Virus record (IMG/VR): IMGVR_UViG_3300048625_000299
Span: 124,001-188,000 of that record
Strand: one strand, 5' to 3'
Length of the DNA stretch: 64,000 nt
The translations under genes and the position numbers were made by a program. Of this stretch, positions 1 through 64,000 are shown piece after piece; position 1 is the stretch's first letter, and every line of letters starts with the position of its first letter. Below the pieces are notes generated by a model, which saw nothing but the letters and a program-made list of their open reading frames with translations, was not told the origin of the DNA and ran no database searches.

Positions 1-2171
1 ATCGAATGCTGGGACAACCCACTTTACACAACTGAAGATCGACTTGAGATGGCAAAGGGTAGAATCAAATTCCGTGATGGTGGTGTAAGATTATCACTTC
101 AAGAATGGAAGATTAAAAATGGCAAGAGTTGAGCATAAAACTACCTATCGCGTAGACATCATTGAGAGTGAGCGTGGTTGGGGCCAAAAGGTTGACGAGA
201 GTGTATACTTCGATAATGCTGAAGAGGCGATCGAGTATGCAAACGCGTATAACGAAAAGTTTAACCCACCTTTAAAAGCAGGCGAAGGTGTGCCAGATTG
301 GTACATGGTCGCACGATACGCAGGAGCAGTACGATAATGGAATACAAATGGATTTGCATCATGGCCGCCGTTGTCATGGGATCAGCATCGATCGGACATA
401 TGTTCGAAGAACGAGCAAGATCAGAATGCCGCATCGAAGCAATTAAAGCCGCTGGTGCTGCCAAACTCAACGTTGATGAAATTGCAAAGGTATGTGACAA
501 ATGATGCAAGAAAAGATTGAAATTCCTAGAAAAGAATATGACCAGTTGCTGCGCGACGCTCATTTGTTGAACTGCTTGCGCAATGCTGGCGTTGATAATT
601 GGGATGGCTGGGACTTCGCGATTGAAGAATTCATGTCACAATACGGCGACGAGTAATGTTCTTCGGTGGCCTCAATGGAGACGGGTTCGCTGACGAGTCG
701 GACTATGACTATGGCAGCTACAGTGAAGGACCACAATACAACCGCACTGGTCCGAGCAAGATAATTCGGTGCCATGGATGTGGTTGCTATGACTTTATGT
801 GGAAACACACCAAATTCGGTTGGCGTTTGGCATATAGTGGTGGTATACTAGAAGGCAAGATTCACGCATGCCCGTCTGAAGGAGAATGAAAATGGGATTC
901 GCAAATAGCACTGAGATTACTGTCTATGCAGATGATGCATACCATTACAGCGTCGTCGCAGAAGACATGGGTTGCTGTATTAACTACTACGAGCAAGGCA
1001 AGCCTGCACCATTCACGCATATTACCTTCGGCAATATGAAGGAGATGGAAGCAGTCGCAAAAGCAATGTTGCAAGCTGTCAACACGTACCGCACGATGTT
1101 GAATGGCTGATACTGAACAAACGTGGCGAGGAACGGAGATTGAGCTAGAGTATCTCAAATCCGTTTTCGTTCGCCTACACGAAATCGGCGAGAAGAATTG
1201 GAACGACTCACAACGTCAGCGGGCAAAAGATACTCGCAGGCGTTGTGTTGAGTTGTGTGAGTATCGCTACTACCTATTGAGAAAAAAGACCGATGTTTAG
1301 GACAGTCAAATCATACCTGACGCTCAAGTACGTCAGACATGCATTCAACGATCCGATTGGAGGTTGTGCAGTCAATGTGTACGTCGACTGTTATGGCGAA
1401 CAATGGTTGAAGGATAGTCGCTGGGCATTTTTTAGAGTGAGGACAGGTGGATGAGATCGCATGAATTAGCAAAACTCCTATTGGAGAATCCAGACGTTGA
1501 GCTGGTCCTTCAGGATGACCCTGAAGGTAATGGGTATCGTGCATTGCAAGGAGCAGACTTCGATGTCTTGTGGGATGAGTGTCAAGAGACAGTGCTCAGC
1601 ACAGACTGGTCAGCTGATGATGCTGATATGGACGATGATGAGTGGGAAAAATTGAAAGCTCAACAGTCTGGTAAGATCGCCGTATTGTATCCATAAGGAA
1701 CTGCAATGCCATGGTTCGATAACATGCGCAATGCTGGTGAATATCCTCGTAAAGGGTATGGCTGGCAGAGCGAAGAACAACAACGTGAAGAGATCCAACG
1801 CAAGATCAACAAGGGTTGGGATGAGCCTTGGGTGTTGAAAGAAGCTGCTAAGTTTGGCATCACTCGCCAAGAAGTAGACACGACTCAAGGTTATTGATAT
1901 GACACCATATGACCGTCTAGTCGCGTTGCAGGATAGGGAGATTGCGGCCGCCCAAGCTGCAGGGGAAGAGTTCTTCCTCGATCTTCCTGATGCATGGTAT
2001 GAACCACGACCAACTTATGGTTGCGAAAGCGGTCACATATCGCACAGATACCTCAAGAGCGAAGCTCAAATGAGAAGTCTATGTCTAGACTGTCACAAAC
2101 CGCTTGTGTTGTTGCCTGGACGATATACAGACGAAACACTAACAGCTGCGCTAGCAGTAATAGAGTAAGAT

Positions 2172-2561
2172 ATGACAGAAGAACAAAAGGCACTAGAACT
2201 AGCACGTGATGTGCTCGAGCGTACACGCAACGGTCTCGAATGGTACCAAGATAGCTATCCAGAAACGTGTGATGGTAGCGATGATGAGACATTAGCAGAG
2301 ATTGAAAAAGCAATCCGTGCGATCAATGTAATACTGACATCACGTAAAGACCCAATCACAGGACTAGCAATCAAGGCTGGATTGATTTCAGATCAACAAA
2401 ACGGGTTCGACCGTACACGGCTAGCTCCTACCGAACAGCGATTTGCTGAGCTGATTATTGAGCGTTGCGTAGAGGTTGTGATGGAAGGCGATCGCTATCG
2501 TCGCGACTACTTCGCTGCTAAGATTAAACAACACTTTGGAGTAGAAGATGGCAAGAGTTAG
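2172..2561 (+). CDS. Hypothetical protein; C-terminal half belongs to the MNERI/KFAELIV.EC/IK.HFGV paralog family
   Basis: QRFAELIIERC ... KIKQHFGVE motifs. Confidence 0.75.
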   Translation: MTEEQKALELARDVLERTRNGLEWYQDSYPETCDGSDDETLAEIEKAIRAINVILTSRKDPITGLAIKAGLISDQQNGFDRTRLAPTEQRFAELIIERCVEVVMEGDRYRRDYFAAKIKQHFGVEDGKS

Positions 2562-2993
2562 AGAAGGATGCGACTGTGGTTGCAACGATCCAGTCGCGCG
2601 CACACCAGAAAAGATGTTGCGGTTCCTCAAATATCGCTTCGAGATGGCTGGTGTGGCGGAATCTGTTGCTGACATCTACGCCCATGATATTGGTCTGATC
2701 CTCGATGAGTACTACGACACTCCAAAGGAGTTGATTCTCTACGCCGTCGAATATACAGATTGCATCTATGAGTCTGGATACTCTGTCGTGTCGTTGCACA
2801 GAACAGAAGAAGGTGCAAACAAGGCACTAGAAGAAGGTAAGGCCAAGAAGCTTGCCGAATGGAAAGAATTGGATCACGATGGACCACCTGATTGGGAGCT
2901 GTGGCGAATCCGCAATGTCGAAGTCCTGAAATAAGTTGTTGTAAACGTGGTTTGGATGTACAATCTATTCATAGCAATAGATCGGAGTATGTC

Positions 2994-3224
2994 GTGAACA
3001 AGCAAGTTAAAGAACTAGCAATTGAAGCTGGTGCCACGGAACGCAGTATGTGTTACGGTCATGGCGACTATCGCACTGAGCTCGTGATGACCGGCGAAGC
3101 AATCGAATTATTTGCCAAGTTGGTTGCTGGCGAATGTGCTTCGCTATTTCCACATCAGTTCACCGATGAGCAGTACCAACGCAGAATCGATAAGACTATT
3201 ATGAACCACTTCGAGGCCGAATAA
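2994..3224 (+). CDS. MNERI-family paralog (GTG start)
   Basis: GGAG SD then GTG; NKQVKELAIEAG ... ELFAKLVAGEC ... IMNHFEAE. Confidence 0.7.
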   Translation: MNKQVKELAIEAGATERSMCYGHGDYRTELVMTGEAIELFAKLVAGECASLFPHQFTDEQYQRRIDKTIMNHFEAE

Positions 3225-3235
3225 AGGAAACACCA

Positions 3236-3652
3236 ATGACACTAATGGAACAAATTAAAGTACAACAGATCGCTGCTCGTAAGGCTGGTGCACTACAGTC
3301 GCGCGAGGCGAGCTTGCTGACGACGTTGCTCGGTGAGGCTGCAATTGTTGGCAAGAATGCTGGCCGTGAAACTTCCGACCAAGAGGTTGTTGCTGTCATC
3401 AAGAAGTTCATCAAGAACATCGATGAGACTGAAAAGGCATTGCATGCACGCAATCTCGAAACAAGTACTTGCATGTATGAACGTGGTATCTTGGAGAAAT
3501 TCCTACCAGCACAACTGTCTGGCGAGGATCTCGGTAAGATTGCGCTGGAATTCACATCGATGCCAGAGTACATGAAGCACTTGAAAGAGAACTATACTGG
3601 TCAATATGACGGCAAAGTCGCTTCTACAATCGCTAAGACGGTGTTCCAGTAA
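3236..3652 (+). CDS. GatB/YqeY domain protein
   Basis: AARKAG...LLTTLLGE...KNAGRETSDQEVVAVIKKFIKNIDET...ILEKFLPAQLS pattern typical of YqeY. Confidence 0.8.
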   Translation: MTLMEQIKVQQIAARKAGALQSREASLLTTLLGEAAIVGKNAGRETSDQEVVAVIKKFIKNIDETEKALHARNLETSTCMYERGILEKFLPAQLSGEDLGKIALEFTSMPEYMKHLKENYTGQYDGKVASTIAKTVFQ

Positions 3653-6294
3653 TGTTACTCCGCGACGAAAGCGATTTCATTCGCGCTGCGAATATGTCAT
3701 ATGATCTAGCTGCGATCGTAACGACATATTTGAAGTTGTTCCGCAAACATACCAACGGGTGGGGTGATGTGTGGATGCCGGACGATTCGTTCGCGGTTGT
3801 CCACATCCCATCAAAGATCGAAGGTATGGTTTGCGTTGACGTGTTGTGGAAGCACAACTACTCTGTGACCACACCAACATACTATGATGTCGATGACGAC
3901 AATTTCAGCGAGAGCTGGGGGTCGTCAAACGTCAGCGGTGAGGAAACGAGTTTTCACGAATCGAATCAGTGCAAGCGAATTCATATTCCGATACGCCAAT
4001 TAATGATGGCGGAGCAGACGATGATCGACTTCTTCGTCAATAAAGAAAAAGAACTCAAGCGTGCCAAGGCAATGGCTGAAACTGCAGAAGAGATTGCACA
4101 GCTAGAGAAACGTCTGACGGAGCTTAAAAATGGAAGTTAAAGAACTAAAGCTGACACCTAGCTGCAAGCTCACTTATACTAACTACGAAAACATCTTCGT
4201 AAAGGACGTATGCTTGGAGTATGTTGAGCACTCATCTGATCATTGGCACAGCGATAGCGAGACGAGCATCGATATTGATCGAAAGATGGCGATCGATATC
4301 ATTAAGTTTTTGATGATGGCACACGAAATTAGAGGAACGATATCATGGAAAAGTCAGAGTTGTTCGCAGGAATGACGATTGGAGGACTAATTGTCCTTAT
4401 CATTACAGCATTGCCATTTTCAGACGCAGCAAGATATCGTAAAGCAATCGATGAATGTGAGCGCACACTACCCCGTAACGTCCAATGTAAAGTGGTAGGA
4501 GTACCAAATGTCTGAACAATACTTCAAAGCAAATCGTGCATTGATGCAGCGATTCAAGATCAATGACAATGTCGTGGTGATGTGGCCAGCTGGAACTGAT
4601 GAATTCGAAAGAGAGTTCGCAAAGCCCCCACAACTCGGTACTGTGGTTGGATACCAGCAGTATGGTGAGGGTAAGTTTGCACTGAAGATTTACATCATCG
4701 ATAAAGATACGCACTACGTCATCGATCCAAATAATCGAATGTCTCCTGTGGAGCATGTATGACGTGCAAGAGATGTGGGAAAGACCACTCTAACGATCCT
4801 CCATACAATGAGGAGGAAGCGTTATCGCGTGCAGGCGATGAGATAGCACGTGAAATTGATAAGGAAGTGTTACTCCAAGCTGGTGCCATGATGTCAGATA
4901 AGGGGTATAGTGAAGGATCATATGATCATCCAGGTTATAAAGAAACTCAAGCTCGCTGGCATGCGCTTTTTGCTCAGCTGGCCAAGGAAAGTAGAAATGG
5001 CAAATGAAAATCTAGTTGGATTGAGGAAATTGTTTCTCGATGCGCCCGCAGAACAACTCGACCCTGCGTTGGTTGAACTGGTCAAGAAGTGGGACGACGC
5101 TCCTACTGCATTGCAGATCTTGGAAGTGCTTGATAAGGCAATCTTCTGGGGTGCTGCTAGTGGGTTTGCTGTAACAGCACTGCAAGTGATGCTCGGAGCT
5201 GCAATGACAGACGAAGGAGTCACACTTGAGCAGTTAACGGAGAAAGCAGTATGGCGAAACGTGCCCTAACACTCGACTTTGATATTGCCGATCAGACTAC
5301 CGTCCTTAGCCTCAAGGATGCTCGCAAGCTATTGAAAGAGCAACTGAAGGAACATAAGAATGGAAAGTACTTACATCCAGAAGATGTTGGTGAAAACTAC
5401 ATTATCTTGGATGCTATCACTAAAGTACTGAACTACTATGGACATAAGTGATGCAAATATTCGAACAACAGGTTGAACGTAAGCGCAAATTAATCGCTAA
5501 GCACAACAAAGAGTTGCGAGAGTTGCTTGCAACTTGTCCCCACGAACGTGTAGAAGAGAAGTCTCGTTACTTTAGCGGCAGCTATTACGATCAAGCACAC
5601 ACGACCTATTGGAATGAGTGCATGGTATGTGGAGCGAAGTCGGAAGACACAGTCAAAGAACATAGTTGGTATGGATAATGAGAAAATCAAAACTGATTGA
5701 GTTGCTCAATGCAATTGAGGGCAATCCAGACATTAAGTTGTGGAACGGATATGTCGGCGATTATATGGACATCGAATCTGAACTGGTTCCCACACGTCTT
5801 GTTAAGATGACAGAAGCCCATATGTTGGAGATGGTCCGTCTTGAGCAAGCGTTGCACGGTGGCGCTGACCCAAAGACGTTCAAAATGTCGAGTGACGAAG
5901 AAGAACATACGCGCGCTTGCTATAAGAAGTACCATGAGTGGGAACATAATCAGTTTGTTACTGATGGAGATATCAAAGCAAAGCGGTATATGAAGAAAGA
6001 CATTTGGATTTTGTCTGCTAAGCTGCGTGGCAAGACATTCGGCGATCGTGTTGGTACAATGGGCTACTAGGAGTATTAAATGGATTGGTTATCTTGGGCG
6101 TTGTTGTTTATCGGTACGTGCAGCTGGGCAGGGCTCGTTGATTGGCGTGGTGATCAGGATTGTGTACGTTGGCCGCCATCATACTGCGCATTTGTGTTGC
6201 TCGTTGCTGCAGCTTGTTTGGGGCTCGTAATGGCAGAGATCGTCGTTCGGCTGGTTTCGCTTGGTGGCCTTGGTGTTAGAGATTTGGACTGATT

Positions 6295-6531
6295 ATGAGT
6301 GAACATGGACATTGCCCGAATTGTGGTGTAGACTTCGATGGTGGGTCTATTTGGGAACACTTCTTCAAAGAGACAGGAAGTGAGAGTGAGGCTGACCGCA
6401 TTGCTGAGCAGTATGGAGCTACGCGAGAGAAAGGCCAATGGGGCAGACAGATCGGCATCTATGATATGGAAACCGATCGCATACGTCAATGGCAATGTCC
6501 AGACTGCAATCACATCTGGGGTAGAAAATGA
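6295..6531 (+). CDS. Small zinc-ribbon protein
   Basis: CPNC near N-terminus and CPDC near C-terminus. Confidence 0.6.
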   Translation: MSEHGHCPNCGVDFDGGSIWEHFFKETGSESEADRIAEQYGATREKGQWGRQIGIYDMETDRIRQWQCPDCNHIWGRK

Positions 6532-6764
6532 ACGAACGAATTACAGAACTCATCGAACAACACAGTATCAACATCACTATTGATGGGCTTGGCTATGGCG
6601 AAGGCAACGTCGAAGGTCTCGCTGAGGCGATTGTGTTAGAATGCATCAAAGTATTCAGCAAAGATATGCCAGACCCAATAAGCCCAAACTACACAATCGG
6701 CAGTCTCGTGGAGATTGTCAATCGTACGTGCAATGTTGCAGATCATTTCGGAGTTGAGCAATGA
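6528..6764 (+). CDS. MNERI-family paralog
   Basis: MNERITEL ... LAEAIVLEC ... DHFGVEQ. Confidence 0.75.
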   Translation: MNERITELIEQHSINITIDGLGYGEGNVEGLAEAIVLECIKVFSKDMPDPISPNYTIGSLVEIVNRTCNVADHFGVEQ

Positions 6765-7282
6765 ACGTCAAACAGTCAGTTGAGTACAGCTTAGTTGCTG
6801 CTCATTATGGCAAACGTCATGCTCAGCGGAGCCAAGTGCCGTTGATTAATCATATCGATGAAGGACTGACTGTACTTGATCACATCGGCGCGACGAATGA
6901 AGCTAAGTTGGCGTTCTGCATCCACCCATTGGTGCAGAATGATACTGATCTAATGTTCTTCCATGATATTGTTGTCAATATGTGTTATCCACGCGTCATT
7001 ATGTTGGCAATGGAGTACCGTAGTGTAGCAAATGAGTATCTCAGCGAAGATGTTTGGGATGGTGGCGATATTCGTCTGAGCCCATTGAAAGATGTCAATG
7101 ATATGTTGATCGCTGACAAGGTACAGAACCGTAAAGATTACATCACATACCACCAAGGGACACACTCGAAGTCTAACATTTTGGACATATACTTCGGCGA
7201 ATGGTTGGATGTGCTGGGCGTAACAGAAGAAGCATATCAAGCATACTGTAGGATTATCGATGACGGAAAAGGAACTGATTGA
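6761..7282 (+). CDS. Divergent HD-domain (RelA/SpoT hydrolase-like) protein
   Basis: HYGKRHAQRSQVPLINH...AFCIHPLVQND...IADKVQN parallels H.GQ.R..G.PYI.H...AALLHD.VED...LADRLHN, but HD reads HP. Confidence 0.5.
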   Translation: MNVKQSVEYSLVAAHYGKRHAQRSQVPLINHIDEGLTVLDHIGATNEAKLAFCIHPLVQNDTDLMFFHDIVVNMCYPRVIMLAMEYRSVANEYLSEDVWDGGDIRLSPLKDVNDMLIADKVQNRKDYITYHQGTHSKSNILDIYFGEWLDVLGVTEEAYQAYCRIIDDGKGTD

Positions 7283-8099
7283 GTATTGGCAGCAGAAGAA
7301 GGCTGAGCTCCCAGTCGAGCGTCCTGTCGAGCGTCCTGCTGTGTGGACAAAAGAAGAAGCGATGTGTAAGATCCTCACATACCTGGCATACTACCACAAC
7401 CGCAGTGAGGACTTCAATACACTAATGAAGTGCAGTATGATCATCACAAAAGGTCACACAATCCCTGCATGGGTGAAAGAAGCCGTCGAGGCTTGGAAAG
7501 AAGCAACATGAAAATTTATCTAACTGGTGACCAATTCGTTAATCTGTTTTGGGAACTATATGGGCGGAAGATGGATAGCATCCACACCAAGACTGCTAGT
7601 CAGTGTGATCATGTCCTGTGGAGCTTGTTTGAAGTGTATGAGAAAGACGTGAAGGAAACGCTCGAAGGGGCGATGTGGGGGATCGAGGATTTCAATAGCG
7701 AAAGACCTAGTGAACTGATTGGATACCAATTCCACAAGAGCTTCCGCCAAGTTGATGTGATTCCAACCAAGCACATTGACCAAATTATCTGGATGTGTTT
7801 GCAAGATGCGCCAGTGTTCTGGAAGTGTATGGACAAGGCTTGCATGATTCTCGCAAATGAGAAAGCAGCTGAACTTTATGATGATGAGGTGTGGTAATGA
7901 AAATGATCAGATATCAAACACTAAACAAACGATTCGGCCATGAAGCTGGAACGATCGTATATCAGGCTCGTGGACACGATTATGGCCTCGCGCGCGACGA
8001 TACACACTTCACCGGTATAGATCACGTCTCTGTATCTCTGAAGGAAGATGGTGATTATCCATTCTTCACTATTCCTGTTGACCACTTGGTACAAATAGA

Positions 8100-8318
8100 A
8101 TGAGTAAACACTTCGATGATTTGATGTACAATGCCGGACTGACGGCATCTGGCTGCTGGGATCAATTTGATGAGTATGATAAGGAAGCAATCATGCGATA
8201 CAGCAAATTGATAGTACAAGAATGCATCCGTGTTGGCAGAAATGCATTTATCCATGATAATAGCATCCTGCCAGTGTTCCCTGTGGAACAGATTAAACAA
8301 CACTTCGGAGTAGAGTAG
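8100..8318 (+). CDS. MNERI-family paralog
   Basis: RYSKLIVQEC ... IKQHFGVE. Confidence 0.75.
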   Translation: MSKHFDDLMYNAGLTASGCWDQFDEYDKEAIMRYSKLIVQECIRVGRNAFIHDNSILPVFPVEQIKQHFGVE

Positions 8319-10029
8319 TGTATACCGTTATTCCTTTTCTATTTGGTGTCATAGGATGCCTTCTCGCCATCTTGGTCGTCTTCCTGATGGACGACCTAAT
8401 CCTCAAGGGACACCTTGCACGTAAGCTACGTCAACGATTAGGGATTGAGTGATGTGGCCATTCAATAAGCCTGAAGTTAGAGTGTCGCGCAGAAAGTCGA
8501 TCGACATTACAAAGTTCGATACGCTGGAGCAGCTGACATATTTCCTCAGCAAGGTCAACCTTTTCAGGAATGCTGCTGTCGATGAAGAGTTTTGGGACGA
8601 TCCAATGATCAAATGTGCACTAGGTGACAAGATTATCGAAACAACCTATAAGAATGGGTTGTGGGACTCAGAGAAAGAATACAATGCATCCAAAGATTAA
8701 ACAAATCGTCGAGAGCCTTGGTGGCGCTGGACGTAATGAAGACGGCGAACAGCTGATTCCTGCGCTTATAGGCAAACAGATTCAACAGTTTGCTGATATC
8801 ATTATGAGTGATGCAATCGATGCTGTGTTGTGGACCGATGAGTGCAACACCAGCGATCTTGCTTTTGAACAATTCCGCGAGAAGAAGCACGCAGCGATCG
8901 CCAGGTTTATACAGTTCCGCATGTGGCCCAAACACAAGCCAGGCACACCATTACATCAAATTATCAGAGATGGTGTCTATCGCGATTTCACCGACGAACA
9001 GATCATGGAAGAAACAAACTATCTCGCCACTCGTGAGATGATTGCCGAAGCACGCTTCGAATGTGACCAAGCAATGGAGCGAGCCAACTTAATGGATGGA
9101 ACACTATGATACCACTACCACCGGTCGAAGGCGACTTGCTGCCGCCAGTCGGATCCAAGGTATTGATCCATCTCAACAGCCTAAGCAAATGGGTTGAACA
9201 TGAGGTCGTTGGATACTATGTTTGGGGCAACCTCGGTGATGAGGAGAACCTCCATCGTGTGTTCGTTCGCGTCGTCGATGCTGATGGTATCCTGAACGCT
9301 CGCTTGTTGTCTGACGTGATACCAGTAACTCGAACATGGGTAGACTTAACAGATCGTGAGCTTCGCGCAATCATCCATGACCAAGCCCCAGAAGGTGGTT
9401 GGAGAGAGAAAGATCTGTGCTTGCATGTCGCAGGTGCACTACGTAGAAAGAATGCATAATGAATTTGATTATCGATGATGAGATGAAAGAGTTCGGTCGC
9501 CAGATGGCGATGATCTTGCGCGACAGCGATGATCGTGAGCTGAAAGCTGTTGGCGATTGGATGCTTGCTGCAGTGGTCGATCTGACCAACCTGACGGCAG
9601 GCCCTGTCGGTGATGGAATGTATTTCATTCAAGACACTCGTTCATATGTCGGCAACTGTGTTGTGTGGTGGGGTAAGGATAGCAAAGGATATACGACAAA
9701 CATCTCTGAGGCTGGCCGCTACACGCATGACCAAGCATTCCGTCAAATGGAATCGCGTGATACTGACATTCCATGGAAGTGTATTGATATTGAGCCGCTT
9801 GCTCGACAAACAATCGATGCGCAGTATCTTCCGCGTCAGTATGAGCAACAACGTCAAGTAGTAAAGAACAAGCTGTAATGTACGTCATAAAACGATATAG
9901 CAAAGACCCTGACGCGCCCACCGAGGTATGGCAGAAGTTCTCTTACAAACACAATGCTGATGAGTATGCAGCAGAGTTGAATGCACACCACGATGATTGG
10001 TTCTTTGTTGAATGGGAAGATGATCCAGT

Positions 10030-10302
10030 ATGAATAAGCGAATCGAAGAACTATCTGAGCAAGCCGATCTATATGCTCGGTCAGACAATTCCAGTATGTT
10101 GTTTGAGAACTATCAGAAACGATATACGGAAAAGTTTGCTGAGCTGATCGTTCGTGAGTGTGTCGCTCTTGCTATCGATGAGGAAGAACGATTTGCATCG
10201 TTTGATCCGACAGAATACAACAATCTGAATACGATTCATCTAGCAAATGCTATGGACAACTACCAAGCATTGATTATCAAACACTTCGGTATCGACAAAT
10301 GA
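10030..10302 (+). CDS. MNERI-family paralog
   Basis: MNKRIEEL ... EKFAELIVREC ... IIKHFGI. Confidence 0.8.
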   Translation: MNKRIEELSEQADLYARSDNSSMLFENYQKRYTEKFAELIVRECVALAIDEEERFASFDPTEYNNLNTIHLANAMDNYQALIIKHFGIDK

Positions 10303-10789
10303 CATCCCCAATTGTGAGAGGGTTTCCCCAGAAGTATGAAGATCACTTGTGGTATCCAATCCTTGTGAAGATCCAGAATGCTGGATATCATAGAATTGTT
10401 GAGATGCAAGGGAAAGATGTCAATGCACACAATGATATGGTCAGACGACAGAACCAACACACATGCCCAAGTGTAACCACACATGGTGAGTATGATTAAG
10501 GTCAAGTACGACGACATGGTGTTCCATTACATCACGATGCACTATGATGTTCATTGGTCTGGAACATGCATCTACGACGGGAAGATTGCCGAATTCGTTA
10601 CGCACGATGATACAGACTACCAATATATGAACGATACTTGTCCTTCGTGCTACTATGGTGCGCTGGACAAGTATTGCCACTGTGAATCGTATGTTGAATT
10701 GTGGTGTGAGATCATTCCACAGCCGGTGTGGAAGCGAGCAATCTTACACATTCGGAAATTGTATTACAAACACAGATACCATACAAGAT

Positions 10790-11056
10790 ATGCATACTAA
10801 TCCGTGGATCTCGGTAGAGAAGGAATTGCCACCTGAAGAGGAATTAGTGTTAGTTTATACTCCACCAAGAGGAACTAACTATGATGAATGCGTCGACTTC
10901 GATTGGATTTTCGAAGGGATATGGTATAATCACAATGACTTCTACGAACACTACGTCATTGTTGGTGGTCCGAAGTTAGGACCTGGACCTTCTGAGGAAG
11001 CTCCATATACACATTGGATGAGGATTCCAGAACTACCAACGCCGAAAGAAGCATGA
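10790..11056 (+). CDS. DUF551-like protein
   Basis: NPWISVEKELP...VLVY ... YTHWMRIPELP signature. Confidence 0.75.
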   Translation: MHTNPWISVEKELPPEEELVLVYTPPRGTNYDECVDFDWIFEGIWYNHNDFYEHYVIVGGPKLGPGPSEEAPYTHWMRIPELPTPKEA

Positions 11057-11255
11057 CACACAAACACGTCGTTCAAGTCCACACCTTAGATACTAACGGT
11101 GAGTCTACCATGAGATGGGTTGTTCCTGTAGTATTTGATAAAAAGACAAAAGCAGAAAAGTATGTTAAGCAATTTAACGCCACTGCTGAATTTGTTGGCA
11201 TTGCTAAGAAGGCTGTCTACCGTGGTCGGGTCAACGATGCAACAGGAGAATTGAT

Positions 11256-11471
11256 ATGAACGAACGACTAAAAGATCTCGAAATCCAATGCTGGGAGCCT
11301 CGTCAATATGGCCCTCCATGGTTTAACGCAGAGAAGTTTGCACAGTTAATCATTCAGGAATGTATCGAGATCGTTGAGCCATGTAAGTGTGGCTGCAGGT
11401 GCGAACAAGAAGTCACCATCACAGACTCAATCATCGCTGATATCAAAGAACACTTTGGAGTGACGGAATGA
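11256..11471 (+). CDS. MNERI-family paralog
   Basis: MNERLKDL ... EKFAQLIIQEC ... IKEHFGV. Confidence 0.8.
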   Translation: MNERLKDLEIQCWEPRQYGPPWFNAEKFAQLIIQECIEIVEPCKCGCRCEQEVTITDSIIADIKEHFGVTE

Positions 11472-11679
11472 CACCAAATCCTAAATTGCGAGAGATGATT
11501 AAACGATTAGAAGACCTTGCGGACTATATGTTTGCGTGGACGATCATTGCAATACTGTATTTGACCATAGCATATGATTATGTGCAAGTTCATGTGCGGG
11601 AAGCTTACTATAAGATGTTCAGCATTCCATACTATAAAGGCCAAGGGAAGTTTGGTCCGTATATTACGAGGTTAAAAGA

Positions 11680-11892
11680 ATGAATGAGCGAATTGAACAA
11701 CTCGAAACCCAATGCTGGATTAGTCGTGATGGTTATCAGACATTCGATCGTCAAAAGTTCGCAGAACTAATCATCAACGAGTGTACCACAATGATTGAAA
11801 GTGATCAGTGGGCCCAAGACAACCAATCATGGTCTAGGGGCATGCGGTTTGCTGCTGGACTGATCAAAGAACGCTTCGGAGTTGAAGAATGA
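11680..11892 (+). CDS. MNERI-family paralog
   Basis: MNERIEQL ... QKFAELIINEC ... IKERFGVEE. Confidence 0.8.
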   Translation: MNERIEQLETQCWISRDGYQTFDRQKFAELIINECTTMIESDQWAQDNQSWSRGMRFAAGLIKERFGVEE

Positions 11893-12377
11893 AACTAGAC
11901 AAATTTATTGAGAACCTGACCAAATTGCAAGCTGCTGGACATGGCGACTTGGAAGTGTTCTATGTCCATGGTGCGTCAGGCGATTCTGGGTATCTCGGAC
12001 ATCCGTCAGTCAATGTGATTGATGGATCGGAGCTATGCGGTGCGCTGGTCGATTGGACAGTTGGCGAGAAGTATATCTCCGTCTATGCTGGAAACTAAGG
12101 TATGGATATTGAATCATTGAACAATCTATGGAATGAACTGGTCGCACACTATGGTGACGACTTGCCAGATCCAGAACAACAACCAAAGGAATTTAAGTAT
12201 TATGTCAAACTCTACACATACGTTAAGAACGCTGATCTTGGAGCGGATGCAGCACATGAACAAGCAGATCAATCTAGCTGATTATGCGGACCACGGTGAT
12301 CGCGATTTGCTCGACGATTTCGAGGAAATGTTGATCGAATTCCATAATTTGGAAGATGATGGACAGCGAGGATTCTA

Positions 12378-12593
12378 ATGAGCAAGCTAATTCGAAAACT
12401 TGCTAATGAAGCAAGAATAGAAGTAGGACAGCGAATTGGGTACAACGACCGTGACCGCGAAGAAGCGTTTGAAGTAGAGTTCGCCAAGCTGATTGTTCGG
12501 GAATGTGCTGGTATTTGTTTTAGTAACTGGCGTGATAATGGCGATTCTTATGGTCTTCTAATCAAAGAACATTTCGGGATTAGCGATGAATGA
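12378..12593 (+). CDS. MNERI-family paralog
   Basis: VEFAKLIVREC ... IKEHFGI. Confidence 0.8.
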   Translation: MSKLIRKLANEARIEVGQRIGYNDRDREEAFEVEFAKLIVRECAGICFSNWRDNGDSYGLLIKEHFGISDE

Positions 12594-12825
12594 TCAATTA
12601 GTCAGGCAACTTGCTGAACAGGCTGGGTTTAAGATTTTAACTGACGGCAGAATCGTCCCTACACTCGACCATAATGGCGAATGCGGTAGAGATTTGGAAA
12701 AGTTCGCGGAATTGATCATCAAGCAATGTGCTGAACTAACTCTTGACTACAAAAGCGAAACCTACTACAATGGCTGGTTAGATTATCGTGACGAGATTAA
12801 GAAACATTTCGGAGTTAAACAATGA
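12586..12825 (+). CDS. MNERI-family paralog
   Basis: MNDQLVRQLAEQAG ... EKFAELIIKQC ... IKKHFGV. Confidence 0.8.
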   Translation: MNDQLVRQLAEQAGFKILTDGRIVPTLDHNGECGRDLEKFAELIIKQCAELTLDYKSETYYNGWLDYRDEIKKHFGVKQ

Positions 12826-13003
12826 CACCTGAAATGATGGAGCGAATTCGTAAGGATTTCGAGAGGGAACCAGATAAGGAGACTCTTCACTGGGAAGCGT
12901 ATATTGCAGGATATATGGCTGGTGTAAGGAGATTCGCTGAAAGACCTGATAGGAAAGAGATCCACGCTAAGATGGGTTATTCCAGAGTAGGATTGGGGAA
13001 TGT

Positions 13004-13252
13004 ATGAACGAACGAATTGAAGAACTATTGGGTCAGGCCTACGACGAAGCAGTGCCAGAAACTTGGACTACACTTTCTTCTGAACAATTAGGAAGGATAT
13101 ATGAAAAGTTTGCCGAATTGATTGTTCAGGAATGTATCGGCTGTTGTGAGCAGGTGATTAGTGATCCTGTTCCCGAAAGTGTAGATACTTGGTTGAATGG
13201 TGGCGAACAATGTATCCAAGAGATTAAGAAACATTTCGGAGTTGAAGAATGA
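13004..13252 (+). CDS. MNERI-family paralog
   Basis: MNERIEEL ... EKFAELIVQEC ... IKKHFGVEE. Confidence 0.8.
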   Translation: MNERIEELLGQAYDEAVPETWTTLSSEQLGRIYEKFAELIVQECIGCCEQVISDPVPESVDTWLNGGEQCIQEIKKHFGVEE

Positions 13253-13393
13253 GCATGTATTGTATTCCGAATGCACCCAAACAAAATGGGGATTTGTGGG
13301 TGGTAGTGAAAGACAATGTGGTGACTGTTCTTAATCCAGCAGGCGAATATTGGAGAAATAAGACATTCACAATAGAGCAATTCAAGCGAGAGC

Positions 13394-13921
13394 TCAATAT
13401 CTCTTTAGCCAGTCCTTGATTTCAGGCGTACGTCCCCAATCCCATCCATTAGGCAATTCGGCCAGCCTCTTCTCATTACCAGTCTTAGGGCAATGACACC
13501 ATCTTCTACCAGCAACAGTAGATTTGCCCATTCTAGCTATACTAACAAGAGTCTTAGACATAGCAGACTTCCTAGAGCCCAATGCATTACTAGGCCTACC
13601 ACGCTTAGAGTCAGCCATCTTAGCCTTGGTCTCATCAGACATTACCTTACCAGTATTAGCGGCCTTGACAGCATTAACCATCCTCAACTTCTCTTCATCG
13701 GTGAAGTATTTCCAGCCCCATTTCTTCTTAACAACACACCCTTCAATAACAATAGTGCAATTGTATTGCTTCTTTAGGCGCTCAATAACAGCATCATAAT
13801 TGCCAGAATCTTTGATTGTAGAGACCTTTTCCCACTCTCGACCCCATTCGTTGTAAAAAAGTTTATCGCCCTTATCGTCGGTTCTAAGCGTTCCTTGCCG
13901 CATGTAAACAGATATAAGCAT
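13394..13921 (-). CDS. NUMOD3-motif DNA-binding protein (homing-endonuclease-type C-terminus, no recognisable nuclease domain)
   Basis: GKVMSDETKAKMADSKRG and GSRKSAMSKTLVSIARMGK repeats; RRWCH...ELPNGWDWGR tail. Confidence 0.65.
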   Translation of the reverse strand: MLISVYMRQGTLRTDDKGDKLFYNEWGREWEKVSTIKDSGNYDAVIERLKKQYNCTIVIEGCVVKKKWGWKYFTDEEKLRMVNAVKAANTGKVMSDETKAKMADSKRGRPSNALGSRKSAMSKTLVSIARMGKSTVAGRRWCHCPKTGNEKRLAELPNGWDWGRTPEIKDWLKRY

Positions 13922-14002
13922 ACGTATTTCCTATAATTAATTAATCCTAGTATATAGGAAATGGATAGTTTTTGTGAGAAAGAAGCGTATATGTTTACGT
14001 AT

Positions 14003-14130
14003 AGTATTATACCCCGTCTTAAACTAGTATGCACAATATTATAGCAAAGTATAGGGAATAGAGATATAGATGCACAGTATATACCCCCGTCTTAAACTTA
14101 TATGCACATAGTATAAGGAAATAGGGTAAC
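14003..14130. repeat. Degenerate tandem direct repeat, core CCCCGTCTTAAACT(A/T)(G/A)TATGCACA
   Basis: Copies at 14012-14034 and 14085-14108; related copy at 21426-21449. Confidence 0.8.
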
Positions 14131-14280
14131 AGGTAGGAAAGTAGCACAAGCAGCCGTATATAACCATGTGCAGGTATAGGCAGCGGTAGGCTTAAGCACT
14201 CACTCCATTTGTGCAGCACACTGCTAAGCGCACACAATATTCCGTACAGCAGAACACCGCACTAAGTCAACGCAGCATTT

Positions 14281-14693
14281 AGTGCTACTGCTCACAGCCC
14301 AGAGTCACACTTTTGTTTCCAGTAATTGGGCAGCACAAAATGCCCACTAGCACTAAAGTGCCATGGCACAAAAGTGCCCAGGATTACAGCCAAAATAGCC
14401 ACTAGCTCAGTATAGCCCATGGCTAAAAAGTGCCAATAACGCGAAAGTGCTACTAGCTCAAAAGTGCTACTTTCATCTGAAAAGTGCCACTTTCGTGCTA
14501 CTCGGTCTATGGCTGAAAAGTGCTACTTGGATGGCGATTTCTGCCCATCAGCCAAAAGTGCCATGGCGATGGCTCAGAATAGCCAATAGCACTGAATAGC
14601 CACTTGGGCAGCTATTTTGTGTCCATAGCTAATCCTACCCACAAGAGGGCATGAAAGTGCTACTGTTAGTCAGAGTGGTACTTTTGTTTCCAG
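14281..14693. repeat. Non-coding iteron-like array of AAAGTGC(C/T)A motifs
   Basis: AAAGTGC at 14355, 14371, 14427, 14444, 14461, 14481, 14517, 14555, 14654; interleaved AATAGCC and CACTAGC motifs; no credible ORF. Confidence 0.85.
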
Positions 14694-14724
14694 AGTGAAT
14701 CTCCACATGATTTTGATGTTCGTG

Positions 14725-14753
14725 ATTATACTAGAACAAAGCTCACAAGTCAA
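14725..14753 (-). promoter_or_regulatory. Leftward sigma70-type promoter reading into the repeat array
   Basis: Minus strand TTGACT-17 bp-TATAAT. Confidence 0.75.
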
Positions 14754-14818
14754 CAGCTCACAGATAAGCTTACGATTTGGTTGGGTATTGTTGACATCTG
14801 TTTGGAATGGTGTACAAT

Positions 14819-14908
14819 GGGTAGTGGGAAGATCCTGAAGTTTGCGGAATCTTGGCCTGTCCGCTCTCCACGTCCATCCCCAGTCTGCCTGTTCGAACGC
14901 ATGCCCCT
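14819..14908. ncRNA. Candidate small RNA element E1 between convergent promoters
   Basis: Homologous to 16572-16656; no conserved ORF; rightward promoter 14791-14818 and leftward promoter 14909-14936. Confidence 0.4.
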
Positions 14909-15029
14909 ATTATACATGAAATTTTGGACTTGGCAACAGTTATTTGAATAAGCTTACACTCTGATTGGGTATCTGTTGTCTGTTTGTGACTTTGTGAGAT
15001 AATGAAGTCTTTCAATGAGGAGTGATGTT

Positions 15030-15341
15030 ATGTCTTTCAAGTACGGTGTGTCTTATAACTGTGAGATCGGTAATGATTGTGTGGGTGGTGCTGATGATGG
15101 ATTTTATTCATTAGACATGGTCGGCAATGATTTAGACAAGATTACGGCTTATATTAAGGAGCATGAGAGTGATTCTGATTTGGTGCTTGTTCTTGATGAT
15201 AATGGTGCTTTTATTGGGCAAGGTTGTTCCCAAGGTGGTGATGTTGTTGCCTACTTTGGCTACGATCACCGCGGTGATGGAGAAGTTTATCCCACAATCG
15301 TTGTGTTTGAAAATCCACAAGATTTGACAGTTATCGAATAA
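15030..15341 (+). CDS. Small acidic hypothetical protein
   Basis: Own promoter and GAGGAG SD. Confidence 0.7.
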   Translation: MSFKYGVSYNCEIGNDCVGGADDGFYSLDMVGNDLDKITAYIKEHESDSDLVLVLDDNGAFIGQGCSQGGDVVAYFGYDHRGDGEVYPTIVVFENPQDLTVIE

Positions 15342-15427
15342 CCTTACATTCTAGTTGGGTATTCGAAATAATCGTTGCTCAACTAGAATTTTGTGAGATA
15401 ATTAAATCTTTCAACAGGAGAATGTAA

Positions 15428-15604
15428 ATGAGAAAATATCTGTCGATTGAGTTGTATAGTGGAGAATGTGCTGAACTGTCATATGACGAGTTTATTGAGC
15501 AGATTGAGGGATGTGAGGAGATTACAGAAAATGCTCATTTCATTTCCTACAAATTTGAAGAGTATGTTGTGATTGAAGACAAAATTGCTGATTATGATGA
15601 ATAA
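15428..15604 (+). CDS. 58-aa highly acidic protein (not in ORF track)
   Basis: MRKYLSIELYSGECAELSYDEFIEQIEGCEEITENAHFISYKFEEYVVIEDKIADYDE; promoter plus CAGGAG SD. Confidence 0.7.
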   Translation: MRKYLSIELYSGECAELSYDEFIEQIEGCEEITENAHFISYKFEEYVVIEDKIADYDE

Positions 15605-15614
15605 GGAGAATGTT

Positions 15615-15845
15615 ATGTTAGATACAGTTGAGGTTGTTTCTGTAGAAGATGGTGGATTTTATCAAGACGCATATACAAGTGGCTCTACTGTAGATGTTGT
15701 GCTAAAACGTGGAAATGAGTTTGCAAAGTGCGAAGGAATTCTCATTTTTGAAGAACAGGATGATGAGTCTATGTTCGAATATTTTGAGGAGTGGAAACAA
15801 ATGGCTCAATCTGGTGAAGACGGATATAGCTATTGGATTGAGTAA
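15615..15845 (+). CDS. Small acidic hypothetical protein
   Basis: AAGGAG SD before ATG at 15615. Confidence 0.7.
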   Translation: MLDTVEVVSVEDGGFYQDAYTSGSTVDVVLKRGNEFAKCEGILIFEEQDDESMFEYFEEWKQMAQSGEDGYSYWIE

Positions 15846-15918
15846 GCTTACAGGGGAGTTGGTTATTCAGTTGACCAACTCTCAATTCTGTGCGACAATT
15901 ACATTTTAAGGAGCTGAA

Positions 15919-16179
15919 ATGAGAGTTAAATTCTGTTTTGTAGATTCTGGTACTGGTGAAAATGATGTTGTGACTTTATCGGTTAAAAATATGTCACAAT
16001 CTGAATTCGAACGTGTTTTCAATCAATACATCAATTATGGCGAAGAAGAGTCACCACTCCGTTTGGAACTAAAATCGCTAATTAATCACGGTCAAAATTG
16101 GGTAGCAACATTCACTCATCATTGTGCCTATTTCGGTCCAGTTTTGATTACCGGTATTGTTTACACGAATTTCAAATAA
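15919..16179 (+). CDS. Hypothetical protein
   Basis: Own promoter and AAGGAG SD. Confidence 0.7.
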   Translation: MRVKFCFVDSGTGENDVVTLSVKNMSQSEFERVFNQYINYGEEESPLRLELKSLINHGQNWVATFTHHCAYFGPVLITGIVYTNFK

Positions 16180-16267
16180 AAGTCAACAAGCTTACGTTCT
16201 GATTGGGTATCTGTTGCCCAATCAGAATTTTGTGAGATAATGAAGTCTTTCAACAGGAGAATGTAAA

Positions 16268-16414
16268 ATGAAAACAAACGAAGATGTCGTGCGTGCTGAG
16301 GATTGTTTCGGTAATTTGATGTCTGCTCTGTCAGATTTGGGATTAGACCATATTAATGATGTACTGCACGATTTGCGTGCACAGATGTTTGAAGAATTGG
16401 ATATCGAAGATTAA
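16268..16414 (+). CDS. 48-aa acidic protein (not in ORF track)
   Basis: MKTNEDVVRAEDCFGNLMSALSDLGLDHINDVLHDLRAQMFEELDIED; promoter plus SD; followed by terminator. Confidence 0.7.
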   Translation: MKTNEDVVRAEDCFGNLMSALSDLGLDHINDVLHDLRAQMFEELDIED

Positions 16415-16434
16415 GATTTCACAACAGGACGACA

Positions 16435-16456
16435 GGACACCGAAGTGTCCTTTTTT
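16435..16456 (+). terminator. Rho-independent terminator
   Basis: GGACAC-CGAA-GTGTCC-TTTTTT. Confidence 0.8.
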
Positions 16457-16571
16457 GTGTTTGGGAGGTACACTTTTGTTTCCAGGATAGTTTGGAACTA
16501 GATTAGCCAACTCTGTTCCAATATCTGAACACAGACTAGCCCGTTGTCGGAATGTAAAAATCGTGTATAAT

Positions 16572-16656
16572 AAAGGGTGGGAAGATCCCAACGTTAGCCC
16601 CAAGTATTGTTTAGCCGCTCTCGACGTCCACCCCAGTCCTGCTTTCGAATGCCTCA
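16572..16656. ncRNA. Candidate small RNA element E2 between convergent promoters
   Basis: Homologous to E1; rightward promoter 16544-16571 and leftward promoter 16657-16684. Confidence 0.4.
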
Positions 16657-16787
16657 ATTATACATCAGAATTTGATTTCGGCAACAGCGTTTGGAATGTC
16701 CTTCTGATTTGTCCTGGTATTTGTTGCCCATGTTGTCCGAATGTGAATTTGTGCTATACTGGGCGCATCACTTAACAGGAGTCTATT

Positions 16788-17129
16788 ATGATTGAAATCG
16801 CACCAGCGCTCGCAACCGTTCACTCGGGAAATTTGCAAAAAGTTTTGTATGACAAACACCTAATCGCCGCGCTCGCCCGGCAATTGGTCGCGTCTTCTGC
16901 GGAGGGACATATCGAAATGATTTCCGATTTCCCCGGCGAATATAACACATTCGCGGACGTCGATAAAGTGATGCAATATTCAAAAGACGCCGCTGCGGAT
17001 ATGTTTTCGGATTTTGTAACGGAATTCCGAGACGCCGTACACGCTGAAATCCAAAAAGTCAACATCGAAGTCCGTAAAGTGAATTTCACAAAAGAATTCG
17101 TCGATGATGTGTACGCCGTAATTACATAA
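16788..17129 (+). CDS. Hypothetical protein
   Basis: Own promoter and CAGGAG SD. Confidence 0.7.
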   Translation: MIEIAPALATVHSGNLQKVLYDKHLIAALARQLVASSAEGHIEMISDFPGEYNTFADVDKVMQYSKDAAADMFSDFVTEFRDAVHAEIQKVNIEVRKVNFTKEFVDDVYAVIT

Positions 17130-17228
17130 AAGTCAACAGTTACTGAATGTCCTTCAAAATCAGAGGGACATTCGTTGACTGAGATTTTAAATGTGTTACA
17201 ATGGGCACATCACAACAAGGAGTGCTAA

Positions 17229-17318
17229 ATGGAAGATTCTGAATTGGAAGAGCTGATCGCTCTGTGCGAAGAATTTGAATATCACAACAACCAGGAAAGT
17301 GAGTTTGACTATGCTTAA
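17229..17318 (+). CDS. 29-aa acidic microprotein (not in ORF track)
   Basis: MEDSELEELIALCEEFEYHNNQESEFDYA; promoter plus AAGGAG SD; overlaps next start at 17311. Confidence 0.55.
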   Translation: MEDSELEELIALCEEFEYHNNQESEFDYA

Positions 17319-17514
17319 GGTCGGAGAACGCGTACAAGTGGAGAATCTGGAAGGCGTGCACACAATCGTCGGCCACGGATTCTATGAGCAAGAGCATTTT
17401 GCAACAACTTCCCCAGCATACATCATTCGGATGGATAAGGGGCAGTGGACGGAAGACCACAATGCATTCATCAACGTGATCGTTGTCCACCCTGATAATG
17501 TGACGGAGGTTTGA
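17311..17514 (+). CDS. Small SH3-like hypothetical protein
   Basis: MLKVGERVQV...VVHPDNVTEV pattern. Confidence 0.6.
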   Translation: MLKVGERVQVENLEGVHTIVGHGFYEQEHFATTSPAYIIRMDKGQWTEDHNAFINVIVVHPDNVTEV

Positions 17515-17765
17515 GATGTTTGACAATCCGTACAAACACCCACATGGAACGATTTGCGTTGTGCGAGAGGTTCATGGAAAGCCAATTGCGCTCAGGGTAC
17601 TCCCTCAAGAGTATGGAACGAATTGGCCTGGTTGTTTCACCCTGCTTTTCTAAGAAAAGTCAACAGCCAAAATAATGAGCTTACAGAGCAGTTGGGTATT
17701 CGAAAAAGTTGTTGCCCAACTCTCAAATTGCACAGATAATTGAGTCATCACAAACAAAGGAGTAT

Positions 17766-17990
17766 ATGATGACAGTAGCAGAATTGATTGAGCAGTTGAA
17801 AGAGATGAACCAAGACGCTGAAGTGCATTTTGCACATGGCAGCGGAGATCATTGGCGCACAGTCGTGGCTCCCAAGGTCGACATGGTTTCTGAGGGGTAT
17901 GTCAAGTACAGCGAATACCACCGGATGGACAAGATCGATGACGGCGACGAAATCGATGAGTCTGCACGGGAAGTCGTAATCTTGGAATAA
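17766..17990 (+). CDS. Hypothetical protein (MTVAELIEQL family)
   Basis: Own promoter and AAGGAG SD. Confidence 0.7.
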   Translation: MMTVAELIEQLKEMNQDAEVHFAHGSGDHWRTVVAPKVDMVSEGYVKYSEYHRMDKIDDGDEIDESAREVVILE

Positions 17991-18080
17991 CAGTCTCTTT
18001 TAGTTGGGTATTCGGGTGTAACCGTTGACCGATTGCCCAACTGAGATGAGAATTGAGACATCCAAACAAAGGAGTGAAAC

Positions 18081-18398
18081 ATGATCAACATGGACGAATT
18101 CGAAGCGCTGCTAAACGAGAATAAGGAAATCACTGTTCTCGGCCGCAAGTTCGGGCAAGGGACTATCTTGCGCAAGTGCGACCCAGTTGCATTCCACGTC
18201 GAATATCACACCTACTGTGCTGCAGTAGAAGATGCGATTGAAGAAGAGTTGGAGGCTGATCGTTTTGATGAGGCATTGAAGCTGCTCAACGGCTATGTCG
18301 CTGACGGCGTCGAATTCCCTGATGCATTCTTCAAAGTGACATCTCGTTTTCCTACCATAGAACAGGAGGAATTGCAACTGGCATATGATTCACAATAA
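18081..18398 (+). CDS. Acidic hypothetical protein
   Basis: Own promoter and AAGGAG SD. Confidence 0.7.
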   Translation: MINMDEFEALLNENKEITVLGRKFGQGTILRKCDPVAFHVEYHTYCAAVEDAIEEELEADRFDEALKLLNGYVADGVEFPDAFFKVTSRFPTIEQEELQLAYDSQ

Positions 18399-18487
18399 TT
18401 TGACCAAACCTGTTGCCCAATAGGGCAATCTCACAGACAATTGAATTTCACAAGTTTTTAATAGTGTTCAACCTCAAGGAGAAAACC

Positions 18488-18871
18488 ATGAACGCAACTA
18501 CCAAAGCCACCATCGCCCAAGCAACCGTGAAAGCTGCTGCAGCACCGAAAGCCGTCAAAGCGAAAGCTGAGAAGGTCGCTCAAGTGATCGTCGCAAAAGC
18601 TGCTGAGACTGCAAAAGCGAAAGTCGCAGCGAAGCCAAAGGCCCCTGCTAAAGTGAAAGCAGAAGCCCCAGCAAAAGTTGAGAAGGTCGTCAAAGCTAAA
18701 CCTGCTGTGAAAGCTGAAGTGACGAAGAAGGTGTCTAAGAAGGCACAAGCTCTGGAAATCATCTTGAAGAATCCAGAAGCTGGTCGTCAGAAGATCCTTG
18801 CGATGTTCCAATCTAAGCTGAGCATGTCTGCAGCACAAGCAAACACGTATTACTACTTGGTCAAGGCCTAA
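18488..18871 (+). CDS. Lys/Ala-rich (histone H1-like) protein with C-terminal helical domain
   Basis: AKAKVAAKPKAPAKVKAE low-complexity region; C-terminus paralogous to 20884..21135. Confidence 0.7.
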   Translation: MNATTKATIAQATVKAAAAPKAVKAKAEKVAQVIVAKAAETAKAKVAAKPKAPAKVKAEAPAKVEKVVKAKPAVKAEVTKKVSKKAQALEIILKNPEAGRQKILAMFQSKLSMSAAQANTYYYLVKA

Positions 18872-18970
18872 AAGTCAACGGTTGCTGAATACCCTTCTTA
18901 ATTGAGGGGTATTTGTTGACTGAGACTCAATCTGTGCTATAATCGGCACATCGACAACTAGGAGAAACGC

Positions 18971-19123
18971 ATGTATAATCCACTCGATCTTTTCACAGCA
19001 CGTCAACTGATGCCCCAGCAAGTCAATGCCGCCATGGCTGCTGCAGAACTCAAAGTCCGTGCTCAGACAGTTCAATCTGTGATGCACGAAGCCAAATTGC
19101 CTGATCTTCCCTGCGAAGAATAA
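18971..19123 (+). CDS. 50-aa hypothetical protein (not in ORF track)
   Basis: Promoter 18915-18943 and TAGGAG SD. Confidence 0.55.
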   Translation: MYNPLDLFTARQLMPQQVNAAMAAAELKVRAQTVQSVMHEAKLPDLPCEE

Positions 19124-19208
19124 CCTTACAATCTGGTAAGGTACTCGTTGCCCAGTTGTGAGATTGGGCAGATAATTGAGTCATCATTCAACAACAGGAG
19201 AAACTGAA

Positions 19209-19643
19209 ATGATGCAAGCAGGCAAATACTATGTGGGCGACCTCTGCTACGTAATGACCGACGCAGAATGGGAACAGTTCTGTGATATCACGATCGATGG
19301 CATGAAGTGCAAAGACGGTGAGTTTGAACTGCCTGATGGCCGCAAGTTCGCAACCTATGGAACGTACTGGGGCGATGGCTGCTATTTCGATCAATATGGC
19401 AACGAATATACCGTAGACGCAGGTTTGATCGGCTGTATTCGTGTAGAAGACATTCGTGCACAGAAGTATGAGAACATCGAAGAGCTTGGCGCAATCCACG
19501 AATTCCAAACTGATTTCGTAACAGGTGGTGGACGTGCTGATTGTGGCCGCGGCGGCAAGTGGAACGGGACAATCCAATTTGGCCGCATTGCGATCGAGAC
19601 AAATCCCGTAGACGAAGATGATGAGGATGACAACGATTATTGA
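19209..19643 (+). CDS. Hypothetical protein (YYVGDLCYV / TVDAGLIG family)
   Basis: Own promoter and CAGGAG SD. Confidence 0.7.
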   Translation: MMQAGKYYVGDLCYVMTDAEWEQFCDITIDGMKCKDGEFELPDGRKFATYGTYWGDGCYFDQYGNEYTVDAGLIGCIRVEDIRAQKYENIEELGAIHEFQTDFVTGGGRADCGRGGKWNGTIQFGRIAIETNPVDEDDEDDNDY

Positions 19644-19727
19644 TTGAGCTTACGATCTGGTCAGGTATTGCTTGACCAGATTTCCAATCTCACAGATAAT
19701 TGACTCATCAACAACAGGAGAAGTGAA

Positions 19728-20090
19728 ATGTCAACACGCTGCATCATCGGTTATTCGGACGGTAAGATCCACGGCATGTACAGCCACTATGATGGCTACC
19801 CTGAACATGTCGGTAAGATCCTTGTACAACACCACAACAGTTTCGCTGCGATGGAAGAGATCCTCGAAGGTGGTCAAATCCGCAGCTTCGATCATGATGG
19901 CACAATCTGTCGCTTTGGACATGGTCCTATCGAAGGCGCTGAGACATTCGACAACGTCAAAGAAGTGTTGTCTAGTGGCTTTGATTATGTCTATCTGTGG
20001 TCAGATGATGGCTGTTGGAAATGTTGGGGCAAAGAACGTGGCGTAGTGAAGGAATTTGATATTCCTGGTAATCGTCCGTGGGAAGCATGA
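19728..20090 (+). CDS. Hypothetical early phage protein (STR..IG / YSHYDGYP family)
   Basis: Own promoter and SD; motif recognised from other phage early genes. Confidence 0.75.
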   Translation: MSTRCIIGYSDGKIHGMYSHYDGYPEHVGKILVQHHNSFAAMEEILEGGQIRSFDHDGTICRFGHGPIEGAETFDNVKEVLSSGFDYVYLWSDDGCWKCWGKERGVVKEFDIPGNRPWEA

Positions 20091-20503
20091 AAGATCTATT
20101 TGATTCCAACGCTGTCTATTTTATCGCATATTTTGTGGTGATGGCAGCGTTTGGACAATACATGATTCTGCGTAAGATTGCGGACTTCATTGACAACGTG
20201 AAGACTGCATTCACCAGAGCGAAGAAGGTAGTCAGGCAGAGACAACGAGCAACGGATGTCGAAGTGAAGGCAACTGAGCTTGTCGTGCAGCCTGATATCA
20301 AATTCAAAGTCAACCAGAAGGAATGTGAAAAGCAATTGAACTACATCAGGCAGCAAAGAGCTGTAGATGCAGGGATGCATGATTTGACATCGAAATTCCA
20401 TAGGAAGTCAACAGTCAAATAATGTCCTTCAAGTCTGTATGGATATCGGTTGTCGAGTTGGTCTTTTGGACAGATAATAGAGTCATCACAAACAAAGGAG
20501 TAT

Positions 20504-20728
20504 ATGATGAACTATCAAGAACACGCAGCAGTCGCAGTCACATCAGTCTACGAAGCAGTGACAGATGTCCAAGTCGCAAATACAGCTCATATGTACGCAG
20601 GGACTTTGTTTGTTGCATGCACGCCACGTGATGCAGCGAAGATTGAGACCACGCTGATTGAGAATCTCAACTGCGGAGTGATTGTCAGCCGAGTTGGTCC
20701 TGAGTTCGCATTCGATTTCACAGTATAA
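20504..20728 (+). CDS. Hypothetical protein
   Basis: Leader nearly identical to that at 17733-17770. Confidence 0.7.
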   Translation: MMNYQEHAAVAVTSVYEAVTDVQVANTAHMYAGTLFVACTPRDAAKIETTLIENLNCGVIVSRVGPEFAFDFTV

Positions 20729-20883
20729 TCATGGGCAAGAAGCACATCGAAAACCCAACACAACTGGACGAGGGCGCAAAGCGCCTCGCTCATTACAACG
20801 AATGGTTGCTTGATCCCAACCGACCATTCGGAACAATCTACCCCGGCTATCAAACATCCACCAAACCTACCAAAGGAAAGAAA

Positions 20884-21135
20884 ATGCCCTCAACAGTAAT
20901 CGCAGACATGACCAAGGTGTTGACCAAAGAGAAAAAGGTCGCTATCAAGCCAGCAAAGAAGGCTGCTCGTGTATCCGATGGTCCTCGTGCAGGCAGCAAG
21001 TCCGAACTTGCTGTGGAGATCTATAAGCGTCTGAAGGGCGACAAGGCATCTGTCATTGCAGCGTTCCAGTCTGAGCTCAGCATGTCTGTTGCAGGGGCAA
21101 CGACTTACTTCTACAACGCTAAGAAGGCTGCATGA
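20884..21135 (+). CDS. Basic protein, paralog of 18488..18871 (possibly starts at 20731)
   Basis: FQSELSMSVAGATTYFY vs FQSKLSMSAAQANTYYY. Confidence 0.7.
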   Translation: MPSTVIADMTKVLTKEKKVAIKPAKKAARVSDGPRAGSKSELAVEIYKRLKGDKASVIAAFQSELSMSVAGATTYFYNAKKAA

Positions 21136-21358
21136 TGGACATCGCCACCAGCAACTACATTGATCAGCAGTTGTTCCAGGTGGCGCCACTGCCCCTGCAG
21201 GACGAGCACTACCCGCACGGATTCGATCTCCAGATCAGGACAGAGGGACGCAAGACGAACTACCTGAAGGTGACACCTGCTCAGATGAAGAAGATCGAAG
21301 ACGTTCTAAGGGGCATCGGCTGTTGACCCAAGTACGCAGAGTGTGTATAGTCAGCTTT

Positions 21359-21426
21359 GTGCTGGATGATATAGGATTCTATTAAGCGACGCACTGCGTT
21401 CATCTGGATCTCAATGCGTCCAGCAC
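21359..21426 (+). ncRNA. Candidate 68-nt structured small RNA
   Basis: Directly after promoter 21322-21351; 10-bp closing stem GTGCTGGATG/CGTCCAGCAC; no ORF. Confidence 0.4.
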
Positions 21427-21762
21427 CCCCGTCAACTTAAACTAGTATGGAGTGCATTGTGCAACATAACCCAATCCCTCGCAGCCCATTGTTTGCAACG
21501 CCTGTTGACCAGCAGTCGCTCGACGCATACATTCAGCGACTGCCAAAGAGTGACCAAGCGATGGCCTACACGGTGTCAATGATGACATTCAATTTAGCAC
21601 ACAAGCTAGTCAATGATGAGATGGCACTGGAAACAAACTAGCCACTAGCTGACAGAGCAGCCCTCCCAAGGCCGGAAACAAAATAGCCCATGGGGGGTGT
21701 TTTGGAAACGCAAGTACTATACGTGCGGAGGGTATTAGAAAGTCCCGGGGAATCTCTATTCC

Positions 21763-22003
21763 AATCCGGTTTCTAATAGAGTCGTTTTCTAAAAATTTTT
21801 GTGCGGGAAACGTGCTGAAAAAGGTCTCCCCATATTTCTGGGGATATCATCATAGAAACATTCGATAGTTGCACCAAAAACTATCCGGATTCCAGATAAA
21901 GTTGATCTCAAAAATTTTTCCGCAGAAAATCTCAATTCAAATCCGGTTTCTAGGAAAGCGGATGTCTAAAAATTTTTTGCGGAAAAACGCGCTAAAAAGG
22001 GTC
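21763..22003. repeat. Two ~64-bp degenerate direct repeats with A5T5-6 tracts
   Basis: AATCCGGTTTCTA...CTAAAAATTTTT..GCGG..AAACG.GCT.AAAA.GGTC at 21763-21826 and 21940-22003; partial copy 21906-21929. Confidence 0.75.
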
Positions 22004-22608
22004 GTTTATGAGTTGTAATGGATATGTGTCACTTCCTGCATTCAAGGTGCGTGATGCATGTAATGCATATTTGCAGAGGCGTGAAGATCGGATTCTGCGT
22101 GAGCGGGAACCCATCATTCAATCATTCAGTCAGCCAAGGTTTTTCGGTCTTTTGCGTCCGCGTACAAGAGAAGAGGCTATCAGAGCTGCTAAGGCGGACG
22201 GGTTCATTTCTGATTATGATGAAATCTGGATGCGCGGTCGCTACTATGCTGTTCGTGTAGAAGAAGTGCTGCACATGGCTAAAGTTGCTGTTGATAATCG
22301 AGTTGAGTTTGTTCAGGTGTCTTCTGAGGTACTTGAAAGCATTGGTAATGATTTGATGAAGAAGGGAAATCAATAATGTTTGCGTATTCCATCCAATTTG
22401 ACAATCCTGAATTAATCGAGTACAATCGAAAAACGTTCAGTGCATACAATGTCGGTGATAAGGTAATGATCGACGATGGTGATGGCCGGACGTATTTTGG
22501 TGTCGTACATGGTTTCGCCTATAATAGTGTAGGCGAGATGGTATTGTACGTCAATATGATTGGTATGAGTGAAATTCGGTCGTACCATCCTTGTAATGTA
22601 AAGGTGAT

Positions 22609-22923
22609 TTGAAAATGAGTGAAAAGAAGTATACAGTGTTTTCGTTGTCTAAGGGTAACGACGCATACATCGGTCTGACATCGAATATCAAGAACGCATT
22701 GAGTGTATATCGCCAACGCGCTACAAACCCGAAAGCAGATCAATACAATAGCCGACACTTTACGCGCGTTCGTGAAATCGGCGGATATGATGCATTGTCA
22801 TTGAATATCATCGGCGAATTCAATACGCGCGCAGAAGGATACGACATGCAAATGCATCAGCTGAACAATACTGACCCATCGCTGAATACGCTGTTCAAAA
22901 ATCTCGATGAATACCGCAGTTGA
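22609..22923 (+). CDS. Small GIY-YIG-like endonuclease
   Basis: YTVFSL...AYIGLT...YNSRHF.RVREIGG...PSLN; GIY half degenerate. Confidence 0.55.
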   Translation: MKMSEKKYTVFSLSKGNDAYIGLTSNIKNALSVYRQRATNPKADQYNSRHFTRVREIGGYDALSLNIIGEFNTRAEGYDMQMHQLNNTDPSLNTLFKNLDEYRS

Positions 22924-23424
22924 TCTGAAGGAAATGTATATTCGAGCGCTCAAGGCTTTTAAACACAAAAAGCCAGCGCTCGACCAAGTATACAATGACC
23001 TCACTAAGGCCCTGATGAGAAAAGAGATTTCAAAGACTGACTATGAATATGTTAGACAATTTGGAAAATCTATCTCTAGCTGAGATCATCGATAACCCAA
23101 TTACATACTGCATTGCACTTGCATTAATTTGCGGTGCATGCTTCTTCCTCGGCTTTCTTATCGGTACGTTCCTGTGAAAAACATCGCCATCTTCTCAGAC
23201 TTCGAATTCGACCACATCACACCAGATATCAGCGAGCAAGCACGCGCATCTGCATGGGAGCTGTGGAGAGACGATCTCGACGACAAACAGCTTTCTAAAG
23301 TCGCTCTGCTGACCGGAGCAAATAGCATCCTCTACTACTTCGGAAGCAAGGTGCTACTCACTGACGTTCAGTGGGACGAAGAACAGAAGTGCTTCCTGTG
23401 GGAAGTTGAATTTGACCAAACCAG

Positions 23425-23452
23425 TTGACGTTTTCCTGAAAAGAACTATAAT
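23425..23452 (+). promoter_or_regulatory. Sigma70-type promoter of DUF932 gene
   Basis: TTGACG-16-TATAAT. Confidence 0.7.
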
Positions 23453-23487
23453 GACAGTTCTTTAATTAACTTTGTAAGGAAATCGAA

Positions 23488-24438
23488 ATGGCTCACATGG
23501 TCGAAACAATGGCATATGCAGGTGAAACCCCATGGCACGGACTCGGTGTACAAGTACCGGCTGATCTATCACCCGCGCAAATGTTGGAAAAAGCAGGACT
23601 TGATTGGACTGTAGAGAAGATTCCTGCGTTTGCTGAGATTGGTGGAAAAAAAACCAGCGTCGGGTGGTCTGCGCTTGTCCGTAATACTGATGAGCAGATG
23701 CTTAGTGTGGTTTCCAATGATTGGAATCCAGTGCAGAACCATGAGGCATTTGAATTCTTCCATGAATATTGCGCTGCTGGTGATATGGAAATGCATACTG
23801 CTGGTTCACTGCGCAACGGCCAGATCGTATGGGGTCTCGCCAAGGTGAAAGAATCGTTTGAATTGTTCAAAGGCGACCAAGTTGACTCATATTTGCTGTT
23901 TACTAACCCTCATAAGTTCGGCCAATCGATCGACGTCCGCTTTACACCAATTCGCGTCGTATGTAATAACACATTGACGCTGTCTCTTTCCAAATCCGAA
24001 GAGCGCATGGTCAAGAAAAGCCACCGTACAGAGTTTGATGCTGCTTTGGTCAAAGAGCAACTCGGTATTGCAACCGATAAGCTCGCAAAATACAAGGAAA
24101 TGGCTGAATTCTTGGGCAGCAAGCGCTATACTAACGGCTCAATGACTGAGTATTTTAATAAAATCTTCCCTGTTATCGCATATAATAAGGAAAAAGGCGC
24201 GCAGCGTAAGGAAATATCTAAGTCTGCCACACGTGCAATGGAAATTGTATCGACACAGCCTGGTGCTCAGTTCGCTGAAGGATCGTTCTGGCAACTGTTC
24301 AATGCAGTGACATACCTGACAGACCACGAAATCGGTCGCTCAGCAGACACTCGCTTGCAATCTGCATGGTTTGGTCCTAATAAGAACCTGAAGATCAAAG
24401 CGCTGGAAACAGCAGTTGAAATGGCGGAGATGGCATAA
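23488..24438 (+). CDS. DUF932/DUF945 phage-plasmid protein
   Basis: MAHMVETMAYAGETPWHGLG...TAGSLRNG...TPIRVVCNNTL signature. Confidence 0.9.
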   Translation: MAHMVETMAYAGETPWHGLGVQVPADLSPAQMLEKAGLDWTVEKIPAFAEIGGKKTSVGWSALVRNTDEQMLSVVSNDWNPVQNHEAFEFFHEYCAAGDMEMHTAGSLRNGQIVWGLAKVKESFELFKGDQVDSYLLFTNPHKFGQSIDVRFTPIRVVCNNTLTLSLSKSEERMVKKSHRTEFDAALVKEQLGIATDKLAKYKEMAEFLGSKRYTNGSMTEYFNKIFPVIAYNKEKGAQRKEISKSATRAMEIVSTQPGAQFAEGSFWQLFNAVTYLTDHEIGRSADTRLQSAWFGPNKNLKIKALETAVEMAEMA

Positions 24439-24746
24439 TGAAACTAGAATTCACAAAAGTGAAGCACACCAAGACCAATCGGTTGTTGGAAATGCTGCAG
24501 GATGGCGAGCGAGGCAATATGGATTACTTCGCAAAGAAGCTGGGGACGAATAATGATGTGGTTCGAGGGCTGATTTGCCTCTTACGTAAACGTGGATATA
24601 AAATCTTCAATCGTGTAGTCGAGGGAACTACTAGACAAACGCAGTACTTCTTGGTCAAGCGTGGCATGCAGGAGCAACTTGTAATCAACAAAGTTCACCA
24701 CACAATGGATGTGCCACACGGAACACATTTGTTGAAAGTTAGTTGA
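24438..24746 (+). CDS. Putative winged-helix DNA-binding protein
   Basis: FAKKLGTNNDVVRGLICLLRKRGYKI HTH-like segment. Confidence 0.5.
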   Translation: MKLEFTKVKHTKTNRLLEMLQDGERGNMDYFAKKLGTNNDVVRGLICLLRKRGYKIFNRVVEGTTRQTQYFLVKRGMQEQLVINKVHHTMDVPHGTHLLKVS

Positions 24747-24772
24747 TTTTCATTAGTAGTCGACTATATAAT

Positions 24773-24804
24773 GGGGTCAGGATGCAATGTCCTTGACCCC
24801 TTTT
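24773..24804 (+). terminator. Hairpin plus T-tract
   Basis: GGGGTCA...TGACCCC-TTTT. Confidence 0.6.
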
Positions 24805-24858
24805 CTGTCTTTAATACTAGGATGCTAGACAGACGTCCGTAACAATTAGGAGTATGTA

Positions 24859-25713
24859 ATGATGTACAAAAATCAATTCGTCGCCGCTGTCAAATCCGGC
24901 AATAAAGTTCTTCGTGAAGTGGGCGATACCGTCTACCTTCCATTCGGATGCGAGTATTCCATCCTTCTCAAAAACCTCAATATCGTTCGAGCAGAAGCGC
25001 GGATCACGATCGATGGTGAAGATGTCCTCGGTGGCAACTCGATTGTTGTCAATCCGAATTCCGATCTCGAACTAGAGCGTTTCTTGAAAGACCTTTCCAA
25101 GGGCAATCGATTCAAATTCATCGAACGTACATCCTCTGTAGAACAACATCGAGGTGTTGGTGCAGGAGATGGACTGATTCGAATTGAATGGCAGTATGAG
25201 AAGCCACGCCCAATCTATACCGTCCGCCCTGATCCGTTTTCCAGCACGCTGTGGGGCAACAATAACTCACCATGGATCCGAGCGTCTGGTGCGACATATA
25301 ACGTCAATGGTGCGCTACGTGGCGTCGATATGTCGAATGGCGATAGCACAAGAGCATATGCCGCTTCTGCAACCAACGCTACATTGCAGAATATGGGAAT
25401 CACAGCTCAGGCTGCTTCATTCCATGACGGGATGGCAACTATGGACTGGGCCGAACTGAAACAATCAACAAATGATGTCGGCATCACCGTTCCAGGCTCG
25501 TTATCGGATCAGAAGTTTGCCACCGTTGCTTCGTTCCCGCTTGAAGACCAAAAGCACGTGATTGTGTTGCAACTCAAGGGCGAAACAGAGTATAATAAGG
25601 TTACTGCACCTGTTACCGTAAAAGCCAAACCCAAGTGTGTAACTTGTGGTAAGGTAAATAAGGCAACAGCTAAATTTTGTTCCAATTGCGGAACTGCATT
25701 AGAAATCGTTTAA
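24859..25713 (+). CDS. Conserved hypothetical protein with C-terminal zinc ribbon
   Basis: CVTCGK...FCSNCG at C-terminus; TAGGAG SD. Confidence 0.75.
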   Translation: MMYKNQFVAAVKSGNKVLREVGDTVYLPFGCEYSILLKNLNIVRAEARITIDGEDVLGGNSIVVNPNSDLELERFLKDLSKGNRFKFIERTSSVEQHRGVGAGDGLIRIEWQYEKPRPIYTVRPDPFSSTLWGNNNSPWIRASGATYNVNGALRGVDMSNGDSTRAYAASATNATLQNMGITAQAASFHDGMATMDWAELKQSTNDVGITVPGSLSDQKFATVASFPLEDQKHVIVLQLKGETEYNKVTAPVTVKAKPKCVTCGKVNKATAKFCSNCGTALEIV

Positions 25714-25911
25714 ACATATACCATGATCCTGACAAAATCAAATAGACGCAACGGCATGGCCGCTCGCAAAGACGGCCTCAGAAGCATGTGGTGCGGCCGT
25801 TGCGATCGTGATGTTGTTGGTGATTATGGTAAGTGTGGAGCTTGTGGTTACTCCCGCAAAAAGGAAAAAAAGAAAATTCCTAGGTTGGAGAAGCTCGAGG
25901 AATTGTTGTAA

Positions 25912-26245
25912 TCCCTTCAAAGCGAAGGACTTCTGGACGCGGGTTCGACTCCCGCCAGGTCCACCAAAAGGATTTTCAATGGATCAGTGGGATGATTATT
26001 TTCCTCCCTTAAATTTGTGGAACTACAGCCTACATTGGCAGTGGATCGATACTGATTCGGAAAATCCTTCTGATGGGCCTGCCATGGTTTCGACAGGGGT
26101 AGATAGTAGAGACGGCAACACGGTAGGCGATGACCGTAAATCAAGCGAAATCTATAAATGCAAACGATGAAGCATTTTTGATGGCTGCCTAATAGGCCCC
26201 ATCTGAGTTTTGCTGGTTGAACTTGGAAACAGAATCAACCAGCAC
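25912..26245 (+). ncRNA. ssrA: Circularly permuted (two-piece) tmRNA, tag (A)ANDEAFLMAA
   Basis: T-arm GCGGG-TTCGACT-CCCGC then CAGGTCC-A-CCA (25939-25966) lies upstream of the 5' strand GGGCCTG (26075); acceptor stem has G3:U70; tag ORF 26160-26192; 5' and 3' limits approximate. Confidence 0.9.
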
Positions 26246-26263
26246 TAATTTAAGGAGTAAAAA

Positions 26264-26884
26264 TTGCTTAGAGTTGCACATACCGAATTCATCGGTCCAG
26301 CAGTTCTAACCAAGCCGATAGACGACAGTCTGTTTACTTGGGAGAACATCCAATATTTTGATAATGATGGCTTCCAGTTAAGCAAACTTGAACAAGAATT
26401 CTACAAAGCGAATGGCGTAGAGCTCAACTACATTAATGGTGTGTGGGGAGCACAAACGCCATGGTTTGTCGGCAACGATCCACACTTTGTAGTCGACCAC
26501 AGCATGCTAATCACAAGATGCTGTTATAGCGGAGAGGCGCTGGCTCAGATCAAGCGATTTGCTACGCCAGATAAGTTTCCGTATCTGATGAAGTACACGA
26601 TGATTCGCCCTAAATGGGGAATCGACTTTGCACTCGAGTATTTCAATAAGGACAACTTTCTAGAAGTGCTCCATCTTGAGTTGGATTTCCATGACATTGG
26701 TACTGCACGGACGATCAAAGGATTTTATGAACACCGAATCGTCACTACTGATTGGAATGAATTCGTCCTCAGCCTAATTGACCTCAAAGATCAATGGGAC
26801 ATTCTTGAGGGGATCGAGCGTAATGATTGGAAAGCTCGATTCTGGGGAATGTCGAAGGCTGAAAACATTCTCAAAGTTGTATAA
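26264..26884 (+). CDS. Hypothetical protein (TTG start)
   Basis: 206-aa ORF with AAGGAG SD. Confidence 0.7.
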   Translation: MLRVAHTEFIGPAVLTKPIDDSLFTWENIQYFDNDGFQLSKLEQEFYKANGVELNYINGVWGAQTPWFVGNDPHFVVDHSMLITRCCYSGEALAQIKRFATPDKFPYLMKYTMIRPKWGIDFALEYFNKDNFLEVLHLELDFHDIGTARTIKGFYEHRIVTTDWNEFVLSLIDLKDQWDILEGIERNDWKARFWGMSKAENILKVV

Positions 26885-26979
26885 GCTATATAATATACAC
26901 GTTGCCCATTAGAGGCCCTGTATGGTTTTGCAGTACCATCAAAGAAACTGCTACATTACACACACAATAGGAGACACAT

Positions 26980-27186
26980 ATGTCCAAAACACCATACGAG
27001 ATCCGTCTCGATCTTCTCAAGATCGCTCAAGATCAAATGAACCAACGTTATTACAATGATCTACAGATCAAAACACATAACGCCACAGTGAGTAACACTC
27101 CAATCAACGAGGTTCCAGAATTTCCAGATGCTAGCAAACTTCTATTAGAAGCGGAAATCCTCAAGGGCTTTGTAGATAGAGGCTAA
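26980..27186 (+). CDS. Conserved small phage protein (SKTPYEIRL family)
   Basis: TAGGAG SD; recognisable N-terminus. Confidence 0.75.
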   Translation: MSKTPYEIRLDLLKIAQDQMNQRYYNDLQIKTHNATVSNTPINEVPEFPDASKLLLEAEILKGFVDRG

Positions 27187-27271
27187 ACGCCCGTGGGTAT
27201 AACTGCTTATACTACCGGCAGGAATATTGTCGGTATAAGTAATTATACCCAATTAATATGATTGAAATCTA

Positions 27272-27412
27272 ATGTCACTCATCCCGCAAGATAAACTAGC
27301 AACCGATTTCTGGCAACACGAATGTGAAGCAAAAGAAGGTGCTGTTGTTTATAACGAAAAGGGCAAGTCCTGCCCATATTGCTCGGCAACCGAGCCCAAG
27401 CCAACCAAGTAA
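27272..27412 (+). CDS. 46-aa Cys/His protein (not in ORF track)
   Basis: WQHEC...SCPYCS putative zinc ribbon. Confidence 0.45.
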   Translation: MSLIPQDKLATDFWQHECEAKEGAVVYNEKGKSCPYCSATEPKPTK

Positions 27413-27523
27413 GGCTTGTCAACCCCATTGATTCGTTGATGCTGCTTTAGTGGCAGTACAATTGCCTGTCGACTTTTTTAAAATGTCGTGGTATAATAAC
27501 GAATCTGACCAGGAGGTGCAAAC

Positions 27524-28096
27524 ATGCATACTACAGCTTCAAATGCTGTCGATAGGACTGTGATACAACTAATCCGAGCTACGTGCTTTGTGATTGGTGT
27601 ATGTGTGGTAATATCTGCTTTAAACTTCGCCATTAACTACCGTACTGAGAATACAGTTACGCCAGTAGTTAATACATCTGCAAGAGAAATAGAAACCCAG
27701 CTGACTTGCCTAGCACGCAATATCTATTGGGAAGCTGCAGGCGAGCCTTTTGAAGGTAAGGTCGCTGTAGCACAAGTTACGATGAATCGTATGGCGAGTG
27801 GTAAATTCCCAGACACAGTCTGTGGTGTTGTCCACCAGAAGACGACTGTATATAATAAGATCGTCTGTCAATTCTCGTGGCTATGTGAAAACAACTATCG
27901 CACGAAGACTGTCCATCGCAAGATGTATCAGGAAAGCGAGGAGGTTGCTAAGATGGTGATGTTGGAAGGGTTCCGTCTAAAGACCTTGGACAATGCCCTG
28001 TACTACCACGCCGATTATGTCAACCCACGTTGGAACAAAGATAAGGTCACGCAAATTGGCCGTCATATTTTCTATAAGGACAAGAGCAATGGATAA
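27524..28096 (+). CDS. Cell wall hydrolase, SleB/Hydrolase_2 family
   Basis: CLARNIYWEAAGEPFEGKVAVAQVTMNR...CQFSW...ALYYHADYVNPRW...IGRHIFY. Confidence 0.92.
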   Translation: MHTTASNAVDRTVIQLIRATCFVIGVCVVISALNFAINYRTENTVTPVVNTSAREIETQLTCLARNIYWEAAGEPFEGKVAVAQVTMNRMASGKFPDTVCGVVHQKTTVYNKIVCQFSWLCENNYRTKTVHRKMYQESEEVAKMVMLEGFRLKTLDNALYYHADYVNPRWNKDKVTQIGRHIFYKDKSNG

Positions 28097-28376
28097 GTTG
28101 GAATCGATCAAAGAGTATCTACGTCATATCTCTACTGAGACTATTGGTTGGCTTGCAGTCATCCTGATTCACTGTAGTACTGTTCCACCAATCCTTTCTC
28201 TTCTGCTCGGCGTATCAGACCACCTACCTTCGATTGATGTGGTAGCGTTTATGTGGTTCGGTTTAATCTTGCTTTTCATCAAAGCTCTGATCACCAAAGA
28301 TATGTTGAATGTTATTACTATTGGCGTTGGGTTCATCTTCCAAGCCATGCTACTCGGACTATTAGTATTCAAATAA
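28089..28376 (+). CDS. Small multi-pass membrane protein
   Basis: Three hydrophobic segments; directly after hydrolase. Confidence 0.65.
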   Translation: MDKLESIKEYLRHISTETIGWLAVILIHCSTVPPILSLLLGVSDHLPSIDVVAFMWFGLILLFIKALITKDMLNVITIGVGFIFQAMLLGLLVFK

Positions 28377-28615
28377 TGGAAGAACAAATCAATCAACTCA
28401 TCAACGTCCAGGATTTCCTTCAAAAGATTGAACAAATCGCTGTTGAAAAACGACTGGATTACATGGATGCTGTACTGTGGTACTGTTCCAACTCTGGACT
28501 TGAAATTGAAACTGCAGCTGAACTGATACGCAAGAATGCTAAGATGAAGGCACGTATTAAAAACGATGCTGAGAATAGCGGATACTTGCCGAAGACGGCG
28601 AAGCTGCCTATTTAA
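28376..28615 (+). CDS. gp33: Late promoter transcription co-activator gp33
   Basis: IEQIAVEKRLDYMDAVLWYC...LEIETAAELI...DAENSGYL; precedes gp59 and gp32. Confidence 0.85.
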   Translation: MEEQINQLINVQDFLQKIEQIAVEKRLDYMDAVLWYCSNSGLEIETAAELIRKNAKMKARIKNDAENSGYLPKTAKLPI

Positions 28616-28623
28616 TAATTAAT

Positions 28624-29205
28624 ATGAATGGTTATGAAGCGTACAAATTATACGTTGCGATGAAGAACCATTTCAATTCTCAAACATACGACTTTTTTAA
28701 GTATGGTGGGAAAACTCGAGCGAGCTTGGCGGCGTTCGAGAAACGAAATGACAAACACTTCTTCAACGTCCTTGCTAAACACAAGGACTGCCAGAATTAC
28801 ATACTTGCAAACATTGTCGAAGGTGGCCCAGATCTTTGGGTCGGCGACATTGCAAATGAACAACAGGCTGAGAGCAACTACTTGAGATGGAAGGCCCGTA
28901 CGGAATCTATGACGTACAACTTTACCAACGATCTTGATCAGTTGCTCACAGACTACGATGACAACCTGAAGGTGAATGATGGTCAACATCCACACCTTCT
29001 GAAGTTGGTAATACAAAAATCAATATCACTAGAAACGCTGGTCATCCTAAACGACCTATGCGGTTTCTTCAAGTATTGGTCACGTAATATTACCGACCCT
29101 GTTGTGTGGCCGCGATATAAGATGCTTGCAAAAAAGTATCGGCCATTCGTTCCTTTTGACCCACAAAAGACGAAGAAAATTGTGATTGATAAGTTTAAAA
29201 CCTAG
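28624..29205 (+). CDS. gp59: Helicase loader gp59
   Basis: YKLYVAMKNHF...YDFFKYGGK...F.KRNDK.FF...SLETLVIL. Confidence 0.9.
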   Translation: MNGYEAYKLYVAMKNHFNSQTYDFFKYGGKTRASLAAFEKRNDKHFFNVLAKHKDCQNYILANIVEGGPDLWVGDIANEQQAESNYLRWKARTESMTYNFTNDLDQLLTDYDDNLKVNDGQHPHLLKLVIQKSISLETLVILNDLCGFFKYWSRNITDPVVWPRYKMLAKKYRPFVPFDPQKTKKIVIDKFKT

Positions 29206-29305
29206 TGTAGGGAAGCTATATACTAGACATATCATGCTTATGTGAATACACAACGTTTATATACCGTTACATTTTTAATACACCGTAATACAAGGAAATA
29301 CATCT

Positions 29306-30238
29306 ATGGCAATCGATTTCAATGCCCTCAAAACAAACCGCAAGTCTCTTACAGACAAGTTGGTATCAGAAGTTCAGAAACTGAACGCACCTGCCTCAGG
29401 CAACTCCCAAGACGAAGACAAATACTGGAAACCAGAAGTTGACAAAGCTGGTAATGGCTATGCTATTATCCGTTTCTTGCCAGCTCCAGGTGGTGAAGAC
29501 CTTCCATATGTCCGTATCTTCGACCACGGCTTCCAAGGCCCAGGCGGATGGTACATTGAGAAGTCTTTGACTACACTCAACCAAAAAGATCCAGTGTCTG
29601 AGTACAATTCACAACTGTGGAACTCTGGCATCGAAGCAAACAAAGACCTTGTTCGCAAATATAAGCGTCGTCTGTCGTTCACTTCCAACATCTATGTTGT
29701 TAAGGATCCAGCTCATCCAGAAAACGAAGGTAAAGTATTCTTGTTCAAGTATGGCAAGAAGATCTGGGACAAGATCGAACTCGCTATGAACCCAGAGTTC
29801 GAAGACGAGCAAAAGATCAACCCATTCGATTTGTGGGAAGGTGCTAACTTCAAGTTGAAGATCCGCAACGTTGAAGGCTACCGTAACTACGACAAGTCTG
29901 AATTCGAAGGCGCTGCTCCATTGTTTGCGAGCGACGAAGATCTCGAAGCAGTTTGGAAACAAGAGCACTCACTCGCTGAGTTGGTCGATCCAAAGAACTT
30001 CAAGACCTATGACGAATTGAAGACTCGTCTGAACCGTGCTCTCGGTTTGGACGGTGGCGCAGCTCAACCACGCACTACAGCTGAGTCTGCAAAGACAACA
30101 ACAGCTCCATGGGACGAGGAACCAGCAGCCGCGGCAGCTCCAGCATTTAAAACAGCTGCAGCAAGACCAGCTCCAGCAGCAACAGAAGACGACGATGACG
30201 AATCGCTCGCATTCTTCAAGAAGCTAGCTGAAGAGTAA
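29306..30238 (+). CDS. gp32: Single-stranded DNA-binding protein gp32
   Basis: WKPEVDKAGNGYAIIRFLPAP...HGFQGPGGWYIE...NPFDLWEGANFKLKIR; acidic tail. Confidence 0.97.
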   Translation: MAIDFNALKTNRKSLTDKLVSEVQKLNAPASGNSQDEDKYWKPEVDKAGNGYAIIRFLPAPGGEDLPYVRIFDHGFQGPGGWYIEKSLTTLNQKDPVSEYNSQLWNSGIEANKDLVRKYKRRLSFTSNIYVVKDPAHPENEGKVFLFKYGKKIWDKIELAMNPEFEDEQKINPFDLWEGANFKLKIRNVEGYRNYDKSEFEGAAPLFASDEDLEAVWKQEHSLAELVDPKNFKTYDELKTRLNRALGLDGGAAQPRTTAESAKTTTAPWDEEPAAAAAPAFKTAAARPAPAATEDDDDESLAFFKKLAEE

Positions 30239-30245
30239 AAAGTAA

Positions 30246-30267
30246 GGCCCCTTTCGGGGCCTTTTTT
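30246..30267. terminator. Bidirectional rho-independent terminator
   Basis: GGCCCC-TTTC-GGGGCC-TTTTTT between convergent genes. Confidence 0.85.
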
Positions 30268-32665
30268 ATTGGAATGTTGGAATTGCTCCGCCCGTCTTAT
30301 ACCACGGCTGACCGAAAGAGTGTTTCTCTTTGTATATGCTGACTGGTGGTACTGATGGAGGCGTCTTCGAGCTGTTGCCGCCTGTAGGAGTAGATGGTGC
30401 TGCTGGTGATGCTGCAACAGCATTGCCAGGCAGGCTATCAAAGTTACCAGTAAACATATTGCTAAAGTCGTTGAACCCTCTAATCGTTTCCTGGAACCCT
30501 TGCAAGGCTGCAATCTGATCGTCCTTCAGTCCCATACTCTTCAAACTTCTAGTTTGAATCATCATCGGGGTGTCCGGAACGCCAGCAGCAGTCGCCCCTG
30601 CAGTAACGGCCATTGGGCTATTGACGTTACCTACATCGATGCCGGACCCGGACGCCACTGTCTTAGCATAGTTTGCGATCTCGACTGGGTTGGTCGAGGT
30701 ATGCCACTGCTTTAGGCCTTGAGCGATTGTCAGGTTAGCGTACAAGGGTCTTTCCCACTGACGACGTTGAGCCATTAAGCCAGCTTGCTTAGAAGGAAAT
30801 CTTGCAAATTGACCGCCGTCCGATGCTGTGTCGCCTGGTGCCCCGCCAAATTCCTTCATCCAGTTTGCAAACTTCAAGTTGCCTGGGTTGTTATTTCTAA
30901 ACGACATCGACCCAGGATACCAACCTTCAGCTTTTGCCTGGCCACCAAGGATTTGCGATTTCTCTTCTTCTGTCAGATCGCTGAATTTCAAAGTTAGCAG
31001 CGATCTGCGTGCTTCACCTGAAGCCTCTGGCTGCAAACCAGAAGGTGTTTCGGTTGGCTTTGCGTTGTTTGTCTGAGGGGTCGGAGTTGTGTCGGTCTCT
31101 GTTATGCTAGCACCAGTTGTTTTCGGTGTACGTAGTTTTCCAGCCGCATATGATGAAGCAGCAGTAACGCCAAATCCAACAGCAGCCGCACCAGCTGGCG
31201 TAATGAACGGGGTAAGAGCTGCAGAACCGATCGATCCAACAAGCCCCATAGCCTCCATACCAGCAGCAGCGTAATCGCCATTCTCGATATCATCATATAT
31301 CTGCGGAAGCGTCATAGCGACATTCAATGCGCCGAGAAGTTTACCACCATATTTCGAAAATATCGATCCTGCTTGTTTACCAGCATCGCCAACGGCACTG
31401 ACAGCTTCCTTGACTCTTACGCCAGCCTTTTCCATCGATGTGAGTTGGCCATTGGCAAGACGGTCCATCTTTGCCTGCTGAGCTACCGAACGTCCACCAG
31501 CATCGCCTGGGATGACAATACCACCAGCAGTCATTCTTTCCCCGACACGTAGAGGGGATGATGGAGCATTAGTGGGAACTTGCCATGGGGCAGCTGTTGC
31601 GGCAGCAGGTGCCGATGGCGTTACTGCTTGAGCTGCGTTGGCCGCACGGGCCGCGCCTAGTCTGTTGAGAGCGCCGACTCCCTTGTAGCTGCCATATAAT
31701 CCAGCTCCAAGTGTCGCGAGCCCAATCGATTCCTCGGAATATTGTTCGCCACCAAAGAATCCGCCAACACCGCCAAGGACACCACCAGTCCAACCGCCCA
31801 TCTTTTTACCTGCCAAGAACCCCATAGAGGCACCTGTCATGCCACCAAGGTTTTTCTTATTCAGTGGAAGATCTTTACCAGCAGCATCAGTGCCGACGCC
31901 GAGTCCTTCTTTGACGTATTTGGAGATGGTAGGACTGAGGTCTGCAAATGCTTCCTTGACGCCTTGAACGATTGCACCACCAACTGCTGTCCCTACATCC
32001 TTGGCTGTTTCTTTGATTTGGGTATTGAGCTGTTTGGACAATTCATCAGATGATGGCAACCCAGCGCCCTTAAGAAAATCTTCAAGGAAGTTCTTAATCT
32101 CGTCCTTATTTTTGTATATCAAACCACCAGCTGCAACGCCAAGACCAGCCTTAGCGATGGTGCCTAGGTTGCCAGACAACAGGTCTCCGAGGGACGATAG
32201 CATCCCTCCCTTATCACCTGCCTTCTCGTTCTTATTGTCGTTTGCGAACAAGGATCCGAGTGAGGATGGGGAAGATGCATATGGACGGTTGTCGCCAGCA
32301 TTTTTTGATATTTGGTTTTGCGCTTTTAGTTGCGCAGTGCTGAGACTACGAATATCTTTAAGTAGCGCATTCATGGAACGAAGTTGTGCATTCATCCCAC
32401 TGAGACTGCTTGCTGTAGTCTTGCTTACTTTCTTGATATCGACGACGTCGTCTTTTTGCTTTTTGTCTGTCGACTTGCTTCCACTACCTTGTTGCTTCTT
32501 ATACTCAGCAACAGTCTGTCTGATAATGGGGCCCACACCTAAACCCAGCTTATACAGCGATCCACGTGGATCGAATTGATCCATGACAGCTTCTTTAGCT
32601 GTTCTGGCTGCTCCCGTTACCGTCTTTCTGGTACCTTGTGCTGCTGCGTCTAGTATGTTGGCCAT
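30266..32665 (-). CDS. Tape-measure/baseplate-hub-like protein with NNPGNL muramidase-like domain
   Basis: Long Ala/Gly-rich helical sequence; FRNNNPGNLKF...FARFPSKQAGL motif; follows gp26/gp51. Confidence 0.65.
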   Translation of the reverse strand: MANILDAAAQGTRKTVTGAARTAKEAVMDQFDPRGSLYKLGLGVGPIIRQTVAEYKKQQGSGSKSTDKKQKDDVVDIKKVSKTTASSLSGMNAQLRSMNALLKDIRSLSTAQLKAQNQISKNAGDNRPYASSPSSLGSLFANDNKNEKAGDKGGMLSSLGDLLSGNLGTIAKAGLGVAAGGLIYKNKDEIKNFLEDFLKGAGLPSSDELSKQLNTQIKETAKDVGTAVGGAIVQGVKEAFADLSPTISKYVKEGLGVGTDAAGKDLPLNKKNLGGMTGASMGFLAGKKMGGWTGGVLGGVGGFFGGEQYSEESIGLATLGAGLYGSYKGVGALNRLGAARAANAAQAVTPSAPAAATAAPWQVPTNAPSSPLRVGERMTAGGIVIPGDAGGRSVAQQAKMDRLANGQLTSMEKAGVRVKEAVSAVGDAGKQAGSIFSKYGGKLLGALNVAMTLPQIYDDIENGDYAAAGMEAMGLVGSIGSAALTPFITPAGAAAVGFGVTAASSYAAGKLRTPKTTGASITETDTTPTPQTNNAKPTETPSGLQPEASGEARRSLLTLKFSDLTEEEKSQILGGQAKAEGWYPGSMSFRNNNPGNLKFANWMKEFGGAPGDTASDGGQFARFPSKQAGLMAQRRQWERPLYANLTIAQGLKQWHTSTNPVEIANYAKTVASGSGIDVGNVNSPMAVTAGATAAGVPDTPMMIQTRSLKSMGLKDDQIAALQGFQETIRGFNDFSNMFTGNFDSLPGNAVAASPAAPSTPTGGNSSKTPPSVPPVSIYKEKHSFGQPWYKTGGAIPTFQ

Positions 32666-32668
32666 TTG

Positions 32669-32863
32669 TTATTTTTGTTTCTTATTGTTAAGCCGTTCGG
32701 TCTCTTGCTCTAAGTAATCTTTCAATAAGTCTACGTAGATATCTCTTTCATATGGTATCATGTCCTCAAAGTCACGAATTGAGTAGTGATGATGCTGAGC
32801 CAAGTTAAAAAGCAACTGGTAGTAGTTGCTTATCGTGTTGTGGCTCAGCCCAATATAAAAAAA
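32669..32863 (-). CDS. gp51: Baseplate hub assembly catalyst gp51-like ORF, lacks a canonical start (not in ORF track)
   Basis: LSHNTISNYYQLLFNLAQHHHYSIRDFEDMIPYERDIYVDLLKDYLEQE; frame opens at the T7 run at the end of gp26. Confidence 0.8.
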   Translation of the reverse strand, partial: FFYIGLSHNTISNYYQLLFNLAQHHHYSIRDFEDMIPYERDIYVDLLKDYLEQETERLNNKKQK

Positions 32864-33558
32864 TCATTGAGGTTTTGTAAGACCACTTTCTTTTCTACAC
32901 CGTTGCTATTTGTATACGAAGTTTCGTAGTGTAGTTTCGGCATCGTTTCTAAAAACTTCTGAATCTCTTTGAATGTAGTGACGTCTAGAGATGTAATGAA
33001 ATCTACCAACTCTTCGTCAGTGTAATCTTTAGTATCATATACTTCATTTTCGTCGTATACTTTATCGATACAGTACTTGATTACTTCAAAATATAAGTCA
33101 ACTTCAGATGAAGCCTGTTCGACTGCTTTAAGCATGTCGGTCTTAGGATAACGCAAAACTAATCCGAGCTGATCGTTGATCTTGATATTTGAGTTGTGGT
33201 CGGGATTATTGATAATCTCAACTTTGTCAAGATCGATTTGTAGTTTATAATCTTGATCATCGTCTGGATCGCGGTACGTTACATCGATTACGTTGTTGAT
33301 TGAACGACCACGTAGCTTGATGAACAGGTATTCGAGATCGAATGTTGCTAGCTTGTCAACATCCACAGTATCCAACAGACAATTATTAACGACTTGTTTG
33401 ATAGCCAATACTACGTCCCTAGTGTTGCCGGTAGTTTGTGCTGTAAGTAAGATCTTTTCCTCTTTGACGAGGAACGGACGCATCTTGACTTTTGTTTTGG
33501 ATGAAGGAATAACAACTTCAAAGATAGGATAATTAATTTTAGGAAGACTCATTTTCAC
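32845..33558 (-). CDS. gp26: Baseplate hub subunit gp26
   Basis: LPKINYP.F...IPS...VKMRPFLVKEEKILL...LATFDLEYLFIKLRGRSI. Confidence 0.92.
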   Translation of the reverse strand: MKMSLPKINYPIFEVVIPSSKTKVKMRPFLVKEEKILLTAQTTGNTRDVVLAIKQVVNNCLLDTVDVDKLATFDLEYLFIKLRGRSINNVIDVTYRDPDDDQDYKLQIDLDKVEIINNPDHNSNIKINDQLGLVLRYPKTDMLKAVEQASSEVDLYFEVIKYCIDKVYDENEVYDTKDYTDEELVDFITSLDVTTFKEIQKFLETMPKLHYETSYTNSNGVEKKVVLQNLNDFFILG

Positions 33559-33563
33559 CTCAG

Positions 33564-34481
33564 TTAATAGTTAAGTCGGTTTGGTAATAAAGAACGCAAT
33601 AATGTAGATCCAGAATTGACCACATTGAGTACGTCGTTGACGTTGCGTGGACTCTTGACGGAAGTAATAGTTTGCAGGACGGACGCACCCTTCATCACAT
33701 TATCGAATAGTGATGCGTTTTGTGATGCGAGCGTTTGGCGGCTTGGCTCGCGTAGTTGTAGTTCGAGACTGCCATCATATGCCCAATGTGAGTATGTAAA
33801 TGTTACAGGAATACGTACCAGGTCGTTGACACTAGACCAGTCTCTTTGGATTTCACCCAAAAACATAGGATATGCGTTGTATAGTTTGACAACACCAATC
33901 TTTTGTTGTACCTCATCGTATGTTACGATGTCGATTGTTGTCTTGTATGAGTCACGGTAGCTGAGCTCGAATGGTTTGCCATAAAAAGAGTCCAACGCTA
34001 CGCCAGCCTGCGGCATGTTATCAAACCCTATGATAGCGCTCATCCAAACATAGAAGAACTGGTGGATAATGCCGCGAGCATCTCCGATGAACGAAACGGT
34101 TACATCGTTGAATCCTGCTGAATATGGTTTCTTTTCAAGAGGGCCGACTCCATGACGTCTAACTGATGAGGTCATTAGTTGGATACCAGGCTGATTTACA
34201 CGCTCAGCACGCAAAGTGACTAGTTGCGACAACAGTGCACCAGCGTCAGGCACAACCCCTCCGAAAAGATTGGGAGGCGTTAGTCCGACGTATGTTAGGT
34301 TTGGCTTCTCGATCCCCCACTTACGAACGCCGGCTCTTACGCCTTCGGACGCTCTAGCGAAAGGTTCAGCAGAACGTTTTTCGCTAGTGGTTTGTTTGAG
34401 ACCAAAAACTTGGTTGGCAGCACCACCCAGTAGGCCTAGTGTGCCTAGAATTTGTTGGTTGCGGTCGTTGAGGGATGCCAT
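33564..34481 (-). CDS. Tail-tube-fold baseplate protein (gp54-like)
   Basis: RAERVNQPG...YSAGFNDVTVSF...KLYNAYP...IPVTFTYSHW gp19/gp54-like fold motifs. Confidence 0.7.
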   Translation of the reverse strand: MASLNDRNQQILGTLGLLGGAANQVFGLKQTTSEKRSAEPFARASEGVRAGVRKWGIEKPNLTYVGLTPPNLFGGVVPDAGALLSQLVTLRAERVNQPGIQLMTSSVRRHGVGPLEKKPYSAGFNDVTVSFIGDARGIIHQFFYVWMSAIIGFDNMPQAGVALDSFYGKPFELSYRDSYKTTIDIVTYDEVQQKIGVVKLYNAYPMFLGEIQRDWSSVNDLVRIPVTFTYSHWAYDGSLELQLREPSRQTLASQNASLFDNVMKGASVLQTITSVKSPRNVNDVLNVVNSGSTLLRSLLPNRLNY

Positions 34482-35089
34482 TATCTCTTTCTAATGATTC
34501 GTCTGCTGTCTTCGTGAACTTGCGATGTCGATGCTTTCTGGAATCTTTCCAACGGCAGGAATAGAGCGATACTCCACTCAGTTGCTGGGATTGGTACAAG
34601 GTTAGACGCCAATCCCTTATTTAGGTAGTGTTTCACGCATGGCTGGAAGTAACGATTCTTCGAAGCGCTTTGTAGGATTGCATAAGACAGTTGCAGTTTC
34701 GTTTTAGGATCCTTTGTGTCGCCAGTGGCCACAGTCATTAGCTGATCCATCAGTGCTGCTCTCATCGTGTGAGGAAGGTAATGCATGTTTATTCCCCACA
34801 TTCCTGTGCTGTCCACGTGGAAAGGAAACACTAGAGGATACTTGTCCCAATATGGCAGATCCTTTGCTGTCGTTGCCTGATATTGGAACAACAACATTTG
34901 TCCGATGATTGAGTTCGACGGCACGCCTTTTTGAACAACGGCTGGCGCAGACTTGATGACGGTCCTTGCATTCTTCATAGCCGAAGTTGCTGTCGTCTGC
35001 ACCCACTTGCGCGCCTCTGTGGTACGTGTAGGAATCGTCGATGAGTCGACGTTCTTTTTCAATAATGATGCAAATACACCAGTAGCCAT
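34481..35089 (-). CDS. gp2: DNA end protector protein gp2
   Basis: GQMLLFQY...LPYWDKYPLVF...GINMHYLP...PCVKHYL...W.IALFLP. Confidence 0.9.
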   Translation of the reverse strand: MATGVFASLLKKNVDSSTIPTRTTEARKWVQTTATSAMKNARTVIKSAPAVVQKGVPSNSIIGQMLLFQYQATTAKDLPYWDKYPLVFPFHVDSTGMWGINMHYLPHTMRAALMDQLMTVATGDTKDPKTKLQLSYAILQSASKNRYFQPCVKHYLNKGLASNLVPIPATEWSIALFLPLERFQKASTSQVHEDSRRIIRKR

Positions 35090-35090
35090 A

Positions 35091-35531
35091 TTAAATTCCT
35101 AGATGTTGTTCAGTTAGGATGCGAAACTTCCATGCCTTCTTGAGGCAGAACTCTTCCGCTGCTTGCCATTTAGCAGAATTAACACCCCACGTCATGACTT
35201 CGTTGATGTATTGTTTGGTTTTTCTTTTTTGAACGACGGGCGGCTGTGTCTGCTTCTTTGGTTTGATTTCGATAACCAGTGTTTCGACGTTACCATCTCT
35301 GTTCCTTTGCTTGATCCAGAAATCGGGAAAATAACGGTGAACGCGCCCGTCGACTGGTGATATGTATGGGATGCAGAATTCCTCGCTCGACCATTCCAAC
35401 ACGTCTGGGTGAGCGTCTAAATATATCATAAATTTTAATTCCCACGACGACCTGAAAACGATGCCAGAAGGATCGCCTTTATATTTTGTCGGATTCTTGG
35501 GACGGAAACTTCCCTTGTAACTTTTACTCAT
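35091..35531 (-). CDS. gp4: Head completion nuclease gp4
   Basis: YKGSFRPKNPTKYKGDP..IVFRSSWE...WSSEE..IPY...HRYFPDF...IEIKP. Confidence 0.95.
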   Translation of the reverse strand: MSKSYKGSFRPKNPTKYKGDPSGIVFRSSWELKFMIYLDAHPDVLEWSSEEFCIPYISPVDGRVHRYFPDFWIKQRNRDGNVETLVIEIKPKKQTQPPVVQKRKTKQYINEVMTWGVNSAKWQAAEEFCLKKAWKFRILTEQHLGI

Positions 35532-35549
35532 ATAGAATATTTATCTAAC

Positions 35550-36950
35550 ATGGCAAACAAATATACGCAGTATGGAGCAGTAGTTGCTGGCGCAACTGCC
35601 ATTCCGGCTGTATTTAAGGGCGTGGGTGCTGCTACTGATGCATTCAAAGCGTCAAATGCTCTGACTGCTGGTACGGATGTGTCGGGAGCAATGGGTGCTG
35701 CTGCTGATGCTGGTACGTCGGCGATGAGCTCTGCATTTAGTTCCACACTCAACAACCCAGCATTCCTAACTAGCGTCGGGGTGGGATTAGTGGGATTGGC
35801 TCTTGGGTCTGGATCTAAGATCCCCTCGCTCAATCTACCAAACCTTGCTGCGACAGCAGCAGTCGGGCTTAGCGTCAGCGCCTTACTCAAACAAGGTAAA
35901 GCGGCAGCAGCGTCGGCGGAACAAGCATCGATGGCGCGCGGTGGTTCGCTGACATCGCCATCGAACTTCAAGACGTCTGCTGCGATGGATCCTAATATCG
36001 CTGTTATGAACGAACGCGAAAAAGGAAAGACGCTGCAACTGACATTTCCGAAATCACTTAGCCCTGATTATTGGATGCGGTTTTCGGTACGCAAGTATGA
36101 TCGCAAGTCGTCGCAGTCGAATGCATCCAGCACATTGTCTGATTTCCACACCATGATTAAATTGCCGTTGCCCAACAACCTTGTAGATGCCATCAAAATA
36201 TCATATCAAGAATTAGGCATGGGGATGTTCGGAGGTCCGATGCTCGACATTGCAGACGATGCATATAAGGCATTCCAATCCAATGGTGGATCTATGGGCA
36301 GTAAGTTCGGAAGCGCCGCGCAGGCCGGAGTTGGCGGAATGGCTAAACTGCTTAGCGATGATAATGTCAAAGCAGCCTTGGCGCGTAAATTGATTACGAA
36401 CTCCACTATGGGTGCAGCATTTGACATGATAACTGGAAATGCGCCAAACCCACACATGGCCATATCATTCAATGGTGTCAACCTCAAAAAGCACTCTTAT
36501 ACTTGGAGATTTTCTCCCGACAACTATGCTGAAAGTAAGGAACTCGAAAACATCATTCGTAACCTTCAGGCTGCAGCTCTGCCAGGCATCGAAGGTGAAT
36601 ATGCTCTACTGTTGAAATTTCCTGATATTGTTATCGTGGAAATGAATCCCAGCAACTTGATCCCTTTCAAACCATGTGTGATCGACTCGGTTGGTATTAA
36701 CTATGCACCGAATGGCGTTCCTTCCTTCTTTAGAGCATACGATACATCTGCAGACGATGGTAAGAGATATCCAACAGAAGTCGAGATGACCATAATTCTC
36801 CGTGAAATGGATATCCACACAAGCGCGATGCCTTTCTACTCGGAGACACGTCAAGGGCAGAATGATTACTATGAAGGTGAGGCTCCATCCTCAGCTGTCC
36901 AAACATCAGAAGCCACTCAATTGAGTGATCTCAAACCAACAACGGCTTAA
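35550..36950 (+). CDS. gp48: Baseplate tail-tube cap gp48 with long Ala/Gly-rich N-extension
   Basis: IKLPLPNNL.D...NPHMAISFNGVNLKKHSYTWRFSP...ES...KFP...PCVIDSVGINYAPNG. Confidence 0.8.
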   Translation: MANKYTQYGAVVAGATAIPAVFKGVGAATDAFKASNALTAGTDVSGAMGAAADAGTSAMSSAFSSTLNNPAFLTSVGVGLVGLALGSGSKIPSLNLPNLAATAAVGLSVSALLKQGKAAAASAEQASMARGGSLTSPSNFKTSAAMDPNIAVMNEREKGKTLQLTFPKSLSPDYWMRFSVRKYDRKSSQSNASSTLSDFHTMIKLPLPNNLVDAIKISYQELGMGMFGGPMLDIADDAYKAFQSNGGSMGSKFGSAAQAGVGGMAKLLSDDNVKAALARKLITNSTMGAAFDMITGNAPNPHMAISFNGVNLKKHSYTWRFSPDNYAESKELENIIRNLQAAALPGIEGEYALLLKFPDIVIVEMNPSNLIPFKPCVIDSVGINYAPNGVPSFFRAYDTSADDGKRYPTEVEMTIILREMDIHTSAMPFYSETRQGQNDYYEGEAPSSAVQTSEATQLSDLKPTTA

Positions 36951-36951
36951 T

Positions 36952-37815
36952 ATGGCTCGATATTTCGAAAACTTCAACACAGCACAATACAACGACGAAA
37001 TTTGTCGCAATATTACTCACCGTGCGGGCATTACACGCGATGTGATGAATCGTACTTCTGTGTTTTATCCATACCAGACTAAGGAAGGCGAGCGTCCTGA
37101 TACGCTGTCGCACCTATACTATGAAGATTCGATGATGGAGTGGTTGGTGTTCTTCGCCAACGGTATCATCGACCCATATTATGGGTGGTATTTGTCTGGC
37201 GACCAATTCAACCAATACATCATCAGTAAGTATGGCTCGCTTGCTGAAGCGCAACTTAAAACACATCACTACCAAGTTAATTGGGTGGGTGATGATACTA
37301 AGCTAACAATCTCAGCATACGAAGGCCTCCAAAGTGTAGCTCCGATTAACCTTAAGCGGTACTGGGCTCCGGTATTAAATGAATATGGTAGTGTTGTGTT
37401 CTATCAACGTGCCCAATTAGATCTTACAGTGACGACAAACCGCATAACACAATTCACGGTGGCGTCGTCGGCTGGATTTGAGGTTGGTGAGTTAGTCAGC
37501 CAGCTCAGTGGCGACACAGTAGTAGGTTATGGAGAAATCGTCGCTCTAGATACTGGAAGCATTGTGATCAAGAACGTCAATGGGTTATTCGGCGCCGGTG
37601 TGGCAATTACTGGGTTTAGCTCAGGAACACAAGCAACACCAATAACCGTCACGGTGCTAACGGAAAACATTCCTACAGTAGAGCAAATATACTGGAGATC
37701 GGTGTCGATATATGACTTTGAAGAGTTGTTAAATGAGCAACGCAAGACTGTTAAACTTATCGATAAGAGATATGCAGAGCAAGCTCAACTCAACCTACAA
37801 GCTGTGATGGGATAA
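36952..37815 (+). CDS. gp53: Baseplate wedge subunit gp53
   Basis: YF.NF...YQTKEGERPDTLSHLYY.D...W.V.FAN.IIDPYYGW. Confidence 0.9.
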   Translation: MARYFENFNTAQYNDEICRNITHRAGITRDVMNRTSVFYPYQTKEGERPDTLSHLYYEDSMMEWLVFFANGIIDPYYGWYLSGDQFNQYIISKYGSLAEAQLKTHHYQVNWVGDDTKLTISAYEGLQSVAPINLKRYWAPVLNEYGSVVFYQRAQLDLTVTTNRITQFTVASSAGFEVGELVSQLSGDTVVGYGEIVALDTGSIVIKNVNGLFGAGVAITGFSSGTQATPITVTVLTENIPTVEQIYWRSVSIYDFEELLNEQRKTVKLIDKRYAEQAQLNLQAVMG

Positions 37816-37816
37816 C

Positions 37817-39133
37817 ATGGCAGAACAAAACGTACTCGGCCGTGCAATTATCAAAGAAGCTGTCATTTATAATGGTGATGGCGTTTCGTTGTCGGTTACA
37901 GATAATTTGATATCGGTGCAAATACATGAGGACATCTATAATCCTTTTGTTAGTTGCGAAATGATGCTGTTTGATTATGACAGCCTTGCAAAGAAGTTTC
38001 CTCTAGTTGGCGAAGAGTTCTTTAGATTCGCATATCAAAGCGTCGATGGTAAGATTGTAACTTATGAGTTCTTTTTAGGAACCAAGGACACGGCCGGCAT
38101 GACCGAGCTCAACTCCGCTAAGGGCTATGTTTTACGTGGAGTTACTAAGGAGCGCGCATTCGATACAGCGAAGACTGTATCGCGCGCATATACTGGTACA
38201 TATGCAAGTATCGCTGGCCAAATATTCGACGACTACATCAAACTAGATGCTGATGGTCATATGTTCAATTTTGAACCAAGCCGCGGCGTTGGTAGATTTG
38301 TCGTTCCGCAACTAAGTCCGCTGGCGGCCATCGACTTCTGTCGAGGCAGATCTGTTGCGACAGGAGAATCTCGTACGCCATTTACGTTTTTCCGCAGCTC
38401 AGAAGGCTATTCATTCACGTCGCTAAGTGGTCTGTTTAATAGACAAGGTTCACAACCATCTGCTTCAATAACTCACACATATGCAGCAAGACAGATGCCA
38501 GCCGAATATGATGAGCAACTTGCTAATGGTGTTAAAGTCGATATTATTAGCTTCGATATTGCATCGTTCTACGATACGACTGATAAAATTGACTCAGGTG
38601 CATTTAATACAGATTCATATTCATTCGACCTAACGACCAAGGCATTCGTGCTCAATAAGAGGTTCAACCTTGTCGATGATGGTAACAAATTCCAGCTTGG
38701 TGGTCAAGGATACAACAACCGTGCTAGTTTTGCAGAGACGTTTGCCAATACAAGATGTGTAGCATACTATGTTCCTACTGACTGCTCATGGGAGCTGAAC
38801 GACTCACAGAGCACACAAAAAGATCTATATTCTGAATATGTCGGTGAAATGAAAGCGTATGCTAACTTGCTAACTGAGTACAACATCCACTACACGATAT
38901 ACGGCGATTCGAATGTGACTGCAGGGCAAGTTATGAAGATCAACGTTCCACAGTCACGCGAGATCGCAGCCAAAGGCGAAGGCAAGAGCACTACAGATAA
39001 GATGTATTCTGGATCGTTCTTGTGTGCTCGAGTGGTACATACATTCAGTTTCAATGAAAACGTGGACTATTATGTCCACATTAGTGCCGTAAATGGCGCG
39101 CGCAATTATAGTATTGAGGATATCAGAACATGA
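37817..39133 (+). CDS. Baseplate hub protein (gp27-like)
   Basis: IHEDIYNPFVS...PLVGEEF...FFRSSEGYSF.SL...IYGDSNVTAGQV.....YSG.FL; sits between gp53 and gp5. Confidence 0.65.
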   Translation: MAEQNVLGRAIIKEAVIYNGDGVSLSVTDNLISVQIHEDIYNPFVSCEMMLFDYDSLAKKFPLVGEEFFRFAYQSVDGKIVTYEFFLGTKDTAGMTELNSAKGYVLRGVTKERAFDTAKTVSRAYTGTYASIAGQIFDDYIKLDADGHMFNFEPSRGVGRFVVPQLSPLAAIDFCRGRSVATGESRTPFTFFRSSEGYSFTSLSGLFNRQGSQPSASITHTYAARQMPAEYDEQLANGVKVDIISFDIASFYDTTDKIDSGAFNTDSYSFDLTTKAFVLNKRFNLVDDGNKFQLGGQGYNNRASFAETFANTRCVAYYVPTDCSWELNDSQSTQKDLYSEYVGEMKAYANLLTEYNIHYTIYGDSNVTAGQVMKINVPQSREIAAKGEGKSTTDKMYSGSFLCARVVHTFSFNENVDYYVHISAVNGARNYSIEDIRT

Positions 39134-40014
39134 GTGAAATGGGTAAGATGGGGTTTGTGTGGTGGTTTGGCGTCGTTGAAGATGTCATGGATCCGCTGCA
39201 GCTCGGCCGTGTTAAGGTGCGCGTGTATCATTTTTATTCGATGAATAATTCTTTGCTGCCTACGGAAGATCTGCCTTGGGCTCATATAGTGATGCCAACC
39301 ACCAGCGCTAGCTATCAAGGTAAGGGTTGGAGTCCTACGTTCATTCGTCCTGATAGTACAGTGTTTGGATTCTTCGTTGATGGTCCTCAAGGCCAAATGC
39401 CGATTGTGTTAGGAACTTATCCTGGCATTCCGCAACCGAATCCAGACTTCACTGATACTGATAACTTTACTTCCGACATGCATGACGTCAGCCAGTTGGC
39501 AAGAGGAGTTAATAAGTTGTCATCTGCCAAGGCAGAGGTGAGGTCCAAGGAAGATAATCCTATGGAACCACCTCCGACAGCGACGTTCGGTGCGCAGTAT
39601 CCATACAATAAAGTATTTGAGTCTGAACGTGGGCATGCTATCGAGATGGATGATACACCAGGTGCCGAGCGTATCCATGTGTACCACAACAGCGGGTCAT
39701 ATGTGGAGATGAGTAACGGCATGACGGTAGATAAAACCAACGGCATCCGAATAAACACTGCTACTGTTGGCCATTATACAAAGAGTAATGGCGATATGTT
39801 TGTCGTTGCAGATGGTGCGTTGACGATATATGCGAAGGGTGCTATTAATATGGCGTCTGATAAACAGATATCGATGTCTGCTCCGCTGATAAATATAAAT
39901 GGAACTGCCGCTGTTAACATCAATACAGCTGGTATGTTGTCTATGTCTGGTTCTACCACAACAGTCTCGGGTATCTTGGGCCTTTGGTTGAATCCTGGAA
40001 GCACTGTATCATAA
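39130..40014 (+). CDS. gp5: Baseplate central spike gp5 (no lysozyme domain)
   Basis: WWFGVVED..DPLQLGRVKVR...LPWA...YPYNKVFESERGHAIEMDDTPGAERI. Confidence 0.92.
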   Translation: MSEMGKMGFVWWFGVVEDVMDPLQLGRVKVRVYHFYSMNNSLLPTEDLPWAHIVMPTTSASYQGKGWSPTFIRPDSTVFGFFVDGPQGQMPIVLGTYPGIPQPNPDFTDTDNFTSDMHDVSQLARGVNKLSSAKAEVRSKEDNPMEPPPTATFGAQYPYNKVFESERGHAIEMDDTPGAERIHVYHNSGSYVEMSNGMTVDKTNGIRINTATVGHYTKSNGDMFVVADGALTIYAKGAINMASDKQISMSAPLININGTAAVNINTAGMLSMSGSTTTVSGILGLWLNPGSTVS

Positions 40015-40024
40015 TAGGAGTAGC

Positions 40025-40312
40025 ATGCCGAAGTTAGTTGGAAGAGTAGGAGCTCCTACTGATACTGTTGGTGGCGTGCCTTTGATGGCGCCACTATATC
40101 CTACCGTCACGGTAGGTGGACTTCCGATAGCTGTTGTCGGTACTCCTGTTGCACCTCATGGTGCAGGACCGCATGCAGCATCAAAGATGGCAGTTGGCAA
40201 TCCTTTAGTGTGGGTAGGTGCAGCAAAGACACCAGTATGTGGAACTGGAGATACAGCAACATGCGTACATCCCTTGATAGTTGGGCCTGACGCAAAAGTA
40301 TTCATAGGCTAA
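40025..40312 (+). CDS. PAAR-repeat spike tip protein
   Basis: TVTVGGLPIAVVG.PVAPH...H...GDTATCVH; follows gp5. Confidence 0.85.
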   Translation: MPKLVGRVGAPTDTVGGVPLMAPLYPTVTVGGLPIAVVGTPVAPHGAGPHAASKMAVGNPLVWVGAAKTPVCGTGDTATCVHPLIVGPDAKVFIG

Positions 40313-40313
40313 A

Positions 40314-40742
40314 ATGGCAAATATTTCAATAGCAGATAAATTCACATCTACAGATGTAAAGACGGAGTTGTTTAGTGACTTTGGTGTAGACCTGCAGCTC
40401 CATCCTGGTAAACGCGACATTGTGCGCATGACGAACGAAAATGCTGTTAAGCGGTCGATTGTCAATCTGCTATTGACGGACTATCACGAGCGATTCCACC
40501 AACCATATCTTGGTGCTAATATTAAGCACCTGCTGTTCGAGCCAGCTTCCGAAGATACGCTTTCGTTGCTACGACATAGAATTCTCACATGCATCAGCAA
40601 ATTTGAACCACGCGCTAATGTGATATCGTTGCGCGTCACCACGACTGCTGATGAACACCAAGTACAAGTCAATCTAGTGTTCAGCCTTGTTAACACTTCA
40701 ACTCCTGTAACACTTAACCTCCTTCTTAATAGAGTACGATAA
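40314..40742 (+). CDS. gp25: Baseplate wedge subunit gp25
   Basis: NENAVKRSIVNLLLT...ERFHQPYLG..I..LLFEP...FEPR. Confidence 0.93.
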   Translation: MANISIADKFTSTDVKTELFSDFGVDLQLHPGKRDIVRMTNENAVKRSIVNLLLTDYHERFHQPYLGANIKHLLFEPASEDTLSLLRHRILTCISKFEPRANVISLRVTTTADEHQVQVNLVFSLVNTSTPVTLNLLLNRVR

Positions 40743-42541
40743 TGGCCAACGGTTCAATTAATCTTGTCAATCTAGACTTCGACACACTGAAGTCGTCCTT
40801 CAAGTCTTACCTCAGCTCACAAACCGCATTTAAGGACTTCAACCTCGAAGGGTCGAATCTTAATGTATTGCTTGATGTAATGGCATACAATACATACATT
40901 AACTCCTTCTATCTGAACATGGTCGCGAGCGAGATGTTCCTTGATACAGCTCAGTTGAGAGCTAGTGTGATATCACACGCCAAGGAGTTGAATTATGTTC
41001 CACGATCATTCCGATCAGCCAAAGCTACTATCGATTTGGCCGTGACGCCAACGAACCCTAATGGTATCACTACCGTCACGATACCGCGCGGTACGTCGTT
41101 CACTAGTAAAGTCGGGTCGAACACATATACATTCACTGTTCCGGATAACCTACTGATTACGGGGTCTACTAACGGCACATTCTATGCGAGCAATGTGGAC
41201 ATATATGAAGGATCACTCGTTACGGACACGTTCGTTTACAATTCGGCAAGCGAGAGCCAGCGCTTCATCCTATCAAATCCCACAGTCGACACAACCAGCT
41301 TGCGTGTGTATGTCACTGAGGATAATAGTAGCACCACACTATCATACCAGCAAGCAACTTCATTCTTAGGGCTGAACAATGCATCGCAAGCATTCTTCGT
41401 ACAGGCTGCCGAGAATGACTTGTACGAGATTGTATTTGGTAACGGTACACAAGGACGCCTACCGAAGCACGGAGCAGTTATTTCCGTCGTATACCAAGTA
41501 GGCAATGGTGAGCTGCCAAACGGATGTAGCATTTTTGCAAGCGATGATGCAATCGACGGTCATACCAATGTTCGTGTAACTACGGTGCAAGATGCCATCG
41601 GTGGCGCAGTGCATGAAACTACACAGATGATTCGTAAGAATGCTCCACGCTACTTCCAAACGCAAGAGCGTGCGGTTACGGCATCAGATTATCGTACATT
41701 ATTGCAACTCAACTATCCTGAGATTACTTCCATATATGTGTTCGGCGGCGAAGAAGCCGACCCACCACGTTACGGAAAGGTTATGATCTCTACCGATATT
41801 GCAGGGTCTGATGGCGTATCAGATTCGAAGAAAGAAGAATATAGAAAGTTCTTAAAGACTAGATGCCCACTAACGATCGATCCTATTTTTATCGATCCAG
41901 AATTCTTAAATGTGGAAGTATATTCTACCGTAACGTATAATGTCGACACGTCGGCGTCCTCCGAAGCAGAATTGATATCTGCTATTGCTACCAAGGTACG
42001 TGTGTTTAACGAGCAGAACCTAAACGATTTTGGTACAACGTGCCGCTACTCAAAGTTGGTGAAAGCCATCGACGATACTACTCCAAGCATAATCGGCAAT
42101 AGTACTGAACTGATCGCATATAAGGACCTAAATCCTGCACTCAACTCAACAGAACCATTTACTGTACATTTCCGCAATCCTTTGAAGATTCTTAATAGCG
42201 CGTATGTGCACCCATATGTCGACAACCATACGATATCGTCGTCATTCTTTACCTATGGCGGAGCGCAGTGCAAAGTTGAGGACGATGGGTTTGGGGTTGT
42301 TCGTATAGTTACAATTGCTGATGAGGGAGCAGACCATGCAACCATCATCAACGTCGGTACGGTAGACTACACGACAGGCACTATAGTTTTCAATGCTGGG
42401 TTGAATATATCCGCATATGAGGGAAGCGCAATACGCTTGCGCGCCGTGACAGACAGTAAGGACATTACAGCTACGCAAAATGATATAATCAGAATCAAAG
42501 ATGATGATATAATCGTAACAGTTATTGGTGAGCGCGGATAA
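40742..42541 (+). CDS. gp6: Baseplate wedge subunit gp6
   Basis: LDFDTLK.SFK.YL..Q..FKDFNLEGSNL.VLLDVMAYNT...QERAVTASDY. Confidence 0.95.
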   Translation: MANGSINLVNLDFDTLKSSFKSYLSSQTAFKDFNLEGSNLNVLLDVMAYNTYINSFYLNMVASEMFLDTAQLRASVISHAKELNYVPRSFRSAKATIDLAVTPTNPNGITTVTIPRGTSFTSKVGSNTYTFTVPDNLLITGSTNGTFYASNVDIYEGSLVTDTFVYNSASESQRFILSNPTVDTTSLRVYVTEDNSSTTLSYQQATSFLGLNNASQAFFVQAAENDLYEIVFGNGTQGRLPKHGAVISVVYQVGNGELPNGCSIFASDDAIDGHTNVRVTTVQDAIGGAVHETTQMIRKNAPRYFQTQERAVTASDYRTLLQLNYPEITSIYVFGGEEADPPRYGKVMISTDIAGSDGVSDSKKEEYRKFLKTRCPLTIDPIFIDPEFLNVEVYSTVTYNVDTSASSEAELISAIATKVRVFNEQNLNDFGTTCRYSKLVKAIDDTTPSIIGNSTELIAYKDLNPALNSTEPFTVHFRNPLKILNSAYVHPYVDNHTISSSFFTYGGAQCKVEDDGFGVVRIVTIADEGADHATIINVGTVDYTTGTIVFNAGLNISAYEGSAIRLRAVTDSKDITATQNDIIRIKDDDIIVTVIGERG

Positions 42542-45500
42542 TGAACATACTATTACACGATAAGATATCTCCTCTCATCGAGTCGCAGTTCCCTGCCTTC
42601 TATAGAGAAGAGGGACCGCAATTCGTAGCTTTTGTTAAGGCGTACTACGAATGGCTCGAGCAGACAGGCAACCCACTACATGAAGCTAGAAACCTGCTTC
42701 AATACCGCGACATCGACTCGACGCTAGATGCATTCATCCCACACTTCGCGGACAAGTATCTGAATGGCGCGAGAAACGTAACGATCGGCGAGCAACGCGA
42801 TCTGATCAAACACTCGCACGATTTGTATCAAACGAAAGGAACTGTTCAGTCGCTACGACTCGTGTTCCGTATGCTGTTTGGCGAATCAGTGGATGTGTAT
42901 TATCCTGGTGATGACATCTTGCGCGCATCTGATGGCGTGTGGGTTATTCCAAAATACATCGAATTGTCGGTCAGTGATATGGCAGTCACGTTTGTGGGCC
43001 GCGACATCAGAGGCAACTTGTCGGGTGCGAAAGCGTTCGTTGAGCGTGTGGACCGTAAGACATTCGATGGTAAGGTCGTAGATGTTGCTTATCTATCAAA
43101 CGTACAGCCAAACCAAGAAACTGGGCAGGCATTCGTGTATGGTGAATATATTTCGGCCGATGGCATTATCAAGGGTGCCCCTCAGGTAGTCGGTTCATTG
43201 ACACGCGTCAATATTACCTCATCTGGTAGCGGGTTTGTTGAGGGCGAAACGGTCGATATCGTATCGAGTCGTCGCGGCCATCGAGGCAAAGCGCGCGTTA
43301 CTTCTGTGGGTAATAGAACAGGTGAGGTCAATTACCGTCTTCTTGATGGTGGTTATGGTTATACGCTGAATGCTAACATATATGGAACCGATCAGAAGGT
43401 ATACGTATCTGCTAATGTGTTGTCGCTGACGGCATTTACGAGCAGCAACTCTTTCATCACTAGCTTTCCGGAATTTACTACAGTAGTACAGCCGCTAACG
43501 AACGTATCATTCAGCACTGCCAATACAACATTCAGTGCTGGCGACTTGGTGTATGGTACTACTAACACAACATCTCAAGTCCTTGCAACAGGATTCGTGC
43601 TGTCTGTATCTCAAGCCGTCGGTTCTGGTACGATGGTAATATCCCCTCACACAACTGCAGCTGCCAATATCGACAGCGTGCAATTCGCGAACACGATGAC
43701 TGGATCATTCATTATCGGCGAAAGTGTGTATCAATCAAATAGCAGCGGAAATGCTGCAGTTGGCACGGTTGTAAAGGCCAACTCATCATACATTGTCCTC
43801 GATCAGCGTTATGGACCATTTGCGAACGGGCAGCTGATCATTGGCAGCACGTCTGGTGCCAGAGCTAATGCAGCATCTGTTGACATAAGAGCTTTCGATA
43901 ACACAAACTTTTCAAACACCAACATCACTAGATTGTTGGTAGGTGAGACAACTGGTGGAGCATACAAGACTGGAGCAAGCGACATAAGCGCATCGGCTAA
44001 TGTGGTGGGGTCTAACACAGGAGCTGTAGGCGTGTTCGAAGTGACGAACAGCTTTAAAGGCGGCTCACATGCATGGTTGTATTCTCCATATAATGGTGCT
44101 GTGGCCGACATTACCGTGACGTCGAGTGGTTATCCTGGACAATTCAAGATTGGTGCTATTGGTAACACTGAAGTTGTATACTTAGGTTCCGATCTGCTGA
44201 GTGCCAATGCAGCGCCCAATACGACGTTCCTGGAATTGCCACTAGACTCATCGACATATGGGTTTGCAGCGAATACTTCTGCCAATCTGTCTTCTGTACT
44301 TGCGTCTGCATTTAGTAAAAATGCATACACCATCGGTACTGTACTGACGCTGACCGAGCGCAACCCTGGATACGACAACACGGCGAAACCATTCGTAGTC
44401 GAGATAGAGCAAATCGTCGCTTCTTATGGTAAGCGTAGCAGATTCACCGTCGGTATTGCTAACAACGTTGGTATGTTCGGCGTAGGGGAGCGAGTCACAC
44501 AGAGCATCAATCTTCCTGTCGCGAACGTGGCCGTTACAAATGCTAGCGGAACATTTGACTTTTCGATCAGAGAGACTATCAAACAAGTCCGTGCTGATGG
44601 TCATACTACGTTTGGCGATCTATACACAACATCACTGGTGAGCGGAGCTGGGTCCATTCGCATACTGATCGCTAACACAGCAAATACGTTCGACTCATCA
44701 AATACGATTGTGGGGCTGGTGTCAGGTACAACAGCTAATGTGACATCTGTGGGACTAGCAAACGTTGGTATAACTACTTCAGGTATTGTTGTAGGATTGT
44801 CGAACAATCAAGTCGACATTCAGCGCACATCTTTCCGCGACTTCGTGCGGGGATCTATAATATCTGGTGCTGAATCGGGTGCGACCGCGAACGTCGTCAC
44901 CATCCAAGAAGACTCTTCGTCTGGTGTGCTTGGCAACAACGTATATGTTGACCCAGAAGCTGGTATTTCTGATGGACGGATTAATACTCTCGAGGTTTTG
45001 GATTCTGGTTTCTTGTACGAGGATGGCGAGACTGTCGATATCTCGGCCCCAGGCAATCAAATCACAGCAGCAGGCATTGCTCGCATCGAGACGTATGGAT
45101 CATCGGAAGGTTACTGGAGAGGCGATCGTGGAACGCTCGATAGTACCAAGAGAATCCAAGACAACGAATACTATCAAGAATACTCGTATGAGATCCGAAC
45201 AGGACTCAGCAGAGAAAAGTATGAAAGTGTCGTTAAGAGCCTGACTCACGTTGTGGGAACAAAGATGTTCAACAAGTATGTCGGCGTGACATTGTCGAGT
45301 AAGCCAGTAGCATCAGCGAAGGCCACATACAGCAGGATCACCACACTAACGCTATCCGGCACGACTGGAACGTATGTGGTTGGCGAGACCGTCAGCCAGG
45401 CAAGTCAGGGAACTGGTCGGGTTATATCGTATAACAACACACTAAATAGATTGCAACTCGTAGATGTTGTAGGATCATTTACTGCATCAGGAACTGTTAC

Positions 45501-45552
45501 TGGTGCCAGCGCAACTGCGACAATCAACAGCGTAAACCTCTTGTTTATATAA
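42541..45552 (+). CDS. gp7: Baseplate wedge initiator gp7-like
   Basis: LIESQFPAFYREEGPQFVAFVKAYYEWLE...KGT..S...FRMLFGE...IQDNEYYQEYSYEIR. Confidence 0.8.
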   Translation: MNILLHDKISPLIESQFPAFYREEGPQFVAFVKAYYEWLEQTGNPLHEARNLLQYRDIDSTLDAFIPHFADKYLNGARNVTIGEQRDLIKHSHDLYQTKGTVQSLRLVFRMLFGESVDVYYPGDDILRASDGVWVIPKYIELSVSDMAVTFVGRDIRGNLSGAKAFVERVDRKTFDGKVVDVAYLSNVQPNQETGQAFVYGEYISADGIIKGAPQVVGSLTRVNITSSGSGFVEGETVDIVSSRRGHRGKARVTSVGNRTGEVNYRLLDGGYGYTLNANIYGTDQKVYVSANVLSLTAFTSSNSFITSFPEFTTVVQPLTNVSFSTANTTFSAGDLVYGTTNTTSQVLATGFVLSVSQAVGSGTMVISPHTTAAANIDSVQFANTMTGSFIIGESVYQSNSSGNAAVGTVVKANSSYIVLDQRYGPFANGQLIIGSTSGARANAASVDIRAFDNTNFSNTNITRLLVGETTGGAYKTGASDISASANVVGSNTGAVGVFEVTNSFKGGSHAWLYSPYNGAVADITVTSSGYPGQFKIGAIGNTEVVYLGSDLLSANAAPNTTFLELPLDSSTYGFAANTSANLSSVLASAFSKNAYTIGTVLTLTERNPGYDNTAKPFVVEIEQIVASYGKRSRFTVGIANNVGMFGVGERVTQSINLPVANVAVTNASGTFDFSIRETIKQVRADGHTTFGDLYTTSLVSGAGSIRILIANTANTFDSSNTIVGLVSGTTANVTSVGLANVGITTSGIVVGLSNNQVDIQRTSFRDFVRGSIISGAESGATANVVTIQEDSSSGVLGNNVYVDPEAGISDGRINTLEVLDSGFLYEDGETVDISAPGNQITAAGIARIETYGSSEGYWRGDRGTLDSTKRIQDNEYYQEYSYEIRTGLSREKYESVVKSLTHVVGTKMFNKYVGVTLSSKPVASAKATYSRITTLTLSGTTGTYVVGETVSQASQGTGRVISYNNTLNRLQLVDVVGSFTASGTVTGASATATINSVNLLFI

Positions 45553-45554
45553 GC

Positions 45555-47315
45555 ATGTCAAAAATATTTACTACTAAATTCAGAACAGCGGTGGTTGGTA
45601 GAATCATCACGTCTAACCCGATTTTCTATATGTTTTTAGGAAAGTCGCAGCCATTCATCGACGATCTGAATGCACCTGACCCTACGGACCGTGTATCAGA
45701 AACATACACGGGAGCGTACGATTCGATGATCGCCGCTAAGTCTATTGCTAGTACGGACATGTCACCTATGATCCCTAGAATCGATTGGCAGTCTGGTGTT
45801 GGCTACAAAGCATACCGTCATGATTCTGGCAGTTTATATGGAAACAACTTCTATGTGTCGGTAGATTCAGGCAGCGGCCATGATGTGTTTAAGTGTTTGA
45901 GCAATAACGGCACATTGTCAACTGTTGCTCCGGATGCAACTTCCACATCTCCAAGCGATGACATATATGAGACGTCGGATGGATATCAGTGGAAATATAT
46001 GTACACTGTCCCTAATGCTGTGTTTACAAAATTTGCTTCTGAGGACTTCATCCCTGTGTTTGCGAATGCTGCTGTGGTGGGCAATGCTGTGTCTGGAGCA
46101 ATCGACTACACACAAGTTACATACGGCGGATCGAATTATGATGCACATACCAATGGCACGATCCAAGCAACATCGGTCGGCGGCAACTCATTGCTATATG
46201 TAATCGAGTCCTCTGCATCATCAAATGCAAACTTCTACAACGGTTCGGCCATCAAGATCACAACTGGTACTGGTGCAGGCCAACAGCGCACCGTCGCAGG
46301 ATATCTTGTGTCTGGATCAACTCGTACTATAGTGCTGGACCGTCCGTTTGACTTATCTCCAACGATCTCATCAACATATGAGATCACACCGAATGTATTG
46401 GTTATCGGCAATGGCAACAACTTCCAAGCTCGTGCGCTCGTCAATTCGGCTGCATCTAATTCCGTCTATAAGATAGAAATCACTAATAGGGGCAGTGGAT
46501 ATACCACAGCGTCATTGTACTTTGCAGGTAATACGGGCGGCGTATCCAATGCAGCTTCGGCCGAGGCAATCATTGGCCCTAAGGGTGGCCACGGATCGGA
46601 TCCAATTAACGAGCTTGGTGGTAGATACTTGTGTATAACCACTACCTTCAATACCAGTGATGCTGAAGCAAACAACAAGGTACTGGATACAAGCGAGTTC
46701 CGATCCATCGGCATCATATCCAACCCATCGATGGCAAACATTCAGCTATCATACACAAGCTCCACTGGATCGTTCATCAACGGCGAAACAATAACGCAAG
46801 CAACCACCAATGCGACAGGTAAAGTAGTCACATCGACTGCTAATACAGTCACACTGACAAACGTGACACGCCATTTCCGTACAGGAAATTCAAGTGTAAA
46901 CTATATCGTGGGTGCAAATTCTGGAATATCTGCCGAGGTTGTTGCTGTAAGAAACAACAACAGCGCAAACTTAACTGCAAACGTTAGTTATGCCTGCCAG
47001 CTTACTAAGTTGAACATATCATCGTTGTCAGGCTCATTCGTATCAAACGAAACGGTGACTATGACCGGCAACACTGCAACATCTAACGCGATAGTGTACT
47101 TTGCAAACACATCGCAAGTATGGCTGACTCACGTAAAGGGTGCTGTAGGAACTGATGTGATGAGCCCAACTACAGGATCGACTGCTCCGATTGATAGCGT
47201 AGTATATCCAGATATTATCTACGGTTCTGGTGATATTATGTACATGGAGAATTTTTCGCCGATAAATAAAGCACAAGGTCAAACAGAATCAATCAAAGCT
47301 ATTATAGAATTCTAA
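45555..47315 (+). CDS. gp8: Baseplate wedge subunit gp8
   Basis: PRIDWQSG..Y..Y...VFKCLSNNG...TSDGYQWKYMY...GHGSDP..ELGG. Confidence 0.88.
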   Translation: MSKIFTTKFRTAVVGRIITSNPIFYMFLGKSQPFIDDLNAPDPTDRVSETYTGAYDSMIAAKSIASTDMSPMIPRIDWQSGVGYKAYRHDSGSLYGNNFYVSVDSGSGHDVFKCLSNNGTLSTVAPDATSTSPSDDIYETSDGYQWKYMYTVPNAVFTKFASEDFIPVFANAAVVGNAVSGAIDYTQVTYGGSNYDAHTNGTIQATSVGGNSLLYVIESSASSNANFYNGSAIKITTGTGAGQQRTVAGYLVSGSTRTIVLDRPFDLSPTISSTYEITPNVLVIGNGNNFQARALVNSAASNSVYKIEITNRGSGYTTASLYFAGNTGGVSNAASAEAIIGPKGGHGSDPINELGGRYLCITTTFNTSDAEANNKVLDTSEFRSIGIISNPSMANIQLSYTSSTGSFINGETITQATTNATGKVVTSTANTVTLTNVTRHFRTGNSSVNYIVGANSGISAEVVAVRNNNSANLTANVSYACQLTKLNISSLSGSFVSNETVTMTGNTATSNAIVYFANTSQVWLTHVKGAVGTDVMSPTTGSTAPIDSVVYPDIIYGSGDIMYMENFSPINKAQGQTESIKAIIEF

Positions 47316-47326
47316 GGAAAAGCTAA

Positions 47327-50300
47327 ATGCCATTAGACAAACAGTCAACGACGCTAAGACAGTCTCCATACTTCGACGACTATGCCGAAGAGAGCAACTA
47401 TCACAGAGTCCTGTTTAAGCCATCCGTGGCTGTGCAAGCGCGCGAACTGACGCAATTACAGACAATCTTGCAGAACCAAATCGAGCGATTTGGCGATAAC
47501 ATTTACCAAACGGGTACAATTATCAAGGGTTGTTCCTTGATTACGGATTCAGAATATCACTACGTCAAATTGTTCGACTTGCAACCAAGTGGCGATAACT
47601 ATTCGATTTCTGCACTCGTAAACACGTTCGTCGTTGAATCGACCAGCAACCTGCATGCTCTCACAGTCAACTATGCGCAAGGCGGTCAACAGCTTGATCC
47701 TGATCTAAACACATTGTACCTGAAGTATTTGAACACAGGCACAAATGGTGAGAAGACCTATAGCAACAACTCTGTTTTGACGTCATATCATCGCGACTAC
47801 CGTGTGGAGTCGATTCGTGTTGTTGATGGCGGTACGCTATACTCTAACAGCGATGTTGTTGGGTTCGTGAGCAACACTGGATCTGGTGCAAGTGCACAAA
47901 TTATTACATACGCTAACGGAACAATCCGTAGTGTGAATGTGGTCGAACGTGGATCTGGATATGTAACAGTACCTGATATCACCATTACATCCACTAATGG
48001 ATCTGGTGCATCATTGAACATCATTAACTACCTTGCTCAGGTGCAGGTAGCTAATAGCGTGTACACATCTCCAGTTGGCCGTGGTACAGCTATCAAAACA
48101 TCTGATGGCGTTATCTACCAAAAAGGCCATTTCATCCGTGTTGCCGCGCATGAAACCATCCTTTCAAAATACAATATTACACCTAGCAACGTTGCAGTAG
48201 GTTTCGTTACTAGCGAAGCCGTTGTTAATAGCAACTCAGACCAAACGTTACTCGATAATGCAGGCGGTACGACCAACTTTACAGCTCCAGGTGCAGACCG
48301 CCTCAAGCTGACTGCTAACCTCGTTGCACTATCTACAGCAAACGCTGCAAGCAACAACGAATTCTTGTCGTTGTATGAATATCAAGATGGGCGTGTCGTT
48401 AAAGACCGCACATTCACCCAGTACAATTCTATCAATAAAGAATTGGCACGCCGTACGTACGAAGAATCTGGTAACTATGTTGTCAACCCATTCACGCTAT
48501 ATTCAGAAGGTATTGTAGGTAACACCTCTCATCTGAGCATGGTCGTTGGTGCTGGCGTCGGGTATGTTGAAGGTGGCCGTGTTGAGATTATGAACAACAC
48601 CCGCTATCCAATCCGCAAGGCTACAGATACAGCTACAGACACAACACAAACAATCGCAACCAATTATGGTGGATATGTGATGATCAAAGAGTACATGGGT
48701 ACCTTCGATGTCAAGAATGCGACCACTATAGCGTTGTACAATGATACAACCGCTTCGCCTTATGGCCGTGCTGCTATTAGCACTGGTGCTGGCATTGGCG
48801 CCCCATCTGGTGGTGTTCAGATTGGTACTGCTCGCGTTCGTTCAGTTGCTTATGATTCGGGTGTTCCTGGGTCTGCTGAGTGTACATATCGTATGTACTT
48901 GTTCGACGTCCAAATGTCTCCTGGTTATGCGTTCAGAGACGTCCGCACCGCGGTCGCTAACAGCTCAGGCGTTGCAGATATTATCTGGGACAGCGCTCTA
49001 GGATATGCTGTACAATATGATACAGATTTCGACCGCCTTGTATTTGAGACTGGCACGTTCGCTGTACAACAACTCGACAATGAAGTTGTAATTGCTCGCA
49101 CATCCAACAACACAGGTTCGTTTACGTTGTCTGGTGACTTGAGTATTTCGTTGGGTAGTGGTGTCCAATTCCCATACGAAGCAAGCTCTACGCTTAACAC
49201 AGTTCAAGAACGAGACTTCATTGTTGTGCCAAGCAGCGCGATGACTAAGTCGTCCAATAACAGTGGCACAATTACTGTATCGTCTGGTGCTAATACCGTC
49301 ACTGGTACTGGTACATTATTTACGACTGAGTATACAGTCGGTCAATACATTAAGGTCGGCAACACAAGTATCTCAGGCAACACTGCTCTGATTACTCGTA
49401 TCATTTCGAATACGTCTTTGCAAGTTGCTACTAACTGGGGCGCGACGTGGTCTGGTAATGCTCACCATACAACATACCCAGCAAACGTGCCAATCGATTT
49501 TGCTCCTGCGGGCCGCAGCATCACTACAGATTCTACACGTAGTGCTATTACCGTTTCATTGGGTCACCCAATTACAGCAACAGCTGGCGCTACAATCTAC
49601 CACGATGCAGAGTATGATTCTCCTGCTGTTCGTGTTAAGTCTGCCAACACATATTACGTAAAAGTTTCCAATACAGCAACAAATACATCATCAAGAGGTC
49701 CATGGTGTTTGGGCATTCCAGACGTCGTCGATCTGATTGGCGTATATGTGGGGACTGGTACCACATACGCCAACACGTCTAGCACAAACTATCGCGACAG
49801 TTTTGTCATTGATAGTGGTCAGACTGATAACTTCTATGGCCTCGCTTCACTGAAGATTAAGCCAGGTGCATCTGTCTCGCTCACCAATAAGAACTTGTTG
49901 GTGGTCGTTAAGGCAATGACGCACGGCGTCGGATCATACATCTCGACTGAATCGTATAGTGGCGCTATCGATGATGTGAGCGAGCCATTGCCAGCTAATA
50001 AGATCCGCACACAGGATATTCCTGTATTCGTTTCGCCAAAGACTGGTAAGGCATATGATTTGCGTAATGTGATTGATTTCCGTCCAATCTGCTCTAATAC
50101 AGCAGTACTGGCAGCGAATACTTCAACAGCAACCATCGATCCAAGCAGCACGGTATCTTTTGCTGCTACGGATAAAAAGTTTCCATCGCCAACAAGATCC
50201 TTCACGGGTTCCGTGACGTCATATTTGGCACGTCGTGATAGAATCATCATCGATAAAGTCGGCTCCATCCGTATTGTTGAAGGTACTCCATCCAACTCAC

Positions 50301-53300
50301 CATCCGTCCCTGTTGAGCCAGAAGGATGTATGACTATCGGCGTGGTCAATGTTCCATCATATCCAAGTTTATCTGCTAAAGAAGCTGCTGATAGCGGCCG
50401 TCCAGATTTGGGTGTGTATGTGCTTCCACAACAAAACCGTAGATACACGATGAAGGATATTTCCGACATTGAAGGCCGTATCAGCCGTTTGGAATACTAC
50501 ACACTATTGAATACCCTGGAAACAAGCACCAAACAAATGGTATTGCCTGGAGAAGCTAACTCATCGATTGAGCGCTTCAAGAACGGATTCTTCGTAGACC
50601 CAATGACGGACTATAATGTATCTAATTTGCAAGATCCAGAATACAAAGTATTGATCGATACGGTTAGCGGCATTGCACGTCCATACTTCTCCGACGCACG
50701 CGTCGATCTGAAGTTCAATCCATCTACAAGCACGAACGTCAGCAAGCATGGTGATCATGTATTGATCAACTACAGCAATACGACAGTAATGTTGAGCCAG
50801 CCTACTGCTACTAAGGACCGCACTTTGGTAGACCAATACTGGAGATATGTTGGTAACCTGACCACCGTTCCATCATTCGATAGCTACTACGACATCGCAA
50901 ACACGTCCGTGTCTGTTGTTATTGATTTGGCATCACCACTCAATAACCTAGCGCAAGCTACATCGGCCGCATTGTCGCAACTCAAGGTCAACACGAACGT
51001 CCTTGGATCTGTCAATGCCGGAAGCTCATACCTGATCAGCCAATCTGGATTGACCCAGACATGGAGACAGAACGTCAATACTGCTCTTGCAGATACTAAA
51101 GTGACATTGGCTGGCGGCGGTGCTACTACTTCCAACGCAACGACCGTCGATATATTGAGTAGCCTAGAACTGCAACAATATATTCGCGATCAACGCGTCC
51201 ACTTCGTCAGCACTGGTTTGCGTCCTGGCGCACGCCATTACGTGTATTTCGATGGCGTTCACATTTCAGACAGAGCAGCTCCTGCCACTGTAGACTTGTC
51301 GTTGACGTCGCTATTGCCAACATCTTTCGTTGCTACTGGTGCGATCGGTTCTCCGCTCGTTGCTAACAGCATGGGTGTAGTGGCAGGGTTTATCGACATT
51401 CCTAAATCGACATATTTCGTCGGTGAGCGTTCCGTCGTGTTGATGGACGTCGACAACGTTGAGTCTGAGGCTTCTGCTACATCACGCGGTTTTGGTAAGT
51501 TCACAGCATACGCATTCTCTGGCAACAGAACTAACTTATCGATTTCGACAAAGACTATCGATGTTGCTGGTGGTAGCGGATTCTCCGCGACAAATTACCT
51601 GTCAGCCACATACTACCGCAACGACCACACAGATTTCAACGTTCAGTTGCCTAATCCAGACCCACTTGCACAAACATTTAAAGTGCAATCAACGGGCGAT
51701 CAGACCGACGGCGTGTTTATCACCGGTCTAGACGTATACTTCAAGGCAAAGGATGCCACACAAGGTGTCACTATCGAGATTCGTGAAACTAATAATGGCG
51801 TGCCTGCATCCGTTATTGTTCCATTCTCACGAGTATACAAAACAAGCAGTCAAGTGTCCATCAGTAACAATGCGTCCGTTGCTACTACGTTCAACTTTGA
51901 GACGCCTGTATATTTGAGAGCTGGTAACGACTATGCTATTGTATTGTATCCAGACGCTAATACGCCCGAATATCGTGTATTCACAGCACGTGTCGGCTAT
52001 AAAGATCTGACCAACGCAAACCTGACAGTCAATCAAAACTGGGGCCTTGGTACGTTGTTCTACTCTACATCGGGATCGGTGTGGACGCCTGTTCAGGACG
52101 AAGACTTGAAGTTCACCATCAGACGCGCTAAGTTTGAAGCTACTTCTGGTACTGCTGTTCTAAACAACAGTGATTATGAGTTCCTGACAATCACAAATGC
52201 GTCTGGCGCTGTGCGTGGTGGCGAAGCGATTGCTCAGCTCCACCCAAACAACTACCTGAATACTGTGCTAACATCAGCTACAGATAACAACATTATCAGC
52301 ACAAGTACCAATATGACCTCTTCGTTGGCTGCTGGTGACGATGTATTGATCATCTATGGCACAAGCCCAACAGTAAGCTCTGGCAATGTAACGATTAGCT
52401 CGACTACAGTAACCAATGCTGCTGGCCAGTCTACGTCATTCACAACAGACTATAGTAACGGCAGCTTCATCAAGCTTGGTAGCTCATCGAATGGCGAAAT
52501 CCGTCAAATCGTGTCTGTAACCAACAACACATTGATGACGATCGACGCGCCAATCGTAGGCAATACAACAAGTACACAACAGTTCCGCATTTCGCCACTG
52601 TTCCAAGTTGCAAAGGTACTATCGGCCAACTCTTCAACAATTACGTTGAATAAGGCTGCCGCAGCAAATACCACATCGACCGTGCAAGCTACTATCCAAA
52701 AGGCAGTTGCAGGTACAGTTGACACGTACGACTATGGCAATAACATCATCTATATCAACAACTCTTCGTCAGCTAACGACACATTCAAGTTCTTTGCATC
52801 GAATAGCACATACCGTGCTACGATCATAGGAGACACTACACAAGCCAAGGCAGAGGTGTCTAGCATCGATAACGTCAGCGTCAACTTTTTCAAGCCGTTC
52901 TTCAGCACAATCGTGACTCCAGGAACATCGTTGTCATTGACATCGACCTTCACGCTCCAAAATACTGGAACAACGGACACGAAGTTGTATGAGTTGGGTA
53001 TGTTGAATAAGCTGTCCTTCAACGATAATGCTGTGATCAAGAGCCGTAGTAATGAGATTGTTGGATCTGTCGTGACTAAGTCGTTTGCTGTGTCGATGAG
53101 CTTCAGTTCATCGTCTACAGACACGTCGCCTGTTCTCGATGTGAACCCAGTCAGCGTCATTACGACTCGCAACCTGATCAACAACGATACGACCAACGAA
53201 ACAACTCGCTACGGCAATGCTGTAAGTAAGTATATTTCTAAGCGTCTATCATTGACAGAAGGAATGGATGCTGAGGACGTTAAGGTATTCTTGACAGCAT

Positions 53301-53887
53301 ACAAACCAACCGGCACTAACGTCGACGTATATGCTAAGGTGCTTAACTTTAGCGATGGTGAGTTGTTCGAAGATAAAGACTGGACATTGTTGGACTTGTC
53401 TACGTCCCCATATGTGTACAGTGATTCGTTGAACGATCAAGACTACCGTGAATACGAGTACACATTCCCAGCTACACCGCCATCTTTACAGCTCGGCGGT
53501 GTAGGCCAGACGTACAGCAATACTACGATCACAGGATCTAGCACCGCGTTCGATACATACTTGGCTGCTGGCGATTTCATTAAAGTAGTTAAGTCGAACA
53601 CTTTGACTGATTATGACGTGCTGCGTGTAGCATCTGCCAATAGCAGCACGATCACTACAACAACCGATGTATCGTTTACGTCTACTGGATGTACCATCGA
53701 AAAGGTTACACAACCTAAGGCCGCGTTCAAGTATTGCCGCAACAATAACATTGTTCGTTACCATGGTATAACTGGCGCCGCGTATGATACGTACAAGTAT
53801 ATGGCAATCAAGATCGTATTGAGATCGCCATACAACTACTTGGTACCAACAGTCAATGACGTACGTGCATTAGCAGTATCGGTATGA
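47327..53887 (+). CDS. Large virion structural protein (DUF4815/VrlC-like)
   Basis: SPYFDDY...YHRVLFKPSVAVQARELTQLQTILQNQIERFG...RFKNGFFVD...DPLAQTF. Confidence 0.88.
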   Translation: MPLDKQSTTLRQSPYFDDYAEESNYHRVLFKPSVAVQARELTQLQTILQNQIERFGDNIYQTGTIIKGCSLITDSEYHYVKLFDLQPSGDNYSISALVNTFVVESTSNLHALTVNYAQGGQQLDPDLNTLYLKYLNTGTNGEKTYSNNSVLTSYHRDYRVESIRVVDGGTLYSNSDVVGFVSNTGSGASAQIITYANGTIRSVNVVERGSGYVTVPDITITSTNGSGASLNIINYLAQVQVANSVYTSPVGRGTAIKTSDGVIYQKGHFIRVAAHETILSKYNITPSNVAVGFVTSEAVVNSNSDQTLLDNAGGTTNFTAPGADRLKLTANLVALSTANAASNNEFLSLYEYQDGRVVKDRTFTQYNSINKELARRTYEESGNYVVNPFTLYSEGIVGNTSHLSMVVGAGVGYVEGGRVEIMNNTRYPIRKATDTATDTTQTIATNYGGYVMIKEYMGTFDVKNATTIALYNDTTASPYGRAAISTGAGIGAPSGGVQIGTARVRSVAYDSGVPGSAECTYRMYLFDVQMSPGYAFRDVRTAVANSSGVADIIWDSALGYAVQYDTDFDRLVFETGTFAVQQLDNEVVIARTSNNTGSFTLSGDLSISLGSGVQFPYEASSTLNTVQERDFIVVPSSAMTKSSNNSGTITVSSGANTVTGTGTLFTTEYTVGQYIKVGNTSISGNTALITRIISNTSLQVATNWGATWSGNAHHTTYPANVPIDFAPAGRSITTDSTRSAITVSLGHPITATAGATIYHDAEYDSPAVRVKSANTYYVKVSNTATNTSSRGPWCLGIPDVVDLIGVYVGTGTTYANTSSTNYRDSFVIDSGQTDNFYGLASLKIKPGASVSLTNKNLLVVVKAMTHGVGSYISTESYSGAIDDVSEPLPANKIRTQDIPVFVSPKTGKAYDLRNVIDFRPICSNTAVLAANTSTATIDPSSTVSFAATDKKFPSPTRSFTGSVTSYLARRDRIIIDKVGSIRIVEGTPSNSPSVPVEPEGCMTIGVVNVPSYPSLSAKEAADSGRPDLGVYVLPQQNRRYTMKDISDIEGRISRLEYYTLLNTLETSTKQMVLPGEANSSIERFKNGFFVDPMTDYNVSNLQDPEYKVLIDTVSGIARPYFSDARVDLKFNPSTSTNVSKHGDHVLINYSNTTVMLSQPTATKDRTLVDQYWRYVGNLTTVPSFDSYYDIANTSVSVVIDLASPLNNLAQATSAALSQLKVNTNVLGSVNAGSSYLISQSGLTQTWRQNVNTALADTKVTLAGGGATTSNATTVDILSSLELQQYIRDQRVHFVSTGLRPGARHYVYFDGVHISDRAAPATVDLSLTSLLPTSFVATGAIGSPLVANSMGVVAGFIDIPKSTYFVGERSVVLMDVDNVESEASATSRGFGKFTAYAFSGNRTNLSISTKTIDVAGGSGFSATNYLSATYYRNDHTDFNVQLPNPDPLAQTFKVQSTGDQTDGVFITGLDVYFKAKDATQGVTIEIRETNNGVPASVIVPFSRVYKTSSQVSISNNASVATTFNFETPVYLRAGNDYAIVLYPDANTPEYRVFTARVGYKDLTNANLTVNQNWGLGTLFYSTSGSVWTPVQDEDLKFTIRRAKFEATSGTAVLNNSDYEFLTITNASGAVRGGEAIAQLHPNNYLNTVLTSATDNNIISTSTNMTSSLAAGDDVLIIYGTSPTVSSGNVTISSTTVTNAAGQSTSFTTDYSNGSFIKLGSSSNGEIRQIVSVTNNTLMTIDAPIVGNTTSTQQFRISPLFQVAKVLSANSSTITLNKAAAANTTSTVQATIQKAVAGTVDTYDYGNNIIYINNSSSANDTFKFFASNSTYRATIIGDTTQAKAEVSSIDNVSVNFFKPFFSTIVTPGTSLSLTSTFTLQNTGTTDTKLYELGMLNKLSFNDNAVIKSRSNEIVGSVVTKSFAVSMSFSSSSTDTSPVLDVNPVSVITTRNLINNDTTNETTRYGNAVSKYISKRLSLTEGMDAEDVKVFLTAYKPTGTNVDVYAKVLNFSDGELFEDKDWTLLDLSTSPYVYSDSLNDQDYREYEYTFPATPPSLQLGGVGQTYSNTTITGSSTAFDTYLAAGDFIKVVKSNTLTDYDVLRVASANSSTITTTTDVSFTSTGCTIEKVTQPKAAFKYCRNNNIVRYHGITGAAYDTYKYMAIKIVLRSPYNYLVPTVNDVRALAVSV

Positions 53888-54102
53888 TTGTGCAGACCAC
53901 GGACGCCAATTTTGCGCGTGATACAGAGAATCACGCGGTAATAAATACCAATACTACCGCGTTCATGCTATACAAACAGCAGCGAGACAAGTCACGTACA
54001 GTGGACGCACTCGCTGCTGAAGTCAACGATTTGAAGAGTGATATCAGCGAAATCAAACAATTATTAGGACAATTGATTAAAAATGCCTCTACTAATAGCT
54101 AA
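53884..54102 (+). CDS. Small conserved coiled-coil virion-associated protein
   Basis: RD...AVINTN...EVNDLKSDISEIKQLL; typical follower of DUF4815. Confidence 0.7.
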   Translation: MIVQTTDANFARDTENHAVINTNTTAFMLYKQQRDKSRTVDALAAEVNDLKSDISEIKQLLGQLIKNASTNS

Positions 54103-54886
54103 TGTAAACCCAACGTCCGACACGTTTCAGTCGTGGGTCGATAAGACGAATCAGATCGCAGATGCCATGTCGACTGTCGTTCTTACAACGGCCGCTAATA
54201 CCATTGGTGGACAAAATAGCGCTAACGCATTTGTGAATGGTATCTTTGCTGCTCAAACAATGGTGGCTGTCAGCGAGCTTCGTGGTGGGGGAGTCACTTC
54301 ATCTGCTAACTTGTATGTTACCTCTAATGCTCATTTTACGGGCGCTAACCTAAGTGCAGCTACGACGTATCTAAATCTTCAAGCAACGTCTGCTCTCGCT
54401 AACGCTACGATATTGACGATAACTGGTACTACTGCCAACGTGACGTCCAATTTGTACGTTAAGGGAAGCTCCTTGACAGTAGTTGCTGCTGGTAGAGTTG
54501 GTATCAATACGACATCCGCCGATGCTGCACTGACCGTAGTTGGTGGTGCGAACGTATCTGCGGCGCTGTATGTTGGCACCACAACTACATTGAATGGTAA
54601 CGTCGTTGCTACTGCCAACGTCACGTTGTACTCGGCAGGCGACAATTCGGTAGGAACGTTGTATTTGGGCAATACAGCAACTCGGTATCTGAAGTATGAT
54701 GGCACAAAGTTTATACTAGCCACAGCTAACCTACAAGTTAATGGTTACATCACAGCAAGCGGCATTACTACTGTCAGCAACACAGGAATCGACGGAGTTG
54801 ATGTCGCAGCATTTAAGGCTGCTTACGATAACCGCAACATACTAAGAGTATACGACGTCAACGGCACGCAGCTATTCTCTATGTGA
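54083..54886 (+). CDS. Putative fibre/fibritin-like virion protein
   Basis: DTFQSWVDKTN N-terminal motif; Thr/Asn/Gly beta-rich body. Confidence 0.6.
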   Translation: MPLLIANVNPTSDTFQSWVDKTNQIADAMSTVVLTTAANTIGGQNSANAFVNGIFAAQTMVAVSELRGGGVTSSANLYVTSNAHFTGANLSAATTYLNLQATSALANATILTITGTTANVTSNLYVKGSSLTVVAAGRVGINTTSADAALTVVGGANVSAALYVGTTTTLNGNVVATANVTLYSAGDNSVGTLYLGNTATRYLKYDGTKFILATANLQVNGYITASGITTVSNTGIDGVDVAAFKAAYDNRNILRVYDVNGTQLFSM

Positions 54887-54896
54887 TTGGTGATCC

Positions 54897-55907
54897 ATGG
54901 GAAGACCTCTTAAAATATTATCTTCATCGGGCTCAGCTATTTCCTTCAAGGAAATGTCCGATGCTGAAATCTACAACACATTTTCATATCCCATACTACA
55001 GCAGTTTGCCAGCAATTACGATTCAGGCAACTTGACTAGTAGTGGAGGATCTGGAACGCTATCGTCCGTCGGTAGCATAATTGATTATTATACCGTAGGT
55101 ACGGTAGGCGCTCATCCAACATCGGCAGTAGCTTACGATACAGACTCTGTATACTATAAGACCGATACAGTCACTGAAAGCATCACTCGTCCGCTCACGT
55201 GGGCTAATGGCGCAATCAGGGAAATGTCCGATGCTGAAATCAACACATACATTATCGATCCAACACTTGCCAACATGGCGAATGGTGGATTGGGGTCATA
55301 TTATTTGACATCCGGTAGTGCTCCGTCGCACGTAGGTGGCGGGACATGGACATCGAGGTATGGCAATGCGGATATAATCGACTCCGGTTCGTATGGCAGT
55401 CAGTCCATCACGGTCTGGCAATTGACTAGCATATCAGCTCCTTCTAGCACCGCACTGCCCGTTCGCTGGACAAACAACAACATATACCAATACCAAGGTT
55501 CGCTGATCAACAGCCTCACAGCACGATTCCGTAACAGAATGAAGACGACTGGAATCGGCCTCCACAGTATCGGAGCATCGGCTCCTGGAACTGGCACTTG
55601 GGCGTCCCGTGGATCATACCAAGACACAAAGCGTATAATATCGAATCTCGGATACACAGGATATTACACTGGATCGTATACTGGAACGTATGCGGGAGCA
55701 TACGCAGGTGACTATGCTGGTAGCTACATATTGTGGTACGGCGGAAGTATCGGCGCTTACTATACAGGTTACTACACTGGATATTACACTGGGTACTATA
55801 CGGGATACTATACTGGTTCGTATGCTGGAACGTATGCGGGTGATACTGTTACTGCTGGTACAGAATGGATCGGTAGTGCATATTATTTGTGGGTACGCAG
55901 AAGCTAA
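54897..55907 (+). CDS. Putative tail fibre/adhesin with Y-x-G-x tetrapeptide repeats
   Basis: YTGYYTGSYTGTYAGAYAGDYAGSY...YYTGYYTGYYTGYYTG; duplicated EMSDAEI module (22-bp exact DNA repeat at 54950 and 55220). Confidence 0.6.
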   Translation: MGRPLKILSSSGSAISFKEMSDAEIYNTFSYPILQQFASNYDSGNLTSSGGSGTLSSVGSIIDYYTVGTVGAHPTSAVAYDTDSVYYKTDTVTESITRPLTWANGAIREMSDAEINTYIIDPTLANMANGGLGSYYLTSGSAPSHVGGGTWTSRYGNADIIDSGSYGSQSITVWQLTSISAPSSTALPVRWTNNNIYQYQGSLINSLTARFRNRMKTTGIGLHSIGASAPGTGTWASRGSYQDTKRIISNLGYTGYYTGSYTGTYAGAYAGDYAGSYILWYGGSIGAYYTGYYTGYYTGYYTGYYTGSYAGTYAGDTVTAGTEWIGSAYYLWVRRS

Positions 55908-55910
55908 TAA

Positions 55911-56354
55911 ATGGAGTTAAAAATGAAATTCGAATTTCCTATCTGGGAAAACTTAGACACTAAAAATCGTATCCGCGTGAAAGCCACACAAGAGGATGGT
56001 ACATCCTCTGTTATGCTTATCCCAGTCGACGACACTAATGAACATTATCAGAGCTTACTTGAACAGGTGAGTATGGATGAGGTAGACACCAACTCTGAAC
56101 AACTCCGTCAAGCTGGAGCTGAAGGTCGCGAAAAGAGTGCCGCTCAGCAAGCCGAAAAGGCAGAACAGAAACGCGCCAATACGCTGTTCAACGCAAAGAT
56201 CGAAGCGTTTGAGATGCCAATCGTCCAGTCTGCTAGCAAAGCATGGAAGGCAAAGATTCGCAAGGCGACAACTTCTGTTGAGGTCGTAGCTATTGTGGCC
56301 GCATTGATTATTAAAGCAGGTGAACCAGTTGAAGAAAGTGCCGAAGCCAAATAA
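55911..56354 (+). CDS. Hypothetical protein, possibly fibre chaperone
   Basis: Between fibre gene and glycosyltransferase; LFNAKIEAFE...KAKIRKA. Confidence 0.55.
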   Translation: MELKMKFEFPIWENLDTKNRIRVKATQEDGTSSVMLIPVDDTNEHYQSLLEQVSMDEVDTNSEQLRQAGAEGREKSAAQQAEKAEQKRANTLFNAKIEAFEMPIVQSASKAWKAKIRKATTSVEVVAIVAALIIKAGEPVEESAEAK

Positions 56355-57030
56355 TGGCTTTGTAATTATTGCAACTTCCAAGAGGAAGTATTTGATCTCG
56401 GCAATTAATACTGCCGAGTCAATCAAAGATTATTATCCCGAAGCATCAGTAACATTATACACAACGCCAGACATACTTGCCGACAATGATGTCAGTATGT
56501 TCGACGAAGTGATCACTGATGGAGTGCCACGCGACCGCCGTGCAAAGCTATGGGCACTTAGTAGAACGCCATATGACACGACGGCATACTTAGATGCAGA
56601 TACGGTCGTCGTGTCATATGAGATAACCGATATCTTCGATCAGCTTGGTGATAGCGATATCATCTTTACCAAAATTAGACAGTACAACTCCAACCCAAAA
56701 GGGTACCTCGAAGACCCTGAGTATATCCGACATGGTGGGGTGTTTGTGTATAATAATAAACCAGACACACTGAAATTCATGGAGAACTGGTGGACGTTGT
56801 GGTTGACTACTAGATCGATTGAAGATTACAAACTTGCATATCCTGAGTACCCAGCACGCATGAAAGAGTGGGACCAATTCTACTTGTTCTATTTGGCTAA
56901 GCATACAAACCACAACCTCAAGTTAGGTTTCTTCGAAGATGATGCTCGCTGGAATTTCGTTAGTGGTTATTTACGCAGCGAGCTGAATGGTAAGCAACCA
57001 ATCATCGAACACTATACCATTAAAGATTAA
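56320..57030 (+). CDS. GT-A fold glycosyltransferase (GT8-like)
   Basis: KLWALSRTPYDTTAYLDADT (DxD)...GGVFVY...WDQF. Confidence 0.8.
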   Translation: MNQLKKVPKPNNGFVIIATSKRKYLISAINTAESIKDYYPEASVTLYTTPDILADNDVSMFDEVITDGVPRDRRAKLWALSRTPYDTTAYLDADTVVVSYEITDIFDQLGDSDIIFTKIRQYNSNPKGYLEDPEYIRHGGVFVYNNKPDTLKFMENWWTLWLTTRSIEDYKLAYPEYPARMKEWDQFYLFYLAKHTNHNLKLGFFEDDARWNFVSGYLRSELNGKQPIIEHYTIKD

Positions 57031-57034
57031 TATT

Positions 57035-57724
57035 ATGATTTTCGCGAATAGATTACCATCCGACCTTGTCGCTGACCTATACAAATTCAGCGACTGGTTC
57101 TTCAGTCAGCAGCTAGAGGATAGCGTCAAAATGACGCCTAAGAACCTCGATACTCAGTATGCTGTTAGTACTGAGTATCTCGAACTGATGAAATCGAGAC
57201 CAGATAATGTCGGGTATCCAGAAGAGGCACATGGGGCCGACTTCAGACATGTTGGCGCATATGATACAAATTTGTACTTCGATCGTGTGCAAGAGATCGA
57301 CCGCAAACTAATGAGTTTTACTGGCAGCCACAACAACGCTCTTAAAATGTATTACCCGCCAGGTGGATATATTGGATGGCATAACAATGCCAATGCGCCT
57401 GGATATAATATCTTGTTTACATATAGCGAAACAGGCGAAGGCGACTTCCGATACATCCATCCACAAACAGGCGAGTTGGTGATTATGCCCGATCGCAAGG
57501 GGTGGAGCTGTAAGGTTGGATATTATGATATCGTAGATGGCAACCCATTGTGGCATGCTGCATGGACAGGTTGTAATAGATTAAATTGGGCGTATATCAT
57601 TCATCCTGCTCTTTGGGCAAGCTTAGCCGAAGAGTTGGAAATTGATATCGACGCTATAACAAACATATTCGGACGCGATCCTACAAATGATGAAGCTGCA
57701 TCAAAGCTGGTTAGAAGAGGTTGA
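57035..57724 (+). CDS. 2OG-Fe(II) oxygenase-like protein
   Basis: YYPPGGYIGWHNN...LWHAAW...R jelly-roll motifs; HxN in place of HxD. Confidence 0.65.
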   Translation: MIFANRLPSDLVADLYKFSDWFFSQQLEDSVKMTPKNLDTQYAVSTEYLELMKSRPDNVGYPEEAHGADFRHVGAYDTNLYFDRVQEIDRKLMSFTGSHNNALKMYYPPGGYIGWHNNANAPGYNILFTYSETGEGDFRYIHPQTGELVIMPDRKGWSCKVGYYDIVDGNPLWHAAWTGCNRLNWAYIIHPALWASLAEELEIDIDAITNIFGRDPTNDEAASKLVRRG

Positions 57725-58313
57725 TGGCGATGTCGGTGTGTTCTGGTCCTCTGGGCTAGAGTCAACGTTGTTGCTGCTCATGTGCATAGAGAAGTATGGT
57801 AAGGATAGAGTACATACCTTCACACAAAAGTTTCCACATGATGATCCCTTTGACCGAGCAGTCAAGCACTACCACTACTTTGCAGACGCACTTGCAGATG
57901 AGATGGGGCTGTGCAACCATCATACAGTAGAGGTTGGTTCGGGGGGATTGAATAGCAACGAAGTCCGAATCGATTTATACAACGCTGCTATCAAACTTGT
58001 TCCGAATATCGAGGCGATATATGTTGGGGTTAATACTACACAAGTTGGGCGTCTCATAGACCCAACACAACGTCAAATCGTAGCGGACGCATGGGATACC
58101 GCAACCCTAATAAAAACACCTTTCATGGACATCAAAAAATACGAAGCGATTAAGATGTTTTATGAATATGGATACAGTCAGTGGATTACTAGCACGCGAT
58201 CGTGTGCTAGGTCTACAGTATATCATTGCGGTAGATGCTCCAATTGTACAGAGCGGAAGATGGGGTTCGATCAGGCCGGCATACAAGACCCAACGACTTA
58301 CATGATCGATTGA
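57687..58313 (+). CDS. QueC-like PP-loop ATPase
   Basis: SSGLES (PP-loop variant); TRSC...HCGRCSNC..R zinc site. Confidence 0.75.
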   Translation: MMKLHQSWLEEVDGDVGVFWSSGLESTLLLLMCIEKYGKDRVHTFTQKFPHDDPFDRAVKHYHYFADALADEMGLCNHHTVEVGSGGLNSNEVRIDLYNAAIKLVPNIEAIYVGVNTTQVGRLIDPTQRQIVADAWDTATLIKTPFMDIKKYEAIKMFYEYGYSQWITSTRSCARSTVYHCGRCSNCTERKMGFDQAGIQDPTTYMID

Positions 58314-58999
58314 ATCATTCTAACATTTGGGTTAAATTCATCTCCCAACCATAACCAATCTTCTTGGAATTCTGATAGATAGAGCTCATTGTATTCTACA
58401 GCATGGTCTCTATCTTTTGGTTTACGTGCAAAAGAATTACGCGGCTCAAAGTGTGATAATTTGCCACCACGTTGGCGTATAATCTCATCAACGAAGTTTT
58501 GCTCCCCATTGATTGGTGGGAGTGCCACCATTAAGTCGATAATGTAGCGCTGCATCCAATAGCGCGGCGATGTATGAAATGTTTCGGGGATGCATTTGAA
58601 GTCTCCGCCATTGAACTTATACAGCCCACCGTTGATAGTAAACCCTTCGCCCTTCCATCTAGTCCACCATCTGTATGGGGCAACCAATTCGTTAGGCGAA
58701 ACGTGTTGGTTGAATATATCAGTGACATCGTCCACAAACGTCCAATCGAGATCAGACACGAAACAAACCTGACCTTCCGGAGCCATGTTAAAGAAATCAA
58801 CTTTGTGCCATTGTCGTCTCCCATCGTCATTTTCGATCGGAATCACCTCTATGTGTTTGCCAAATTCAGACTTATCGTAAGTGGTGTAGCAGTGCAGTTG
58901 TAGCGGCAGATTTACATGATCTTTTAGCTGTCTGTAAAATCTTTCCACATGATTGGGCGTGTAGTTGGGCCCAGTGCAAACTGTATAAATCGGTATCAT
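58298..58999 (-). CDS. Glycosyltransferase-like protein
   Basis: VCTG..YTP.HVERF...WHKVDFF...DLD...GEQNFV. Confidence 0.65.
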   Translation of the reverse strand: MIPIYTVCTGPNYTPNHVERFYRQLKDHVNLPLQLHCYTTYDKSEFGKHIEVIPIENDDGRRQWHKVDFFNMAPEGQVCFVSDLDWTFVDDVTDIFNQHVSPNELVAPYRWWTRWKGEGFTINGGLYKFNGGDFKCIPETFHTSPRYWMQRYIIDLMVALPPINGEQNFVDEIIRQRGGKLSHFEPRNSFARKPKDRDHAVEYNELYLSEFQEDWLWLGDEFNPNVRMIQSIM

Positions 59000-59598
59000 A
59001 ACTTCTGGATTGCTACTTGCGATGAGTCAGGAATGTCCAATACCTCGATTCTATTCCAGTTGCAGTGTATGAAGGAATCTATCGCCAGTCTAGGAGATAG
59101 AGATGGATCGCCCGACTTTTCTTTTGCTGAGTGTTTAGTGTATTTCCAACGGGTTGCGTCGTCTAGTAGTATAACGCCCCCTTGCCGTATTAATTGGAAG
59201 CAACGAACAAGATCTTCAAGTACAGTTGCTGCAGTGTGATCGCCATCGATATAAATGAAGTCAATTCCTGAACCGATTCTGTGGATCACGTCCGATGATG
59301 GGATGTTATAAAAAGTAATCTTATCTCTATGAGTGCATTGGTTCATGTTGTCCACGAAGCGATCTTTTACAATATCCAGTACTGTCTCATCAACTTCGTA
59401 GTTTCCTTTAAACGGATCGATCGCTACGTGATTGACGATCGATGGATAATTGTCTACCATCCAAAACGTAGTGCGGCCTTCGAATACGCCAATCTCCATC
59501 GTATAAGATGGGTTGATAATATGCTTGTCAAATATGTGCTTAATATTCTTGGTACTGGCTTTTGCCCAATCTACGATATAATTGTAGCTCACTTCCAA
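58996..59598 (-). CDS. Class I SAM-dependent methyltransferase (Methyltransf_24-like)
   Basis: MEIGVFEGRTT...IDP...DFIYIDGDH....VLED...GGVILLDD. Confidence 0.88.
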   Translation of the reverse strand: MEVSYNYIVDWAKASTKNIKHIFDKHIINPSYTMEIGVFEGRTTFWMVDNYPSIVNHVAIDPFKGNYEVDETVLDIVKDRFVDNMNQCTHRDKITFYNIPSSDVIHRIGSGIDFIYIDGDHTAATVLEDLVRCFQLIRQGGVILLDDATRWKYTKHSAKEKSGDPSLSPRLAIDSFIHCNWNRIEVLDIPDSSQVAIQKL

Positions 59599-60266
59599 TA
59601 CTCCTTCACGATCGGGTCATCTAATACGTCTGTTGGCTTAGGGTGGCCATGAAATATACACACAGCGTACGATGGACGATATTTAAATTTAGCGCCGTCG
59701 CATAGATCAGCGCCACGGCGATAAGAGTAAACCTCTCCTCGAGGAATAGTAGCGACTGGCAGCTTCTCGTGCCACAGGAAGCGATCGACCCCTTTGTACG
59801 TCGCCATATGTCTTTCTGGGTCTTGCATGAAGTGCTCGTATATTGACGATGCGTCCTTCCATATCATTATGCTGGAATTATACATCGTATTGCGTTCCAT
59901 CCAATCCGAGAGAATGATTGGATCTTTCCAATAAGCCATGCATACAGTCAAGCTGTCGGAGGCTAGTTCAAATAGGTGGTCGATGTTTCCATGAATGACT
60001 ACGTCTAGGTCAAACAGCATCTTAACGTCATACTGCTCTAACTTAGGATGAACAAGAATGGGAAGCTTAAACCACCACGTCTCGAAGTCATGCTTGGATT
60101 CGATTGGCAGTATGTGGATCGATTGATCGATCCCAGTAGGATCATCGGTGTAGCAATAAATAGGGGTGAGTGGATCACCCCAACGCCGAAGCATCGATGC
60201 TAGATTGTTAACATATTCGGCCGAGTATTTTTGGCCCCACTTCAGACAGACATAACAAGTTTTCAT
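59589..60266 (-). CDS. Glycosyltransferase-like protein
   Basis: CLKWGQKYSAEYVNNL...WWFKL...FDLDVVI...NSSIM...CIFHG.PKP. Confidence 0.75.
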   Translation of the reverse strand: MKTCYVCLKWGQKYSAEYVNNLASMLRRWGDPLTPIYCYTDDPTGIDQSIHILPIESKHDFETWWFKLPILVHPKLEQYDVKMLFDLDVVIHGNIDHLFELASDSLTVCMAYWKDPIILSDWMERNTMYNSSIMIWKDASSIYEHFMQDPERHMATYKGVDRFLWHEKLPVATIPRGEVYSYRRGADLCDGAKFKYRPSYAVCIFHGHPKPTDVLDDPIVKEYWK

Positions 60267-60288
60267 ATTATAATGTGTTGAGGAACGT

Positions 60289-61326
60289 ATGTATATTTAT
60301 CGTGATGGAATAGAATCTTTGCACATCGAGCTTACAAATAAATGTAACGCTCGATGTCCCCAGTGCTCGAGAACGAATAATGTAGAGATTGAAAATAGCC
60401 AAGTAGAGATCACAATACAACAGTTCAAGTCTTTTTTTGATGTTGGGTTCATCCAAAAACTGAAGAAGGTTAAGTTTTGTGGGAATTTTGGCGATCCTGC
60501 GATGGCTAAAGACTGCATCGCTATACACGAATACATTACTGATTGCAATCCTAACATTAACCTATCATTCGATACCAATGGCGGCATCCGCACGACTACG
60601 TTTTGGAAACAACTAGGTAGATTCTACATTGACAAGCCAGAGAGCCATATAATATTTCATATCGATGGTTTGGAGGATACCAATCACATATACAGAGCAG
60701 ATGTCAGCTTCTCCAATGTAATGAAGAACGCAAGGGCGGCGATTTCGACTGGTGCGAATGTGGTTTGGGCATTTATTCCATTCATGCACAATGAGCATCA
60801 AGTAGAGGAGGCTGAGCAAATATCAAAGCAAATGGGATTCACTACGTTTGCTGTTAAGATAAGCTCGAGGTTTGAACATAAGCTCAAACCATTTCCATAC
60901 CGCGATTCTAAAACAGGAATCACCAAGCACATATATCCAGCAACCTCTTCTGAGTTCAACGTGAATGCATTATTAGCCAACCTTGATGAGCCGGTATGTG
61001 CTGCAGAAAAAAGGAAAGAAGTATACGTAGATGCTAGAGGCAGAGTCCACCCATGCTGTTGGTATGGGTCGGGGTATGAGACTAATCAAGATTTTAGACA
61101 AGCCGTCGATGCTCAACATAATCCTCACCTGAACGCCACGCCAATATGCGATGCTACTAATACACAACTATTCCACAACATCAAACAAGCATGGACGGTA
61201 GCAGACAACATACTAGCCAAACCTTGCCACAAGAAGTGTAGTGGTAGAGTGATGAATTTCTGGATGATAGATGGCGAAATTACACCACAGAAGAACTACG
61301 CTGAATGGCTAAGGGAAGACCTATGA
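60289..61326 (+). CDS. Radical SAM enzyme with SPASM/twitch-like C-terminus
   Basis: CNARCPQC (CxxxCxxC); FCGNFGDP; VDARG.VHPCCW...CHKKC. Confidence 0.9.
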   Translation: MYIYRDGIESLHIELTNKCNARCPQCSRTNNVEIENSQVEITIQQFKSFFDVGFIQKLKKVKFCGNFGDPAMAKDCIAIHEYITDCNPNINLSFDTNGGIRTTTFWKQLGRFYIDKPESHIIFHIDGLEDTNHIYRADVSFSNVMKNARAAISTGANVVWAFIPFMHNEHQVEEAEQISKQMGFTTFAVKISSRFEHKLKPFPYRDSKTGITKHIYPATSSEFNVNALLANLDEPVCAAEKRKEVYVDARGRVHPCCWYGSGYETNQDFRQAVDAQHNPHLNATPICDATNTQLFHNIKQAWTVADNILAKPCHKKCSGRVMNFWMIDGEITPQKNYAEWLREDL

Positions 61327-61910
61327 TATTCACAACCGATGTTGGTAATATAAATGTCACAATTGCTGACGTTATCACGGATGATTTTCAGTTCTTGATG
61401 GATGGTGCAGCGGCAGAGCGGGCCATTGATTATGCACGACTCGAGTTAGGAAAGAAGTATGAATATAGCGTCGTACTTTCATACAATAGCATACCATATG
61501 GTTTCTTCTTGATGTGTAATGGAGGCAGATATGCACCCAACGTGCTACGCGTATACACCAAGCTGTATACTATACCTCAGTTCAGATCCGCAGCTAATAT
61601 AGATAAATTCCTGCTGCCAGGAGACACTGCTGGCAGAGTGATGTATCAATCGCATAGTATAATCGCCAACTTCGTTGAGGATATACTACCGACAACAGAA
61701 ATCAAACCATACGATTTATACTTCTACTCGCGCGCTCCTGGAGACACTCTGATAGTATCGCTGATGAATAAATTCGCAAGAGTCAAATGGACTGCCGTCG
61801 ACGACATAGTGTTCCTTACAGGGCGGAAAGAATCAGATCCGCACTGTTGGAAGCATATTGTATATAAAGGCGACTTGGCGGCATTCACTCAACCATCAAG
61901 ACCTATTTAA
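61323..61910 (+). CDS. Hypothetical protein, possibly GNAT-like
   Basis: LRVYTKLYTIPQFR resembles GNAT motif A; weak. Confidence 0.4.
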   Translation: MIFTTDVGNINVTIADVITDDFQFLMDGAAAERAIDYARLELGKKYEYSVVLSYNSIPYGFFLMCNGGRYAPNVLRVYTKLYTIPQFRSAANIDKFLLPGDTAGRVMYQSHSIIANFVEDILPTTEIKPYDLYFYSRAPGDTLIVSLMNKFARVKWTAVDDIVFLTGRKESDPHCWKHIVYKGDLAAFTQPSRPI

Positions 61911-62594
61911 TATCCGAACGATCGCAGCACCCAAATCCCATTTGCCGAATACTGGATCACGTGGATGTTGGTGGTGGTGGTCGTGGTAAGTTTCGCCAGC
62001 TAGTAGCCAAGCGAGATATGGCCTGCTGATTGCTTTGCCGTCCTTATGTCCGAGGTAGTTCACTGAAGCCTGTCCTAAGAACCCATATGTATTGATAATG
62101 GTCCACGATATAGGACCAAAGAGTATGCTCATCACTACAAACCCAAGTATTGCGACCGGTAGGTAGTACTTCATTTGAGCTTGGTACAGTGGATTGCGTA
62201 AATTTGTTTTATTGGCGTATGCCATATTAAAATCATAATATGCAATCATCAAGTTAGCCCAAAGCCCCTTATGTGGACCGTGTGGATCTCTGTCGGTGTC
62301 GACGTATCTGTGGTGCTTATTGTGTGTCGCTGCCCACGACAGTACTTGCGTAAACGCAAAAGCCGCACCGAGCACCAAAAACATTACTTCTGCCCATCTA
62401 GGACATTCCCAAGCATAGTGCGTGACGTACCTGTGGTAATATGCCGACACTACGCCAGCCACAATTACCATACCTGCTATGAACCAAAGAATATACACCC
62501 ATTGTGGGTCAGTTATCAGTGTGTATAGTGTAAAGGCCGTACTAGCGAAGAATATTGTTTGTTGGATTATCTTTTGCATCCATGTTGGAATCAT
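61896..62594 (-). CDS. Membrane fatty-acid (delta-9-like) desaturase
   Basis: Three His boxes HRYVTH, HNKHH, HDHHH; DTDRDPHGP; TM segments. Confidence 0.9.
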   Translation of the reverse strand: MIPTWMQKIIQQTIFFASTAFTLYTLITDPQWVYILWFIAGMVIVAGVVSAYYHRYVTHYAWECPRWAEVMFLVLGAAFAFTQVLSWAATHNKHHRYVDTDRDPHGPHKGLWANLMIAYYDFNMAYANKTNLRNPLYQAQMKYYLPVAILGFVVMSILFGPISWTIINTYGFLGQASVNYLGHKDGKAISRPYLAWLLAGETYHDHHHQHPRDPVFGKWDLGAAIVRILNRS

Positions 62595-63400
62595 GGGGTC
62601 ACCTCATACGTCAGATCTATGTTGAATTCTTTTAGGCTTTCTTTTGCCTTCCAGTAGTTATCTCCCTCTACTGCAGACATCATCGCATCTTTATCGGTCC
62701 ACATGAATTCATATATGCGACTGGTTGGCGTATTGCTGCCCTTGCACCCATACACCTTTTTAGTTTTGTAAAACGACTCATTCATAAATGGCATCATAAA
62801 GTTTTGCTCGATTGTGGACCGAATGTCTTGAATGCCGTCGAACATACCAATCATATCGCTGTTGGTATAATCATACTCGACTCGTAGGCCATATGTTTGC
62901 TTTGGTGACGTATCGTCACATGCATACTCAGTCATAATAAAATGTGTGCGAGGCATTACGCCACCGTTGACTGCTGTGTGATGAGCCTCAGCTGAATTGA
63001 TCTGGCGGATACGACCGTCCGCTGGTAGATGATAACCTCGTTGCTTATCATAATCATAATAAAAGCTGCCACGATTCTCGATTACAGACAAGTGGTATTT
63101 GTTATCAGGGTCATTGTGGTGACGCAAACAGAATCCAGCTGGCAGAATAATGAACACCGATCTGTTCATTTTGAATGGCATGTCGGCAATCACACGTTCG
63201 AATATTGTATCCTTGAGGACGGGATTGATAATCGGTCTATGGAAATATGTGTAGTCTTCAAACTCTGGATCTTCTGCGAAGCATGCCTGCAATATACCAT
63301 TGCGCGCAACGTTGGGGAGGATCTTCGTCTCCCAATCATGTTTGACTTCTGCTGGATCGTATAGGAAATCACCAAACAACTGTACTGATTCATGCATCAT
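62591..63400 (-). CDS. Asp/Asn beta-hydroxylase-like 2OG-Fe(II) cupin
   Basis: LRHHND (HxD)...YHL...HHTAVNGG..PRTHFI. Confidence 0.7.
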   Translation of the reverse strand: MMHESVQLFGDFLYDPAEVKHDWETKILPNVARNGILQACFAEDPEFEDYTYFHRPIINPVLKDTIFERVIADMPFKMNRSVFIILPAGFCLRHHNDPDNKYHLSVIENRGSFYYDYDKQRGYHLPADGRIRQINSAEAHHTAVNGGVMPRTHFIMTEYACDDTSPKQTYGLRVEYDYTNSDMIGMFDGIQDIRSTIEQNFMMPFMNESFYKTKKVYGCKGSNTPTSRIYEFMWTDKDAMMSAVEGDNYWKAKESLKEFNIDLTYEVTP

Positions 63401-63594
63401 ACTCTTGTCCTTACTGATGAATTGTGTGCCGATGTTGGTAGGGAGAAGTCGTATGCTGCGAATTTGTTTTGATTGATTTGCTTGATCAAATCTTCATATG
63501 CTAGTGTGGCTGTCATCCCAATTCCCATATACACTCTCTCATCGACACGTAGCAGTGCCATGGTTTTTCCAGCTTGTGTTGAATACCTTATCAC
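63397..63594 (-). CDS. Small hypothetical protein
   Basis: Fills gap in minus-strand operon with overlapping junction. Confidence 0.55.
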   Translation of the reverse strand: MIRYSTQAGKTMALLRVDERVYMGIGMTATLAYEDLIKQINQNKFAAYDFSLPTSAHNSSVRTRV

Positions 63595-63595
63595 A

Positions 63596-64000
63596 TCAAC
63601 CTCTCTCTATAATCATACTTGCACACTTGCCGCCAAATCCAAATGAATTATTCAACGTCTTAGTAATTGCGCGTTTTGTTGGATGCATGACGACTCCTGC
63701 GTGCTTAGTGACCACACATCCTTGTGTATGTGGTACGATTCCACGGTTCATGGATATGATGCTGTAGATTGTCTCTAATACACCAGCGGCCGCAAACGTG
63801 TGTCCTATCTTACCTTTGTTCGAATACACAGGCAGCAACCCACAAACATCGATGATCGCATCATACTCTACTTCATCGCCACCCGGTGTAGAAGTTCCAT
63901 GTGCATTGACTACGTCCGGACTGCCGCCGTATTTGATAGCTTGCTCCATTGCGGTCCTAGCACCCTCGCCACTAGGCAATGTGCGGTTAAATGCATCCGA
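63596..64000 (-). CDS. Beta-ketoacyl-ACP synthase (FabF/FabB) C-terminal part; 5' end outside window
   Basis: VNAHGTSTP.GD..E...SNKGKIGHTFAAAG..E...NNSFGFGG. Confidence 0.92.
   Translation of the reverse strand, partial: SDAFNRTLPSGEGARTAMEQAIKYGGSPDVVNAHGTSTPGGDEVEYDAIIDVCGLLPVYSNKGKIGHTFAAAGVLETIYSIISMNRGIVPHTQGCVVTKHAGVVMHPTKRAITKTLNNSFGFGGKCASMIIERG

Follow-up and report, generated by a model that had tools for sequence, protein, structure and literature searches.

A likely programmed -1 ribosomal frameshift in the gp26-like gene of T4-like phages

Introduction

Does the gp26-like gene of a T4-like phage encode one protein or, by a -1 ribosomal frameshift, two? The question is raised by a locus in the window, i.e. 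the whole 64,000-nucleotide stretch of viral DNA that was analysed here, in which a gp26-like gene ends shortly after a run of seven T and an open frame continues in the -1 phase. The frameshift in tail chaperones is among the most conserved viral recoding events. In a 2016 recoding review, the G-T frameshift was described as conserved in long-tailed phages 'except T4' (PMC5009743), and T4, the best-studied myovirus, is cited as the exception. For lambda, the -1 frameshift leading to gpG and gpGT goes back to Levin 1993 and to Xu, Hendrix and Duda 2004 (via PMC5009743), and gpGT ties the complex to gpV (PMC5009743). A T4 review counts gp26 and gp51 among the hub assembly chaperones and notes that the particle lacks gp51 (PMC3004832).

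From sequence alone, the initial annotation had inferred that gp26 and a gp26-51 fusion are the T4-like equivalent of G and GT. This inference was supported by conservation, missing starts and fold, and a programmed -1 ribosomal frameshift of the lambda G/GT type in the gp26-like gene is considered likely, with no evidence at the protein level.

The gp26-like gene and its reading frames

The features of the locus are collected in Table 1. On the minus strand, the gp26-like gene ends with CTC AAT GAT TTT TTT ATA TTG GGC TGA, where the T7 run corresponds to A7 on the plus strand and the TGA at 32847-32845 is the 0-frame stop. The heptamer has the phase X_XXY_YYZ (GA[T TTT TTT]), and the UGA follows three codons further 3'; a CUG overlaps this 0-frame UGA. 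Beyond the TGA that closes it, the -1 frame reads FFYIGLSHNTISNYYQ... and stays open for 64 codons up to the TAA at 32671-32669. A slip would add 62 residues, giving a predicted long form of 294 aa. The initial annotation had given this gp26 end and placed the T7 run at 32857-32863, which held on direct reading, and had described a gp51-like frame lying at exactly -1 and closed by TGA just before the run, which held as well.

Table 1. Features of the gp26-like locus, in window coordinates
Feature	Position	Strand	Remark or basis
gp26-like gene, 0 frame, chaperone short form	32845..33552	-	235 aa, including stop
Shine-Dalgarno GAGGTG before gp26 ATG 33552	33556..33561	-	direct reading
Slippery heptamer T_TTT_TTT, in phase with gp26	32857..32863	-	Phe-Phe codons at P and A sites
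TGA closing the -1 frame, directly 5' of the heptamer	32864..32866	-	direct reading
-1 frame extension, 64 codons and TAA	32669..32863	-	homologous to T4 gp51 C-terminal domain
3' stimulatory stem-loop	32790..32852	-	folding and compensatory changes
799-aa tape-measure-like gene	30266..32665	-	position and size; tape-measure identity inferred

As the start of gp26, the GTG at 33558 given in the open reading frame listing was rejected; the ATG at 33552 is the one with a GAGGTG. Because this GAGGTG shows that starts in the window phage are led by a Shine-Dalgarno sequence, the lack of one for the -1 open reading frame is worth noting.

The gp26-like protein matched PF12322 (T4_baseplate) with E 5.1e-57 and 193.5 bits, against a cut-off of 24.5, over positions 3-218 of 219, and phrog_150 'baseplate hub' with E 4.5e-65. 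Its 120 best homologues are all 235-241 aa long. Only one PF12322 gene is present in the complete window genome (234,864 bp, freshwater metagenome), and the tail-tube-like, gp2-like and gp4-like genes found upstream of it follow the usual T4-like order. A megablast of the locus against phage records gave no match, and the nearest relatives in these records reach only ~42% protein identity.

The length of the run was verified in contigs of two libraries, which showed zero differences and zero indels relative to window positions 32555-33400. One contig has a depth of 369. The other (5,291 nt, depth 97) originates from an independent freshwater metatranscriptome of a different study and is a consensus contig, blind to minority species. 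Since this independent library has the same T7 run, a homopolymer error was rejected; the exclusion of a read error, which the initial annotation had called for, thus found T7 in both libraries and no T6 or T8.

Conservation of the heptamer and of the -1 phase

The comparison drew on 80 IMG/VR loci related to the window gp26 (43-100% identity) and on another 80 from the cyanophage clade, together with two genomes of KVP40-like phages and a dozen isolates that carry annotation. The in-phase heptamer and the -1 phase were kept at ~139 of 141 distinct junctions from very divergent T4-like lineages, freshwater phages among them, down to ~25% gp26 identity, so that the conservation across T4-like gp26/gp51 junctions, which had been proposed as a check, held.

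In the window's clade, all 59 unique gp26 genes have an in-phase T_TTT_TTY 0-3 codons before the stop (T_TTT_TTT in 56, T_TTT_TTC in three). Elsewhere in the same genes, in-phase XXXYYYZ heptamers were found at only 69 of the 13,247 codon positions. A heptamer at 59 of 59 junctions is thus beyond chance. Phenylalanine codons elsewhere in these genes are TTT in 472 cases and TTC in 276 (37% TTC). Run-length variants also occur, namely T8 at two loci and T10 in one contig.

The cyanophage and KVP40-like set carries T_TTT_TTC at 72 of 73 unique junctions, and two smaller sets of relatives have a heptamer at 4/5 and 4/4 junctions. An in-phase site was also found in Ochrobactrum, Aeromonas (CC2-like), Rhizobium and Vibrio CZ01 phages, in Methylophilales and Sinorhizobium phages, and in two more cyanophages. 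In every case, the segment reached by the -1 frame comprises ~60 residues with the pattern ..SH..L.NYY...HHKYS....E...P.ER..Y...

Two exceptions were encountered. Ackermannviridae phage VAP7 lacks an in-phase heptamer, and its stop is overlapped by an ATG. In the complete genome L168, the T6 run is missing and the gene exists solely as an in-frame fusion, so that the short form may be dispensable in some cases. Natural in-frame versions are rare (P0217, L168, P0156 and P0177).

Coding evidence for the -1 extension

The extension matched phrog_634 'baseplate hub assembly catalyst' with E 5.5e-22 and, by BLASTP, residues 200-245 of T4 gp51 with E 3e-4. Its homologues amount to 634 matches among 1.84 billion representatives. 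For the gp51 C-terminal domain (Gp51_C, PF28602), which was absent from the Pfam copy used in the profile search, a weak precomputed match exists on the natural fusion P0217. Column entropy of the -1 frame was 0.80, 0.53 and 1.30 at codon positions 1, 2 and 3, respectively, as calculated over 61 gapless codons in 52 unique sequences, including ~34 codons before the first ATG of the window. This codon-position entropy shows that selection maintains the -1 frame of the extension as coding sequence from the heptamer onward. In the structural model of the natural fusion L168, the extension forms a helix-loop-helix hairpin with no specific structural match.

None of the 49 unique sequences of the window's clade has a -1-frame ATG 5' of the heptamer, and in 18 of these the -1 frame opens at the heptamer itself. 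An ATG, GTG or TTG before codon +8 is present in two of the 49, a Shine-Dalgarno sequence at none, and the first -1-frame ATG mostly lies at codon 34-45. As start codons are missing in this clade, independent initiation cannot supply the conserved N-terminal half of the extension. The initial annotation had stated that no ATG or Shine-Dalgarno sequence precedes the SHNTISNYY segment, which held for the window's clade with regard to ATG, GTG or TTG with a Shine-Dalgarno sequence. It had also named a start at CTG or TTG, together with relatives devoid of slippery sites, as a possible refutation; the relatives do have the sites.

RNA stem-loops downstream of the heptamer

The stem-loop of the window begins 4 nt past the heptamer, has a folding energy of -26.7 kcal/mol and a z of -6.6, and none of 200 shuffles was equally stable. 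Its outer stem of 12 bp (32852-32841 pairing with 32802-32794 and 32792-32790) holds the 0-frame UGA and encloses an inner hairpin of 8 bp. In the window's clade, a recurrent stem is formed by GGGCUGAGYCA, which starts 4-7 nt past the heptamer, and by UGRYUCAGC some 45 nt downstream of it. When this stem was scored on 52 relatives aligned without gaps, 85% of cells could pair, whereas sliding the partner gave 21-41%. Compensatory double changes were seen in 7 of 12 pairs, with 37 double-change cells against 3.1 in shuffles, and 0/500 shuffles reached 37. At pair 21-64, CG occurs 16 times, UA 16 times and UG 14 times, and column 21 is a silent third position.

In the main subclade of Synechococcus phages, another hairpin, GUAUGGCNCA ... 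UGNGUCAUAC, is found at an equal distance from the heptamer. The central pair of this hairpin is UA in 26, GC in 16 and AU in eight sequences, and 68.7% of cells pair against 26-42% when slid. Double-change cells numbered 40 against 15.7 in shuffles (0/500). Both clade-specific hairpins show compensatory changes and fit the canonical spacing of 4-9 nt in a -1 cassette. The stems were found by single-sequence folding and the pairs were counted afterwards; as the stems were derived from the same sequences, the pair counts are inflated, and a further caveat is that these regions are coding. RNAalifold on all 52 aligned sequences returned no consensus structure, and in the P-SSM7-like subclade neither hairpin is present.

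A tail-assembly-chaperone fold in gp26

An AlphaFold2 model of the window gp26, calculated from a 136-sequence alignment, reached a pLDDT of 89.5 and a pTM of 0.83. It was compared by a structural aligner with 48,161 representative PDB chains without pre-filtering. The best matches were Geobacillus Rbstp2171 (3FGX, Z 8.1), the HK97 tail assembly chaperone (2OB9, Z 7.3), B. subtilis YqbN (3KLU, Z 7.0) and V. cholerae PLE1 TAC, a putative satellite chaperone (5IR0, Z 5.0), followed by a chain with Z 4.6. Among these, 2OB9 has been characterised, and 3FGX and 3KLU are published as uncharacterised proteins of the same tail-chaperone family. The top three superpose, over almost all of their own length, on gp26 residues 1-95 with 84-85 aligned positions and an rmsd of 3.8-4.2 A, and sequence identity of gp26 to the matched chaperone chains is only 9-17%. 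A second model, of the natural fusion L168 (~40% identical, pLDDT 90), retrieved the same top three chains.

As predicted by the model, gp26 residues 1-95 have the tail-assembly-chaperone fold. A Z of 7-8 alone is modest, and the case rests on all top matches belonging to one functional family and on the replication with the second model. Searching PDB sequences with gp26, by sequence and by profile, yielded nothing relevant, Pfam on residues 1-100 returned PF12322 only, and Foldseek with the gp26 model gave no match at E <= 0.001, with 2OB9 as a weak lead.

Relation to T4 gp26 and gp51

Residues 1-206 of T4 gp26 match PF12322 with E 9e-64, and residues 1-201 of T4 gp51 do so with E 4e-52; the two T4 proteins are true homologues of the forms predicted for the window. 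In the family alignment, T4 gp26 stops (...EFFELL) exactly where the short form of the window stops (...DFFILG), both with FF and three more residues at the C-terminus. T4 gp51 continues into the extension, as do the predicted long form and two natural in-frame fusions. Since gp51 combines a gp26 paralogue with the extension, its counterpart is the long form, and the short form corresponds to gp26. The label 'gp51', which had been given to the -1 open reading frame, was thus only partly correct. Just the C-terminal ~50 residues of T4 gp51 correspond to this frame, and residues 1-201 are the gp26 paralogue.

Genes 26 and 51 of T4 are adjacent and transcribed divergently, and a gp26-gp51 fusion is therefore not possible in T4. 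There, two diverged genes exist without a frameshift, whereas the window phage has one gene that is predicted to give both forms. The Phe-Phe codons of T4 gene 26 are TTC TTT, with the T run broken, which makes this gene a natural control, because without a downstream extension the run is not kept. A single PF12322 gene was found in the window genome, in a KVP40-like genome and in each of two other complete genomes. Phage records with a full-length gp51 number 1,380 and belong mostly to enterobacterial and Acinetobacter phages, with some from Aeromonas phages; the orphan extension occurs in 495 phage records.

The downstream tape-measure-like gene

The ATG of the 799-aa gene lies 3 nt past the stop of the extension. 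At nearly all loci, the tape-measure-like start falls within -14 to +5 nt of the extension stop and is rarely preceded by a Shine-Dalgarno sequence. The 799-aa gene is syntenic in all lineages. Its product is Gly/Ala-rich with a lysozyme/glucosaminidase-like domain at about residues 565-690, and atlas leads pointed to a transglycosylase or a tail-tip lysozyme.

Pfam, NCBIfam and PHROGs provided no family for this protein or for its counterparts in five other phages. BLASTP among these downstream proteins and against T4 gp29 was uninformative and gave no link to gp29. A T4-type tape measure was not found elsewhere in the window genome, in which PF25671 had no match. That the gene encodes the tape measure is thus inferred from its size, composition and synteny and from the lack of any other candidate in the genome, and the label remains an inference because no family model matches the protein. 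The location of the locus upstream of a tape-measure-like gene, as initially annotated, held with respect to position, and the tape-measure identity is only inferred. A predicted complex of gp26 with residues 1-560 of the 799-aa protein scored 0.00 without controls and is no evidence either way.

Proposed mechanism

In the mechanism proposed here, most ribosomes would read the gp26-like gene to the UGA and produce the 235-aa short form. The stem-loop 4 nt downstream would pause a minority with Phe-tRNAs on UUU UUU, and these paused ribosomes would slip one base back on U_UUU_UUU and go on in the -1 frame. The predicted product of 294 aa would consist of the same body and a 62-residue helical extension, the counterpart of the T4 gp51 C-terminal domain. 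If lambda gpG/gpGT and T4 gp26/gp51 are a guide, the role of the short form may be to coat the tape-measure-like product of the next gene. In the rarer long form, the extension may, by the same kind of analogy, link the complex to another hub or tube component. Neither form would be kept in the virion, an inference by analogy with T4 gp51, which is absent from particles.

The cassette and its conservation, the homologies of the predicted products and the fold are shown by the data above. It is probable that both forms come from a single gene in this phage and in most other T4-like phages, although the trans-frame product is unproven. Without proteomic data, its existence and the efficiency of the slip are inferred only. 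A bolder reading, which can be held only as a possibility, is that the one-gene frameshift is ancestral and general in the entire T4 superfamily and was replaced in the T-even group by duplication into genes 26 and 51, and that the slip couples synthesis of the tape-measure-like protein to that of the long form and matches the two in amount, because only frameshifted ribosomes would terminate at the tape-measure-like start.

Alternative explanations

The domains could be made as two separate proteins, as GenBank records now have it, with the gp51-like peptide initiated on its own or by termination-reinitiation at a start-like codon near the stop. In favour of reinitiation, 44 of 67 cyanophage-clade junctions have an AUG at codon +5, the stop is overlapped by an AUG (UAAUG) in KVP40-like phages and in VAP7, the phage without an in-phase heptamer, and the CUG of the window overlaps the UGA. 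Gene callers also often predict open reading frames of 45-99 aa at the extension. Against separate proteins, only two of 49 sequences of the window's clade have a start-like codon before +8, none with a Shine-Dalgarno sequence, and annotated starts vary among records and remove the conserved N-terminal half. The invariant in-phase heptamer would be left without a role, and T4 gene 26, which has no extension, lost the run. Moreover, T4 gp51, P0217 and L168 carry the domain covalently C-terminal to a gp26-like body. Separate proteins are hence judged unlikely as a general explanation, but termination-reinitiation might add to slippage or replace it in some lineages.

Slippage of the RNA polymerase on the T7 run, by which some transcripts with one extra U would encode the fusion, is likewise improbable. 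It would accord with T7 in 56 of 59 sequences of the window's clade, with the T8 and T10 variants (two loci and one contig) and with the knowledge that homopolymer runs are slippage sites (PMC5009743). However, all 72 of 72 cyanophage and KVP40-like junctions have just T6 followed by C, the constant X_XXY_YYZ phase matters to the ribosome and not to the polymerase, and the conserved hairpins lie at a spacing typical of stimulators of ribosomal frameshifting. The metatranscriptome contig has U7, though a consensus hides minority species. An artefact, i.e. a homopolymer error or gene decay splitting one in-frame gene, is all but excluded. Homopolymers are error-prone, and rare in-frame versions exist (the four named above), but the two libraries agree on T7 without an indel, ~139 independent assemblies and isolate genomes share the phase, the 120 nearest homologues are all called at 235-241 aa, and T4 gp26 ends at the same residue position. 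A programmed ribosomal frameshift remains the preferred reading.

Comparison with known systems and implications

The arrangement resembles lambda G/GT in the in-phase heptamer a few codons before the stop, the C-terminal domain in the -1 frame, the shared body and the chaperone fold. If the 799-aa gene is the tape measure, as inferred, the location immediately upstream of the tape-measure gene would be shared with lambda as well. Differences concern the heptamer (U_UUU_UUU/C as compared with G_GGA_AAG in lambda), the strong 3' stem-loop of the window, and the assembly of the hub/baseplate of a contractile T4-type tail. The body of 235 aa is also about twice as long as solved chaperone chains (96-119 residues), with an extra alpha/beta region after residue ~95. 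P2 gpE/gpE+E', a myovirus form of this frameshift, uses the heptamer T_TTT_TTG. This system shares the contractile tail, a T-rich heptamer and, on the same inference, the location upstream of the tape-measure gene, but P2 E is much smaller and no sequence similarity was detected; the P2 sequences themselves were not compared. In E. coli dnaX (tau/gamma), a heptamer and a 3' stem-loop also set the ratio of two protein forms; there, the slip truncates the protein, whereas in the window it would extend it.

An annotation of slippage was found in none of 60 records sampled and in no other GenBank record examined, which confirmed, for the records sampled, the earlier remark that the link between gp26 and gp51 is not standard annotation. 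No report connecting T4-like gp26/gp51 to frameshifting was found in the literature searched, which did not cover subscription journals, so that a prior description is possible. The view of gp26, gp51 and gp28 as tape-measure chaperones is not new, as it is already contained in the annotation of Acinetobacter phage Berthold and in a 2010 T4 review (PMC3004832). The lambda-type mechanism itself is known as well; a frameshift in T4-like gp26 appears to be unreported in the literature covered.

If the frameshift is true, the T4 exception would be explained, as relatives would frameshift in gp26 and T4 would have replaced this by two paralogous genes. The puzzling T4 hub genes 26 and the 'catalytic' 51 would obtain a mechanistic role, with the last ~50 residues of T4 gp51 as a functional counterpart of the lambda T domain. 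Several hundred GenBank genomes would then be mis-annotated at this site (495 records with the extension). The affected records include essentially all marine cyanomyoviruses, KVP40-like vibriophages and rhizobiophages, in which the extension is either a truncated orphan open reading frame or lacks annotation. The site would also offer natural experiments in the form of two different hairpins, the in-frame fusions and what may be a reversed, dnaX-like version. The latter concerns the relative L089, in which the logic of the frameshift might be reversed in this way.

Natural fusions and a lineage without the heptamer

Two related loci encode the gp26-like body and the extension as an in-frame fusion. 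On a metagenome contig (L089), the long form, protein P0217, is encoded by the 0 frame; the former site reads A_TTT_TTC, followed by AAT TTT TTT TTT AGT. From its sequence, a -1 slip on this T10 run is predicted to meet TAG immediately and give a short form. The arrangement would thus be reversed, with a slip that shortens the product as in the logic of dnaX, but the slip is inferred and the case rests on one contig, in which an assembly error within the T10 run has not been ruled out. In the second fusion, from a complete genome (L168), the T run at the junction (..GLTSFWLGMAH..) is no longer than T5. That genome has no other PF12322 (gp26/gp51 family) copy, so that, barring a 2-nt contig error, this phage would make the long form alone.

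In Vibrio phage VAP7, an in-phase heptamer is absent at the end of the gp26-like gene, which reads CAC GTT TTT CGC TAA, and an ATG overlaps the stop. As inferred from the sequence, the small protein of this lineage is probably started independently.

Positions of features in the window and in related loci
Feature	Locus	Positions	Source
Paired stem-loop columns 19-21 and 64-66 of A1	window	32845-32843 and 32800-32798	
Extension stop to tape-measure-like start	window	32660-32675	
799-aa tape-measure-like gene	window	30266-32665 (-)	
Gp26-like gene and extension-like small ORF	L086	3190-3440	Vibrio phage VAP7, Ackermannviridae
Extra gene (110-140 aa across three phages)	L087	3311-3676	Rhizobium phage LG08
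Extra gene (as above)	L179	1125-1454	Methylophilales phage Melnitz
Extra gene (as above)	L180	1105-1524	Sinorhizobium phiM7
Gp26-extension in-frame fusion P0217, 298 aa	L089	6680-6730	ENA metagenome contig
In-frame fusion, 297 aa	L168	1201-2091	Complete 236-kb IMG/VR genome

RNA structure and protein sequence of the extension

In the alignment of the extension region (A1), Ser (AGY) at codon 7 accompanies Ala (GCU) at codon 22, and Asn (AAY) at codon 7 accompanies Ile or Val (AUU, GUU) at codon 22. The two residues appear coupled because their bases pair in the stem-loop RNA, and the protein sequence at these codons appears to be shaped by RNA structure.

The tape-measure-like gene and its surroundings

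In nearly all of about 100 related loci, the distance from the extension stop to the start of the tape-measure-like gene is between -14 and +5 nt. The window reads TAA CAA ATG at this junction, and the overlap (A/G)TGGCTAA is frequent in related loci. A Shine-Dalgarno-like motif precedes the start in only 15 of 103 loci, counted without control for its frequency at other genes. Since only frameshifted ribosomes reach that point, a possible coupling of tape-measure translation to the slip is suggested.

In LG08, Melnitz, and phiM7, the extension ORF is separated from the large tape-measure-like gene by the extra gene. This gene, of unassigned function, could be a gp28-like third chaperone.

The 799-aa product carries a lysozyme/glucosaminidase-like domain at residues ~565-690 (Atlas structure rows) and is suggested to be a 'transglycosylase' by Atlas features; its syntenic counterpart in cyanophage ACG-2014e bears the annotation 'endolysin'. 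The tail lysozyme of T4 sits in gp5 and not in gp29.

Functional naming is more advanced in the record of Acinetobacter phage Berthold (L176, MN709128) than in most T4-like records: 'tape measure protein assembly chaperone' is the shared label of gp26, gp51, and gp28, and gp25 is called 'tail sheath polymerization initiator'.

What the first reader, a model, noticed from the sequence alone, without database searches (positions are those of the whole stretch)
58298..64000. Phage-borne lipid/glycan tailoring island: FabF/B, desaturase, hydroxylase, radical SAM, methyl- and glycosyltransferases
Seen: contiguous operons on both strands encode a ketosynthase (truncated by the window edge), an HxD hydroxylase, a three-His-box desaturase, a radical SAM-SPASM enzyme, a possible GNAT, a methyltransferase and two more GT-like genes. 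Inference: a small biosynthetic cluster making an acylated, unsaturated and hydroxylated glycolipid or acyl modification, for host membrane/LPS remodelling (superinfection exclusion) or virion decoration. A ketosynthase-desaturase pair in a lytic myovirus is unusual; the components could also be independently acquired auxiliary genes.
Basis: partly seen in the sequence, partly recalled or inferred. Interest (0 to 1): 0.65.

Follow-up and report, generated by a model that had tools for sequence, protein, structure and literature searches.

The report
Phage fatty-acid and glycan tailoring genes
A large freshwater T4-like phage carries, among its tail-fibre genes, a ketosynthase–hydroxylase–desaturase operon next to sugar-modifying genes; the ketosynthase–desaturase pairing recurs in many uncultured aquatic phages, so this is a real but largely already-noted kind of host-lipid-remodelling gene set rather than a new biosynthetic pathway.

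Summary
The window is part of a complete 234,864-bp freshwater T4-like myovirus. The region lies between tail-fibre genes and has the composition of the rest of the phage.

There are two separable modules.
- **Lipid operon (translationally coupled):** a FabF-like ketosynthase with an intact Cys-His-His triad, a 65-aa protein of unknown function, a Cpz10/AspH-like 2OG/Fe(II) hydroxylase, and a stearoyl-CoA-desaturase-type membrane desaturase that keeps all nine metal-binding histidines.
- **Tailoring set:** two paralogous GT-A-like glycosyltransferases, a Methyltransf_24 methyltransferase, and a radical SAM enzyme coupled to a GNAT-like protein.

The phage has no ACP, FabD, FabG, FabA/Z, PPTase, acyl-ligase, PlsC-type acyltransferase or ferredoxin, so the ketosynthase must use host carriers.

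The ketosynthase belongs to a deep clade seen in viral contigs and metagenomes (246 IMG/VR contigs). Cellular FabF proteins are at most 37% identical to it. It sits near a desaturase in at least seven gene contexts, and 18 of 43 long desaturase loci also carry it. The glycan genes do not travel with this pair.

The fabF plus desaturase combination was already listed for freshwater pelagimyophages, and phage Δ9 desaturases have been shown experimentally.

Verdict: a new member of a known kind. A single glycolipid pathway is not supported.

The parts
63596..64000 (-). 3' 134 codons of a 375-aa FabF-like beta-ketoacyl synthase. The full gene is genome 187596-188723 (L002:7596-8723), which runs 723 bases past the window end.
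   Evidence: Pfam ketoacyl-synt 2e-27 and Ketoacyl-synt_C 8e-20. NCBIfam fabF scores 241 bits, below its 493.75 cut-off. C150, H275, H308 and K303 are invariant in 30 relatives. Best PDB match is Bartonella FabF 3e60, 1e-50. The 30 short metagenomic relatives aligned here separate from cellular FabF with SH-aLRT 100.
63397..63594 (-). 65-aa protein of unknown function between the ketosynthase and the hydroxylase. It is not an ACP.
   Evidence: No Pfam, PHROG or NCBIfam hit. Conserved at 41-73% in related phages. It starts 1 nt after the ketosynthase stop, and its stop overlaps the hydroxylase start by 4 nt. It has no DSL-type phosphopantetheine site at an ACP-like position (sequence).
62591..63400 (-). 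269-aa 2OG/Fe(II) dioxygenase (Cpz10/AspH-like double-stranded beta-helix) with a C-terminal alpha/beta domain.
   Evidence: PDB 7v4f (Cpz10 beta-hydroxylase) 4e-9, with the HxD...H triad aligned. H95, D97, H141, R151 and H153 are invariant. AF2 pLDDT 91. Foldseek 7v4m 3e-11, TM 0.76. The nearest Atlas folds are all-viral Asp/Asn/Pro-hydroxylase clusters, TM 0.69/0.82 over residues 5-266. No hydrophobic segment.
61896..62594 (-). 232-aa membrane fatty-acid desaturase of the stearoyl-CoA desaturase / DesC (delta-9) type.
   Evidence: Pfam FA_desaturase 4e-13, 50 bits against a 29.7 cut-off. Best PDB matches are SCD1 4zyo and 4ymk. H54, H59, H91, H94, H95, H183, H204, H207, H208 plus D99, D103, H105 are invariant in 17 viral relatives. 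Hydrophobic segments at 30-54, 67-89 and 141-168. Its start overlaps the hydroxylase stop by 4 nt.
61305..61910 (+). 201-aa GNAT-like protein, translationally coupled to the radical SAM gene. The true start is probably Met7 at 61323.
   Evidence: No family hit. AF2 pLDDT 77. All top Foldseek PDB hits are GNATs, but with E >= 3e-3. VIA-align Z 8.7, rmsd 3.6 over 142 residues to PA3270, with 572 chains at Z >= 5. The Atlas model matches GNAT clusters at TM 0.55-0.64. Homologues are 192-204 aa.
60289..61326 (+). 345-aa radical SAM enzyme with a Cys-rich C-terminal extension (twitch/SPASM-like).
   Evidence: Pfam Radical_SAM 5.5e-8. phrog_21308 1e-18. Weak NCBIfam hits to SPASM/twitch maturases, all far below cut-off. 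C19, C23, C26 and C64, C237, C256, C313, C317 are conserved in relatives.
59589..60266 (-). 225-aa GT-A-like glycosyltransferase with a DLD motif.
   Evidence: phrog_1962 glycosyltransferase 1e-12, full length. Atlas features score 0.98 to viral 'glycosyltransferase' clusters; the nearest Pfam-bearing clusters are Nucleotid_trans and GT8. Paralogue of the 233-aa gene.
58996..59598 (-). 200-aa class I SAM-dependent methyltransferase (Methyltransf_24).
   Evidence: Pfam PF13578 3e-16 and Methyltransf_3 3e-6. In relatives with a 53%-identical ketosynthase, this slot holds an APS-kinase-like gene and a sulfotransferase-like gene instead.
58298..58999 (-). 233-aa GT-A-like glycosyltransferase paralogue with a DLD motif.
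   Evidence: phrog_1962 7e-6. hhalign to the 225-aa family gives 98.8%, E 1e-16 over 147 columns. 64-77% identical in related phages.

Best explanation
The region is part of the tail-fibre or 'host recognition' hypervariable region of a complete 235-kb freshwater T4-like myovirus. It holds two separable sets of auxiliary genes.

**(1) A lipid-remodelling operon: ketosynthase, 65-aa protein, 2OG hydroxylase, desaturase.**
- The ketosynthase belongs to a deeply diverged clade seen in viral contigs and metagenomes. It keeps the Cys-His-His elongating active site.
- The phage encodes no carrier protein or any other FAS-II enzyme. The inference is that it condenses host acyl-ACP with host malonyl-ACP, acting as an extra or replacement FabF/FabB-type elongation step during infection.
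- The desaturase is a stearoyl-CoA-desaturase/DesC-type di-iron membrane enzyme. The inference is that it puts a cis double bond, probably delta-9, into host acyl chains using host electron donors.
- Together they would keep up or shift membrane lipid synthesis and unsaturation in the infected cell.
- The hydroxylase belongs to a phage-wide Cpz10/AspH-like family. Its substrate is unknown, and a lipid role is only suggested by the operon.

**(2) A glycan or surface tailoring set:** two GT-A paralogues, a methyltransferase, and a radical SAM enzyme coupled to a GNAT-like protein. In relatives the methyltransferase is replaced by an APS-kinase-like gene plus a sulfotransferase-like gene. This set is of the kind described in pelagimyophage host-recognition clusters.

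**Shown:** gene identities, catalytic residues, operon coupling, absence of partner genes, and recurrent ketosynthase-desaturase linkage.

**Inferred:** substrates, regiospecificity, and the physiological effect.
For: **Phage and location.**
- The record is complete, with direct terminal repeats.
- T4-type baseplate genes lie upstream.
- Tail-fibre, fibre-assembly and S74 chaperone genes lie on both sides.

**Ketosynthase.**
- Domain hits and the catalytic triad are present.
- The whole genome has no ACP, FabA/Z, FabG, FabD, PPTase, AMP-ligase, PlsC-type acyltransferase or Fer2 ferredoxin; the positive controls did score.

**Desaturase.** All nine His plus the DxxxDPH motif are invariant, and SCD1 is the best solved match.

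**Operon.** Stop and start codons overlap by 4 nt across the 65-aa, hydroxylase and desaturase genes, and 1 nt separates the ketosynthase from the 65-aa gene.

**Linkage.**
- 246 IMG/VR contigs encode the ketosynthase clade.
- A desaturase homologue lies within 10 kb in 25 of 84 loci, spread over several different gene orders.
- Reciprocally, 22 of 80 desaturase loci carry the ketosynthase, and 18 of the 43 loci that are 15 kb or longer.
- The two genes are directly adjacent in L169, beside a gp45 clamp gene.
- L064 repeats ketosynthase plus hydroxylase plus desaturase at 45, 33 and 26% identity.

**Separability of the glycan set**, and the MT to APS-kinase/sulfotransferase swap.

**Literature.**
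- Cyanophage desaturases are delta-9 enzymes by heterologous expression (PMC5776448).
- Host-recognition clusters with GTs and rSAM genes, and fabF plus stearoyl-CoA desaturase in freshwater pelagimyophages (PMC7029224).
- Fatty-acid biosynthesis is an AMG-targeted pathway in ocean viruses (PMC11360552).
Against: - No activity was measured for any of these proteins.
- The ketosynthase scores below the FabF equivalog cut-off (241 against 494 bits). It sits on a very long branch away from all cellular FabF, so its substrate may have changed.
- A membrane desaturase acts on acyl-lipid or acyl-CoA, not acyl-ACP. The two enzymes therefore need not act in sequence.
- The hydroxylase's nearest solved relative works on a nucleoside-antibiotic intermediate, not a lipid. 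It also has no membrane anchor.
- Co-occurrence counts are not corrected for shared ancestry of the contigs.
- The island is present in an RNA library, but only as contigs, which does not show transcription.
- Marine relatives also have sulfotransferase, Methyltransf_24 and GT25 genes within 10 kb of the ketosynthase. A looser functional tie between lipid and glycan genes is therefore not excluded.
Confidence: 0.6

Rival explanations
1. One pathway. The ketosynthase, hydroxylase and desaturase build a hydroxylated unsaturated acyl chain. The GNAT-like protein and the glycosyltransferases attach it to a sugar, the methyltransferase caps it, and the result is a phage-specified glycolipid or acylated glycan on the host surface.
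For: - All genes are contiguous and kept together in the closest relatives, down to 53% ketosynthase identity.
- L064 again combines ketosynthase, two hydroxylases, desaturase and rSAM/SPASM genes.
- L169 has GT2-ketosynthase-desaturase in a row.
- Marine relatives keep sulfotransferase, MT24 and GT25 genes within 10 kb of the ketosynthase.
- GNAT-fold enzymes include acyl-ACP users such as AHL synthases, which appear among the fold matches (LasI, Z 8.2).
Against: - The modules lie on different strands, in separate operons.
- The pair occurs widely without these GT, MT, rSAM or GNAT-like families, and those genes occur without the pair.
- The genome has no ACP, acyl-ligase or PlsC-type acyltransferase.
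- The GNAT-like protein is coupled to the rSAM gene, not to the lipid operon.
- It lacks a recognisable acyl-CoA binding motif (sequence).
Confidence: 0.15
2. Virion decoration. The glycosyltransferases, methyltransferase, hydroxylase and GNAT-like protein modify the phage's own tail fibres or other structural proteins encoded next to them, rather than host envelope molecules.
For: - The island sits between a 2186-aa virion-type protein and 1879-aa and 1051-aa fibre-like proteins, with a fibre-assembly gene and an S74 chaperone nearby.
- AspH-type enzymes hydroxylate protein Asp/Asn residues (established knowledge of the family). AspH structures are among the weaker fold matches (rank 37).
- Virion glycosylation by phage GTs is known in mycobacteriophages (my own recollection, not checked here).
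Against: - It does not explain a ketosynthase or a membrane desaturase.
- The island genes are on the opposite strand or in separate operons from the fibre genes.
- The single T4-type late promoter motif found precedes the fibre-assembly gene, not the island operons.
- The published reading of such clusters favours host O-chain modification (PMC7029224).
Confidence: 0.12
3. Host shut-off. The ketosynthase does not boost lipid synthesis but disturbs it. For example, it could sequester host FabD or ACP, as overproduced FabF does in E. coli. That would divert malonyl-CoA and energy to phage production.
For: - The phage brings only the condensing enzyme and no other FAS-II step.
- The clade has diverged far from cellular FabF.
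- FabF overproduction blocking fatty-acid synthesis in E. coli is from my own knowledge (Subrahmanyam and Cronan 1998), not checked here.
Against: - All catalytic residues are invariant across the clade, which argues for selection on catalysis.
- Recurrent linkage to a desaturase that needs acyl chains as substrate fits lipid production better.
Confidence: 0.05
4. Assembly chimera or host contamination at the end of the window.
For: KS hits in the cultured-phage collection are mostly unannotated contigs or plainly bacterial records (one is a Salmonella enterica assembly), at only 28-35% identity. This shows that such contamination happens.
Against: - The record is complete with terminal repeats, and the island is internal (genome 182-189 kb of 235 kb).
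- GC matches the rest of the phage.
- Fibre genes lie on both sides.
- The same layout occurs in independent contigs from other samples.
- No genome among 185,579 species has a ketosynthase more than 37% identical.
Confidence: 0.01

Closest known systems
fabF plus stearoyl-CoA desaturase in freshwater pelagimyophages ('fonsimyophages'), and the host recognition cluster of pelagi- and cyanomyophages (Zaragoza-Solas et al. 2020, PMC7029224)
   Same: - T4-like aquatic myoviruses.
- A hypervariable region that mixes tail-fibre genes with glycosyltransferases and radical SAM genes.
- fabF, a desaturase and a 2OG oxygenase listed together.
- My group D loci carry speH next to the ketosynthase, as that paper reports.
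   Different: - This phage is much larger (235 kb). Its baseplate gene is nearest to Caulobacter Cr30 and Sinorhizobium phiM12 (41% and 39%).
- Here the ketosynthase, a small protein, a Cpz10-like hydroxylase and the desaturase form one overlapping operon inside the fibre region.
- The paper gives annotation only, with no analysis of linkage or of the enzyme clade.
Cyanophage lipid desaturases, vFAD (Roitman et al. 2018, PMC5776448), and cold-brine viral FADs (Zhong et al. 2020, PMC7300359)
   Same: Phage-encoded membrane desaturases of the delta-9 type with three His boxes. They are proposed to tune host membrane fluidity, and delta-9 activity on C16 was shown by expression.
   Different: - The protein here is short (232 aa) and only 20-39% identical to the other viral desaturases aligned, apart from one close relative at 87%.
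- Those papers do not mention ketoacyl synthase or fabF (for PMC5776448, for PMC7300359).
Bacterial FabF (KAS II) and FabB (KAS I)
   Same: Thiolase fold, Cys-His-His triad, conserved Lys, a C-terminal NSFGFGG loop, and alignment over the full length.
   Different: - About 35-40 residues shorter.
- 28-37% identical to cellular enzymes.
- Below the equivalog cut-off.
- A separate clade on a long branch.
- No cognate ACP or FAS-II partners in the genome.
Cpz10 (caprazamycin beta-hydroxylase, PDB 7v4f) and the AspH / LpxO / OlsC family of 2OG beta-hydroxylases
   Same: Double-stranded beta-helix fold, HxD...H iron triad and a conserved Arg. LpxO and OlsC show that AspH-like enzymes can hydroxylate lipid acyl chains (established knowledge).
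   Different: - No PF05118 hit at E <= 0.01.
- No membrane segment, unlike LpxO.
- An extra C-terminal alpha/beta domain.
- The nearest fold relatives are viral proteins of unknown substrate.

Membership tests
FabF / KAS II (NCBIfam TIGR03150 equivalog) | Both ketoacyl-synthase domains (thiolase fold), full length | tested here: met
   PF00109 97 bits and PF02801 71.5 bits, both above 20.8. Residues 3-372 align to 2-406 of the 407-position model.
FabF / KAS II (NCBIfam TIGR03150 equivalog) | Cys-His-His catalytic triad and active-site Lys of elongating synthases | tested here: met
   C150, H275, H308 and K303 are invariant in 30 relatives. They align to the ACSTG, HGTST and GH motifs of PDB 3e60.
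FabF / KAS II (NCBIfam TIGR03150 equivalog) | Score at or above the curated equivalog cut-off | tested here: not met
   241.4 bits against a cut-off of 493.75. No other KS model reaches its cut-off either.
FabF / KAS II (NCBIfam TIGR03150 equivalog) | Groups with cellular FabF in a tree | tested here: not met
   The 30 short ketosynthases form one side of a branch (SH-aLRT 100, branch lengths 1.22 + 1.93) against 31 cellular FabF (quick IQ-TREE). The best cellular identity is 37%.
FabF / KAS II (NCBIfam TIGR03150 equivalog) | Condenses acyl-ACP with malonyl-ACP and elongates 16:1 to 18:1 | not testable with these tools
   Needs an enzyme assay or complementation.
Stearoyl-CoA desaturase / DesC-type delta-9 membrane desaturase (PF00487) | Family model above the gathering score | tested here: met
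   50.1 bits against 29.7. The NCBIfam DesA equivalog scores only 25 against 400.
Stearoyl-CoA desaturase / DesC-type delta-9 membrane desaturase (PF00487) | HxxxxH, HxxHH, HxxHH boxes plus the extra His that bind the di-iron centre | tested here: met
   H54, H59, H91, H94, H95, H183, H204, H207 and H208 are invariant in 17 sequences, with D99, D103 and H105 after box 2.
Stearoyl-CoA desaturase / DesC-type delta-9 membrane desaturase (PF00487) | Membrane hairpins | tested here: met
   Hydrophobic segments at 30-54, 67-89 and 141-168 by a Kyte-Doolittle window. This is a crude method.
Stearoyl-CoA desaturase / DesC-type delta-9 membrane desaturase (PF00487) | Delta-9 regiospecificity, and acyl-lipid versus acyl-CoA substrate | not testable with these tools
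   Inferred only from the SCD1 best match and from published viral enzymes.
2OG/Fe(II) dioxygenase, Cpz10 / AspH-like | Double-stranded beta-helix fold | tested here: met
   AF2 pLDDT 91. Foldseek 7v4m E 3e-11, TM 0.76 by target; next are proline hydroxylases.
2OG/Fe(II) dioxygenase, Cpz10 / AspH-like | HxD/E...H iron triad and a basic residue for 2OG | tested here: met
   H95, D97, H141 and R151 are invariant in 19 sequences and aligned to the Cpz10 motifs.
2OG/Fe(II) dioxygenase, Cpz10 / AspH-like | PF05118 Asp_Arg_Hydrox model match | tested here: not met
   No Pfam family at E <= 0.01. PF05118 finds nothing in the genome. Only 16% of the nearest viral Atlas cluster carries it.
LpxO / OlsC-type lipid acyl-chain 2-hydroxylase | Membrane anchor and lipid substrate | tested here: not met
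   No hydrophobic segment. The substrate cannot be tested here.
Radical SAM with SPASM/twitch domain | CX3CX2C cluster motif and the Radical_SAM model | tested here: met
   C19, C23 and C26 are conserved. PF04055 scores 33.6 bits against 29.5.
Radical SAM with SPASM/twitch domain | Auxiliary-cluster Cys motif / PF13186 | tested here: inconclusive
   No PF13186 hit. C237-x18-C256 with GX4C, and C313-x3-C317, are conserved. Twitch/SPASM NCBIfam hits are far below their cut-offs.
GNAT acyltransferase | GNAT fold | tested here: inconclusive
   All top fold hits are GNATs, but Foldseek E >= 3e-3. VIA-align Z 8.7 is at the level the tool calls common for unmatched models. Atlas TM 0.55-0.64 on a low-confidence model.
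GNAT acyltransferase | Sequence-family match / acyl-CoA binding motif (R/Q-x-x-G-x-G/A) | tested here: not met
   No Pfam, NCBIfam, PHROG or PDB sequence hit. No such motif follows the fourth strand in the sequence.
Host recognition cluster of aquatic T4-like myophages | Hypervariable block among tail-fibre genes that carries glycosyltransferases and other non-structural genes | tested here: met
   Fibre, fibre-assembly and S74 chaperone genes lie on both sides. GT, MT and rSAM genes lie inside. Gene content is swapped between relatives. Definition taken from PMC7029224.

The most novel reading that the evidence does not exclude
The ketosynthase clade, which was found here only in viral contigs and unclassified metagenome contigs, is no longer a plain FabF. 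Together with the co-transcribed 65-aa protein, the 2OG hydroxylase and the desaturase, it would make a phage-specific hydroxylated, unsaturated acyl product. That product would be used by the neighbouring GNAT-like and glycosyltransferase genes, or would act as a signal or a receptor-masking lipid. This would amount to a small phage-encoded lipid natural-product pathway that runs on host ACP.
Probability: 0.1. Interest if true: 0.8.

Novelty: new member of a known kind. Interest (0 to 1): 0.4.

Why it matters
Phage desaturases are an accepted way for viruses to retune host membranes. A condensing enzyme linked to them has so far only been listed in annotations.

This work adds three points:
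- The ketosynthase forms a deep clade, seen in viral contigs and metagenomes, with an intact active site.
- The phage brings no carrier protein or other FAS-II step.
- The ketosynthase and desaturase travel together across several T4-like lineages in fresh and sea water.

This gives a concrete and testable picture: chain elongation plus O2-dependent desaturation as a two-gene viral lipid module. If confirmed, it would extend viral control of host lipid composition from desaturation alone to acyl-chain synthesis. That matters for membrane physiology of abundant aquatic bacteria during infection.

It is not a surprise to specialists, and no new mechanism is demonstrated.

Tried and rejected
- **The 65-aa gene as an ACP.** Rejected. 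It has no PP-binding hit, even at E 0.1, and no serine motif at the right position. Small neighbours of the ketosynthase in other lineages are not ACPs either.
- **DNA similarity to cultured phages.** Megablast of the island found nothing. Ketosynthase protein hits there are mostly unannotated contigs or plainly bacterial records at 28-35% identity, so they look like host DNA filed as phage.
- **Profile-profile comparison of neighbour families with island families.** The first run timed out. The reduced run linked only the two GT paralogues. It showed no relation between the 2OG oxygenase next to the marine ketosynthases and the 269-aa hydroxylase.
- **Pfam on neighbour families in other lineages.** Mostly blank.
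- **Promoter and terminator scans.** At chance level. One T4 late-promoter motif lies before the fibre-assembly gene and none before the island operons.
- **Reads.** Only contigs were available. The island is present at 100% identity in a freshwater RNA library, but this cannot show transcription, strand or timing.
- **Alphaproteobacterial origin of the ketosynthase.** The best cellular hits are mostly Alphaproteobacteria. The unrooted tree puts the clade outside all sampled cellular FabF, so no donor is claimed.
- **Tree quality.** The careful tree search did not finish, so the quick tree is reported.
- **Not used:** Complex prediction and the large representative-protein search.

Full report
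**Where the window lies**

The window is bases 124,001-188,000 of a 234,864-base virus record. The record has direct terminal repeats and is rated complete. Upstream genes match T4-type baseplate tube cap and wedge subunits. The gp6-like protein is nearest to Caulobacter phage Cr30 (41%) and Sinorhizobium phages phiN3 and phiM12 (39%), then cyanophages (35%). The DNA is held by freshwater metagenomes. GC across the finding is 0.43-0.45, inside the window's usual range.

**Check of the observation**

Nine ORFs fill 58298-64000 almost without gaps.
- Family scans give Methyltransf_24, Radical_SAM, FA_desaturase and Ketoacyl-synt_C.
- PHROGs add 'glycosyltransferase' phrog_1962 for the 225-aa and 233-aa proteins.
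- Reading past the window edge gives a full 375-aa ketosynthase. It has both KS domains and its best NCBIfam match is fabF at 241 bits, under the 493.75 cut-off.
- The 269-aa protein matches the solved beta-hydroxylase Cpz10 (7v4f, 4e-9), with HxD and the distal His aligned.

The same genes in the same order occur in IMG/VR contig L004 (ketosynthase 79% identical). They also occur in ENA contigs up to 237,764 bases long (ketosynthase 53%, hydroxylase 50%, desaturase 40%). Only 'SPASM' and 'GNAT' need qualifying.

**Anatomy**

Minus-strand operon:
- Ketosynthase, 63596 to window-equivalent 64723.
- 65-aa gene, 63397-63594, starting 1 nt after the ketosynthase stop.
- Hydroxylase, 62591-63400, with a 4-nt overlap.
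- Desaturase, 61896-62594, with a 4-nt overlap.

Plus-strand pair:
- Radical SAM, 60289-61326.
- The 201-aa gene. Homologues are 192-204 aa, so it probably starts at Met7 (61323), overlapping the rSAM stop.

Minus-strand trio: GT225, MT200 and GT233, with 10-nt and 4-nt overlaps.

Flanks:
- Upstream: a 2186-aa phrog_358 protein and a plus-strand set of unannotated genes, a GT-like gene and a QueC-like gene.
- Downstream: a 109-aa L-shaped-tail-fibre-assembly homologue (2e-24), preceded by the only TATAAATA motif in 20 kb. Then come 1879-aa and 1051-aa fibre-like proteins and a 305-aa fibre tip with an S74 chaperone domain.

This matches the 'host recognition cluster' described for pelagimyophages and cyanomyophages. 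That cluster mixes tail fibres with glycosyltransferases and radical SAM genes (PMC7029224).

**The ketosynthase**

C150, H275, H308 and K303 are invariant in 30 relatives, as is the C-terminal NSFGFGG loop. They align with the catalytic motifs of Bartonella FabF.

The word search found thousands of KS proteins. The best 120 are all 265-400 residues long, most of them 360-400, and 40-90% identical to the query. IMG/VR holds 246 contigs that encode a relative.

In one genome for each of 185,579 species, the best matches are ordinary 415-aa FabF proteins. Most are from Alphaproteobacteria, and none exceeds 37% identity.

A quick maximum-likelihood tree puts the 30 short proteins on one side of a branch with SH-aLRT 100. 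Branch lengths are 1.22 + 1.93 changes per site against 31 cellular FabF. The tree is unrooted, and only some of the 30 were checked to lie on phage contigs, so no donor is claimed.

The complete phage genome has no ACP, FabA/Z, FabG, FabD, PPTase, AMP-dependent ligase, PlsC-type acyltransferase or 2Fe-2S ferredoxin. The control genomes did score. All island genes are single copy. The inference is that the enzyme works on host ACP-bound substrates.

**The desaturase**

The 232-aa protein passes the Pfam threshold, and its best solved matches are stearoyl-CoA desaturases. In an alignment of 17 viral relatives the invariant residues are H54, H59, H91, H94, H95, H183, H204, H207 and H208, with D99, D103 and H105. 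This is the HxxxxH / HxxHH-x3-D-x3-DPH / HxxHH pattern of delta-9 enzymes. It has three hydrophobic stretches.

Among cultured phages only Pelagibacter phage Mosig has a homologue. Cyanophage desaturases were shown by expression to be delta-9 enzymes acting on C16 (PMC5776448). Cold-brine viral desaturases were modelled on the same human enzyme (PMC7300359).

**The hydroxylase**

The AlphaFold model is confident (pLDDT 91). Residues 1 to about 175 superpose on Cpz10 (E 3e-11, TM 0.76), then on free-proline hydroxylases. AspH is a distant match. H95, D97, H141, R151 and H153 are invariant.

The nearest Atlas folds, covering residues 5-266 including the C-terminal alpha/beta domain, are all-viral clusters. 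One has 197 members named Asp/Asn/Pro hydroxylase. An Asp/Asn beta-hydroxylase was reported as core to pelagimyophages.

The protein is therefore a member of a common phage oxygenase family. Its place in the operon suggests a lipid substrate but does not show one. It lacks the membrane anchor of LpxO-type lipid hydroxylases.

**Linkage of ketosynthase and desaturase**

I called genes in 84 ketosynthase-centred loci and clustered their proteins. The ketosynthase sits in at least five gene orders:
- **Group A** (this phage, L004, L005, L006, L009, L018): the four-gene operon.
- **L064**: ketosynthase (45%), a 114-aa gene, a hydroxylase homologue (33%), a second PF05118 hydroxylase, a desaturase (26%) and two rSAM genes, beside a DNA ligase.
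- **Group D**: a desaturase about 3 kb upstream, and an AdoMet decarboxylase directly downstream of the ketosynthase. This is the gene set published for freshwater fonsimyophages.
- **Marine group B** (beside gp32 and baseplate genes): the ketosynthase is followed by a 2OG-FeII_Oxy_3 protein in most loci. One desaturase, or two in tandem, lie about 5 kb upstream in several.
- **Group C** (33 loci): no desaturase within reach.

In all, 25 of 84 loci have a desaturase homologue.

The reciprocal search used 80 desaturase-centred loci. Of these, 22 carry the ketosynthase, and 18 of the 43 loci that are at least 15 kb long do. This search added two more contexts:
- L169, with GT2-ketosynthase-desaturase directly adjacent beside a gp45 clamp gene.
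- The L205 type, with the ketosynthase 3.4 kb downstream of the desaturase.

These counts are not corrected for relatedness. The number of different contexts still makes chance unlikely.

**The tailoring genes**

- GT225 and GT233 are paralogues (hhalign 98.8%). They have DxD motifs, and their nearest family-bearing look-alikes are Nucleotid_trans and GT8.
- In relatives with a 53%-identical ketosynthase, the methyltransferase slot holds an APS-kinase-like gene and a sulfotransferase-like gene. That is a swap of capping chemistry, typical of glycan tailoring.
- The rSAM protein has CX3CX2C and five further conserved cysteines, but no Pfam SPASM hit.
- The 201-aa protein has no sequence-family hit. 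Its model (pLDDT 77) matches GNAT folds consistently but weakly: Foldseek E >= 3e-3, VIA Z 8.7. An Atlas cluster of viral 382-aa proteins joins a similar fold to Methyltransf_24.
- These families are absent from most ketosynthase or desaturase loci. They also occur without the pair, in L212 and L236.

**How it most likely works**

Shown:
- Two operon-level modules inside the fibre region.
- Intact catalytic sites.
- No phage-encoded carrier or partner enzymes.
- Recurrent ketosynthase-desaturase linkage.

Inferred:
- The ketosynthase adds or replaces FabF/FabB-type condensation on host acyl-ACP.
- The desaturase introduces delta-9 double bonds into host acyl chains using host reductants.
- Both sustain or shift membrane lipid supply and fluidity in the infected cell.
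- The GT, MT and rSAM genes alter a host surface glycan, or possibly virion proteins.

The hydroxylase and the 65-aa protein remain unassigned.

**Expression**

A freshwater metatranscriptome library holds contigs that are 100% identical across the whole island. Contigs cannot show transcription, and DNA carry-over is possible.

**Comparison and novelty**

The closest described case is the annotation of fabF, stearoyl-CoA desaturase and a 2OG oxygenase in freshwater pelagimyophages, together with the host recognition cluster concept. Phage desaturases have been characterised, and fatty-acid synthesis is listed as an AMG-targeted pathway. In the papers I read I found no study of the ketosynthase clade or of its linkage to desaturases.

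The finding is therefore a new member of a known kind, with a modestly new operon form.

Noticed in passing
window 57687-58313 (+): A 208-aa QueC-like PP-loop protein (PF06508, 1e-10, C-terminal half only) with a CGRCSNC zinc motif. It sits in the glycan gene set, and its 3' end overlaps the 3' end of GT233 by 16 nt. It may be an amidotransferase-type sugar-modifying enzyme rather than a queuosine gene.
   Followed up: partly
L005:15127-16163 (also L006, L018): In relatives with the same island, the methyltransferase slot is occupied by a 140-aa APS-kinase-like gene and a 202-aa sulfotransferase-like gene. Methylation is swapped for sulfation.
   Followed up: partly
L066:11331-11744 and the other group D loci (L065-L071, L077-L080, L087): An AdoMet decarboxylase (speH, PF02675, 7e-14) lies directly downstream of the ketosynthase, with a desaturase about 3 kb upstream. 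This matches the gene list published for freshwater fonsimyophages.
   Followed up: partly
L023:5134-6685 and L026:2997-4626: Marine T4-like phages carry two tandem desaturase paralogues about 5 kb upstream of their ketosynthase.
   Followed up: no
L169:5923-8513: A GT2-ketosynthase-desaturase operon with overlapping ORFs lies next to a gp45 sliding-clamp gene. The pair can therefore sit in the replication region rather than the fibre region.
   Followed up: partly
window 61305-61910 (Atlas look-up): A viral Atlas cluster of 382-aa proteins combines a fold like the 201-aa protein with a Methyltransf_24 domain (TM 0.61 over residues 3-191). This hints that the GNAT-like protein and the methyltransferase act on the same substrate.
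   Followed up: no
window 30001-32000: A local GC rise to 0.52, against 0.40-0.47 around it. It coincides with a 799-aa minus-strand ORF (30266-32665) that has no PHROG match.
   Followed up: no
L002:9139-14778 (genome 189139-194778): A 1879-aa fibre-like protein built from dozens of 'GNTTI(T/A)GFANV'-type repeats, with a weak bactofilin-like hit.
   Followed up: no
window 54083-57724 (+): A plus-strand run of genes of 267, 336, 147, 236 and 245 aa has no Pfam or PHROG family. It is conserved at 44-86% in the related phages. The 236-aa protein has a DAD motif and looks GT-like.
   Followed up: partly
window 58298-64000 in run X2: Contigs of a freshwater metatranscriptome library cover the island at 100% identity. 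They break at about 59.1, 59.8 and 60.7 kb, and Illumina adaptor sequence sits at two of the breaks.
   Followed up: partly
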